Origin: Malacoraja senta
Lineage: Eukaryota
Assembly: GCA_038087875.1 (NCBI GenBank)
Contig: CM075994.1
Coordinates: 7,690,001 to 7,754,000 of the forward strand
Reading direction: 5' to 3'
DNA: 64,000 nt
Numbering within the stretch: the first letter of the stretch is position 1; each line of letters begins with the position of its first letter. The notes beneath the pieces were generated by a model. It was not told the DNA's origin, made no database searches, and saw nothing but the letters and a program-made list of their open reading frames with translations. The position numbers and the translations under genes are program-made. This document shows positions 1 to 64,000 of the stretch, piece after piece.

Positions 1-352
1 TCTGCTCCTATTACTTATGAACATGAGTGAACGACGGAGTAGACTTGATGGGCCGAATGGCCTAATTCTGCTCCTACGACTAATGAACAGGATAACAGGA
101 AATATACCCCCCTCTCCTCCTGCAGAGATGTCTAAAATGAATAGGATTAGGGTAAGAGGTTTAGAGGGCATCTGAGGATATTTTAGAGGGAGAGGGTGAT
201 TGGAATCAGAATACTTTGCCTAAAGGTGGTGCTGGAGGCAGTGACTTTCACAGCATTGAAGAAGAGACTGGGTGAACATCTAGGCAAGGAAGGCAAAGGA
301 TCAAATGCTGGTAAGAATAGATAGACACAAAATGCTGGAGGAACTCAGCGGG

Positions 353-950
353 AGGGTAGCGCAGCGGTAGAGTTGCTGCCTTACAGCGCTTGCAGTGCTG
401 GAGACCCACGTTCAATCCTGACTGCGGGCGCTGTCTGTGCGGAGTTTGCACCTTCTCCCGTGACCTGCGTGGGTTTTCTCCGAGATCTTCGGTTTCCTCC
501 CACACTCCACAGACGTGCAGGTTTGTAGGTTAATTAGTTTGGTAAATGTGAAAATTGTCCCTAGAGTTTGTACGTTAGTGTTAATATGCGGGGGTCGCTG
601 GTGGGAGAGGACCCGTTGGGTGGGCTGGAGGGCTAAACTAAACTAAACTAGACAGGCAGCATCAGGCAGCATCTCTGGAGAGAAGGAATAGGAGACCCTT
701 CTGCAGTCTGAGTTGTCGCCTCACAGCGCCAGAGACCCGGGTTCGATCCCGACTACGGGTGCTGTCTGTACGGAGTTTGTACGTTCTCCCCGTGACCCGC
801 GTGGGTTTTCTCCAGGTTTCCTCCCACACTCCAAAGATGTACAGGTATGTAGGCTTTGGGTATAATTGTCCCTAGTGTGTGTGGGATTGTATTAGTGGGC
901 CATGGTGGCTGTTTCCGTGCTGTATCTATAGAGTCTAAAGTAAAGTTAAA
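353..950 (+). mobile_element. Two HE1-like SINEs (353-650; 711-950)
   Basis: Same head, core and tail motifs as 7471-7800. Confidence 0.85.
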
Positions 951-1228
951 GATTGTGTTTGAACTTCTACCTCAGCTCCATTGCAGCACCATTCCGATAC
1001 AAACACTCCCCTTACATAAGGAATAGGAGTAGAATTAGGCCATTCGGCCCATCAAGTCTACTCCGCCATTCAATCATGGCTGATCTATCTCTCCCTCCCA
1101 ACTAGTCAAGTCAAGTCAAGTGAGTTTATTGTCATGTGTCCCTGGTAGGACAATGAAATTCTTGCTTTGCTTGAGCACAACAGAACATAGTAGGCATTTA
1201 CTACAAGGCATTCTATACATATATACAC

Positions 1229-1760
1229 TAGCGTTGCCGACTGTCCCGTATTAGCCTGGACATCCCGTATATTGGGCTAAATTGGTTTGTCCCGTATGGG
1301 ACTGCCCTTGTTCCGTATTTGACTGCTACTACTCGGGTCGAGGGGACTGTTGGGTCGGAGCGCCGCGTCCGGCCCCGCCTCACCCGTCCCGACGTAGTGC
1401 AGCCCATGGAGTGCAGCAGCAGCAGCAGCAGCAGCGCCTCGCCCGTGGCCCCGTCGGTCGGTAGCCCGGCCAGCTGTCCGACCTTCGGACCTTCGCTTAC
1501 CGCCGACACCACCACCACCCCTCCTTCTCATGGCCAATCGTCAGTTCATGAGTTGGATGGGGTGCCGGACTTTGCCCGCGGCCCCCGGGCCAAAACTCCT
1601 CAGCTGGCCCCGCCGGCTGGGCTTTGTGTGTGGTCCAGCACCTGGGCCAACTCATCATTCACCCAGACATGGCCGAGTCGCTCAACGAATTGCCGTCGGG
1701 AATATGTCCCGTATTTTGACCGTTTGTCCCTTATTTGGGAGTGAGAAAGTTGGCACCCTC
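1229..1760. mobile_element. Non-autonomous hAT (Blackjack-like) DNA element, copy 1
   Basis: Termini TAGCGTTGCC.../...AAGTTGGCACCCT, subterminal GTCCCG/GGGAC repeats and a GC-rich interior. Near-identical to 11073-11576. Confidence 0.7.
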
Positions 1761-2310
1761 CACCCTAACCCCATTCTCCTGCCTTCTCCCCATAACCCCA
1801 CCTATCTTCCTCCGTTAATAGTCGGTTAACCAATTCAACAGTTCGCAATGATGTATCCCTCTTGGGATCACATCACCCTAGCCAACAATGAGCCAATCGG
1901 GGACCCTCCCTCCCTGAGCTCATCTGTTGCTGGCCCGGACTTGGCCTGGCCTTTTCTTGCTTCCATTTCACACCCAGCCCCCCACCCTCCTCCCCCACCC
2001 CCTACAATCAGTCTGAGGAAGGGTCCCGACCCGAAAAGTTACCTCTCCACATTCTCCAGAGCTACTGCCTGACCCGTTGAGTTACTCCAGCACTTTGTGT
2101 CTACTTCTGCAAGATATTGGCCAATTTTTAGTGACATCTATCCAGATAGACTCTTGTCCAATTTTGCTCATGATACATAACCACGTATTAACATTCTTTT
2201 CTTTTCTTCCACCCCGTCAGAACCAAAGGTGACTCCTGGAGTGTTTTTGACAGCACGGTGTACCGAGAGGTTTAATTAGAGAGCGCAGAGGATCAGAGGC
2301 ATCGGTGGAC

Positions 2311-2377
2311 ATGGCTGGCCACGGGATCATGGACTGTTGGTATCTACTCCTTATCTGCTCAGTGATGGGCTACAGCG
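2311..2377 (+). CDS. Coding exon 1: signal peptide [22 protein letters not shown](A)
   Basis: Hydrophobic core [10 protein letters not shown]. Phase-1 donor G|GTGAGA at 2378. A pyrimidine tract plus CAG at 2195-2220 suggests an upstream non-coding exon. Confidence 0.75.
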
Positions 2378-5300
2378 GTGAGAATAGATCCTTATGTACC
2401 TTACAGTGTCCCTCCATCCCTTCCCCTACCCAGTTCTCCGACCAATCTGACTGTCTCTGACTACATCTTATCTCTGTTTAAGAAGGAACTGCAGAAGCTG
2501 GAAAATCGAAGGTAGACAAAAATGCTGGAGAAACTCAGCGGGTGAGGCAGCATCTATGGAGTGAAGGAAATAGGCAACGTTTCGGGTCGAGACCCTTCTT
2601 CTGTTTACTTTGTTGTCACCTTCTCCCAACTAACAATGATCTATTCTACATTTTCCTTGATTTCCATCCCCTTTGTCCTGTTTTCACACCTTACCCTTCC
2701 TCATCTATGTACCGCCCACTCCCCTGACATCAGTCTGAAGAAGGGTCTCGACCCAAAACATCACCCATTCCTTCTCTCCAGAGATGCTGCCTGTCCCACT
2801 GAGTTACTCCAGCATTTTGTGTCGTTCTTCAATTTAAACCAGCATCTGCAGTTTCTTCCTGCACCTTATGCACATACCCTCGTATCATATAGTATCGTAC
2901 TCTGTCTCTGTAACTAAACTAAACTCAACTAAACACTCCGAACCCTAAAGGGCCTGTCCCATGAGCATGCGACTGCATGCGTCTAGCACGACCTAACGTG
3001 GTCGCTTGAGCCGTACGGCCTCGTGGGGCCGGTCCCACTTCGATCGCCGGAGCCGGATGGAGTTGGGCGGAGCTGGTCCCGACATCGCGCGGGGCTCCGA
3101 AAAACTGACCGTGTTCAAAAATTCCGCGCTGCGACGGCCTGCCGGCCCGCAGCCGCCTCGACGGGCGTGCGCAGCGTCTTGACGCCATACGTCACGCGCG
3201 AACTTCCCTCGTCACTCACTCGACCTCCGCGCGGCCCCCGCTTCCGGTTTGGTCGCGCTTGCCGCATGCAGCCACATGCTGGTGGGACCGGCCCTGTACG
3301 GGGATCACTCGACCTCCGCGCGGCCCCCGTGCGGCCCCCACTTCCGGTTAGGTTCCGCTTGCTGCATGGAGTCGCATGCCCGTGGGACAGGCCCTTTACC
3401 ATCTACAAATCACCCCTCTTATGCCCCCCATCCAGACAACTCACCCTCATTCATCTCTCTTCAATCCCATCTCTATCACCCTCCATCCATCCCTCCCATC
3501 TGTCATTCCTCGACTCGGATGAGTGAGGTGGGCGGTCGAGAGTGTAGGATGAAGGAATTGCAGATGCTGGTTTACACCGAAGATCCACACAAAAAGCTGG
3601 AGTAACTCAGCGGGACAGGCAGCATCTCTGGAGAGAAGGAATGGGTGACGTTTCGGGTCGAGACCCTTCTTCAGACTGAGAGTCAGAGACTCAACACGAA
3701 ACGTCACCCATTACTTCTCTCCAGAGATGCTGCCAGTCCCGCTGAGTTACCCCAGCATTTTGTGTCTGTCTTTGGTGAAAACCAGCATCTGCGCAGTTCC
3801 TTCCTAAGACTTCATAAGGGTGTGGGCCTGGTGAAAACGAGTTATACAGACAATGAAACTCACCAGGACCACAGTGTGTTTGCACAACAGCTAGGGTGGG
3901 GGAGCGACGGAGGTAGAGGGCGACTTGAAGTTAGAGAAGGCAATGTTCATACCGCTGGGGTGTAAGCTGCCCAAACGAAATATGAGGTGCTGTTCCTCCA
4001 ATTTGCGCTGGGCCTCACTCTGACAGTGGAGGAGGCCCAGGACAGAAAGGTCAGTGTGGGAATGGGAGCGGGAGTTAAAGTGTTTGGCAACCGGGAGATC
4101 AGGTAGGTCTTGGCGGACTGAGCAAAGATATTCAGTGAATGTGTAGGAGTCCGCACATGGAACAACAGATACAGTAGTTTAGTTTAATTTAGTTTAGTTC
4201 AGAGATACAGCGCAGAAACAGGCATTAAAGTCATATAGTGATACAGCATGGAAACAGGCCCTTCGGCCCTACTTGCCCACACCGGCCAACATGTGCCGTC
4301 TATACTAGTCCCACCTGCCTGCGTTTGGTCCATGTCCATCCAAACCTGTCCTATCCATGTACCTGTCTAACTGCTTCTTAAACATTGGGATAGTCCCAGC
4401 CTCAACTACCTCCTCTGGCAGCTTGTTCCATACACCCACCACCCTCTGTGTGAAAAGTTACCCCTCAGATTACTATTAAATCTTTTCCCCTTCACCTTAA
4501 ACCCATGTCCTCGGGTCCTCGATTCCCCTACTCTGGGCAAGGGACTCTGTGCATCTCCCCGATCTATTCCTCTCGTGATTCTATAAGATCACCCCTCATC
4601 CTCCTGCGCTTCAAGGAATGGAATCCCAGCCTGCTCAAACTCAGAGCCTAAAACATGATAAAAAAAATTCATAGAAACATAGAAAATAGGTGTAGGAGGC
4701 CATTCGGCCCTTCGAGCCAGCACTGCCATACATTGTGATCATGGCTGATCGTCCCCAATCAATAACCCGTGCCTGCCTTCTCCCCATATCCCTTGATTCC
4801 ACTAGCCCTTAGAGCTCTGTCTAACTCTCTCTTAAATCCATCCAGTGACTTGGCCTCCACTGCCCTCTGTGGCAGGGAATTCCACAAATTCACAACTCTC
4901 TGGGTGAAAAAGTTTTTTCTCATCTCAGTCTTAAATGGCCTCCCCTTTATTCTAAGACTGTGGCCCCTGGTTCTGGACTCGCCCAACATTGGGAACATTT
5001 TTCCTGCATCTAGCTTGTCCAGTTTATAATTTTATATGTTTCTATAAGATCCCCCTCATCCTTGTAAACTCCAGTGAATACAAGCCTGGTCTTTTCAATC
5101 TGTCCTCATATGACAGTCCCGCCATCCCAGGGATCAATTCATTTTGCATATAATGCTGGAATACGCCATTTTTGGCGCCATTTCATCCTATTTTTTCTTC
5201 TATTTTCTCCTGTTTGTTGACGTCGTTTTTGCTTCACCTTCGTGGCTCCCACGTGGTCGAACAGCTTCCTCCCGCTCCTTCACCTCGGGGAAGAAGTTCA

Positions 5301-8300
5301 TCTCGGTGTTCCTGCAGAACTACGACAGCACCGCCGTTCTCAGCATCCACATCATCTCCTTCGAGAAGCCGACGGTGGTCAGCGTGTCCGTGTCGGCGCC
5401 GGATTACCGGCGGTCGGTGCAGCTCAACGCCAACAGCACCGCCCTGCTCACCCTCAACTCCTCCTTCATGCTGTCCGGCAACGAGATCTCCAAGAAGGTG
5501 ATCACGGTCACCGCCAACGAAGACATCTCCCTCATCATGTTGAACGGGAGGTCCAAGACCTACGACTCCTTCCTCAACCTGCCCTACGACACCTTGGGCA
5601 ACACCTACTACGTGGTGACCTACATGGTCAACAGCCCCTACAACATCAAGCAGTTTGCTATCGCCAACAGCAACGAGCCTGTGGCGGTGACTGTCCGGGT
5701 GTCTGGCTCCCTCATCTTCAACGGCACCCAGTATTTTGACAAGGAGCGCTTCTCCTTTGCGATGGAGCCCAACCAGGCCGTGCAGTTCCAGAGTGACAAG
5801 GACCTGACGGGGACCAAGGTGGAGGCCACCAGGCCGGTGGCGGTCTTCAGCGGGGACCAGTGCATCACCGTGCCGCCCAGCAACTGCGACCACATCGCCG
5901 AGCAGCTCTACCCCGTGGACAAGTGGTCGGACCACTTCATCGTCTTCCCCCTGATGAAGAAGGTGAAGAAGGACATCATCACCGTGGTGGCCGCCCACAA
6001 CGGCACCGCGGTGAACATCTACAGCCACGGGGAGAACCGCTATGAGTTGCTTGAGGAAGGGTCCCACGTCAACTTCAGCGTGACCGGCGGCACCACCGTC
6101 AACTCGTCCAGGCCCATCATGGTGACCTACCTGAGCACGGGCGGCAGCACCTCCATGGTGTCCACCTTCGACCCCTTCCTGGTCAACGTCATACCCTCCG
6201 TCTACTTCAGCAACTACTATGTGTTCGTGACCATTGAGAACCTCTACAACTACATCCTGGTGGTGTCAGCCGGCACAAGCCCGTCCAGTATCACGTTGGA
6301 TGGCCGACCCTTGTTCCGCCACCAGATGGAGAACCTGACCTTCGATCAGTTCACCGCCACCAGGATATACCTGGGGGACAAGGGAGGCCGGCACGTCATC
6401 TCGCACAACTCAACCCTCTTTGCCATCTACATCTTTGGCATCGGACGGGCAGAATCGTACGGGTACCCCATGGGCAACAAGGAATTCCCAATCAGTAAGT
6501 GGCAACCCATTACTCACACTCAATTTAGTTCAGGAAAAAAAGGAGGAATTGGTGTGGATTTGAGTTTAGGAGCAAGGAGGTCCTACTGCAGTTGTACAGG
6601 GCCCTGATGAGACCACACCTGGAGTATTGAGTGCAGTTTTAGTCCCCTCATTTGGGAAGGACATTCTTGCTGTTGAGGGAGTGCAACGTAGGTTCACCAG
6701 GTTAATTTAGACTGACATATGATGAAAGAATGGGTCGACTGGGCTAGTATTCACTGGAATTTAGGACGAGAGGGGATCTTATAGAAACATATAAAATTCT
6801 TAAGGGATTGGACATGCTGGGTGCAGGAAAAATGTTCCCGATGTTGGGGGAGTCCAGAACCTGGGGGCCACAGTTTAAGAATAAGGGGTAGGCCATTTAG
6901 GACGGAGATGAGGGAAAGAGAGTTGTGAATCTGTGGAATTCTCTGCCACAGAAGGCAGTGGAGGCCAATTCACTGGATGTTTCCAAGGGAGAATTAGATT
7001 TAGCTCTTAAGGGTAACGGAATCAAGGGATGTGGGGAGAAAGCAGGAACGGGACTCTGTTTTTGGATGATCAGCCATGATCGTATTGAATGGCGGTGCTG
7101 GCTCGAAGGGTCAAATGGCCTAATCCTGCACCTATTGTCTATGTTTCTATGTTTCTATGTTCAGTTTAGTTTAGGACAAAGGAGGGCTCGATGTAGGGGG
7201 AGGCATGGTGAGGTGGGGGGTGGGGGTTGGGGGTGGAGAACAAAGGGGGAACAGCGCGGTATACTGTGAATACTTTGTGACTTTGTCAGCGCCCTTTACG
7301 TGGCAGCTATTTGTATACCTTGGGTACGCAAGCAAAGTATTTCACTGTGACTTGCCACGTGTGACAGTAAGGTACTTGTTTATTCATTTATTTAGCTTAT
7401 TATCACGCGCACCGAGCTACAGTGAAAATCTTTTTAGTCGCGTGCTACCCAGTCAGCTAAAAGCTTAAAAGGGCGGCACGGTGGCGCAGCGGTAGAGTTG
7501 CTACCTTACAGCGCTTGCAACGCCAGAGACCCGGGTTCGTTTCCCGGCTACGGGACCTGTCTGTACGGAGTTTGTACGTTCTCCCCGTGACCTGAGTGGG
7601 TTTTCTCCGAGAACTTCGGTTTCCTCCGACACTCCAAAGATGTACAGGTTTGTAGGTTAATTGGCTTGGTTATAAACATAAAAATTGTCCCTCGAGTGTG
7701 TAGGATAGTGTTAATGTGCGGGGATCGCTGGTCAGTGCGGAGGCGATGGGCCGAAGGGCCTGTTTCCCTGCTGTATCTCTAAACAAAACTAAACTAAACT
7801 ATACCGAATTACAATCTAGCCATCCACGGTGTACAGATACAGGATAAAGGGTATAAGCTTCAGTGCAAGATAACGTTCTTCTTGTCACCATGCCACATTC
7901 TAACTTCAAGTAACCCTTGCCTCTCCTCTTGTCTCACTCCTTCCCACCCCCGCTCTAGTCATCCTGTTCAGTTTCACTCTCTTTATAACTCGTTATCACC
8001 TACCCCACAGCCAACAATGGACCATTGTGGACTCCACCTTGCCTTGATCAACATTGCTTCTTCATTTGTTTAATGTACCGTCGATATCTCTCTTTTCCCA
8101 CTCCCCTGACTCTCAGTCTGAAGAAGGGTCTCGACCCGAAACGTCAACCATTCCTTTTCTGCAGAGATGCTGCCTGACCCGCTGAGTTACTCCAGCATTT
8201 TGTGTCTATCAGCGGAAAGACTGTACATGATGCACATAGTGTACTGCTACAGGATAAAATAAATAATGTTTAATGCAAGATAACATCCTGTAAGGTCTGA

Positions 8301-11300
8301 TTGAAGATAGTCCCAGGGTCACCAATGATAGGTAGATAGTAGTTCAGGACTGCTCTCTGGTTGTGGTAGGATGGTTCAGTTGCCTGATAACAGCTGGGAA
8401 GAAACTGTCCCTGAATCTGGAAGTTTTAGTTCAGTTTAGATTAGAGATACAGCACGGAAACAGGCCCTTCGGCCCACCGAGTCCGCACCGACCAGCGATC
8501 CCCACACATTAACACTATCCTGCACACGCTAGGGACAATTTACAATTACACCGAGGCAGTTAACCTACAAGCCTGCACGTCTTTGGAGTGTGGGAGGAAA
8601 CCGAAGCACCCAGAGAAAACCCACCCAGGTCACGGGGAGAACGTACAAACTCCGTACAGACAGCGCCCGTAGTCGGGATCGAATTCTGGCGCTGTGAGGC
8701 AGCAACTCTACCGCTGCGCCACCGTGACCGCCATAAGGTATGGAGGAGTACGCTTTCACACTTCTGTACCTCTTGCCTGACGGGAGAGGGGAGAAGAGGG
8801 AGTGGCCGGGGTGAGACTTGTGGAACAGCACCCAGTAAAACTCTGATATCCCACTATCCCACCGTGTGCAAATCCAGTTCCGTGTCTGTCCCAAGAGCTG
8901 ATGTTTGAAATTTCTACTCGACCGGGTCCCAGTTCCCACTGTGTTCCACTTCCCACTCTCTCATGTGTTATGGTCTTATTATAAGGTCATAAGTGGTGGG
9001 AGCAGAATAAGGCCTTTCGACCCATTAAGCCGACTGCCATTCAATGATAGAGTGATACAGTGTGGAAACAGGCCCTTCAGCCCAACTTGCCCACACTAGC
9101 CAACATGTCCCATCTACCCTGGTCCCACCTGCCTGCGCTTGGTCCATATCCCTCCAAACCTGTCCTATCCATGTGCCTGTCCAACTGTTTCTTAAGCGTT
9201 GGGTTAATCCCAGCCTCAACTACCTCCTCTGGCAGCTTGTTCCATATACCCACCACCCTTTGTGTGAAAAAGTTACCTCTCAGATTCCTATTAAATCTTT
9301 TCCCCTTCACCTTGAACCTATGTCCTCTGGTCCTCGATTCACCTACTCTGGGCAAGAGACTCTGTGTGTCTTCCCGATTTAATCCTCTCGTGGTCTTATA
9401 CGTGGATTATGGCTGGTCTATCTCTCCCTCCTAACCCCATTCTCCTGCCTTCTCCCCATAACCCCGGACACTCCTTATTAATTCTAATCTCATTTCCCAA
9501 CCACATTCCCGTCAACTGCCGCAGATTCTACTTTATTCTACGAAGTGTGAAAACGCACACCTCCAGATTCAGGGACAGTTTCTTCCCAGCTGTTATCAGG
9601 CAACTGAATCATCCTACCACAACCAGAGAACAGTCCTGATCAACTATCTACCTCATTGGTGACCCTTGGACTATCCTTGATCGGACTTTGCTGGTTTTAC
9701 CTTGCACTAAACGTTATTCCCTTATCATGTATCTGTACACTGTGGACGGCTCGATTGTAATCATGTATTGTCTTTCCGCTGACTGGTTAGCACACAACAA
9801 AAGCTTTTCACTGTACCTCGGTACATGTGACAATAAACTAAACTGTAAACCCCTCACGCACACACCAGGGACAATTTACAGAAGGCCGATTAACCTTCGT
9901 TCAGTATAGAGATTCAGCGCGGAAACAGGCCCTTCGTCCCACCGAGCCTGCGCCGACCAGCGATCACCCCGTACACTAGTTATACCCTACACACACCAGG
10001 GACAATCGACGGAGGGCCAATTAACCTGCAAACCCGCACATCTTCGGGATGTGGGTGGAAACCGGAGCACCCGGAGGAAACGCACGTAGGTCACGGGGAG
10101 AACATGCAAACTCCACGTAGACAGCTCCCGAGATCGGGATCAAACCCAGGTCTCTGATGCTGTGAGGCAGCAGTCTACCCGCTGCGCCACCGTGTAGCTG
10201 AAAGACCAAGAATATAATATGTACTGTAAAACTCCGGTAATCTGGCAACTGATAATCAGGAATCTGATTGTCCAGCGTATGTTTCATGCACTGGCCTGGT
10301 TTAGAGATACAGCGTGGAAACAGGCCCTTCGACCCATCGAGTCCGTGCCGACCATAGATCACCCGTTCACACACTAGTTCTAAGTTATCCCACTTTGTCA
10401 TCCACTCCCTACACACTAGGGGGCAATTTACAGAGGGGCCGATTAACCTACAACCCCGCACGTCTTCGAGGTGTGGGAGGAAACCGGAGCACCCGGAGGA
10501 AACTCACGCGGGTCACGGGGAGAACGTACAAACTCCATGTGGACAGCACCCGAGGTCGGGATCGAACCCGGGCCTCTGTGCGGTGTGAGGCAGCATCTCT
10601 ACCCGCTGCGCCACCGTGCCGCACCGGGATGTGAACTTGGGACCTGGGGAGTAAGTGGGATGAGTCATTAAGTTGAAAAGAGTGCAGGGAAGATTTGCAG
10701 GATGTTGCCAGGACTTGAGGCCTGAGCTATAGAAAGGGGTCAGGCAGGCTAGGACTTCATATTTCTTGGAGCGATGAGGGGTGATCTTATAGAGGTGTAT
10801 AAAATCATGATGGGAATCGATAGGAAGAATACACAGAGTCTGTTACTCAGAGTGGTGGAATCAATAACAGTAAGACATCTCAGGTTACCTCTCAGGTTCT
10901 TATTACATTTTTCCCGTCCCCACAAACCTAGGCCCTCTGGTTCTTGATTCCCCTACTCTGAGTATCTACCTTATCTATTCCCCTTGTGATCTTATACACC
11001 TCTCGTCCTTCTGTGCTCCAAGGAAAAAAGTCCTAGCCTGCCCAACCTCTCCCTATAGCTCAGAGCCTCGGGTAGAGTTGCGGACTGTCCCGTATTAGCC
11101 GGGACATCCCGTATATTTGGGCTAAATTGGTTTGTCCCGTACGGGACCGCCCTTGTCCCGTATTTGACTGCTACTACTCGGGTCGAGGGGACTGTCGGGT
11201 CGGAGCGCCGCGTCCGGCCCCCGCCTCACCCGCCCTGACGTAGTGCAGCCCATGGAGTGCAGCAGCAGCAGCAGCAGCGCCTCGCCCGTGGCCCCGTCGG

Positions 11301-14300
11301 TCGGCAGCCCGGCCAGCTGTCCGACCTTCGGACCTTCGCTTACCGCCGACACCACCACCCCTCCTTCTCATGGCCGATCGTCGGTTCGTGAGTTGGATGG
11401 GGGGCCACAACTCCTCAGCTGGCCCCGCCGGCTGGGCTTTGTGTGTAGTCCAGCACCCGGGCCAACTCATCATTCACCCAGACACGGCCGAGTCGCTCAA
11501 CGAATTGCCGTCGGGAATTTGTCCCTTATTTTGACCTTATGTCCCTTATTTGGGAGTGAGAAAGTTGGCAACCCTACCCTCGGGTCCTGGCAACATCCAC
11601 GTGAGTCCTCTCTGCACTTTTGTTTACCAGATTAGCAATATCCTTCCATCAGCAGGCTAAACGGAACGCAATACTCCAAATGTGGCCTCAACTGTAACAT
11701 AACACTCAATACTCAATACCATGACTGGTGAAGACCAAGACACCAAGATCCTTTTTGACCACCTTGCCTACCAGTGAAGTCACTTTCAAGGAGAACTTCT
11801 TGCACTCCTAGATCCCTCTGCTCTATAACGATCCCCAGAACGCTGCCATTCACTATGAAGGTTTTGCTCTGCTTTAACTTCCCCAAAACCCCTTGCACTT
11901 ATCTGCATTAAACTCCATCAACCATGCTGCAGCCAACTTGCCCAACTGATCAACAACCTGTTTTTGATAACCATCTTTGCTCTCGACAATGCCACCCACT
12001 TTAGAGTCAGGTACAAAATTACTAACCCAGCCTCGCACATCAAGTCGTTGATGTAAACCACAACCACAAGCCTCAAGTCCAAAAAACAACCTTCTACCGC
12101 GCGGTGGCTCAGCGGTAGAGTTGCTGCCGACAACGTCAGAGACCCGGGTTCGATCCTGACTGAACACAGTTTGCACGTTCTCCCCGTGACCTGCGTGGGT
12201 TTTCTCCGGGATCTCCGCTTTCCTCCCACACTCCAAAACCGTACAGGCTTGCAGGTTAATTGGCTTGGGTAAAATCGTAAATTGTCCCAAGTGGGTGTAA
12301 GATGGTGTACGTGTGCGGGGATCGCTGGTCGGCGCGGGCTCAGTGGGCCGCAGGGCCTATTACCGCGCTGTATCTCTAAACTAAACTAGACCATCACACT
12401 CAGCTTCCTTCCATGAAGCAAATTCTCCACCGAGTTGGCTAACTCTCCTTGGATCTGGCTGAAATTAATACTATCTTAACTCTGACGTGTGAGATGGTGA
12501 ATTTTGGTGAGTCAAACCAGGACAGGACTAACATGGTGAACGTTAGAGCCCTGGGAAGTATTATGGAAGGGAGGAGGGACCTGGGGATAAAGATACATGG
12601 TTTCCTAACAGTGGTGATGCAAGTAGACAAGGTGGTGGGGACAGCCATTGGCAAACTTGACTTTGGTTCAGTTTAGTTTGGAGATATGGCGCGGAAACAG
12701 GCCCTTCGGCCCACCGAGTCCACGCCGACCAGCGATCCCCGCACACTAACGCTATCCTAGAGACAATTTACATTTACACTAACATTATTCCACACACACT
12801 AGGGACAATTTACAATTTTACCCAAGCCAATTAACCTACAAACCTCCTCATCTTTGGAATGCAGGAGGACACTGGAGATCCCGGAGAAAACCCACGCAGG
12901 TCATGGGGAGAACGCAAAAACTCCACAAAGGCAAGCATTCGTAGTCAGGATCGGGTTTAGTTTAGTTTAGGTTATTTAGTTTTGAGATACAGCGCGGAAA
13001 CAGGCCCTTCGGCCCACCGGGTCCGTGCCGACCAGCGATCCCCACACATTAACACTGTCCTACACACACTAGCGATAATGTTTACATTTACCAATCCAAT
13101 TAACCTACAAACCTGCACGTATTTGGAGCGTGGGAGGATACCGAAGATCTCGGAGAAAACCCACGCGGGTCACGGGGAGAACGTGCAAACTCCGTACAGA
13201 GAGCACCCGTAGTCGGGATCGAACCCGGGTCTCCGGCGCTGCATTCGCTGTAACTCTACCGCTGCTCCACCGTGACCGCCCTTCATCAGTAAGGGCATTG
13301 AGGACAGGAGCAGTCACAGAGAAAGCACAGGAACAGGCCCTTCAGCCCACAATGTTTGTGCCGAACATGATAAACCCTTGTAAACGCCACTATCGTATCT
13401 GCCTCCACCACCACCCCTGGCAGCGCGTTCCAGGCACCCACCACCCTCTGTGTAAAAATACTTGTCCCGCACATCTCCTTTAAACTTTCTCACCTCTCAC
13501 CTTATAGCTATGCCCTCTAGTTCAGTTTAGTTTAGTTTGGAGATACAGCGCGGAAACAGGCCTTTCGGCCCACCGAGTCCGTACTGACCAGCGATCCCCG
13601 CACACTAACCAGCGACCCCCTGACCAGTGATCCCCGCATCCCTACACACACTAGGGACAATTGTTTGCATTCATACCAAGCCGATTCGCCTACAAATCTG
13701 TCCGTCTTTGCAGTGTGGGAGGAAACCCGAGCACCCGGAGCAAACCCACGCAGGTCACGGGGAGAACGTACAAACTCCGTACAGACAGCACCCGTAGTCG
13801 GGATCGAACCCGGGTCTGTGGCGCTGTGAGGCAGCAACTCTACCGCTGCGCCACTTTCCTGCCCAGTGTTGGGTTTTTACACCTTGGGATAAAAGTTCTG
13901 ACTGTCTACCCTCTCTATGCCTCTCATCATTTTATCGTTGCTTTCTAGAAGTTTAAAGAGATTCAGTAGGTCTCTGAATTTCTGACTAACTTTGACAGAT
14001 ATACTGGAGGAAATAGACACAAAATGCTGGAGTAACTCAGCGGGTCAGGCAGCATCTCTGGAGAGAAGGAATGGGTGACGTTTCGGGTATGAAGATCTGA
14101 AGAAGGGTCTCGACCCGAAACGTCACCCATTCCTTCTCTCCATAGACGCTGCCAGTCCCGCTGAGTTACTCCAGCTTTTTGCGTCTATCTTCGGTTTAAA
14201 CCAGCACCTGCACTTCCTTCCTGCACTTTTCGTCTACTGTCGAGAATATGCTGCCTGGTTGCACCTTGGCCTGGTACGATTCCAACACACAGGAATTCAA

Positions 14301-17300
14301 GAGGCCACAGAGAGTGGGGACCCAGATTGATCCGCCACGGGCACAGCCCTCCCCTCCCTTGATGTCCATCAGTTCACCAGTTCTAGGAGCAGAATTTGAC
14401 TATTACTCACTCATTCTGGTTCCCTCTGCCAAATCAGTCCATTCAAATCGATGCACTTTCTATTTCAACTATTTCAGAATTCGTATACCAGCTTCAATAA
14501 GTCGGCGCATTCCCTCCAGACACCGTTTCTGCCTGAGAGACAAAGTAGATGAACGTCGGCCACGGTGGCGCAGCGGTAGAGTTGCTGCCTTGCAGCGCTT
14601 GCAGTGCCGGAGACCCGGGTTCCATCCCGACTACGGGCGCTTGCCTGTACCTTCTCCCCGTGACCCGCGTGGGTTTTCTCCAAGATCTTCAGTTTCCTCC
14701 CACACTCCAAAGACGTACGGGTTTGCAGGCTAATTGGCTTGGTGTATGTGTAAATTGTCCCTAGCGTAGTGTCAGTGTGCGGGGATCGCTGGTTGGTGCG
14801 GACTCCGTAGGCTGAAGAGCCTGTTATCTCTAAACTAAACTAAACTACTTGGGGGGGCCTTAAATTTACCCTGAGCCCTATTAATTCTTGTGGTTGACGC
14901 CAGGCAAAATCAGGAGAGTACCCGGGTGTGATTAGCAATTCGCTTGCCACCTCTTGATCCATTGCTGAGAACAGAGGGATGGTGACTGCTTACATGGTTC
15001 ATCGTAAATCTCCCCATACTGGGAGATAGATCCATGATGAACTAGGCTTATTCTTGGAAAGTCTGCCACTGCTAAATATTCACGGGTGGATGTGGTGGCC
15101 ACTAAAAACCACTGTAAGGAATATTAATAACTTCACGTTATAGCAGCATATAGGCCATTCGGCCCATCAAGTCCACTCCGCCATTCAATCATGGCTGATC
15201 TACTTTCCCCCCTCAACCCCATTCTCCTGCCTTCTCCCCGTGACCCCTGACACCCGTACTAATCAAGAATCTATCTGTCTCTGCCTTAAAAATATCCACT
15301 GATTTGGCCTCCATCTCCTTCTGTGGGAATGAATCCCACAGATTCACCACCCTTTGACTAAAGAAATTCCTCCTCATCTCCTTCCTAAAGGAACGTCCTT
15401 TTATTCAGAGTCCATGACTTCTAGTCCGAGACTCTCCCACCAGTGGAAACATGCTCTCCGCTGTTGTCCCTGCATCAAGACTGGGGTTTATAAAGGAATG
15501 GAAGTAGAGGGAAGATAGCCACTGTAGAGAGGGGTGAGGAAGAGAAGAGGCAGGGACAGAGAGTGATAGGTGGAAACAGGTGAGGAGAAATGATGGGAAG
15601 ATGGAACCAGATGGGAGGGAGAGCGCTGAGATAAGGTTGGTAGTTAGACTTAAACCAGCATCTGCAGTTTGTTTCCTACAAATATCTAGTTTAGTCTAGA
15701 TCAGAGATACAGCACAGAAACTGGCCCTTTGTCCAACCGAGTCCGCGCCGATCGGAGATTACCCCGTACACTAGCGCTATCCTACACACAACACGGACAA
15801 TTTACAATTTACCAAAGCCAAGTAACCTACAGGCCTGCACGTCTTTGGGATGTGGGAGGAAACCGGAGCACCCGGAGAAAACCCACACGGGTCACGGGGA
15901 GAACGTACAAACTCCACACACACACACAGCACCCGTGGTCGGGATCGAACCCGGGTCTCTGGCACTGTGAGGCAGCAACTCTACCGCTGCGCCACTGTGC
16001 CGCCCCCCACAGTTTAGAGACACAGCGTGGAAACATGCCCTTCGGCCGACCGAGCCCACGCTGAAAAACGATCACCCCGTACACTAGTTCCATCCTGCAC
16101 ATTAGGGACCATTTACAGAAGTCAGTTAACCTGCAAACCTGTACGTCTTTGGAGTGTGGGAGGAAACCGGAGCACCCGGGGAAAACCCACGCGGGTCACG
16201 GGGAGAACGTACAAACTCCACACACACACACACACACAGACAGCACCTGAGCTCAGGATGGAACCCGGGTCTCTGGCGCTGTGAGGCAGCAACTCTACCG
16301 CTGCGCCACCATTAAAACTCTGATAATCCACTATCCCACCGTGTGGAAATCCAGTCCCGTGTCTGTCCCAATGCCTGATGTTTGGAATTTCTACTCAAGC
16401 GGGTCCCAGTTCCCACTGTGTTCCACTCCCTCGTCCCCACTTCCCACTCTCTCGCGCACTCATGTTCTATGATCTTTTGCGGCACGGTGGCACAGCGGTA
16501 GAGTTGCTGCCTTATAGCGCTTGCAGCGCCTGAGACCCGGGTTCGATCCTGACCACTGGTGCTGTCCATGCGGAGTTTGTACGTTCTCTTCGGTTTCCCC
16601 CCACACTCCAAAGACGTGCGGGTATGTAGGTAAATTGGCTTCTGTAAATTGAAAATTGTCCCTAGTGTGTGTAGGATAGTGTTCGTGTGCGGGGATCGCT
16701 GGTCGGCGCGGACCCGGTGGGCCGAAGGGCCTGTTTCTGCACCGTCTCTCTAAACTCAACTATAAAGTGATAGGAGCAGAATTACGCCATTTGGTCTGAG
16801 GAAGGGTCTCAACCCGAAACGTCACCCATTCCTTCTCTCCAGAGATGCTGCCTGACCCGCTGAGTTACTCCAGTCTATATTCGGCTCAACAAGTCTACTC
16901 CGCCATTCAATCATGGCTGATCTATCTCTCCCTCCTAATCCTATTTTCCTCATAACCCCAGACACCCCTCGTTAATACTAACCTCATCTCCGTGCCACCC
17001 CTGGGTTGCTTTTCCTCCTTGGTTGGGAATTGTCAGAGAGTCACAGAACAATACAATACAATACAATACAATACCATTTATTGTCATTTGAACCTCAAAT
17101 GAAGTTCATACGAAATTTGGTTTCTGCAGTCAAACAAAACAAAACAGTTCCTACACGACACACAAACAGTTCAATCCACAGAAAAACGTCCATCACAGTG
17201 AATCTCCTCCTCACTGTGATGGAAGGCAAAGTCATTTCTCTCCCCTGCACCATCCTTCTCCCGATGTTGAAGCCCCAGGCGGGCAATGTTAAGTCCCACG

Positions 17301-20300
17301 GCCGTTGAGGCCGCGCCGGGCGGTATACGGCCTCGCTCCGGGCCCAAAAGTCACCAAGTTGGTGCCCCCGGCGGGCGCTGGAATGTCCCGCGGCCATTAA
17401 AGCCGTACAGCATGAAACAGGTCCTTCGGCCCAACTTGCCCACACCGGCCAACATGTCCCGTCTACACTAGTCCCACCTGCCCGTGTTTGGGCCATATCC
17501 CTCCAAACCTGTCCTATCCATGTACCTGTCTAATTGTTTCTTAAACGTTGGGATAGTCCCAGCCTCAACTACCTCCTCTGGCAGCTCGTTCCATAAACCC
17601 ACCACCCTTCGTGTGGAAATGTTACCCATCAGATTCTTATTAAATCTTTTCCCCTTCACCTTTAACCGATGCCCTCTGGTCCTCGATTCACCTACTCTGG
17701 GCAAGAGACTCTGTGCATCTACCCAATCTATTCCTCTCATGATTTTGTACACCTCTATAGGATCACCCCTCATCCTCCTGTGCTCCAAGGAATAGAGATC
17801 CAGCCTACTCAACCTCTCCCTACAGCTCACACCCTCCAGTCCTGGCAACATCCTTCTCTGTAAATCTTCTCTGAACCCTTTCCAGCTTGACAACATCTTT
17901 CCTATAACACGGTGCCCAGAACTGAACACGATACTCTAAATGCGGTCTCACCAACGTCTTATACAACTGCAACAAGACCTCCCGACTTCTACACTCAGTT
18001 GTAGAAGATGAATCTCTTCAATGGGTCTGATCTTTCTTCTTGCTGTTGTTTTCAGTCGAGGGTCCGTGGGGTGCGTTGACGTGCCTGGCCCAATCCGCTA
18101 TCTTCACCTTGCCGAGCCAGGCACTCCGGAATGCGGCACTCTCCCCGGCTGATGTTCACCTCAACGACCCCACCTGCCAGGCTATCCAGAAGGACGACAA
18201 CTGGGTGGTCATCAAAGCGCCGTTCGACGGATGTGGAACCGCTATCATCGTACGTAACTTATGTGTTCATACTTCATACATTCGTAGCTACATACGTTCT
18301 CATAAGTTCATTTAGTCAGATGTTCTTCTGTTCATAAGTTCCTATGTTCATAAGTGATAGGATAACGGGCAGCCATGGTAACGCAGCGGTAGAGTTGCTG
18401 CCTTACAGCGAATGCAGCGCCGGAGACCCGGGTTCCATCCCGACTACGGGCGCTGTCTGTACGGAGTTTGTACATTCTCTCCCAGTGACCCGCGTGGGTT
18501 TCTTCCGGGATCTTCGGTTTCCTCCAACACTCCAAAGACGTACAGGCTTGTAGGTTAATTGGCTTGGTAAATGTACAAAAAAATTGTCCCTAGTGAGTAT
18601 AGGATAATGTTAATGTGCGGGGATCGCTGGTCGGTGTGGACTCGGTGGGCCGAAGGGACTGTTTCCGCGCTGTATCTCTATACTAAACATAACCTAAACT
18701 AAATAAAGTAAACTAAACTAAACTAAACTAAAGGGAGGCAAGCATACAGCACTCCCACTCGTGGGAGAGTCCAGGAACAGAGGGCACAGCCTCAGAATTA
18801 AAGGATGTTCCTTTAGGAAGGAGATGAGGAGGAATTTCTTTAGTCAGAGGGTGGTGAGTCTGTGGGATTCTTTCTCACAGACAGTCAGTGGATATATTTA
18901 AAGCAGAGATAGATAGATTCTTGATTAGTACGGGCATCAGGGGTTATGGGGAGAAGGCAGGAGAATGGGGTTAGGAGGGAGAGATAGATCAGCCATGATT
19001 GAATGGCGGAGTGGACTTGATGGGCCGAATGGCCTAATTCTGCTCCTATCAATTATAACCTTATGACCTTAAACATTGTCCTGTCACACTCATCCATCTG
19101 TGTTAACCCCAGCACATCAACTTTGAATTTAACAATACCTGGTAAAAAACCATAATATTAAATTTAAATACATTCATATTCATCACCTTATCTCAAGTTC
19201 TGTCAAGAGTCTGAAGAAGTCTGTATCAAACACAAGTGGACATAGGTTTACGGTGACCAGGGAAAGATTTAATACAAACCTGAGGGGTTAACTTTTTCAC
19301 TCAACGGGTGATGTACATGGAATGCGGATGCAGGTGAGGCTGATACTATTACAACATTTAAAAGAAACTTGGATAAGAAAGGTTTAGGGAGATGTGGGCC
19401 AAACGCAGGTAAATGGGACCAGATTAAATTAGATGGCACGGTGGAGTTGCTGCCTTACAGTGCCTACTGCGCCGGAGACCCGGGTTCGATCCCGACTACG
19501 GGTGCCGTCTGTACGGAGTTTGTACGTTCTCCCCGTGACCTGCGTGGGTTTTCTCCGGAATCTTCAGTTTCCTCCCACACTACAAAGATGTACAGGTTTG
19601 TAGGTTAATTGGCTTGGGTTTGGATACTTGGTATACAATGGAGAGAATGGAGCGGCTGGGCTTGTACACTCTGGAGTTTAGAAGGATGAGAGGGAATCTT
19701 ATTGAAACATATAAGATTATTAAGGGATTGGACACGCTAGAGGCAGGAAACATGTTCCCGATGTTGGGGGAGTCCAGAACCAGGGGCCACAGTTTAAGAA
19801 TAAGGGGTAAGCCATTTAGAACGGAGACGAGGAAACACTTTTTCACACAGAGAGTTGTGAGTCTGTGGAATTGTCTGCCTCAGAGGGCGGTGGAGGCCGG
19901 TTCACTGGATACTTTCCAAAGAGAGCTAGATAGGGCTCTTGAGGATAGGTCAGGGAATATGGGGAGAAGGCAGGAACGGGGTACTGATTGGGGATGATCA
20001 GCCATGATCACATTGAATGGCGGTGCTGGCTCGAAGGGCCGAATGGCCAACTCCTGCACCTATTGTCTATTGTCTATTGTCTATTGTATAAGTGTAAATT
20101 GCCCCTAGTGTGTGTAGGATAGTGTTCATGTGCGGGGATCGCTGGTCGGCGCGGACTCGGTGGGCCGAAGGGCCTGTTTCCACACTGTATCTCTTAACTA
20201 AACTAAACTAAAACTAAACTAGATTAAATGGGACTAGTTTAGATGGGGCACCTTGGATGAGGTGGGCCGAAGGGCCTGTTTTCCATGCGATGTAACTGTA

Positions 20301-23300
20301 TAAAGTTCCTGACCCCCAAATGTCACCTATTCATATCCTCAAAGATGCTGCTTGACCCGCTGAGTAACTCCAGCGGGTGGCACGGTGGCGCAGCGGTAGA
20401 GTTGCTGCCTCACAGCGCCCGAGACCTGGGTTCCATCCTGACCACGGGTGCTGTCTGTACGGAGTTTGTACGTTCTCCCCGTAACCTGCGGGAGTTTTCT
20501 CCGGTAGCTCAGGTTTCCTCCCACACCCCAAAGACGTGCAGGTTTGTAGATTAATTGGCTTCGATAAAATTGTTAAATTGTCATTGGTGTGTGTAGGATA
20601 GTGGCTGGGCCGAATGGCCTGATGGCCAAAAGTCTACTCTGGTAAGGATACAGAGAAGATTTACGAGGATGTTGCCAGGACTCGAGGGCCTGAGCTGCAG
20701 GGAGAGGTTGAGCAGGCTGGGACTCTATTCCTTGGAGCGCAGGAGGATGAGGGGTGATCTTATAGATGTGTATAAAATCATGAGAGGACTAGATCGGGTA
20801 GACGCACAGTCTCTTGCCCAGAGTAGGGGAATCGAGGACCAGAGGACATGGGTTTAAGGTGAAGAGGAAATTATTTAATAGGAATCTGAGGGGCAACTTT
20901 TGCACACAAAGGGTGGTGGGTGTATGGAACAAGCTGCCAGAGGAGGTAGTTGAGGCTGGGACTATCCCAACGTTTAAGAAACAGTTAGACAGGTACATGG
21001 ATAGGACAGGTTTGGAGGGATATGGACCAAACGCGGGCAGGTGGGACTTGTGTAGATGGCGCATGTTGGCCGGTGTGGGCAAGTTGGGCTGAAGGGCCTG
21101 TTTCCACACTGTATGACTGACACTATGAATAGATTTGTACGGAGCCCTAGTGAGACCACACCTGGAGTACTGTGTGCAGTTTTGGTCCCCTAATTTGAGG
21201 AAGGACATTCTTGCTATTGAGGGAGTGCAGCGTAGGTTTACAAGGTTAAGTCCCGGGATGGCTGGACTGTCATATGCTGAAAGAATGGAGCAGCTGGGCT
21301 TGTACACTCTGGAGTTTAGAAGGATGAGAGGGAACCTCATTGAAACTATAAGATTGTTAAGGGCTTGGACACGCTAGAGGCAGGAAACATGTTCCCGATG
21401 TTGGGGGAGTCCAGAACCAGGAGCCACAGTTTAAGAATAAGAGGTAAGCCATTTAGAATGGAGACGAGGAAACACTTTTTCTCACAGCGAGTGGTGAGTC
21501 TGTGGAATTCTCTGCCTCAGAGGGTGGTGGAGGCCGGTTCTCTGGATGCTTTCAAGAGAGAGCTAGATAGGGCTCTTAAAGATAGTGGAGTCAGGGGATA
21601 TGGGGAGAAGGCAGGTACTGATTGGGGATGATCAGCCATGATCACATTGAATGGCGGTGCTGGCTTGAAGGGCCAAATGGCCTACTCCTGCACCTATTGC
21701 CTATTGTCTATTGTCTAGATGTTTTGGTGTGTAGGAAGGAACTGCAGATGCTGCTTTACACCGAAGATAGACACAAAATGCTGGAGTAACTCAGCGGGAC
21801 AGGCATCATCTCTGGAGCGAAGGAATGGGTGACGTTTCGGGTCGAGGGGAAAGGAAACGATAGACATAGACAATGATTCTGTGCAAGATTCCAGATCCTG
21901 CTGCCGAAAGTGACCTTAATTTCTCATTGCAGAACGAGACTGGGAAGATAATTTATATGAACACGGTTTACGGAACGGCCCCGCACACTCCGATTCACCG
22001 CATCAAGATCAAGCTGTTGTGCGAGATGTCATCGATGGAGAACATCACGTTTGGATTTGTCCCTCATTCCAACTACGTGTCCCGACTGGGCCACTACAAC
22101 GTGACCTTCTCCTTGTACCGCTCGGACGCCTTCGACATCCCCATCCAGGAGTACCCCTACGAAACAGCGCTCAACAGGACCCTGTACCTGCAGATGGAAG
22201 CGGAGACCACAGACAATGGCGTGCAGATATTCGTAGAGAACTGCATCTCATCACCCAGCCTCACCCCCAGCGGCCTGCATTACAACATCATCGAAAACGG
22301 GTAACTGGACGGCACGGACCCGGTGGGCCGGAGGGCCTGTCTCCACGATGTATCTCTAAACTAAACTAAACTAGTGTACGGGGTGATCGCTGGTCGGTGC
22401 AGACTCGGTGGGCCGAATGGCCTGTCTCCATGCTTTATCTCTAAACTAAACTAACTAATATATGATGAGCGTTTGACAACACTGGGCCTGTGCTCGCTGG
22501 AGTCTAGAAGGATGAGGGGGCACCTCATTGAAACTTACCGAATAGTGAAAGGCCTGGATAGAGTGGATGCGGAGAGGATGTTTCCACTAGTGGAAGAGTC
22601 CGGGACTAGAGGGCACAGGCTTAGAATTGAAGGACGTATCTTTAGGAAGGAGATGAGGAGGAATATCTTTAGTCAGAGGGTGGTGAATCAGTTCAGGACT
22701 GCTCTCTGGTTGTGGTAGGATGGTTCAGTTGCCTGATAACAGCTGGGAAGAAACTGTCCCTGAATCTGGAGGTGTGCGTTTTCACACTTCTGTACCTTTT
22801 GCCCGATGGGAGAGGGGAGAAGAGGGAGTGGCCGGGGTGAGACTGGTCCTTGATTATGCTGCTGGCCTTGCCGAGGCAGTGTGAGGTGTAGATGGAGTCA
22901 ATGGAAGGGAAGTTTGTTTGTGTGATGGTCTGGGCTACGTCCACAATTCTCTGCCATTTCCTGCAGTCTTGGATGGAGCTGTTCCCAAACCGTGCTGTGA
23001 TACATCCCGATATGATGCTTTCTAAGGCGCATCTGTAGAAGTTGGTGAGAGTTGTTGGGGACATGCCAAACTTCCTAAGCCTTGCAAGGAAGTAGAGGCG
23101 TTGGTGTGCCTTCTTGGTCGTTGATAGACATAAAAATGCTGGAGTAACTCAGCGGGACAGGCAGCATCTTTGGAGAGAAGAAACGGGTGACGTTTCGGGT
23201 TGAGACCCTTGCTTTAATATGGGTCCATCTCCAAACAAAGACACCTCTTCGTCGATAGTCCAAGGGTCATCAATGAGGTAGATAGTAGTTCAGGACTGCT

Positions 23301-26300
23301 CTCTGGTTGTGGTAGGATGGTTCAGTTGCCTGATAACAGCTGGGAAGAAACTGTCCGTGAATCTGGAGGTGTGCGTTTTCACACTTCTGTACCTCTTGCC
23401 CGATGGGAGAGGGGATTATGACACCCCGTCTCTCCTCTCTAAGCTGAGACGTTGATCTTCTTCTGTGCCCACCCTCTCCAGGTGCCCCAAGGACGCCACC
23501 TTCAGAGAAATCCAATCGAGCGACCGCAGGAGACAGCGCTTCAGTTTCCACGTCTTCAAGTTTGACGAGTACCCGCAAGTGTTTGTCATCTGCGAGGTGG
23601 TGATCTGCCACCGCACCTCGGCTCCCAACCGCTGCACCCGCGGGTGCCTCCCGCCCCGGCGCGGCCGGGACCTCACCGTGCGCGGCCTGAGGGACAAGAT
23701 GCCCCACCTCGCCCAGGGGCCCCTGGTGTTCACCAGCGACTTCCAGGGTGCGTCCTGCTGTTAAGTCACATCCAGAGTCAGGGGTCTTGTTGGGTGGGCT
23801 ACGTTTAATCAAGTCAGGAATCAATTGCCCTGCTGCACGGGCTACCTAGGTGTCAAGTCATGATGGTCTTGTTGGGTTGAGGGGGGGGGGGCAACTCCAA
23901 GTTAAGTCAAGAGTCAAGAGTCTTGTTGGGTGGGCTACCTGTATTCAAGTCAAGAATCAATTGGGCTTGTTGCTCGGAGTCAAGTCAGATGTCTACGGGC
24001 TTGTTGGAAGTCCACCTCCAAGTTGTCAAGGGTCAATAGACAACAGACAATAGACAATAGACAATAGGTGCAGGAGTAGGCCATTCGGCCCTTCAAGCCA
24101 GCACCGCCATTCAATGTGATCATGGCTGATCATCCACAATCAGTACCCCGTTCCTGCCTTCTCCCCATATCCCCTGACTCCGCTATTTTTAAGAGCCCTA
24201 TCTAGCTCTCTCTTGAAAGTATCCAGAGAACCTGGCTCCTGTGGAATTCTCTGAGGCATAGAATTCCACATACTTACAACTCTCTGTGAGAAAAAGTGTT
24301 TCCTTGTCTCCGTTCTAAATGGCTTACTCCTTATTCTTAAACTGTGGCCCCTGGTTCTGGACTCCCCCAACATCGGGAACATGTTTCCTGCCTCCAGCGT
24401 GTCCAAACCCTTAAGAGTCTACCCTTAAGGCCAAACCCTTAAGGGTCAAGAGTCTTGTTGGAGTGGCTACCTATTAGTCGAGCCGAGAGTCGAAAGACTT
24501 GTTGGGTGGGCTACCCAGGACTCAAGTCAGGAGTCTATGGTCTTGTTGGGAGAGCGACCTATTAGTTAAGTCAAGGGTCAAGTGTCTTGTTGGGCGGGCT
24601 CCCTAGGAGTCAAGTCAGGAGTCTATGGTCTTGTTGAGAGGGCCACCTCTAAGTCCAGTTAAGAGTCAAACGTCTTGTTGGGTGGGCTACCTCTAAGTCA
24701 AGTCAACCGTCAAGTCTTGTAGGGTGGGCTACCTATTAGTTCAGTCAAGAGCCAATAATCTTGTAGGGTGGGCTACCTCTAAGTCCAGTTGAGAGTCAGG
24801 TCTTGTTGCATTGGCTACCAATGAGTTAAGTCAAGAGTCTTGTAGGGTGGGCCACTTCTAAGTCCAGTTGAGAGTCAAGAGTTTTATTGGGTGGGCTATC
24901 TAGTTTGCAAGTTATGGGTCAATTGTCTTGTTGCGCAGGTTACATATAAATCAAGTCAGGAGTCTATGGACATGTTAGGAGGGCTACCTATTAGTTATGT
25001 CAAGAGTCAGGAGTTTTGTTGGGTGGGCTATCTAGGAGTCACGTCAAGGATCTATGGTCTTGTTGGGAGGTCTACCACCAAGTTAGGTCAAGAGTCAATG
25101 ATCTTATTGTGTGGACTACATATGAATCAAGTCAGGAGTCTATGGTCTTGTTGGGAGGGCTACCTCCAAGTCCAATTGAGAGTCAAGAGTCTTGTTGGCC
25201 GGTCTCCCTCCAAGTCAATTCAAGAGGTCAAGAGTCTTGTTGGGTGGGCTACCTCAAAGTCCACTTGTGAGTCAGGTCTTGTTGGGTGGACTACCTAGGA
25301 GTCAAATCAAGGGTCAAGAGTTTTTTTGGGCGGGCTACATATAAATCAAGTCAGGAGTCTATGGTCCTGTTGGGAGGTGACGAAGTCGAACCCGTAATAA
25401 GACTCAAGGACTCTTATGATTAGCCATCAGCGGTGGGTTTATTTTACTTGCACGAGGGGAGAGGTGTCTCAGTCAAAGGCTGTGATCACAACTCGAAAGT
25501 TAAGTCCACACAGCAGGACATGTATGCACCAAAACGATGACAGCTGAGGAAGCACAGTGATGAGGTGGATCAATGTATTCATCACAGAATCGATACCCTA
25601 TACTCTTTTTTTTAACCCAAAAATAATTGTAATCAATTATTTACAAAAATGCTATTTACAATACAAAACAATACAAACAAACCCACCACCAGAATGTAAG
25701 CAAAAATAAATATTCTCAAATTACTGTACCCCATCCTTATTGATGAAGCATTCCACCCCCCCCGGTCCCGGAAACCAGCGGTCCCTGAAACCCCCCAGGG
25801 TGCCCGTGGACAGCGCGTGGTCCCTCTCTAACCCCACACGGGCGCGGACGTAACCCCGGAAAAGGGGTGGGCAGCCTGCTCGGGCAGAGCTCTCTTCCGC
25901 CTTACGCCGTGACTCGCGGATGGCCAGCTTGGCCAGGCCCAGGAGCAACCCAACCAGGACATCCTCAGCCCCTACCCTCTCCCCTACGCATAGTGTGTCC
26001 AAAGATGAGGGGATGGTGGGTGTGAAGTGCAGCCAGAAGGCAAGGAGCAGCCCCTTTAGGTATTGGAACAGGGGCTGCAACCTCACGCACTCCATATAGG
26101 CGCGGAACACAGACTCTTCCAGCCCTCAACAGTGGCAGGCAGCTGGCGGGCCTGTGAACCGCGAGAGAAACAGGTTGCAGGGGACTCCTCGGTGCAATAC
26201 CCTCCACCCCAGGTCCCCGATGTAGAGGCGGAGAATCCCTGCGGGGTGGGGGGCCTCTCGTGACTTGTCCCACTTGGCGATTTTCTTCGGCGACTACCAG

Positions 26301-29300
26301 CATCATGGACGTATGATGCGCGTGATGCGGCGGTGACGCGACGTGATGACGTATGGCGCGCAGTGTTTTTTCAGGTGTTGCAACATTTTTTTTGTTGCCG
26401 CTGGATTTTGAAATGTTCAAATTCTTTTGGCGACACTGATAATACACGCCGGCAGTCGCCGAAAAAATCGCCAAGTGGGACAGGCCCTTTAATGGCAAGT
26501 CTGTGAGAACCAGTGTACAGTGAGTATGTTACATGGACGATAGAGTCATAGAGTGATACAGTGTGGAAACAGGCCTTCGTCTCAACTTGCCCACACCGGC
26601 CAACATGTCCCAGCTACACTAGTCCCACCTGCCTGCGCTTGGTCCATATCCCTCCAAACCTGTCCTATCCATGTACCTGTCTAACTGTTTCTTAAACGAT
26701 GGGATAGTCCCAGCCTCAACTACCTCCTCTGGCAGCTTGTTCCATACACCCACCGCCCTTTGTGTGAAAAAGTTACCCCTCAGATTCCTATTAAATCTTT
26801 TCCCCTTCACTTTGAACCTGTGTCCTCTGGTCCTCGATTCCCCTACTCTGGGCAAGAGACTCTCTGCCTCTACCCGATCTATTCCTCTCATGATTTTATA
26901 CACCTCTATAAGATCTCCCCTCATCCTCCTGCGCTCCAAGGAATAGAGACCCAGCCTGCTCAACCTCTCCCAATAGCTCACACCCTCTAGTCCTGGCAAC
27001 ATCCTTGTAAAGATGTAGCAGTAGTAGCCGTATTACAAATTATCCAAGAAATATTATGTTAACAACTGAAGCATGAATATTGTTAGTAACATGTGCAAGA
27101 GATATTGCCAGTAATTGCGTCTACCCGATCTATTCCCCTCATGAGTGATCTTATAGACACTCCTCTATAAGATCACCTCTCATCCTCCTGCGCTCCAAGG
27201 AATAGAGTCCCAGCCTGCTCAACCTCTCCCTGTAGCTCAGGCCCTCGAGTCCTGACAACACCCTCGTAAATCTTCTCTGAACCCTTTCAACCTTGACAAT
27301 AACTTCCCTATAACATGGTGTTACTGGCAAGCGTGGATTGTCACCTTAGTCGTGGTGGAGAAGCTTGTGTGGTCCTGAGATCCTGAGAGCACTGCCGTCT
27401 GGAGCTATGCTCGTCGTGGTAGGACCACCCATGGCGGTAAGGTCGAGGGGGAGGTCTCTGACAAAGAGTAATCCAACCAAGACCTCAACGGTGGAACAGG
27501 CGGAGGACGATGGCTGACATTAGTGGAGCGTCACAACGGCTGGGAAGGCGGATGAAGGCTGCAGCAGAAAAGGGTCTCCGGTCGTCTTGGACTCCATACC
27601 ACTGGATCCTGACCCAGATCTGTCAAGGACCGTGTGGTGGCTGTCTGTGCACCAGTCTCCCCACGTTAAACAAAGTCACGCACAGGCGTCCTCCATATAG
27701 GGAATAGCACCGTGGAGACACCCATGGTCAGCCATGACCGAAGGGGGCCTAAGAACTGGCAAGCGTCTTCTGATCTCGGCGTGAAGCAGAGTTTAAAGGT
27801 GGCGCCAACAAATGTGTTAACAGTTAGCCTGTGTGCGTTGGAGGTATAAATGGTAATGACAGTGTGTGTGTTAAATAGCAAGTACTAGCTGGCGTCTTCT
27901 GAACTCCACACGGTGTGCAGTTCAAAGCTGGGGGAAATGAATATGTTAAATAACAGATATTAACTGGTAGACACAAGATGCTGGAGTAACTCAGCGGGAC
28001 AGGCAGCATCTCTGGAGAGAAGGAATGGGTGACGTTTCATGTCGAGACACCTTCTTCAGACTAACAGATACTAACTGGCAGCTTGTTTTAATGTATTAAT
28101 GAATTGTACACCTTCAATAGCTTTTGGGACTTCTACAGAGGGCCACCTCGAAGTCCAGTCAAGAGTCAAGAGTCTTGTAGGGTGGGCTACCTATTTGTTA
28201 AGTCAAGGGTCAATGGTCTTGTTGGCTGGGCTCCAAGTCCAGTGGAGAGTCAAGTCTTGATGGATTGGCTACATAGAAACATAGGAACTAGATGCAGGAG
28301 TAGGCCATTGGGCCCTTCGAGCCAGCACCGCCATTCAATGTGATCATGGCTGATCGTCCAGAATCAGTACCCCGTTCCTGCTTTCTCCCCATAATCCTTC
28401 ATTCCGTTAGCCCGAAGAGCTAAATCTCACTCTCTCTTGAAAACATCCAGTGAATTGGCCTCCACTGCCTTCTGTGGCAGAGAATTTCACAGATTTACAA
28501 CTCTCTGGGTGAAAAAGTTTTTCCTCATCTCAGTCCTAAATGGCCTACCCCTTATCCTTAAACTGTGACCCCCTGGTTCTGGACTCCCCCAACATCGGGA
28601 ACATTTTTCCTGCATCTAGCCTGTCCAATCCCTTAAGAATTGTATATGTTTCTATAAGATATCCTCTCATCCTTCTAAATTCCAATGAATATAAGCCCAG
28701 TCGATACATTCCCGCCATCCCGGGAATTAACCTGGTGAACCTACGCTGCACTCCCTCAATAGCAAGAATGTCCTTCCTCAAACTAGAAGACCAAAACTGC
28801 ACACAATACTCCAGGAACATTCTCACCAGGGCCCTGTACAACTGCAGTAGGACCTCCTTGCTCCTATACTCAAATCCTCTCGCTACCTATGAGTTAAGTC
28901 AAGAGTCTTGTTGGGTGAGCTACCTCTAAATCAAGTTGAGAGTCAAGGGTATTGTGTAGGAAGGAACTGCAGATACACCAAAGATAAACAACAAACGCTG
29001 GAGTAACTCAGCGGGGCAGGCAGAATCTCTGGAGAGAAGGAATGGGTGACATATCGGGTCGAGACCCTTCTTCACACGCAATACTCAAGAGTACTATTGG
29101 GTGGGCTACCTCCTGGTCAAGTCAAGGGACAAGAGCTTTGTTGGGTGGGCTACCTATAAGTCAAGATGAGACCCAATGGTCTTGTTGGTCATGCTATCTT
29201 GGAGTCAAGTCCAGAGTCCAGAGACTTGTTGATTTGGCCATCTATTTGTTATCAAGAGTCTTATTGTGTCGGCTACCATGGAATTAAGTTGAGAGTGGGG

Positions 29301-30941
29301 CCACATTTAAAGTATTGTGTTCAGTTCTGGCCACCATGTGACAGGAAAGAAGTTGTCAAATTGGAAAGAGTACAGAGAAGATTTACAAGGATGTTGCCAG
29401 GATTCGAGGGCCTGAGCTATAGGGAGGGGGTAGAGCAGGCTGGGACTCTATTACTTGGAGCGCAGGAGGATGGGGGATGTGGCCTGTGGTCCCAGACTGT
29501 CCAACTAGGGGAAAAATGAATTCCACTGATTCACCACTCACTGGGGGGCCTGGTTCCTTACTCTCCCTTTAAAATCTCCATGTCCACTTGAAAATGTATT
29601 ACACTATCCTGGAACGTGTAAAAATAAGCGAACTAAAATGTGTTGGGGTATTAAATAGCAATAGGCAGACCAGTCAATTCAAAGAAGTCTGAAGAAGGGT
29701 CTCGACCCAAAACGTCACCCATTCCTTCTCTTCAGAGACGCTGCCTGTCAATAGACAATAGGCAATAGGTGCAGGAGTAGGCCATTCGGCCCTTCGAGCC
29801 AGCACCGCCATTCACTGTGATCATGGCTGATCATCCCCAATCAGTACCTCGTACCTGCCTTCTCCCCATATCCCCTGACTCCGCTATTTTTAAGAGCCCT
29901 ATCTAGCTCTCTCTTGAAAGCATCCAGAGAACCGGCTTCCACCGCCCTCTGAGGCAGAGAATTCCACAGACTCACAACTCTCTGGGTGGAAAAATGTTTC
30001 CTCGTCTCTGTTCTCAATGGCCTACCCCTTATTCTTAAACTGTGGCCCCTGGTTCTGAGCTCCCCCAACATCGGGAACATTTCCTGCCTCTAGCGTGTCC
30101 AAACCCTTAATAATCTTATATGTTTCCTTCTAAATCCCCTTCTAAATTCCAGACCCTGAGCTATAGGGAGGGGTAGAGTAGGCTGGGACTCTATTACATT
30201 GGAGCGCAGGAGGATGGGGGATGACCTTATAGAGGTGTATAAAATCAAGAGAGCAATAGATCGGGTAGATGCACAGAGTCTCGTGCCCAGAGAAGGGGAA
30301 TCAAGAACCAGAGGACACAGGTTCAAGGTGAAGCTGAAAGATTTAATATGAATGTGAGCTGTAACTTTTCCACACAAAGGGTGGTGGGTGTATGGAACAA
30401 GCTGCCAGAGGAGGTAGTTGAGGCTGGGACTATCCCAATGTTTAAGAAACAATTAGACAGGTACATGGATAGGACAGGTTTGGAGGGATATGGACCAAGC
30501 GCAGGCAGGTGGGACTAGTGTAGCTGGGACATGTTGGCTGGTGTGGGCAAGTTGGGCCGAAGGGCCTGTTTCCACACTGTATCACTCTATGACTCTACAA
30601 CTACTATACTGGTGATCGCTGGTTGGCACAGACCCGGTGGGCCGAAGGGCCTGTTTCCACACTGTATCTCTAAACTAAACTAAACTGCACGTTGAATACA
30701 TAGAACAAGAGAGACAGGAACAAGCTCTTCGGCCCACAATGTCTGTGCTGAACATGTCTCCCCGCTGTATGTCGAAACAAACTAAAGCTGTTTATTGTGA
30801 CTAGGTTTCCCCCCGTCGAGGACGGAGAGGCGTGGTTGGAGTGTGTACGTCTCTACAACTGGCGTACTGACGTTTGGGAGCATGGTTACTATCCTGGCTC
30901 TTGTTCTGCAGAGGAAATACTACCAACGCCGATCGCCGTGA
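2311..30941 (+). CDS. Spliced gene (6 coding exons, 2262 nt, 753 aa): IgGFc-binding-protein N-terminal domain + ZP module type I membrane glycoprotein (uromodulin/GP2/CUZD1-like C-terminus)
   Basis: join(2311..2377,5265..6494,18056..18249,21933..22300,23482..23747,30805..30941). All introns are GT-AG, and phases 1,1,0,2,1 join into one open frame from ATG to TGA. Domain motifs continue across junctions ([23 protein letters not shown]). Confidence 0.85.
2949..3395. mobile_element. PIF/Harbinger-like MITE
   Basis: TIR AGGGCCTGTCCCA...TGGGACAGGCCCT flanked by TAA/TTA, with a GC-rich interior. Confidence 0.75.
3915..4140 (-). mobile_element. Penelope-like fragment (GIY-YIG C-terminal part)
   Basis: Reverse-complement homology to 40200-40400. 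Confidence 0.75.
4225..5140 (-). mobile_element. Two CR1 (HER1-like) LINE 3' fragments
   Basis: ORF 4759 reads [14 protein letters not shown]...[14 protein letters not shown], the CR1 RT C-terminal tail. (CATAGAAA)n tail. Confidence 0.9.
5265..6494 (+). CDS. Coding exon 2: IgGFc-binding protein (FCGBP) N-terminal domain
   Basis: Core of ORF 5144..6607. FCGBP_N-like motifs [54 protein letters not shown] and SYGYP. Acceptor ACAG at 5261-5264, donor A|GTAAGT at 6495. High GC3 and many N-x-S/T sites. Confidence 0.92.
6565..7160 (+). mobile_element. CR1 LINE 3' fragment
   Basis: Encodes the RPHLEY...WNSLP region, with a (TTTCTATG)n tail. Confidence 0.9.
7471..7800 (+). mobile_element. tRNA-derived V-SINE (HE1-like), full-length representative
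   Basis: A/B-box head GGTGGCGCAGCGGTAGAG...GGGTTCG, V-core GTTCTCCCCGTG...GGTTTCCTCC, CR1-like tail GGGCCGAAGGGCCTGTTTCC and (AAACT)n. Confidence 0.88.
8114..8148 (+). ncRNA. Minimal type-I hammerhead ribozyme motif in a Penelope-derived terminal repeat (representative of >20 copies)
   Basis: CTGAAGA-A-GGGTC-TC-GACCC-GAAAC-GTC: catalytic core CUGAnGA...GAAA...GUC, 5-bp stem II and a palindromic ACGT at stem III. Confidence 0.6.
8425..10625 (-). mobile_element. HE1-like SINEs at 8425-8730, 9895-10195, 10299-10625
   Basis: Reverse complement of the SINE consensus. Confidence 0.8.
9045..9400 (-). mobile_element. CR1 LINE 3' fragment
   Basis: ORF 9077..9355 reads [10 protein letters not shown]...[14 protein letters not shown]. 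Confidence 0.88.
11073..11576. mobile_element. Non-autonomous hAT (Blackjack-like) DNA element, copy 2
   Basis: TAGAGTTGC...GTTGGCAACCCTA with an 8-bp TSD GCCTCGGG/CCCTCGGG (7/8 match). Inserted into a CR1 fragment. Confidence 0.8.
12100..13860. mobile_element. SINE cluster: 12100-12389(+), 12665-12955(-), 12955-13280(-), 13520-13860(-)
   Basis: HE1-like motifs. Confidence 0.82.
14012..14222. mobile_element. Penelope terminal-repeat remnant in inverted (hairpin) arrangement; similar at 2480-2860, 3543-3805, 33125-33455, 43977-44194
   Basis: ACAAAATGCTGGAGTAACTCAGCGGG...GGTGACGTTTCGGG followed by its reverse complement, which contains the hammerhead motif. Confidence 0.65.
14558..16760. mobile_element. 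SINE cluster: 14558-14846(+), 15688-16005(-), 16011-16310(-), 16480-16760(+)
   Basis: HE1-like motifs. Confidence 0.82.
17400..17995 (-). mobile_element. CR1 LINE 3' fragment
   Basis: ORF 17468..17929 encodes the CR1 tail peptide. Confidence 0.88.
18056..18249 (+). CDS. Coding exon 3: ZP-N first half (LTC...LNDPTC...APFDGCGT)
   Basis: Acceptor TTTTCAG at 18055, donor GTACGT at 18250. HLNDPTC and PFDGCGT are typical ZP-N motifs. Confidence 0.9.
18367..18731 (+). mobile_element. HE1-like SINE; further copies at 19433(+), 20378(+), 33572(-), 35288(+), 36689(+), 37700(-), 41050(-), 43116(+), 44790(-), 54025(+)
   Basis: HE1-like motifs and an (AAACT)n tail. Confidence 0.85.
19628..21715 (+). 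mobile_element. Cluster of CR1 3' fragments (19628-20086, 20645-21120, 21135-21715) interleaved with SINEs
   Basis: ORFs 19614, 20669, 20814, 21135 and 21365 all encode CR1 RT-tail peptides. Confidence 0.88.
21933..22300 (+). CDS. Coding exon 4: ZP-N end, linker and ZP-C start
   Basis: [10 protein letters not shown]...LLCEM...[28 protein letters not shown]...IFVENC...YNIIENG. Acceptor TTGCAG at 21932, phase-2 donor GG|GTAACT at 22301. Confidence 0.92.
22690..23120 (-). mobile_element. Rex1/Babar LINE 3' fragment
   Basis: ORF 22693..23064 reads [20 protein letters not shown]...[27 protein letters not shown]. Confidence 0.85.
23482..23747 (+). CDS. Coding exon 5: ZP-C, basic cleavage site RRGR and external hydrophobic patch LAQGPLVF
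   Basis: CPKDATF...RFSFHVFKF...[10 protein letters not shown]...RCTRGC. RRGR at 23657-23668. Acceptor CCAG at 23481, donor G|GTGCGT at 23748. Confidence 0.92.
25605..26260 (-). mobile_element. Tx1-clade LINE 3' fragment
   Basis: ORF 25721..26110 ([21 protein letters not shown]...[10 protein letters not shown]...[11 protein letters not shown]) is typical of the Tx1 ORF2 C-terminus. A-tail on the minus strand at about 25606. Confidence 0.8.
26264..26488. mobile_element. PIF/Harbinger-like MITE
   Basis: Long inverted termini TGTCCCACTTGGCGATTTT / AAAATCGCCAAGTGGGACAGGCCCT. Confidence 0.7.
26520..27320 (-). mobile_element. CR1 LINE 3' fragments
   Basis: ORF 26619..27002. Confidence 0.88.
27335..27754 (+). 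mobile_element. RTE-related short non-autonomous retroelement (about 420 bp)
   Basis: 5' end TTGTCACCTTAGTCGTGGTGGAGAAGCTTGTGTG resembles RTE/BovB/Expander 5' UTRs. Perfect 12-bp TSD ACTGGCAAGCGT (27323-27334; 27755-27766). Confidence 0.7.
28272..28880 (-). mobile_element. CR1 LINE 3' fragment inserted in the minisatellite (another at 24040-24410)
   Basis: ORFs 28545..28841 and 24140..24406. Confidence 0.88.
30805..30941 (+). CDS. Coding exon 6: transmembrane helix and short cytoplasmic tail
   Basis: Phase-1 acceptor CTAG at 30804. Translates (G)[44 protein letters not shown]. It is the only unique, in-phase TM-encoding segment I found downstream of exon 5. Confidence 0.82.
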
Positions 30942-32189
30942 CTCACCGAGTGGCCGACCGTTAACCGATGAAAAACACGGCCCTGCCGCTTCACTCCCTT
31001 TAGACTCTGATTAACGTCTGGTTAGTAACGAAATAGATCAAATTTTTGTTTAACAAAAAATTAATTATTTCACTCAAAGCCGTCAGAATGACGGTTACGT
31101 CAAAACTCCGATAATTCGCTTTCAAACTATTTGGATGGTTCATCGGGCCATGTACAGGCCCAGAGCCGTCAAGCGCTCACCAGCATCTTAGTTTTAGTTT
31201 AGTTTGTAAGTTCCTCAGTGATAGGAGCAGAATTAGGCCATTCGGCCCATCAAGTCTACTCCGCCCTTCAATCGTGGCTGATCTATCCCTCCCTCACAAC
31301 CCCATTCTCCTGCCTCCTCCCGGAGAAGGAGGAGCTGATGTGACTTGGGTGGGGGAGGGAGGGATGGAGAGGGAGGGAATTCTGCCTGCACGTTTCGCAA
31401 ACTCTCCCTGGAACTCAGTTTCTCGAGCCCTGGCAACATCCTTCCTGCACTCTTTCCATCTTAGTGGCTGCTTTCCTCTGGCAGGCTTATCAAAACTAAA
31501 CACTGTTGCCCCTAGTGTGTAGGGAGTGGATCAGACGAAAGTGGGATAACTGCAAAAGGTATTTTACACTTACGACAGTTTAAGTAATTAGTGTAAAGGG
31601 CCGATTGATGGTCGTCAAGGACTCAAATGTTCATAAATGATAGGAGAAGAATTAAGCCATTCGGCCCATCAACTCTCCTCCACCATTCAATCACGCCTGA
31701 TCTATCTCTCCCTCCTAATCCCATTCTCCTGCCTTCTCCGCATAACCCCAGACCCCCTTACTAATCAAAAATCTATCTATCTCTGCCTTAAAGGTATCTC
31801 CTGATTTGGCCTCCACAGCCCTCTGTGGCAATGAAATCCACAGATTCACCACCCTCTGACTGAAGAAATTCCTTCTCATCTCTTTCCTAAAGGAACGTCC
31901 TTTAATTCTGAGGCTGTGGCCTGTGGTCCCAGACTGTCCAACTAGGGGGAAAATGAATTCCACTGATTCACCACTCACTGGGGGGCCTGGTTCCTTACTC
32001 TCCCTTTGAAATCTCCATGTTCACTTGAAAATGTATTACACTATCCTGGAACGTGTAAAAATAAATGAATGAAATTGTGTTGGGGTATTAAATAGCAATA
32101 GGCAGACCAGTCAATTCAAAGAAGTCTGAAGAAGGGTCTCGACCCAAAACGTCACCCATTCCTTCTCTTCTGAGATGCTGCCTGTCCTT

Positions 32190-32755
32190 AGACAATAGAC
32201 AATAGGTGCAGGAGTAGGCCATTCGGCCCTTCGAGCCAGCACCGCCATCCAATGTGATCATGGCCAATCATCCCCAATCAGTACCCCGTTCCTGCCTTCT
32301 CCCCATATCCCCTGACTCCGCTATCTTTAAGAGCCCTATCTAGCTCTCTCTTGAAAGCATCCAGAGAACCTGCCTCCACCGCCCTCTGAGGCAGAGAATT
32401 CCACAGACTCACCACTCTCTGTGTGAAAAAGTGTTTCCTCGTCTCCGTTCTAAATGGCCTACCCCTTATTCTTAAACTGTGTGGCCCCTGGTTCTGGACT
32501 CCCCCAACATTGGGAACATGTTTCCTGCCTCTAGCGTGTCCAAACCCTTAATAATCTTATATGTTTCAATGAGATACCCTCTCATCCTTCTAAACTCCAG
32601 AGTGTACAAGCCCAGCCGCTCCATTCTCTCAGCATATGACAGTCCCACCATCCCGGGAATTAACCTGGTGAACCTACGCTGCATTCCCTCAATAGCAAGA
32701 ATGTCCTTCCTCAAATTAGGGGACCAAAACTGCACCCAATACTCCAGGTGTGGTC
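32190..32755 (-). mobile_element. CR1 LINE 3' fragment
   Basis: ORF 32472..32852 reads PHLEYWVQFWSP... Confidence 0.88.
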
Positions 32756-32987
32756 CCGCTGAGTTACTCCAGCATTTTGTGTCTATCTTCAAGAAAGCCC
32801 ACCAGTCTGGTGCTGCCAGAAGTGCCGGATTATTGGAGTTTTGGTACGACATTGTAGTTATTGTATAAATCGTGAACTGAATTTAATAAGCAAACTGGTT
32901 GAATTGTAAAACAAAAATAAGGAAATTGTTAATTACCAAAATATTCTTTGCTTTTATTTTATTATATTGAAATCCTGACCTGCCTCT

Positions 32988-32993
32988 AATAAA
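32988..32993 (+). promoter_or_regulatory. Candidate polyadenylation signal AATAAA for the ZP gene
   Basis: AATAAA in an AT-rich unique stretch (32860-33120) about 2 kb after the stop codon. Not verified. Confidence 0.25.
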
Positions 32994-34539
32994 ATGCTGA
33001 TGGTAAAACAGTGACTAATCTCCTTCTATGAGTTTTAAATCCTTCACCGAGTCACTCGTAACTGATATGGGTCAAGTTTTGTTCAATCTGACAACCGATT
33101 CAAAAGGTTTTATAAAATGGCATTTTGGGTCGAGACCCTTCTTCAGACTGAGAGTCAGGGGCGAGGGAGTCACAGAGACATGGAAGGGTAAGGTGTGAAA
33201 ACAAGAGATCAAAGAGGACAAACGATGATCCGTTCACATTTTCCTTGAGCTTCGTGCCCTTTGATCTCTCGTTTTCACACCTGACCCTTCCATATCGCGG
33301 TGTCTCCCTCTCCCCGACGCTCAGTCTGAAGAAGTGTCTCGACCCGAAACGCCACCCATTCCTTCTCTCCAGAGATGCTGTCTGTCCCGCTGAGTTACCC
33401 CAGCATTTTGTGTCTATCTTCAGTGTAAACCAGCATCTGCAGTTCCTTCCTACACATTTTATAAAATGGCATCCAAAACAAGAGGGTAAAGGTTAAAGAG
33501 GTAGAAGGATTTGAACATTCAAACACAGAAAGATAGGAGCAGTTACTGGCCTCCATATCTGAGGAGTGATGTTTAGTTTAGTTTAGTTTAGAGATACAGC
33601 GCGGAAACGGGCCCTTCGGCCCACCGAGTCCGTGCCGACCAGCGATCCCTGCACACTAGCATTATCCTACACACACTGGGGACAATTTACATTTACACAA
33701 AGCCAATTAACCTACAAACCTGCACGTCTTTGGAGTGTGGGAGGAAACCGGAACACCCAAAGAAAACGCACGCGGGTCACGGGGAGAACGTGCAAACTCC
33801 GTACATTCAGCATTGACGAAGGTCCAGAGGAATATTTACGAGAATGAAGCATGAGATGAGGGGGTTAACATATGATGAGCGTTTGTCGGCACTGGGCCTG
33901 TACTTGCTGAAGCTTAGATGGATGAGGGGGAACCTCATTGAAACGTACAGAATAGTGAAAGGCCTGGATAGAGTGGATGTGGAGAGGATGTTTCCACTAT
34001 TGGGAGAGTCTAGGACCAGAAGTCAAAGCCTCAGAATTCAAGGATGTTCCTTTAGGAAGGAAATGAGGAGAAATATCTTTAGTCAGAGGGTGGTGTATGG
34101 AGACTGTATGGAGTCTGTAAGTTCTTCTTGTGATGCGTGGGGTTTCTCCGGGTGCTTCGGTTTCATCCCACACTACAAAGACGTGCAGGTTTGTCTGTTA
34201 ATTGGATTCTGTAAAGCTATTAATTGTCCCACATGTGTAGGACAGTTTTAGTGTTCGGGGTGATCGCTGGTCGGCGCGGACTCAGTGGGCCAAAAGGCCT
34301 GTTTCCGTGTTGTGTCGTTAAAGTATAAAATCTGGTCTAATCCTTTTGTCTTATACTATCTGTTTTTTTATCTCTGGCTTTTGGCCAACCATCTCCCTAT
34401 CAAGATCCCCCTCACCTGTATCCACCTATCACTCACCAGGCTTACTCCCCTGCAGCTTTCTCCTCCCCCTTCCCCTTCCTACAAGGGTCCCGACCGGAAA
34501 CATCACATATCCATGTTCTCCAGAGACGCTGCCTGAAGC

Positions 34540-35097
34540 CGTGAAGCATTTTATCGGGATGCATCACGGCACGGTTTGGGAACAGCTCCATCCAAGACCG
34601 CAAGAAATTGCAGCGAATTTGTGGACGCAGCCCAGACCATCGCACAAACCAACCTCTCTTCCATTGACTCCATCTACACCTCACGCTGCCTCGGCAAGGC
34701 CAGCAGCATAATCAAGGACCAGTCGCACCCCGGCCACTCCCTCTTCTCCCCTCTCCCATCGGGCAAAAGGTACAGAAGTGTGAAAACGCACACCTCCAGA
34801 TTCAGGGACAGTTTCTTCCCAGCTGTTATCAGGCAACTGAACCATCCTACCACAACCAGACAGCAGTCCTGAACCACTATTGTATCCATCTCATTGGTGA
34901 TCCTCGGACTATCCTTTATCGGACTTTACTGGCTTTACCTTGCACTAAACCTTATTCCTTTATCATGTATCTACACACTGTAAACAGCTCGATTGTAATC
35001 ATGTATTGTCTTTGCGCTGACTGGTAAGCGCGCAACAAAAGTTATCCACTTTACCTCGGTACACATGGCAATAAACTAAACTAAACTAAATTAAACT
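34540..35097 (+). mobile_element. Rex1/Babar LINE 3' end with (AAACT)n tail; shorter pieces at 8210-8420(-), 9540-9845(+), 23262-23415(-), 38390-39110(+)
   Basis: ORF 34576..34872 encodes the same peptide as 22693..23064, followed by a 3' UTR. Confidence 0.85.
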
Positions 35098-36379
35098 GAC
35101 CCGTTGAATTACTCCAGCACTTGATCCTTCTGCAGTAAAGACTGAGACATAGTTTGTCTTTCTAATTGCCTTATGTGGCTGCACATTAACTTTCAGGAAC
35201 ACCTATTTCTCACTGTTTACAAACATGCCCTGTATCTCTGTCAAAGTCACTTTTAAACCCTAACCTATTACGTTAAATAACCCAGTATGGCACGGGCGGT
35301 GCAGCGGTAGAGTTGCTGCCTCAACACGCCTGATCCTGACCACTGTACGGAGTTTGCACGTTCTCCCTGTGACCCGCGTGGGTTTTCTCCGGGTGCTCCG
35401 GTTTCCTCCCACTCCAAAGCCGTGCAGGTTTGTATGTTAATTGGCTTCTGTAAATTGTCCCTGGTGTGTAGGATAGAACTAGTGTATGTGGGGATTGCTG
35501 GTCGGTGCGGACTCGGTGGGCCGAAGGTAAAGATTCGAGCATCTGCAGTTCCTTGTATCTCCTTCATGCTTCTGTACAGAGTCTGAAGAAGGGTGTCAAC
35601 CCGAAACATCACCCATTCCTTCTCTCCAAAGATGCTGCCCGTCCCGCTGAGTTACTCCAGCGTCATCTGTTCATTGGAGACGGCCCCATTGTAATGTAAT
35701 GCCTTTCCGCTGACTGGTTAGCACGCAACTAAAATGCTCTGCACCGTACCTCGGTACACGTGACAATAAACTAAACTGAAGCTGAGATAAGTTCCAAGTT
35801 GGGAACATTTTATGGGGCTAAATGATACAATTGATATTAAACCGCAGTGCAAAAATGAGACAATTTGCAATAAACACTATTTTAATTTAGGAGAATACAC
35901 AAGGAATTGAAAGATTAAAACAATCAAGACAATTATTTCACAATGATCATTACTAACTAAAACATCTATGATTCACTTTAATCTTTCTTTTGTTATTATC
36001 AATATAAAAGCAGCACTTTAAAAAAAAACTTCATTGCTCATTAAAGTGATCTTAGTGGAAAAGTGACATTTTTGTCCAGAGAAAAACATATAAATCAAAA
36101 TTATTAAAAGCCACGAAAGATTATCAGTGACACCCAAGATTTTGTTGATATTTTGATACATCTCACCTAAGTCAAACCTTCTACAACCTTGGATAGGTTT
36201 GTCAATGAGATGAGTGAGCTAGGGGGGAGTTAAGGTTGTGGAATTCTAGCAGATACACTATACAGCTATTTGTGAGTTGTGGGAGCCTAGATTATGGTGA
36301 ATTTGTGCTTTGGCTTCCATTTACTCAAATGTTTTCCTTTTTAACAAAAAAAACACAGCCCAGGCCAGGATACAATCCT

Positions 36380-36519
36380 TCAGTTATGTTGCAAATAGTA
36401 TTTTCTTTGAAGGACTAACGCTGTGAGCAAGCTCAGACACAACGCGGTCAGCGCCCCGAAAATGTAAATATTGTAGCCGGCTTCTTTACGATCTGAACTG
36501 AGGCGTAAATCCCGGTCTC
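36380..36519 (-). CDS. Terminal TM exon of a paralogous ZP-type gene (upstream exons not found in window)
   Basis: Minus-strand acceptor TTTTTTATTCCCTGCACAG. Phase-1 frame reads [45 protein letters not shown], with ALVLQRKYY identical to exon 30805-30941. An AT-rich 3'UTR-like stretch follows (about 35820-36379). Confidence 0.75.
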
Positions 36520-38464
36520 CTGTGCAGGGAATAAAAAAGCGGGAATTAAAGGCAGGAATTTGTGGGGTGTTGACGGTGTGGGGATATTATCGTTGGATTA
36601 AAGGCCTGGCAAGGCATGGGGACGGTTTGAATCCCACCAGAGGAACAGGGTGAGAAATTCGAACATCTCAATAAACTCAAGCATCTAGGTGGTGCAGCGG
36701 TAGAGTTGCTGCCTCACGGCGCCAGAGACCCGGGTTCCAACCCGACCACGGGTGCTGTCTGTACGGAGTTTGCACGTTGTCCCCATGACCTGCCTGGGTT
36801 TTCTCCGGGATCTCCGGTTTTATCCCACACTGCAGACGTGCCGGTTTGTAGGTTAATTGGCTATGGTGTAAATGTAAATGGTCCCTAGTGTGTATAGGAT
36901 TGTGTTAGTGTGCGGGGATCGCTGGACAGTGCGGACTCGGTGGGCCGAAGGGCCTGTTTCCACGCTGTATCTCTAAACTAAAAACTCAACTAAACAAAAA
37001 ATACTAGTCAAATCTGATGGAAAGCTCCCCAGTCTAAATTCTAATACTTACCGCTTGCTATTTTACTACTTGCTACTCAACTACAAACCTATCGAATAGT
37101 GAAAGGCCTGGATAGAGCGGATGTGGAGAGGATGTTTCCACTAGTGGGAGAGTCTAGGACCAGAGGGCACAGCCTCTGAATTAAAGGACGTTCCTTTAGA
37201 TAGATGAGGAGGAATTTCTTTAGTCAGAGGGTGGTGAATCTGTGGAATTCTTTGCCACACTAGGCTGTGGAGGCCAAGTCAGTGGATATTTTTAAGGCAG
37301 AGATAGAGAGATTCTTGATTAGTGCGGGTGTTGGGGGTTATGGGGAGAAGGCAGGAGAATGGGGTTGGGAGGGAGAGATAGATTGAATGGCAGAGGAGAC
37401 TTGATGGGCCGAATGGCCGAATTCTACTCCCATCACTTACAGATAGCTCCCGTGGTCAGGATCGAAGTCGGCTTGGTGCAAATGTAAATTGTCCCTTGTG
37501 TGTGTAGGATAGTGTTAGTGTGCGGGGATCGTTGGTCGGCGCGGACTCGGTGTGCCGAAGGGCCTGTTTCCGCGCTGCATCTCTAAACTAAATTAAACTT
37601 TCACTGATCAATATCTACGATCAAAAAACCTCCCCACTCAATAATCCAGCAATCGGCAAGTCACCAATTCTAACCCTATCGCCCAATGTTCCCAGAACGC
37701 TCGCACTTTCCTATCCACACTAGGGACGATCCATTTTTCTTTACCACAGACAATGAACCTACAAACCTGCACATTTTCGGAGTGTGGGTGGAAACCAGAG
37801 CACCAGGAGAAAACCCACGCAGGTCACGGGGAGAACGTACAAACTACACACACACACACACACGTACAGGCAGCACTCGAGGTCAGGATCGAACCCGGGT
37901 CTTTGGCGCTGTGAGGCAGCAACTCTACCGCTGTGCATAATATTCTAGTTGAAGCAGTCGGGAGAGAAGTAATTGTCCCAATGAAGGTTGCAGAGGAGTT
38001 TCACCAAGGTCCACCTATTTCTCCCCTCAGCTTCCACCTTCACCCCACTCAGCTCACCCTGAGACAGGTACTATTCCAATGTTTAAGAAACATTTAGACT
38101 GGTACATGGATAGGATGTGGGCCAAACGCGGGCAGGAGTGACTAGTGTAGATGGGGCATGTTGGTCGGTGTGGGCAAGTTGGGCCGAAGGGCCTGTTTGT
38201 TAGATGTCGCCCTTGTGGCTAAAGGGATCAGGGGGTATGGAGAGAAGGCAGGGATGGGATACTGAGTTGGATGATCAGCCATGATCATATTGAATGGCGG
38301 TGCAGGCTCGAAGGGCCGAATGGCCTACTCCTGCGCCTATTTTCTATGTTTCTATGTTTGCATGATCATGACTCTCTAGAGAACTAAGGACTCTAACGCC
38401 TCTCGCCAACTTCTACAGACCCACCAAAGACAGTATCTTATCAGGATGTGTCACAGCTTGGTTA

Positions 38465-38908
38465 TGCCCCTGTCCCACTTAGGAAACCTGAACGGAAACC
38501 TCTGGAGACTTTGCGCCTCACCCAAGGTTTCCGTGCGGTTCCCGGAGGTTTTTGTCAGTCTCCTAATGGTCGAAAGTGGTTTCCGCTTCTTCTATATTCC
38601 GGCGATTGGAAGGTAAGACCTTCCACTACCTGCAACCTCCGGCAACCACCTGCAACCTCTGGCAACCACCTTCAACTAGCACCGCAACCGGCTTCGACTA
38701 AAAAATTACCGATTTTTAAAACGGCAACCTATTTTTAGTCGCGGCCGGTTTAGACTTTTTTGAAATAATCGCCGGAACATGGAAGAAGCGGAAACCACTT
38801 TCGACCATTAGGGAGAGTGACAAAAACCTCCGGGAACCGCACGGAAACCTTGGGTGGGGCGCAGTCTCCAGAGGTTTCCGTTCAGGTTTCCTAAGTGGGA
38901 CAGGGGCA
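38465..38908. mobile_element. PIF/Harbinger-like palindromic MITE
   Basis: TIR TGCCCCTGTCCCACTTAGG.../...CCTAAGTGGGACAGGGGCA with long inverted arms and TSD TTA on both sides. Splits a Rex1/Babar fragment. Confidence 0.82.
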
Positions 38909-40009
38909 TTAGGCAACAGCTCTGCCCAGGACTACAAGAAATTGCAGATTTGTGGATGCAGTCCATCGCACAGACCAATCTGCCCACCATCAATCCATCA
39001 ACACTTCACGCTGCCTCAGAAAAGCAGCCAACATAATCAAGGGCTTCTCACACCCCGGCCATTCCCTCTTCTCCCCTCTCCCATCGGACAGAAGATACAA
39101 AAGCTAGAAAGCCCCGTACCGCCACATACCACAACCCACCGGGTAATATAGAGGAACAGCAGTGGCTGGTTTATACCAAAGATAGACGCAGCCTTGCACT
39201 GTACCTCGGTACACGTGACAATAACCTAAACTGAACTAAACTACAAAAATAATACTTTTCAGTGTAATTAAGTTAAATTAACAAAGTTGGTGAACTTGAA
39301 CGGAGACGAGGAAACACTTTTTCACACAGAGAGTCGGTGGAATTCTCTGCCTCAGAGGGTGGTGGAGGCCGTTTCTCTGGATGCTTTCAAGAGAGAGCTA
39401 GATAGGGCTCTTAAAGATAGCGGAGTCAGGGGATATGGGGAGAAGGCAGGAATGGGGTACTGATTGGGGATGATCAGCCATGATCACATTGAATGGCGGT
39501 GCTGGCTCGAAGGGCCGAATGGCCTACTCCTGCACCTATAGTCCATTGATCCTGTGATACCAGCTAAAAAAAAAAAATAATACTACTTTTTAGTTAAATT
39601 AAGTTAAATTAAGTTCAATTAACAAAGTTGGTGATGCAGTGATACCAGCTTTCCAAAGTCTGATGGTCATTTAGCAAGACCTATCATCGACCTCATTGGA
39701 GACCCTCAGATTATCTTCAATCGGGCTTTACTAAACATTATGTTGCACTAAATGTTATTCCCTTTATCATGTATCTGTACACTGTGAATGGCTCGATTGT
39801 AATCATGTATTGTCTTTCCGCTGACTGGATAGCACACAACAACAAAACTTGTCACTGCAGCTTGGTACACGTGACAATAAACAAAACTAAATCTACCCTT
39901 CTTTGCCACCCTATCAACTCCTGCAGCAACTTTCAGGGAGTTATGGACTCGGATCCCAAGATCCCCGCATAACATCAATGCTTTTAAGGGTCATTCCATG
40001 AATTAATTA

Positions 40010-40405
40010 ATTCCATTCACCGCAGGAGATGCAACACCTGTCCCTTCACCTCCCCCCTCGACTCCATCCAAGGAACCAAACAGTCTTTCCAGGTGAGGCA
40101 GAGGTTCACCTGCACCTCCTCCAACCTCATCTACAATATCCGCTGCTCCAGGTGTGGACTCCTGTACATCGGCGAGACCAAGCGCAGGCTCGGCAATCGT
40201 TTCGCTGAACACCTCCGCTCAGTCCGCCTGAACCTACCTGATCTCCCGGTTGCCAAACACTTCAACTCCCCCTACCATTCCCAATCTGACCTTTCTGTCC
40301 TGGGCCTCCTCCACTGTCAGAGTGAGGCCCAGCATCAATTGGAGGAGCAGCACCTCATATTTCACTTGGGTAGTTTGCACCCCAGCGGTATGAACATTGA
40401 CTTCC
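40010..40405 (+). mobile_element. Penelope-like retroelement fragment, GIY-YIG endonuclease region
   Basis: ORF 40093 reads RFTCTSSNLIYNIRCSRCGLLYIGETKRRLGNRFAEHLRSV..PVAKHFN. Confidence 0.88.
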
Positions 40406-40689
40406 CTAACGTTCTCCCCGTGGGTTTTCCCGGGTGCTCCAGTTTCCTCCCACACTCCAAAGACGTGCAGGTTTGTAGGTTAATTGGCTTGGTGTAAATG
40501 TAAATTGTCCCTAGTGTGTGTAGGATAGTGTTAATGTGCAGGGATCACTGGTTGGCATGGACTCGGTGGGCCGAAGGGCCTGTTTCCGTGCTGTCTCTCT
40601 GAACTAAACTAAACTTTCACTGATCAATATCTACAATCAAAAAGCCTCTCCGCACAATAATCCAGCAATCGGCAAGTCACCAATTCTAA

Positions 40690-41019
40690 AAGCCCTGTCC
40701 CACGGTACAAGTTCATTCCAAGAGCTCTCCCGAGTTTTAAAAAAATCAAACCGGTGGTAAGCACGGAGAATGAACGTAGCGGGTACGTCAGAGCTCGTGG
40801 ACGTCTCTTAGCGGCTCGTAACGCTAACGGCAGGTACTCGTGAAGTTTCGCTAACGGCAGGTAAGCACGGGAAGACTCGTGAAGATTTTTCAACATGTTG
40901 AAAAATGTCCGCGAGAGCCCCGAGTACCGACGAGCGGCCATTACTGTAAATCTCCGAGTTCGAATCAGGGCAAACTCGGGAGAGCTCTTGGAATGAACTC
41001 GTACCTTGGGAAAGGGCTA
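40690..41019. mobile_element. PIF/Harbinger-like MITE
   Basis: AAGCCCTGTCCCAC...GGGAAAGGGCTA with TSD TAA. The empty site is visible in the duplicated copy at about 37670. Confidence 0.82.
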
Positions 41020-41788
41020 TAACCCTATCACCCAATGTTCCCAGAACACTCGCACTTTCCTATCCACACTAGGGACGATCCATTTTTTTTTACCACAGAC
41101 AATTAACTTACAAACCTGCACATCTTTGGAGTGTGGGTGGAAACCAGAGCACCCGGAGAAAACCCACGCAGGTCACAGGGAGAACGTAGATACTCCGCAC
41201 ACACACACGCGCAGACAGCGCCCGAGGTCAGGATCGAACCCGGGTCTCTGGCGCTGTGAGGCAGAGCCACACAAAGTTGCTGTGCATAATATTCTAGTTG
41301 AAACACAGTCAGGAGAAAAGTAATTGTCCCAATGAAGGATGCAGAGGAGTTTTCCATTCCTACATTCCCAGTCCTGTCCCACATCATTCCCGCATCACTC
41401 GGCCCTACAGTCACAACTTCCAAATCAAATACTTCACCATTGCTCACATGGACAAGTCAGTCAGTGCGACCCAAACCATCCACCCGTTATAGACACAAAA
41501 TGCCAGAGTAACTCAGCGGGACAGGCAGCATCTATGGAGAGAAGGAATGGGCGACGTTTTGGGTCGAGATCCTTCTTCAGACTGAGAGTCGGGGGAGAGG
41601 GAGATACAGAGATAAGGAAGGGCAAGGTGTGAAAATGAAACCAAACTAAAGTTACACACCAGACCACAATCATTGTGGATTAACCGCAAGGCTGCCTACT
41701 CTCTCACATTGAGCGTGGGATTCACGCATTTCACGAAATTCTCACGCTCTCACGCTGATCACAGAATTTCTCACGCTCAAAAAATGTT

Positions 41789-41796
<8 letters not shown>

Positions 41797-41821
<25 letters not shown>
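41797..41821. repeat. (TA)n microsatellite
   Basis: Direct reading. Confidence 0.9.
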
Positions 41822-42059
41822 CAAATAAATGAAATCACACTCCTCCACACTCACCAATGAGAATAGTTTTCTGTCGGCGGGTTTCCCGTAAAGAACGAGC
41901 AATTGGCTTAAGCCCATCGCACACTATTTAAAATGGCAAAGTGCTGGAGAAACTCAGCGGGTGAGGCAGCATCTATCTCTGAGTCTGACCCTTCTTCAGA
42001 CTCAAGCATTTCACCAGCATTTTTGTCTACCGCTCTATAGATGCTGCCTCACCCGCATT

Positions 42060-42470
42060 CACATTCCCGTGCAGATGGTGTGATAGGTGAGACACGGCGG
42101 TGGTCCCAGCCCCGAGGCACCGCTCACGCCTCCCACCCTCACCTCCGGCGGCTCTGTGTCCGTCGGCCGCTCTGTCCACACCGCATGTAGTTTTAACCCC
42201 GGCCCAGAGCCATGAGCGGACCGGGTGAGTGGGGGGCGTCTCCGGAGCCGCGGGAATGAACCTCGGGCTAAGGCTCCGCTCCCATGCCTGTCCCCCGGGC
42301 CACTGACCCACACCTCCCCTGGACACCCGGGTCACCGACCCTCACCTCCCCCGGACCCCAGCTGGACACAGAGCACCTGGGCCGGCCTGCATTCCCGGGG
42401 AGGGGGGGAGAGAGGGAAATGCTGCCCGGACATCGCCAAGTCTCTGCTCACTCCGGGTGTTGTCACCGCT
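42060..42470. promoter_or_regulatory. CpG-rich island-like segment with ATG mini-exon (42212-42224) and GTGAGT donor
   Basis: GC- and CpG-dense unique sequence containing gagccATGAGCGGACCGG|GTGAGT. It lies inside the TIR-bounded element 41687-43903. Confidence 0.4.
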
Positions 42471-44969
42471 TCACTGACACACACTCACACACAACCTAAC
42501 ACACACTGGCACACACTCTTACACACACACTGGCACACACAATGCTTAAAGGGATATGGGCCAAATGCGGATAAATGGGACTAGTTTAGATGGGGCATCT
42601 TGATCTGCATGGACAAGTTGGGATGAAGGGCCTGTTTCCATGCTGTAAGACTATGACACACTGGAAAAAGGGTGCAATTGCTCTGGAGAGGATCCAGGGG
42701 CGATTTATGAAGATGTTGGCAGGGCTGGAATTTTTTTTCGCTTTGAAGAAAGATTTGATAACTGGGATTGTAATCTCTGCAGCAACAGAGGTGAAGAAAA
42801 GACTTAGTTGAGGTGAATAATATTATGAGAATAGGACCTGTTTCACTTAACAAAGAGTGTAGGAAGGAAGTGCAGATGGTGGTTTAAACTGAAGATAGAC
42901 ACTAAAAGCTGGAATAACTCAGGACAGGCAGCATCTCTGGAGATAAAGAATAGCGGATGTTTCGGATCGAAACCTTCAGACTGAAGAGGTTGAAAACCAG
43001 CCATAAAACACAATGACTGGAGATGTGTGTTATCCAACTAAGGGCAGAAATCAGAATCATGTGTTCTTCTTTATTGACATGACACCATAATAAATATATT
43101 ACAGAAAAAGTACGTTGGTGCAGCGGTAGAGTTGCTGCCTTGCAGCACCACAGACCCAGATTTGATCCTGACTACGGGTGCTGTCTGAACAGATTTTGTA
43201 CATTCTCCTTATGACCACATGGGCTTTCTCTGGATATTCTGGTTTCTCCCACATCTGAAAGAAGTGCAGGTTTGTAGGTTAATTGGCTTCTGTAAATTGT
43301 CCCTGGCGTGTAGGATACAACTGGTGTATGGTAGATTGCTGGTCGGTGTGGACTTGGTGGGCTGAAGGGACTGTTTCCATATATATGTTTTACATATATA
43401 TCTTAATTTCATTGAACCATATATGGTTGAATATGCGCCATTATTTTCGTCTTTCTATAGTCAAAGGGTAAGGTTGATTGATTTATTTGTGCAGAACAGT
43501 GATGGACATCTGACTCCTCTTGCCTTGTTTCTATCTTTTTTGTTTCTCCATATATATGCATAACAGCATGAATTATAATCTGATTTCCATACGTGATTAT
43601 ACTAAGGTCATTCGTGTGCTGCGCCTGTTGATCAGAGCCTGGCTCTACTGCGGAATGTAAATAGGAATGTAATTTAACCCAACCTTATTCATACCTAATC
43701 CAATTTAAAGCATAAATGTTGCATTCAAGTTTCAGTTAAAAGACTCACTACAGTATGTACCAGATTGCATAATTTCAAGCTGAAAAATGCAAAAGCTCCC
43801 TACCCTGGGAGGGGGGACACCACACATCGCACACCCTCCCCCCCTCCCTCAGTCGCTACGTTCCCTTGCAATTTCTCACTCTCAACCAATGTTGGCAGCC
43901 CTGTAACCGTGACCCGATTAATTCACAACCTGCAGAGATATGAACATTACTCAGACTGACACTGAGATAGATTATGTTTAAGAAAGAACTGCAGATGCTG
44001 GAAAAATCGAAGGGTGACAAAAATGCTGGTGAGACAGCGGGTAAGGCAGCATCTTTGGAGCGAAGGAATAGGTGTAGTCTGACCCTTCTTCAGACATCTT
44101 CAGTCTGAAGAAGGGTCTCGACCCGAAACGTTATCTATTCCTTCGCTCCAAAGATGCTGCCTCACCCGCTGAGTTTCTACAGCATTTTTGTCTAGCTGAG
44201 GTAGATTCTTACCAGTGTCGCCATTTTGTAAGATATTGCAGACTGAGACTTCATGTTCTCTTCCAGTGGAAGAAGAACTCAGTAATTCTTGCCCACAAAA
44301 GAGTAGTCAAGGAAGAAGTGAAAATGGACTCTGCTGAATCAGACACAAATCCCAAGAGCACAGGGATAGAGATTGTGGTCTGGTGTGCAACTTCAGTTTA
44401 GTTTCATTTTCACACCTTACCCTTCCTTATCTCTGTATCTCCCTCTCCCCTGACTCTCAGTCTGAAGAAGGGTCTCGACCTGAAACGTCTCACCCATTCC
44501 TTCTCTCCAGAGATGCTGCCTGTCCCGCTGAGTTACTCCAGCATTTAGTGTCTATCTTCGAATAAACCTGCATCGTCAGTTCTTTCCTACACCATCCATC
44601 CATGACATGGCCACAGTTCCCAGTCCAATCCCTCCCGGATCCATTGCTTCCCCTCATCAGACCAGTCTCGCAAGATTCCTGAACCAACAACCCATAGAAT
44701 GTCGAACATAGGACAGAACGGCACGGAAACAGGCCCTTCGGCCCACAATGTCTGTGCCCGACATGATGCCAAGACCAACTCTTATCTTCGTTTTAGCTTA
44801 GTTTAGAGATACAGTGCGGAAACAGGCCCTTCGGCCCGAATCCGCGCCGGCCAGCGATCCCCGCACACTAGCACTAAACCACACACACTAGGGACAATTT
44901 ACAATTATACCAAGCCAATCAACCTGCAAACCTGCACGTCGTTGGAATGTGGGGGGAAACCGGAGCACC

Positions 44970-45888
44970 AGATGACACAAAGCTGGGTGGCAGTGTGAAC
45001 TGTGAGGAGGATGCTATGAGAATGCAGGGTGACTTGGACAGGTTGGGGGAGTGGGCAGATGCATGGCAGATTAAGTTTAATGCGGATAAATGTGAGGTTA
45101 TCCACTTTGGTAGCAAAAACAGGAAGGCAGATTACTATCTAAATGGCGTCAAGTTGGGAAAAGGGGAAGTACAACGGGATCTGGAGGTCCTTGTACATCA
45201 GTCTATGAAAGTAAGCATGCAGGTACAACAGGCAGTGAAGAAAGCAAATGGCATGTTGGCCTTTATAACAAGAGGAATTGAATATAGGTGCAAAGAGGTC
45301 CTTCTGCAGTTGTACAGAGCCCTGGTGAGACCACACCTGGAGTATTGTGTGCAGTTTTGGTCCCCTAATTTGAGGAAGGACATTCTTGCTATTGAGGGAG
45401 TGCAGCGTAGGTTTACAAGGTTAATTCCCGGGATGGCGGGACTGTCATATGCTGAGAGAATGGAGCAGCTGGGCTTGTGCACTCTGGAGTTTAGAAGGAT
45501 GAGAGGGTATCTTATTGAAACATATAAGATTGTTAAGGGTTTGGACACGCTAGAGGCAGGAAACATGTTCCCGATGTTGGGGGAGTCCAGAACCAGGGGC
45601 CACAGTTTAAGAATAAGGAGTAAGCCATTTAGAACGGAGACGAGGAAACACTTTTTCTCACAGTGAGTGCTGAGTCTGTGGAATTCTCTGCCTCAGAGGG
45701 CGGTGGAGGCAAGTTCTCTGGATGCTTTCAAGAGAGAGCTCGATAGGGCTCTTAAAAATAGTGGAGTCGGGGGATATGGGGAGAAGGCAGGAACGGGGTA
45801 CTGATTGGCGATGATCAGCCATGATCACATTGAATGGCGGTGCTTGCTCGAAGGGCCGAATGGCCTACTCCTGCACCTATTGTCTATT
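44970..45888 (+). mobile_element. CR1 LINE, 5'-truncated (RT C-terminal half)
   Basis: ORF 44947..45666 reads DDTKLGG...QGDLDRL.EWA..WQ.KFN..KC...[13 protein letters not shown]. Confidence 0.93.
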
Positions 45889-45889
45889 G

Positions 45890-46040
45890 AAATAAAGTGT
45901 GCGGTATGTTTAAAAAGTGGGATTTTTTTCAGATTTACGTAGTCTCTGAAATTTATGTTGAGGTCGGACTCGAGACTTTTTTACCGACTCCGACTCCAAC
46001 AGCACCAAAATTGCTCCGACTCGACGACTCCACAGTCCTG
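45890..46040. mobile_element. Terminal fragment of a hAT-like element
   Basis: Subterminal CCGACT repeats ending GACTCCACAGTCCTG. The other end was not found. Confidence 0.4.
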
Positions 46041-47974
46041 AACCAAAGGAATATAGCTTTTTTTCCACATTGGAAGTGATTCGTAAAGGTTGTGTTGAAT
46101 ATTTGTATTGTGCATTTACTGTCAGATCTTCTCGTGCTTGTCTAGCTGATCAGTTTCACTAATTCCACTCTTTTTTCTCACAGTTACTGTGTAGACTTTC
46201 AATTATTTGAACCATCTACAAACTTAGCAGGAATACCTTTTTCATTTCCCAAAATTGAAAATGCATCGAAGGCTAGCTTCCCCATTATTATATTACTGGT
46301 GATTAAAGCCAATGTGTTTGGGGTCTATATTTTCAGCTGTCCAGCTTGTTTTGTCCTCTGACTTGATGGCATTTGCTGAATATTTAAAGTCTCCACAAAA
46401 TCATGGGAATGTTTAATTTCTAAAAATATTTTAAATTAAGTTCTAGGAGCAAAATTATGCAATTTGGCCCATCTAGTTTACTCTGCCATTCAATCATGGC
46501 TGATCTATCGTTCCCTCTCAAATCCATTCTCATGCCCTCGCTCCATAACCCCCGACATCTTTACTGATCAAGAATCTGCAAATCTTTGTCTTTAAAAAAA
46601 AAAATCCTAATGATTTAGGTTTGATGTAGATGACATAATTAAGAAGTTTGCAAATGGTTGATGCAAATGAAGTTTGATTCCCCAAAACCTTAAAACTAAT
46701 TGGATGGTTGGAAACGTGATTAAAAACAAGGCATAGAATACAAAAGCACTACGGTAATTCTTGATTATATAAACCCCACAGCTTGTATACTGCTTAAAGT
46801 TCTGGTGAACATTATGGGGAAGTTTTCCATAGATGCTAAAATGATTCGAATTTTTTAGGTGCACGAAAGATTGGATAGGTCAGGGATATTTTCTTTAGAG
46901 GTGTATAACAATTATGAGGGGCCTAAATATTATAAATATGAAAGGCCTATTTCAATTAGCAGAGGGTTGAAATTAAGGGACATAGATAGTAATTGGTAGA
47001 AGAATTAAAGGAGTGAAAAGACTTTTTATTCCACCTTGAAGATTCCAGGAATTAAGTAAGTAAGAATCCAGCAAGTAAGAATTTCATTGTTTTATCAGGG
47101 ACATATGATCATAAAACACTCTTGACTCTCTTGAATTAAGAAGTTTCTGCCCTAAAGACTGTAGAGGCAGAACCTTTATCATGTTCATGTTAAAAGTCCA
47201 TTTGAAGAACCATGATCTACAGGGTTATGGAGCAGCAGCTGGATGGTGAGATTAGCATAATTAGGATGTGTAGAATGATGACTGTTCTCTGTAGGAAATC
47301 TTCTGCGATGGGCAATCCACTTTTGTCTATTTTTCTTATGGACTGGAAACATCTTTTTTTCAGTGTGTATATTGTTCACCTAGCAACGCACTGCCTTTGC
47401 AAGTCAGGCAACATTTGTGCAGGGAAATGGACAGTCGATATTTTGAGTCAAGACTCTTCTACTGGACTGAAAGAGTGGAGGGGAAGTTGACCAGTATAAG
47501 GAGGAGAGAGGGTTGGGCAAGAACTGGCATGTGATAGATGAATCCAGGTGAGGAGGGGCGGATTTATGGAAGAAGTCAGGGACAGAGGGATGGGATAACA
47601 ATGGAGACTGGGACGTGATTGGTGGAACTAACCAGGGGCTGCAGATGATGGGACATTTAAAGGGAGGTGAATTGAGCGGATGGGAACAGCGGAGAGAGGA
47701 AGGGGCCAATGAGAGGAGTTTGTGGGTGTTGGGTAGATGGTGCATGTGAGGAAGAAGCTGGGTGATATTGGGTGGAGTGGAGTTGGAAAGAAGGGTACAA
47801 GTGGGAGGATGGGAGTGGATAGAAGGACTAAGCAAAATTAACATTTTGGGGATATTCAGATCCTCTCGGGAAATGTGGGGAAATTCTTGTGGTCATTTTT
47901 CTTAGTAACCTTGCGAAATGTCATTGACCTTAAACATGAACATTTTTCAAAACTGGTGTCTGGCCTTTTGGATC

Positions 47975-49000
47975 ATAAGATCATGAGATAGCAGAATTAG
48001 GCCATTCAGCCCATGAAGTCTACTCCACCATTCAATCATGGCTGATCTATCTCCCCTAACCCCATTCTCCTGCCTTCTCCCCATAACCTCTGACACCCAT
48101 ACTAATCAAGAATCTATCCACTGACTTTGTATCCACAGCTTTCTCTAGCAAAGAAATCCACATATTCACCACTCTCTGACTAAAGACAATTTTCCTTATC
48201 TCCTTCCTAAACAAACATCCTTTAATTCTGAGGCTATGGCCTCTAGCCCTAGACTCCTACTAGTGGAAATGTCCTCTCCACATCCACTCTATCCAAGCCT
48301 TTTACTATCCTGTATGTTTCAATGAGAGGTTCCCCCCTCATTCTTCTAAACTCCAGTGAGTATAGGCCCAGTGCTGTCAAATGTTCATCATGTGTTAACC
48401 TACTCATTCTTGGGATCATTCTTGTGAACCTCCTCTGGATCCTCTCCAGAGCCAGCGCATCCTTCCTCAGATATGGTGCCCAAAATTGCTTACAATATTA
48501 CAAATGCGGCCTGACCAACGCTTTATAGAGCCTCGGCAATACATCCTTGTTTTTGTATACAAGCCCTCGAAATAAATGCTAGCATTGCGTTTGCTTTCTT
48601 CACTACCGATTCGAATTGCAGATTCACTTTTTGGGAATCCTGCACCTGCACCCCCAAGTCCCTTTGCACCTCCGATTTCTGGATTCTCTCCACATTTAGA
48701 AAATAATTTAGGCCTTTATTCCCACTACCAAAATGCATGACTCCACGCTTTGCTACACTATATTCCATCTGCCACTTCTCTGCCCACTCTCCCGACCTAT
48801 CCTAATCATTGTGCAGAGTTCCTGCTTTCTCTACACTACCTGCCCCTCCACATATTTTTGTATCATCTGCAAACTTGGCCACAAAAGCCTTCAATCCCTG
48901 CATCCAAATCATTAATATACAATGTGAAGAGCAGGGGCCCCAGCACCGAGTCCTGTGGAATTCTGCTGGCCACTTGCAGTCAACTAGAAAAAGCCCCCTT
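47975..49000 (-). mobile_element. CR1 LINE fragment
   Basis: ORF 48523 (VMHFG...VQRDLGV) and a CR1 3' UTR. Confidence 0.85.
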
Positions 49001-49656
49001 TATTGCCCCCCCCCCCATTGGATGTTTCCATTTTAATTCTTTTTTATAATTTATAATAATGTTGGTAAGAAGTTAACATAATTACATTTCTAAGAGGAAA
49101 TTTTCAACTATTTACAGAATGCAAATGCTGCTTTGGTCCTGGTAGTTTTTGAGAGGGTGCTTTTGAGCCACCATCTCCAGCCACTGCAGTTTGGACAGTG
49201 AGTGTACTCGCACTGTGCTGTTGTGGAAGTAGCTGATGTATTTAGACCCAGTGTTAATATGTTTTTTTACAAATGAAGATGGTGTGGCTTGGAGAAAGCT
49301 TTGGGTGGTGTTCCTTACATGAACTTCCGCCTCGCCTGGAAGGGAGGATGTATAAGGACAAGTGTTCATCTTGTGCGGTTGCGTGGGAAAGATCTGGATC
49401 CTCCATTGACGTATTTATGAGGCTGAAAACAGACATAAAAGGCTGGAATAATGCAGCGAGTCAGACAGCATCTCTGGAGAAAAGGAATAGGTGACGTTTC
49501 AGTTTCTCATTGAAGACTCATGGTATTAATGGTTTAATAATGGTTTTCTTGCTGATATAAAAGTAGCTAAGAATGGAAAGGAACAAGTATATGTGGTTAA
49601 TATGTATTTTGAAATACTATTAACAGTAACTGTTTATCTTTCTTATTTTGTTACAG

Positions 49657-49699
49657 ATCAGTTGAACAGATTTGCAGGATTTGGCATTGGTCTTGCAAG
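49657..49699 (+). CDS. SLC25A46: SLC25A46 exon ([13 protein letters not shown])
   Basis: TTACAG acceptor, AG|GTACTG donor, 43 nt. Confidence 0.92.
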
Positions 49700-52600
49700 G
49701 TACTGTTTATGTTTCAAGTCTCTTATGGAATTCTGAGCTTACTGCTGAGAAAATTAGCATGTTGCATAAAATCAATAAGGATATTTGAAATAACTGAAAA
49801 TTATGTATTGATTACTGAACTGTGAAAGGAAAATTGATGCATTCAAATGTAAATGATTGGAAAGAAAAACTATTGTACAACAAAAGTGTACATTGTCAAA
49901 TGCATGATTCAGAGAGAAATAAAATAAATCCTTTATCTATTTTAATTATTTTATAGTACATTTAGAGATAAATCAATGATGTGCCAAATCTTGCTGGACT
50001 GGAATTGTTACTGACAGTCTCCCTAAATTCATTCTTGTCTGACTCCTTTTGATTCCCCAGAAAATACCATACTGTTGCATGGTTTGAACTGTGAAGCTTG
50101 TTAACGTATGGAGGAGTATCCTAAGTGTTTTGACAGCTTTCAAAGCCAGCAAGTTTAACTAAAGCATCAAAAATATATAAATTAAAAGTGAATGTTACTT
50201 TTTAATAACAGAATCATACAGCACGGAACCAGATCTTTCAGCCTAACTTGCCCATGCCAACCTAGCTGCCCCAGCCACACCAGTCCCACCCACCCGTGTC
50301 TGGTGCATATCCCTCTAATTCAAATGTCTTTTAAATTATGTTATAGTATCTGCCTCAACCACCTCCCATGGCAGCTCATTTCATGTACCCACCACCCTTT
50401 GTGGAAAAGGTTGCCGGTCAGATTTCTATTAACTCTTTCCCCTCACAAATCTATGTCCTCTGGTTCTTGATTCCCCTACTCTGTGTAAAGGGCTCTTTTC
50501 CCCCCCCCTCATAATCCTATACACCTCCATAAGATCACCTCTCATCCTCCGGTATGCCAAAGAATAAAGTCTTAGCCTGCTCAACCTTTACCTATAGCTC
50601 AGGCCTTCAAGACCTGGCAACTTAACAACCAATTTTTTATAGCAGGGTGACCTAAACCTGAACACAATACACTAAATGTGGTCTCACCAATTTCTTGTGC
50701 AACTGTAACATAGCATCCTGACCCTGACTGATGAAGGCTAATGTGTTGAAAGCCCTCTTGACTACCCTATCTACTTGTGACACCACTTTCAAAGAACCAT
50801 GTACCTGGACTCCTAGATCCCTCTGCTGTAAAGCACTCCCCTGACACTTGCCATTCGCTGTGAAGGTCCAGCCCTGCATTGACTTCCCAAAATGCAACAC
50901 CTTGCACTTATCTGCATTAAACTCCATTAACCATTTCTCAGCCCCCTTGCTCAACTGATCATGATCCTGCTGTTATCTTTGATAGCCATTTTGCAATCTA
51001 TAGTACCACCTACTTGAGCGTCATCTACAAACGTACTAATCCTGCCTTCCACATTCTCATCCAAATTATTGATATAAACCACAAACAACAATGGACCCAG
51101 CACTGATCCTGGGGCACACCACTAGTCACAGGCACCCTGTCTGCAAAACTACCTTCCACCATCACCCTCTGGTTCCTTCCACAAAGTCAATTTTTTATCC
51201 TGACAGTTAGCTCTCACTGGATCCTATGAGATCTAATATTCTAGTGCAGCCTACCATATGGAACCGTGTCAAATGCCTTGCTGAAATCCATAAAGACAAG
51301 GTCTACAGAGATGCCATCATCAATCTTTTTGGTTACATCTTCACAAAACTCAATCAGATTTGTTGGACATCACCCCCCACATACAAAACCATGCTAACTA
51401 TCCCTAATCAGCCCCTATCTATCTGAAGGCAGCTTATCTTATCCCTCGGTATACTCTCCAGTAACTTGCCTACCACAGATGTAGGCTCACTGGTCTATAG
51501 TTCCCAGGCTTTTCCTTGCTGCCCTTCCTAAATAGAGGCACAGCATTAGCCACCCTCCAGTCTTCCAGCACCTCACCTGTATTTAATGATGATTCATGTA
51601 TCTCAGTCAGGCCGCCTGCAGTTTCTTTTCTAGCTTCCCACTATGTATTCGGATATATTTGATCAGGCTGGGAGATTTTTCTACCTTCGTACACTTTAGG
51701 ACATTCAGCACCTCCTCGACTGTAATAATGACTGTCTTCAAGAACTTGTTTTCTTCTTTGTCTCACGAAACATGGTTCTGTGGTTCTGTAATTTCCTGTT
51801 GAAATCAAAGGATCTACTCTGTAATTTCTGCCACCTGCCCAAACCAGGATATCTTAGTAAAACCGTGAATGCAGAAATGAAAAAATATGATAATTTAGTC
51901 TTCCAAATCTGTCAATGTGACCAGGACTTTTCTTTTGTCTGTATAGAAGTCCTGATCTTCAGCAACAATCAATCTGTTGGAGGAATTTGGCAGGCCGAGC
52001 AGCATCTCCGTAGGAAAATGCACAGTTGGCATGTTGGGTCGGAACCCTTCACCTGGACCATCTATTTTTCTCCACTGATGCTGCTAACCCACCGAGTTGC
52101 ACTAGCAGATTGTTTGTTGCTCCTGATTCCAGCGTCTGTAATCTCACATGCCTCCAGTCCTGGTCTTCAGTTCAGAATCTCCTATTTCCAATGAGATTCA
52201 GGCTGATAAATTGGTACCTGCCTAAGGCGAGGAGATTTGTAGCTGAGTAAAATATTTTGTTTTTGCATTTTTATCTAATCCTACATTATCTTTTAAAGTC
52301 TCTTCACAGAAAATGTTTTGGCACATCCCTGTATTGTTTTTCGGCGGCAGTGTCAGGTATGATGTTTTGTAAGGTTGTCTTAATGTACTTGCAAAAACCT
52401 ATTGAAATGGAAAGCAGTAGAATGGGGCAGATCTTCCTCCCCATCCTCGGCACTCATACCAAGATTTACCAAAGTATCCCCAGTGAAATCTCCTTTTCCA
52501 GAGTGACAGATTCATTGGGTTCCTCATGGAGTTCAGCAGGACATTGCAATCTTCTGCTGGCCTGCCATCTGAGCCTGTGCTAGGTTAAATCAGGCATAAG

Positions 52601-55600
52601 CACAGCAGTCGCATTGGAGTGAATGAGTGAAATGGCTACTGAGTCAAAAGTAATAACTTTTTATCATTTGGTTAAGGTTCAGTGTTTTAAACTGTTGTTT
52701 GTTAAAAATTTTAATGTTTTCATACATTTTTGGTTGTGTCAAGTATTTCAGAATATTTGTGATCATTAGCATTCAGCCTAATTGCACTGATATCTTTGGC
52801 CGCTGAGTCTGAAGAGGGAAAACGTTCTGGCTGTCAGTGATATTGAGTGGTATATCAGCTTCCTTGTGATAGAAGGCTACAATGGGGCCTTACTGGGGGA
52901 AAAGAAACGGATGCTGTGGTCAAGAGTCTAGCAATTTATCTTTAATGCAACAAAAAAATTGTGTCAATGAAAACAGCTTTCACTTGCATGATGTCTTATG
53001 TGCAAGTAGCAACATGATAAAGACTAGGAAATCTGTTTTTGCAATATAAAATAAGTATTGACCAAGAGTCTTGCTCTTCAAATATCAATGGTATGGTCTT
53101 TCATCGCCATTTTGAGTGGTCAGACTAAGCATCTAATCTGAAATTAGAGTAACAAACTACTAATTTTAAATCAAGTGTCTGGAATAGAAGCCAGATTCTT
53201 TTTGCGTAGAGACAAAAGTTCATAGGTTGAGCTTTGGCTGATACCAAAGAATTACCATGTATTCATGTGTAAGAAGGGACTGCAGATGCTGGTTTAAACC
53301 GTGCATTCATGCAGGCCACGGTGTATCGAAGAGCAAAATTGTAAAAGTCAGTTACTTGATTGGTATATTTGTACTTTAAAATTGTTTATAACTACCATTT
53401 GGAGGGACATGTGAATGGTGTCTTCAATGGTCCGATAATAAAGAACACCACCGGATGTTGCTCTAAAACAAAAGTTATCTATTTCTGTTCTAGACTAGGG
53501 AAATGAGAAACGAGCCTAGCTTTCCTATAACTATTAGAATCTGAAACGTACAATTGAAACGCAAAGAAACTGCACATGTTAGATGAGAAATAAAAATCAG
53601 AAAATGGTGGAAATATTCATTAGGTCAGGCAGTATTTGGAGATAGTGACGCAACTTAATAACTATCCTTGCCATCCTTTGTTAGCCATGGATAAATCATC
53701 GTTCTCAGAGTCCTGAGGAAGGGTCTCAACCCGAAACGTTGCCTATTTCCTTCGCTCCATAGATGCTGCCTTACCAGCTGAGTTTCTCCAGCATTTTTGT
53801 CTACCTTTGATTTTCCAGCATCTGCAGTTCCTTCTTAAACAATTCTCAGTCCTTATTTCTTGTTGGAATATGTCTTTAGTTTAATTATTCCACTGAAAGT
53901 CACTGACCTCAGTAACTGTTTCTCTAAAATGCAGAGTTGCTGAGGTTTTCCAGAACTTGATATGCAATAAATGAATAACCTTTATTAATATGACCATATG
54001 AAATCTTTAACAAATTGCCAAGAAATGGCACGGTGGCGCAGCAGTAGTGTTGCTGCCTTACAGAGCTTGCAGTGCCGGAGACCCAGGTTCGATCCCGACT
54101 ACGGATGCTGTCTGTATGGAGTTTGTACTTTCTCCCCGTGACCTGCATTGGTTGTCTCTGAGATCTTCGGTTTCCTCCCACACTCCAAAGACTGTGGCTT
54201 GGTGTATGTGTAAATTGTCCCTAGAGGGTGTAGGATAGTGTTGATGTGTGGGGATCGCTGGTTGGCGCGGACTTGGTTGGCCGAAGGGCCTGTTTCCGCG
54301 CTGTATCTCTAAACTAAACTAAAGAAACATTTTAAAAACTTGCAGCTGTACATAAAATTATTAATATCAGGTTTGCAGTGTATGAAAAGTTTTTTTTGAA
54401 ATTTCTAACCTCTTCTATTTTCTATTTTAGGTCAATTATCATGCAAAAAATTATCATCTTACTCCTTTCACCGTTGTTAACATAATGTACAATTTCAGCA
54501 AAACACAGGTAGGCCTGTACAACTGTCTTATGCTAGTTAAAAACACAATTTTCCCCACATACTTGCTCCCACTCCAAAAAAAATTGCATTCCACTTTCCC
54601 TGTGTACATTCTCAAGCCATATGACAGGTATCTTCTGGTGCAAATAAGGTTCACTGGCGGAAGTTGTCTATAGGTCTCCAAAGAATAGTGCATTGAATAA
54701 CGGAGGCAGAAAAGAAAGATACTGCATTACTTTGTGGATGACTTTAATTTTCATATAGATTAAGGATGTCAAATTGGCAAAGATAAGCTTGAGAATTTTC
54801 AGGCTTTATTTGGACATTTTCTTTGAAAGTACTTGTGGACCAACCAAGGAATAGACTTATTTTAGAACTCGTGTGTGCAATGAGACAAGGTTTTAATTAC
54901 TGTTTCATGTGTGAGAGCGATTATTATATAATAGAATTATGTATACAACATTCGAGTGAGAATATAATACAACAGATATTAGTGCAGACTAGGAAAATAA
55001 ACTAAAAGGGGAGATGGAGGTTAGCTATTACAAACATGTAGTGAAATATTTCTTAATTCGCAACAAAGACAGTCCATTGAGGAATAATTACTTTCTTAAG
55101 GATTTGTCCATAGCTAACCAAGGGAGATGAGACTGATATCAAATTTAAAGAAAATACATGTAATGCTGTGGAGAATAGTGGTGGGCCTGAAGATTGAAAG
55201 TTTTAAAAATACACTGAAGATGTTTTTAAAAGAAAAATATGAAAATACTTTGAGAGTAACTTAGCAAGAAATACAAAAACAGCTTGTAATATCTTGTTCA
55301 AGTATATAAAAATGTAATGGCTGGTTAAAGTAAATATTTGGTCCCTTGGATCACCAGAGGATGACATGAAATAATAAGATTAGAGGAAATGGAAGAGAAT
55401 TTCAACAAATATTTCCTGTCTATCTTTAAAATAAAAGATACCATAAAACCAAGTATAATAGGCAATCCAGGAAGAAACTTAAAATAATCCCTATTTTATA
55501 GTTACAATTCAATCAAATGACTGATATCCTGAATTTGATGGCCTTAATGACTGGTGATAATGGATGTTATCTTGCAAAATTCCCCATATATTTGAAAACA

Positions 55601-58600
55601 AGAGATTAACATAAATGTAGGAAAGGAGATAGAAAGCTGGAAACTACAGACTGGATTTTTTTAAATATGTCAGTGCGCAAATAATGGAATTCATTCTTTT
55701 TCAAGTTGTAGAATGACATTCAAGTGGAATCAGCATATATTTAAGGAAGGGAATCCTATTTGACAAATGTATTGCTCTTTGAGGATGTAATAAGCACAGT
55801 TGATAAAGAGGACCAGTGGATGCCATTTAGATTTCCAGCAGGTATTTGGTTTGATATGAAAGTATGACATTAGAAGTACCGTAAATCTCCAATAATGCTG
55901 CGTCTAATTGTTCTTATGGTTAGGCATTTGGCACGATCAAAAATAACAATAATTAAATGAGTATATTTCAGCCCAGTCCAGTCAATCATTTTCTGCCATC
56001 AGTGCTATCAAAATAGCAGAAATTGTTGAGCAAAATTCAAAGTGCTGGTCAGGAAACATCTGTAGACGCAATGGGCAAACTTTTTCAGTTCGAAACACTT
56101 TTTCAGAAATCAGTGTTCATACGTTTGTAACTTACCCAAGCGGAATATGGGGTGCCAGTTTGTGTGCCAGTCTCACTCCGCAATGATGTAGGCCAAGGAC
56201 AGAAAGGTCAGTATGGGAACAAGAACAGGAGTTAATGGTTCGCAACTGGGAGCTCCAGCAGGCTTTGTCGAACACTTGCACTCTACCCATTGAAACAGTC
56301 ACCTAGTCTATGCTTGGTCATTCGTATTGGTCTTGGTATGTGCCAAAACATCGGGAGCAACAAAAAAGGAATGGACGGTTGGAAGAGGTGTATGTCGATC
56401 TGTGTCTCACCTAGAGAGGCTGTTGAGATCCTTGAGTGGATGTGAGGGGGGCGGTAGGGACAGGTGTTATATCTGCAGTTGCAGGGGAAAGTGCTTGGGA
56501 ATGAGGTGGGGAGAGGAATGAGGAGCCAAGTTGTGGAGAGAGTGATCTCTACAGAAAGGTGTGAGGGCAGGAAGATGCCACTGATAGTGGGGTCACGTTG
56601 AAGGTGGCAGAAATGTTGGAGAAGGATGTGTTGGATGCGAAGGCTAGTGGTATATTTAGTTTCAGAGTTGCAATTGGCATAGTCTAATTAAGAAACTGCA
56701 GTACAATTTATAGATTTCTCATAATGGAACCACTAGCTTTTCAATCAATACATTAAAAATAACCTACTTGAACTAATGTATTTATGAAAGCATTCTCCTG
56801 ATTTGCTCTTTATAAAGACTCCCTCAAAGTTCTGATTAGATCTTATGTCTCTTCTGCTGCAAGAACAAATCCAGTTCTACAGTCTCTCCCTGTGAATGAA
56901 TTCCCTCAATCCTTATTATTCTGCAAAATCTTCTAAGCTCTCTCCAGAGGGTTAATGTTTCTAAACTGCAGTAGTCCAGAATTGTATGAAATATCCTGCT
57001 ATTGTCTGCCATTAGGCCGCCTGGTATCCGATTACGGGTTCATCCTCAAGTCAAGTCAAGTCTTATTCGTCACCTGCACATAAAGTGCAAGTGAAATGAA
57101 TTTGCCAGCAGCGGTACAATAAAAAAAGAACACACAATACACAATAAAAATGTAACACAAACATCCACCACAGCATTCATCACTGTGGTGGAAGGCACGA
57201 AAATTGGCCAGTCCTCCCCCATTTCCCCCCGTGGTAGGGACCTCAACCCTCCGCAGTCGCCGCTGTGGCCGTCCAGATGTTCAGACGAGGTAAGTCCAGG
57301 TAAGTCCTGAATCATTGCCTCCCCACCGGACACCACGGCTTCAAGTTGGTGTAGGCCGCAGGCCGGCGGTCGAAGATCTAAAGTCCCCGCAGCAAGAAGC
57401 ACCGCAGACTGCAGGGCCGGCGGTCGGAGCTCCTCTCCAGGGATCCCTAGCGAGGGACCCCGCTCCGGATGGCAAGTCCCTGCCGCGCCTGCGGTAGAAG
57501 TTAGCCGCAGGCCAGCGGCCGGAGCTCTTCTCCGGGGTCCCCAACGAGGGATCCCAGGCTCCGGACGCAGCGCCAGCTGGAGCTCTGCAGACCGCCGCGG
57601 GCCAGTGAACAGAGCGCTCCCCTCCAGCGACCCCCGGTGAGGGCTCGCCCGCTCCGCGACGAACGCGTCCTCGCTGCGCCCGCAGCTGAAGCCCCGGGCA
57701 TGTCTCGGAAAGGCTGCACCGATCCTCGATGTTAGGCCATGGGGGAGGCAACATGGAAAAAGTCGCCTCTCCGTGGACTTTTCCCCCTTATCCCCCCACA
57801 CCACCCCCCACACAAGACACACACAGAGAGATTAAAAACACACATTAAGACACACTAAAAAAACAAAAAAAGTAGAAAAAACTAACACGCTGCCGGTTCA
57901 CATCGCCCCCACCGACCAATCCTCTTCCATTCATTGTATCCAAGGAAAATTAAAACGTTTTGGCCAGGTTAGTAACATGGGATACATCCCATCTGGACCA
58001 AGTGAATATGTTGTTTGTGGACTGCCACCTTTTAAGTTCTTTAGTTATTTTTAACTGTCCAAATATCAGTGGTATCAATCAGTGGTTTTACATGATTGGC
58101 CTATTTAAGGTTGATACAAAATACTTGGTACTTTATCTTCATGTCCATTTCCTCTGCAAGAATATATTTTATCTTTGTTTGTCCGACCCAAGCCTTTTCA
58201 CAAATGTGGTTTGAAAGGCAGCCTTAATGTTAGCTGCTGACATATTAATACTTTATATTTGCTCACCTTGCTCCATTTTTGAGGTCTCATAAGTGTTTTC
58301 TACTTTCTAGTTTCTATATTCAATTTGATTCTTAGATACATCAAGGCAAAGTGCTGCTTTGTTTTCTTACTGTTGGAGGAATCCAAGTATTTGAAAGCTG
58401 AATTTGCTGAGTTGCTTCAGCTTTTTGTGTCTATCTTCGGTTTGAACCAGCATCTGCAGTTCTTTCCTACATATTTCTTCCCCTCCACAGATGCTCTCTG
58501 ACTGCTGAGTTACTCCAACACTTTGTTTTGCTCAAGAGTACAATTTATCAAATCACGTCATATCAAGATTGCACCCAAAATCTATATCCATAACAAATCT

Positions 58601-60005
58601 CTGACTAATTAAGGGCACTTTCATTTCCTAGTCCAGGTTCAACATTTACGAGCTTACCTGGTTTAGATTTCCTGACTCCTTGAAAATCATTATCATTCTT
58701 GTATCTTTGGCAAATATATCTCTCAGTGCAAAACAAGAAGTTGGTAATTCTAAACAAAGTCATCATTCTAACAGGTCAATATTTGGCTGTGTAAATAAGA
58801 TCTTTCTCTCAGCAAGACTGATAATTAAATGTAAACACAAGAAACTGCAGATGCTGATTTACAAAAAAAACAAAGTGCTGAAGTAACTCAGAGGATCAGG
58901 CAGATCTCTGGAGGACATCGGAAGGTGACAATTTGGGTCAGGATCCTTCTTCAGATTTGTACTACTTCCTTTGCAACTGCTTGGTTCACTCATGCCTTCC
59001 CATCCAAACCACCCCATCCCAGGTGCTTTCCCCTGTATCCACAGGCGATGTAAAGGGCCTGTCCCACTTTCACGACCTAATTCACGACCTCTGCCGAGTT
59101 TGCCGTTGACTCGTACTCGCAGCATGGTCGTAGGTAGGTCGTGATGCTAGTCGTAGGTACTCGTGGCATCCAGTAGGTCGGGGCGTGATGAAAATTGTCC
59201 ACGAGTAAAAAAGGTCGTGAAAGTGGGACAGGTCCTTGACTCTTGTCCCTACATCACCTCCTCCACACCCATCCAAGGATCCCAGCTGACATCCCAGATG
59301 AGACAGAGGTTCACGTGCACTTCCCCTAACCTACTCTACTGAATTCCGTGTTCCTGATGTGGTGAGACCGGGCGAAGAATAGGCGACTATTTCGCCAAAC
59401 GCTTGTGTTCAGTCCCCTTTAGGCCTGCTGATACACCCGGTTCCGAACCATTTTAACCCCTCTTCCCATTCCCATTTAGAATTTGTTGTCCTAGGCTTCC
59501 ATTGCCAGAGTAAGGCCACATGCGAACTGGAGGAATCGCACCTCATATTCCACTTGAGTAGCTTACAAACAAACAGGACGATCATTGAATTCTCCAATTT
59601 TAGGCAACTAACCAACGCACACACTCTCCCTCCACTATTTTACCCCATCTCTTTCCTTTACCCCACCTGGATATGCACCCATTTCTCCAGCTTTTCTGCC
59701 CCACTGCCCTTTCCCTCTCGCCACTCCCCCTCATAGGAAATGTCAGACCATTTAAACCAGAATTTGTTTCTGTCTCCCCCCCCCCCCCCCCAACACACAT
59801 CTCCCATCAAATAATGGAAAGCCTTGGATGTCATTTTTAACAGTAAATTTCATGAAATTTGTGAAAATTGCATATTTGACTACATTCTATATTTTATTTT
59901 GCAGGGTTTAAAAGGATTATGGAAAGGGATGGGAAGTACGTTTATTGTTCAAGGAATAGCTTTGGGTACTGAAGGCGTCATCAGTGAATTCGCACGTCTT
60001 CCTAG
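49657..60005 (+). CDS. SLC25A46: Mitochondrial outer membrane carrier-family protein SLC25A46, partial (canonical exons 2-5)
   Basis: join(49657..49699,52299..52356,54431..54508,59905..60005) gives (D)[93 protein letters not shown]. This is highly similar to vertebrate SLC25A46. Downstream exons lie outside the window. Confidence 0.93.
50210..51720 (-). mobile_element. Older CR1 LINE fragment
   Basis: ORF 50652 reads [16 protein letters not shown]...RPHLVYCVQ. Degenerate RT continues to about 51700. Confidence 0.85.
52299..52356 (+). CDS. SLC25A46: SLC25A46 exon ([20 protein letters not shown])
   Basis: TAAAG acceptor, CAG|GTATGA donor, 58 nt. Contains the carrier-signature-like P-C-I-V-x-R-R-Q. 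Confidence 0.93.
54431..54508 (+). CDS. SLC25A46: SLC25A46 exon ([26 protein letters not shown])
   Basis: TTTTAG acceptor, CAG|GTAGGC donor, 78 nt. Confidence 0.93.
54690..55860 (+). mobile_element. Highly decayed CR1-like LINE (EN-RT linker/RT region)
   Basis: Remnant motifs (gatgactttaat, ggaaactacagact, tttgaggatgta...gataaagaggaccagtggatg) in AT-rich sequence. Confidence 0.5.
56110..56650 (-). mobile_element. Old Penelope-like fragment
   Basis: Degenerate reverse-complement similarity to the GIY-YIG region (ggccaaggacagaaaggtcagt). Confidence 0.55.
57047..57918 (-). mobile_element. GC-rich non-autonomous retroelement with (CAAGT)n tail; related to 17048-17400
   Basis: Simple-repeat tail plus TTATT, a shared CACTGTGRTGGAAGGCA block with about 17210, and a possible TSD ATCCTC. 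Family not identified. Confidence 0.5.
58995..59610 (+). mobile_element. Degenerate Penelope-like GIY-YIG fragment
   Basis: Homology to 40010-40405 (agacagaggttcacgtgcac...cacctcatattccacttg). Interrupted by a MITE. Confidence 0.7.
59054..59236. mobile_element. PIF/Harbinger-like MITE nested in a Penelope fragment
   Basis: AGGGCCTGTCCCACTTTCACGACC / GGTCGTGAAAGTGGGACAGGTCCT, flanked by TAA/TGA. Confidence 0.75.
59905..60005 (+). CDS. SLC25A46: SLC25A46 exon ([17 protein letters not shown]...LPR)
   Basis: TTTTGCAG acceptor, AG|GTAGGT donor, 101 nt. Matches the end of ORF 59824..60009. Confidence 0.93.
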
Positions 60006-60324
60006 GTAGGTCACAGCTGTGTGCTTCGTGAAAATTGCTTCCTTTTATATGGTCATTAATTATAACTGGATAATTATTATTTTTAAACATGATAAACAGT
60101 AGAAATCTATAAATAGGAAGTATGTGATTTGGATGTTTCTTCGAGTGTGGGGGGGGGGGGGGGTGAGGATTAAATTTACTTGCATATTTGGAGAGATTAT
60201 ACAAAATGTTTCTGAATTTAGCAGTATAGTGAAAACTGGGTCATTCAAATTGTAAGTGACAGGCAAAAACCATCTCCCAAGACGAGATTTTAATCGCCTC
60301 CTTTGATGTGGCGGTGAAAACAAG

Positions 60325-62700
60325 GGGACAGATTATTATATCAATGGGGTTAGGTTAGTTAAGGGGGAGGTGCAGCGAGACCTGGGCGTCCTTGTACACC
60401 AGTCACTGAAAGTTGGCTTACAGGTACAGCAGGCAGTGAAGAAAGCTAATGGAGTGTTGGCCTTCATAACAAGAGGATTTCAGTTTCGGAGTAAAGAGGT
60501 TCTTCTGCAGTTGTATAGGGCTCTGGTGAGACCACACCTGGAGTATTGTGTACAGTTTTGGTCTCCTAATTTGAGGAAGGACATCCTTGTGATTGAGGCA
60601 GTGCAGCGTAGGTTCACGAGATTGATCCCTGGGATGGCGGGATTGTCATATGGGGAAAGATTGAAAAGACTAGGCTTGTATTCACTAGAGTTTAGAAGGA
60701 TGAGGGGGGATCTTATAGAAACATATAAAATTATAAAAGGACTGGACAAGCTAGATGCAGGAAAAATGTTCCCAATGTTGGGCGAGTCCAGAACCAGGGG
60801 CCACAGTCTTAGAATAAAGGGAGGTCATTTAAGACTAAGATGAGAAACTTTTTCACCCAGAGAGTTGTGAATTTATGGAATTTCCTGCCACAGAGGGCAG
60901 TGAAGGCCAAATCACTGGATGAATTTAAGAGAGAGTTAGATAGAGCTCTAGGGGCTAGTGGAATCGAGGATATGGGGAGAAGGCAGGCACGGGTTATTGA
61001 TAGGGGCCGATCAGCCATGATCACAATGAATGTGATGCTGGCTCGAAGGGCCGAATGGCCTCCTCCTGCACCTATTTTCTATGTTTCTATGTTCAAGCAC
61101 CCCACCATCAATGCATTGAGCGTCACCTTTGAGCAGAAACCTGACTAAACTAGCCAAATAAATACCACCTTAGAGGCTGGTAATCCTGAAGCTAGTGACT
61201 TGCCTGTCACTCCACAGCCTTTCCACTATCTACAAAGCACAGGTCATGAGTCTGATGTGCTACTCTAAATTTTCCTGGATGAATGAACGGTCTGCATGGT
61301 AGGCTGTTCTGGAAGGTTGGATCGTATGGCATCCAGGGAGAGCTAGCTGACTGGATAGAAAATTGGCTTCATGGTAAGAAGCAGAGGGTGGTGGTGGAAG
61401 GGTGCTTTTTAGAGTGGAGGTCCGTGATTAGTGGTGTGCCTCAGGGATTGATGCTGGTTCCATTGCTGTTTGTGACATATCAATAATTTGGATGGGAATG
61501 TGCGAGGCATGATTAGTAAGTTTGCAGATGACACTCAAGTAGGTAGCATCTTAGATAGTGAGGATGGTTTTCAAACATTGTAGCAGGGTCTTGGTCAGCT
61601 GAACAAGTGGGCTGAAGAATGGCTAAAAGAGTTTAATTCATGTAAGTGTATGGTGTTGCATTTTTTGAAGTCAAACCAGGGCAGGACATGGTGAATGATA
61701 AGGCCCAAGGGAGTGTGTAGAGCAGAGCGATACATGAGTGCAGGTACACACTTCACTGAAAGTGGCATCTCACCTGGACAGGGTGGTAAAGAAGGCTTTG
61801 GTACTTGGGCCGTCATCAGTCAGCATAATGAGTATAGAAGTTGGGTCGATATGTCAAGTTGTACAAGTTGTTGCTGAGGCTGTGGTTGGAGTACTGTGCT
61901 TAGTTTTGTGCTTAGGAAGATGTAAATAATTTAGTGAATTATCTTTTCTTGATTGAAAGTGCAGAGAAGATTTACGAGGATGTTGCCAGGACTCGAGGGT
62001 CTATGCTGTGGCAAGAGATTGAGCAAACTGGGACTTTATTCCTTGGAGTGCAGGAGGCTGAGGGGTGATCTCATAGAGATGTATAAAAATGTGAGGGGAA
62101 TTGAGAGAACGGAGACGAGGAAACATTTTTTCTCACAGAGAGTTGTGAGTCTGTGGAATTCTCTGCCTCAGAGGGCGGTGGAGCCTGGTTCTCTGGAGGC
62201 CGGTTCTTTCAAGAGAGAGCTAGATAGGGCTCTTAAAGATAGCGGAGTCAGGGGATATGGGGAGAAGGAAGGAACGGGGCACTGATTGGGGATGATCAGC
62301 CATGATCACATTGAATGGCGATGCTGGCTCGAAGGGCCGAATTGCCTACTCCTGCACCTATTGTCTTTTGTCTATTGTCTATTGAATTGATAGGATGAAT
62401 GCACGGTCTTTTAACCTGCGTAGAGGAATCAAGAACCACAGGATATGTTTAAGATAAGAGGGGAAGATGTAATAGGAGACGAGAGGCAACGTTTTCACTC
62501 AGCATGGTGGGTATATGGAGTGAACTGCCAGAGGAGGCAGTTGAGGCAGATACAATAACAACATTTAAAAGACATTTGAATAGCTGCAGGTATAGGAAAG
62601 GATAAGAGGGAAATGTGGGTAAATGGGACTTGCTTAATGGGGCATCTTAGCGTGCATAGATGTATTCGACTGAAGGGCCTGTTTCTGTGCTGTATGAATA
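60325..62700 (+). mobile_element. CR1 LINE fragments (60325-61090; 61285-62700)
   Basis: ORFs 60370, 60840, 61283 (SGVPQG) and 61953. Confidence 0.9.
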
Positions 62701-62724
62701 GCACCTGTGCTGTATGAATAGCAT

Positions 62725-63960
62725 GAACAGCATGGATTTACGAAAGGTAAATCATGTCTGACGAATCTTATAGAATTTTTCGAGGATGTAACTAGTAGAG
62801 TGGATAGGGGAGAACCAGTGGATGTGTTGTATCTGGACTTTCAGAAGGCTTTCGACAAGGTCCCACATAAGAGATTAGTATACAAACTTAAAGCACACGG
62901 TATTGGGGGTTCAGTATTGATGTGGATAGAGAACTGGCTGGCAAACAGGAAGCAAAGAGTAGGAGTAAACGGGTCCTTTTCACAATGGCAGGCAGTGACT
63001 AGTGGGGTACCGCAAGGCTCAGTGCTGGGAACCCAGCTATTTACAATTTATATTAATGATCTGGATGAGGGAATTGAAGGCAACATCTCCAAGTTTGTGG
63101 ATGACACTAAGCTGGGGGGCAGTGTTAGCTGTGAGGAGGATGCTAGGAGACTGCAAGGTGATTTGGATAGGCTGGGTGAGTGGGCAAATGTTTGGCAGAT
63201 GCAGTATAATGTGGATAAATGTAAAGGGGAGATGCAGCGAGACCTGGGTGTCATGGTACACCAGTCATTGAAAGTAGGCATGCAGGTGCAGCAGGCAGTG
63301 AAGAAAACGAATGGTATGTTAGCTTTCATAGCAAAAGGATTTGAGTATAGGAGCAGGGAGGTTCTACTGCAGTTGTACAGGGTCTTGGTGAGACCACACC
63401 TGGAGTATTGCGTACAGTTTTGGTCTCCAAATCTGAGGAAGGACATTATAGCCATAGAGGGAGTGCAGAGAAGGTTCACCAGACTGATTCCTGGAATGTC
63501 AGGACTTTCATATGAAGAAAGACTGGATAGACTTGGCTTATACTCGCTAGAATGTACGAGATTGAGAGGGGATCTTATAGAAATGTACAAAATTCTTATG
63601 GGGTTGGACAGGCTAGATGCAGGAAGATTGTTCCCGATGTTGGGGAAGTACAGGACAAGGGGTCACAGTTTAAGGATAAGGGGGAAATCCTTTAAGACCG
63701 AGATGAGAAAAAACGTTTTCACACAGAGTGGTGAATCTCTGGAACGCTCTGCCACAGAGGGTAGTTGAGGCCAGTTCATTGGCTATATTTAAGAGGGAGT
63801 TAGATGTGGCCCTTGTGGCTAAAGGGATCAGGGGGTATGGAGAGAAGGCAGGTACGGGATACTGAGTTGGATGATCAGCCATGATCATATTGAATGGCGG
63901 TGCAGGCTCGAAGGGCCGAATGGCCTACTCCTGCACCTATTTTCTATGTATCTATGTATC
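62725..63960 (+). mobile_element. CR1 LINE, 5'-truncated, RT domain with internal deletion
   Basis: ORF 62800..63768 reads YLDFQKAFDKVPH...SGVPQGSVLG...FVDDTKL. 3' UTR and microsatellite tail present. Confidence 0.95.
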
Positions 63961-64000
63961 TAATAGGACTCTATAGCTTTCAAGAAGCTCAATGCCATGC

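What the first reader, a model, noticed from the sequence alone, without database searches (positions are those of the whole stretch)
36380..36519. Hidden minus-strand paralogous TM exon under apparent purifying selection, tail-to-tail with the ZP gene
Seen: a minus-strand exon with a strong acceptor, the same phase (1) and similar length (140 vs 137 nt) to the last exon of gene 1. It encodes GYNIYIFGALT...ALVLQRKYY versus [13 protein letters not shown]...ALVLQRKYY. The 9-aa block is identical although 7 of its 9 codons differ synonymously (gcg tta gtc ctt caa aga aaa tac tat vs gct ctt gtt ctg cag agg aaa tac tac). Inference: this is an old, selected paralog, and QRKYY is a conserved juxtamembrane motif (sorting or phosphotyrosine signal?). 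No matching ZP exons were found on the minus strand up to 64 kb. Either its last intron is >27 kb and overlaps SLC25A46 antisense, or the 5' part was removed by a rearrangement or misassembly.
Basis: partly seen in the sequence, partly recalled or inferred. Interest (0 to 1): 0.72.

Follow-up and report, generated by a model that had tools for sequence, protein, structure and literature searches.

The report
Orphan exon of an assembly-split gene
The lone exon is the ordinary last exon of a membrane-protein gene shared by sharks and rays, and it looks orphaned here most likely because the genome assembly broke the gene, leaving its first five exons on a separate small contig.

Summary
The exon is real as described: 36519-36380, minus strand, 140 nt, phase 1, with ALVLQRKYY identical to gene 1 and 7 of 9 codons differing. 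It is not a mystery. It is the terminal transmembrane exon of 'gene 2', an old paralog of the window's IgGFc-binding + ZP gene, annotated full-length in nine sharks and rays. Stingray proteins map by their first ~635 residues onto five intact exons of the 34-kb contig C1346, and by their last 46 residues onto this exon (78-84% identity). The exon in between was not found in the assembly. SLC25A46 is split as well. Its exon 1 lies on scaffold C1 between TMEM232 and WDR36, 13 kb before an N gap, while exons 2-8 follow in this window and just beyond it. Best reading (0.88): scaffold C18 is misjoined between 41.4 and 49.6 kb, perhaps through the young LINE at 44969-45889. No reads across the join were tested, so a true rearrangement remains possible (0.08). 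The 27-kb antisense intron is rejected. QRKYY is conserved but fits no conserved tyrosine sorting motif. Low interest: it flags an assembly error and a little-described gene family.

The parts
36380..36519 (-). Last (transmembrane plus short tail) exon of gene 2, an IgGFc-binding + ZP paralog; 45 codons plus stop, phase 1
   Evidence: 78-84% identical to the C-termini of three stingray proteins, 51-60% to six shark proteins
36520..36545 (-). Splice acceptor (pyrimidine tract plus CAG) of that exon
   Evidence: Sequence
35881..36379 (-). Likely 3' UTR of gene 2, with ATTAAA hexamers starting at 35982 and 35886
   Evidence: UTR status inferred, no RNA seen
5153..6494 (+). Gene 1 large exon, IgGFc_binding domain (5' boundary uncertain)
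   Evidence: PF17517 E 1.8e-58; donor at 6494
18056..18249 (+). Gene 1 ZP-N exon (194 nt, same length as the C1346 counterpart)
   Evidence: PF23344
21933..22300 (+). Gene 1 ZP-N/ZP-C exon (368 nt, same length as the C1346 counterpart)
   Evidence: PF00100
23482..23747 (+). Gene 1 ZP-C second half with basic RRGR site; the gene 2 counterpart was not found in the assembly
   Evidence: PF00100
30805..30941 (+). Gene 1 last (TM) exon, convergent with the orphan exon, 5.4 kb away
37470..41352 (.). Local duplicate (37470-38001 and 40486-41352, ~90% alike): this stretch is one locus, so the join likely lies beyond 41.35 kb
   Evidence: families D1, D5, D14, D18
44790..46040 (+). Candidate join: SINE-like repeat cut at 44968, young LINE fragment 44969-45889, then the 3' end of a different dispersed element cut at 45890; neither flank resumes on the other side
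   Evidence: suggestive only
49653..60015 (+). SLC25A46 exons 2-5 (about 49653-49697, 52300-52359, 54431-54508, 59902-60015); exons 6-8 lie just beyond the window; exon 1 lies on scaffold C1

Best explanation
The exon is the last, transmembrane-coding exon of a conserved shark-and-ray gene whose first five exons lie intact on contig C1346, and it is stranded here most likely because scaffold C18 is misassembled between 41.4 and 49.6 kb. The true order would be gene 1 (+), then gene 2 (-) with this exon, a missing ZP-C exon and the C1346 exons. The low-GC block carrying SLC25A46 exons 2-8 (window ~45.9 kb to the N gap at C18:7885419) likely belongs in the N gap of scaffold C1, between SLC25A46 exon 1 and WDR36. 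The product is predicted to be a ~767-aa type I membrane precursor: signal peptide, IgGFc-binding (FCGBP_N) domain, ZP module, basic cleavage site, TM helix, 9-aa tail. By analogy with other ZP proteins it would be cut off its anchor and assemble into extracellular filaments that display the FCGBP_N domain (inferred). QRKYY likely acts as the positively charged, aromatic cytoplasmic border of the helix.
For: Shown: (1) One paralog each of the IgGFc exon (57%) and the ZP exon (54%) genome-wide, both on C1346, a 33,935-bp contig with no TM exon and no second ZP-C exon. (2) Three stingray proteins map residues 1-24, 23-38, ~38-447, 447-512 and ~510-635 to C1346 and 723/724-end to this exon. Identity to Mobula is 85/82/89% for the three large C1346 exons and 84% for the orphan. 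(3) Both halves fall in the stingray gene-2 clade (99/98 and 100/100 support). (4) All five C1346 exons are open with canonical splice sites. (5) SLC25A46 exon 1 is absent from C18:7.49-7.95 Mb; its only match is C1:124838801, followed 13 kb later by a 200-N gap, with TMEM232 before and WDR36 after. These genes share 5q22 in human (PMC4298800, passages). (6) The SLC25A46 block on C18 ends at another N gap. (7) Gene 2 and SLC25A46 lie on records of different length in 8 of 10 species that have both. (8) The same gene is broken beside the same exon in the older draft assemblies of two sharks and whole in their later ones. (9) C. punctatum tags chiPu_0020552 (gene 2 type) and chiPu_0020553 (gene 1 type) are consecutive, on contigs of identical length, 107,253 bp. 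(10) The catshark ortholog A0A401Q018 is listed among sperm proteins (PMC11083954 Table 2; id match). ZP mechanism: PMC7155028 (passages).
Against: No read or contig was laid across the join, and the window has no N run, so the join point is inferred. C1346 shares no unique overlap with the window or with C1; its only >=98% hits were ~490-bp multi-copy repeats. No full-length skate gene-2 protein was found. In 2 of 10 species (Hypanus, Hemitrygon) gene 2 and SLC25A46 lie on records of the same length, though their accession numbers are 1,164 and about 3,800 apart. 'Exon D not found' rests on a candidate-limited search. Synteny is read from record lengths and locus tags, not from maps. In the 53-column tail tree the orphan's branch (0.21) is longer than the stingrays' (0-0.024).
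Confidence: 0.88

Rival explanations
1. A true recent rearrangement in this skate or individual moved the ~150-kb block with SLC25A46 exons 2-8 into the last intron region of gene 2, possibly by LINE-LINE recombination, splitting both genes.
For: The window is gap-free across the join. The LINE at 44969-45889 has mismatched flanks, as recombination between two copies would also give. No full-length skate gene-2 protein was found.
Against: It needs two intact, conserved genes broken at once, one a gene found across vertebrates. It does not explain the N gap at the donor site on C1, the N gap ending the block on C18, the loose contig C1346 or the missing exon. All pieces are undecayed.
Confidence: 0.08
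2. The exon is a decayed, orphan duplicate of gene 1's last exon.
For: It is next to gene 1 and has no upstream exons in place.
Against: It is 78-84% identical to stingray gene-2 tails, while gene 1's own last exon is only 32-45% identical to them. It is open with an intact acceptor. It is present on one contig in three related organisms with no listed stop or indel inside it (40 of 56 substitution rows and 12 of 24 indel rows were shown).
Confidence: 0.02
3. Gene 2 has a very long last intron that runs antisense through SLC25A46.
For: Only that the upstream exons are not in the window.
Against: No gene-2 exon lies in the 200 kb downstream. The 5' exons are on C1346. SLC25A46 lacks its own exon 1 here.
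Confidence: 0.02

Closest known systems
Elasmobranch 'IgGFc-binding protein-like' RefSeq models, gene-2 type (XP_062903549 Mobula hypostoma, XP_059826660 Hypanus sabinus, XP_072920540 Hemitrygon akajei, XP_038670945 Scyliorhinus canicula)
   Same: Same domains (PF17517, PF23344, PF00100), same order of parts, same tail; 78-89% per exon to the three stingrays.
   Different: Here the gene is in two pieces with one exon missing from the assembly. The names are automatic annotation, not tested function.
ZP-module membrane precursors (ZP1-4; PMC7155028, passages read)
   Same: Signal peptide, ZP-N/ZP-C, basic cleavage site, single TM, short tail.
   Different: The N-terminal part is an FCGBP_N domain rather than extra ZP-N or trefoil domains. 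Cleavage and polymerisation are untested.
FCGBP (IgGFc-binding protein; PMC4948705, passages read)
   Same: N-terminal FCGBP_N domain.
   Different: No VWD-C8-TIL repeats in the Pfam lists of the orthologs; carries a ZP module and a TM helix instead. Not an FCGBP ortholog by architecture.

Membership tests
Elasmobranch IgGFc+ZP gene 2 (ortholog group) | Terminal exon groups with gene-2 tails, not gene-1 tails | tested here: met
   in the 10-row gene-2 clade (99/98) and with the three stingrays (100/100); only 53 columns
Elasmobranch IgGFc+ZP gene 2 (ortholog group) | Upstream exons present and orthologous | tested here: met
   Five open exons on C1346; N-part tree with stingrays at 99/98
Elasmobranch IgGFc+ZP gene 2 (ortholog group) | Second ZP-C exon present and all exons on one molecule | tested here: inconclusive
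   Exon not found in the assembly; no read-level link tested
ZP-module membrane precursor | ZP-N and ZP-C domains | tested here: met
   Gene 1 exons hit PF23344 and PF00100; gene-2 orthologs carry PF00100 and PF23344; C1346 holds ZP-N and the first half of ZP-C
ZP-module membrane precursor | Basic cleavage site and external hydrophobic patch before the TM | tested here: inconclusive
   RRKR/RKKR followed by LSQGP in 5 of 5 gene-2 orthologs aligned; this part lies in the missing exon here; calling LSQGP the patch is recalled, not from a call
ZP-module membrane precursor | Single C-terminal TM and short tail | tested here: met
   Hydropathy 2.25 over 19 residues, then QRKYYLQHN and stop
ZP-module membrane precursor | Cleavage, release and filament formation | not testable with these tools
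   Inferred from PMC7155028 passages and general knowledge
FCGBP | FCGBP_N domain at the N-terminus | tested here: met
   PF17517 E 1.8e-58 for gene 1; present in orthologs
FCGBP | Multiple VWD-C8-TIL units | tested here: not met
   Absent from the Pfam lists of the 7 elasmobranch proteins; the model leaves no room for them
Tyrosine-based sorting signal YxxPhi (recalled definition) | Bulky hydrophobic residue three places after a tail tyrosine, conserved | tested here: not met
   0 of 9 gene-2 tails and neither skate tail fit; only the Narcine gene-1 tail (YLHL) does (tails printed)

The most novel reading that the evidence does not exclude
A real, recent transposition of a ~150-kb block has split both SLC25A46 and the IgGFc-ZP gene 2 in this skate, leaving an intact orphan membrane-anchor exon and an SLC25A46 that has lost its first exon to another chromosome.
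Probability: 0.08. Interest if true: 0.6.

Novelty: new member of a known kind. Interest (0 to 1): 0.15.

Why it matters
As it most likely stands, it matters mainly as a correction. It marks a misjoin in scaffold C18, places contig C1346, and shows where SLC25A46 exons 2-8 belong, so both genes would be mis-annotated as truncated in this assembly. A lesser by-product: sharks and rays keep a pair of FCGBP_N + ZP membrane proteins, with relatives in frogs and sturgeon. My three searches for this architecture returned no paper that describes it, and one member turns up in a catshark sperm proteome. If the join were real, a vertebrate living with SLC25A46 split across chromosomes would be surprising.

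Tried and rejected
Sequencing runs: no RNA holder listed; this says nothing about expression. No lay of reads or contigs across the join was obtained, so the join is untested at read level. Contigs of four runs laid on 35900-36680: a second sample of the same coded organism is identical over 35900-36600; three other organisms cover the exon. The 7 listed sites inside it are 3 synonymous and 4 amino-acid-changing, none a stop; too few to show selection within skates, and 16 of 56 substitution rows and 12 of 24 indel rows were hidden. The GC-rich patch at 42.0-42.5 kb reads ATG AGC GGA CCG G|gtgagt, in phase with SLC25A46 exon 2; I considered it a replacement first exon and dropped it because it is part of a dispersed repeat (all 40 scored places of 2432 candidates match at E <= 1e-10, best hits 78-89%). 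No unique overlap was found between C1346, the C1 contig end and the window. The stingray-type small alternative SLC25A46 exon could not be placed. A search with the exon alone found only the stingray cluster, 1 of 152 candidates. An own-genome search with the exon alone missed even gene 1's tail, so its blanks are weak. MHC linkage: suggested by neighbouring TRIM, Ig-domain and complement-like exons, but the one supplement file of PMC10751288 held none of IgGFc, FCGBP, SLC25A46, TDP2; PMC12227049's single 'IgGFc' passage is unrelated. The first gene 1 model had three exon boundaries off and was redone. No structure prediction was run.

Full report
Observation. On the minus strand a pyrimidine tract and CAG precede 140 nt (36519-36380) that read in phase 1 as [49 protein letters not shown]. 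Gene 1's last exon is 30805-30941, 137 nt, phase 1. ALVLQRKYY is shared and 7 of 9 codons differ; 0 of 50 shuffled windows gave any 9-residue match. Gene 1 has an IgGFc_binding exon, three ZP exons and the TM exon.

Where the rest of the gene is. Searching the genome with gene 1's IgGFc exon and with its middle ZP exon gave one paralog each, both on the minus strand of contig C1346 (57% and 54%). C1346 is 33,935 bp. It holds five open exons with canonical splice sites (67, 45, ~1224, 194 and 368 nt) and ends 6 kb after the last, with no second ZP-C exon and no TM exon. A protein search with its large exon returned 22 proteins of 698 aa or more. Seven were elasmobranch IgGFc + ZP proteins, five at 72-86% and two at 50-55%. 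The stingray proteins map by residues 1 to ~635 onto the five C1346 exons and by their last 46 residues onto the orphan exon. Identity to Mobula is 85, 82 and 89% for the three large C1346 exons and 84% for the orphan; for Hypanus 84/78/86/78; for Hemitrygon 86/82/85/80. Trees of the N-terminal part (19 rows) and of the tail (17 rows; two relatives without an alignable tail were left out) put C1346 and the orphan with the stingray proteins, while gene 1's N-terminal part groups with Narcine. So the duplication is older than the shark-ray split, and the orphan is the last exon of 'gene 2'. The ~87 residues between were not found: a search with the stingray stretch returned only gene 1's copy at 54% and two weak hits.

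Why it is stranded. SLC25A46 is broken in the same interval. Exons 2-8 run from window 49653 to C18:7769425, but exon 1 is absent from 464 kb of C18. Its single match is C1:124838801. On C1 it follows TMEM232, is followed after 13 kb by a 200-N gap, and then by WDR36. TMEM232, SLC25A46 and WDR36 share 5q22 in human (PMC4298800, passages; the exact order is recalled). On C18 the block from ~45.9 kb of the window to the N gap at 7885419 is mostly lower in GC than its flanks. The simplest account is one assembly error: the contig carrying SLC25A46 exons 2-8 was fused to the contig carrying gene 1, displacing the missing exon and C1346. The gene is prone to this. In older drafts of Scyliorhinus torazame and Chiloscyllium punctatum it is broken after the same 368-nt exon, and it is whole in later records of the same species. 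In C. punctatum the gene-2 and gene-1 pieces carry consecutive tags on contigs of identical length, which fits the neighbouring pair seen here. Gene 2 and SLC25A46 lie on records of different length in 8 of 10 species; in Hypanus and Hemitrygon the lengths are equal, with distant accession numbers.

The join point is inferred. A local duplicate ties 37.5-41.35 kb together. The best candidate is the young LINE at 44969-45889. On its left a SINE-like repeat stops at 44968 and does not resume. On its right a different dispersed element starts mid-body at 45890, and its upstream part is not in the window. Collapse of two LINE copies would give this pattern, but so would real recombination between them. 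No reads were laid across it, and C1346 shares no unique overlap with either scaffold.

Selection and QRKYY. Between the paralogs, synonymous sites are near saturation (pS 0.91, pN 0.43, 34 codons), so the 7-of-9 pattern shows age and constraint at some time. Continued constraint is better shown by the orphan matching stingrays as closely as the C1346 exons do. Among close relatives the data are thin: 7 listed sites, 3 synonymous, no stop, no listed indel, with part of the tables hidden. QRKYY ends the helix in 9 of 9 gene-2 orthologs, and similar motifs occur in the frog proteins aligned. No YxxPhi pattern is conserved, so a basic, aromatic membrane border is the likelier role (inference from general knowledge).

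How the product likely works. Signal peptide, FCGBP_N domain, ZP-N/ZP-C, a basic site (RRKR or RKKR in 5 of 5 aligned orthologs), TM and short tail match the layout of ZP precursors (PMC7155028, passages). Release from the anchor and filament assembly are inferred, not shown. The catshark ortholog A0A401Q018 is row 59 of the sperm-protein Table 2 of PMC11083954 (passages and table rows; id match), so the gene makes protein in a shark. It is not an FCGBP ortholog by architecture: it lacks the VWD-C8-TIL units described in PMC4948705 (passages). Three searches found no paper describing the FCGBP_N + ZP layout; subscription journals and preprint supplements were outside their reach.

Verdict. Real exon, ordinary identity, apparent orphan state most likely an assembly artefact (0.88); true rearrangement 0.08; long antisense intron 0.02; decayed duplicate 0.02. 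Novelty: new member of a known kind. Interest 0.15.

Noticed in passing
G000:C1:124838801-124852267 and window 49653 to C18:7769425: SLC25A46 is split over two scaffolds: exon 1 on C1 ahead of an N gap, exons 2-8 on C18. C1 is 396 Mb, so the scaffolding may be over-joined elsewhere too.
   Followed up: yes
window 5153-5275: Gene 1's ATG at 5153 may not be the real start: the stretch reads like a pyrimidine tract with an acceptor near 5275, and the paralog has two small upstream exons. No upstream exon was identified.
   Followed up: no
P0188 (XP_038671270, Scyliorhinus canicula): The catshark gene-1 type model is 2768 aa with six IgGFc-binding stretches ahead of one ZP module: either a real domain expansion or merged tandem genes.
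   Followed up: no
L008:5076-5082 (C1346:15076-15082, minus strand): The acceptor of gene 2's large exon is a tandem CAGCAG; stingray isoforms differ by one residue here (768/769 and 793/794 aa), which suggests a conserved three-base splice choice.
   Followed up: partly
G000:C18:7557868-7679650 and 7906932-7907264: Neighbours are Ig-domain exons, a UBA-like exon (TDP2-like by recall), a RING...PRY/SPRY TRIM gene and, past the gap, a complement C3/C4-type MG1 exon, an immune-gene-rich, possibly MHC-related region.
   Followed up: partly
window 41686-43900: A ~2.2-kb dispersed element with a GC-rich core that mimics a promoter and first exon; many copies at 78-89%; family not identified.
   Followed up: partly
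window 38464-38909 and 40691-41018: Two short elements with long terminal inverted repeats (MITE-like), the second inserted into one copy of the local duplicate.
   Followed up: no
window 39988-40410: A fragment of an endonuclease-like reading frame (Penelope/GIY-YIG-like by recall); a copy of the same repeat ends the C1 contig at the gap, but reversed and only 87% alike.
   Followed up: partly
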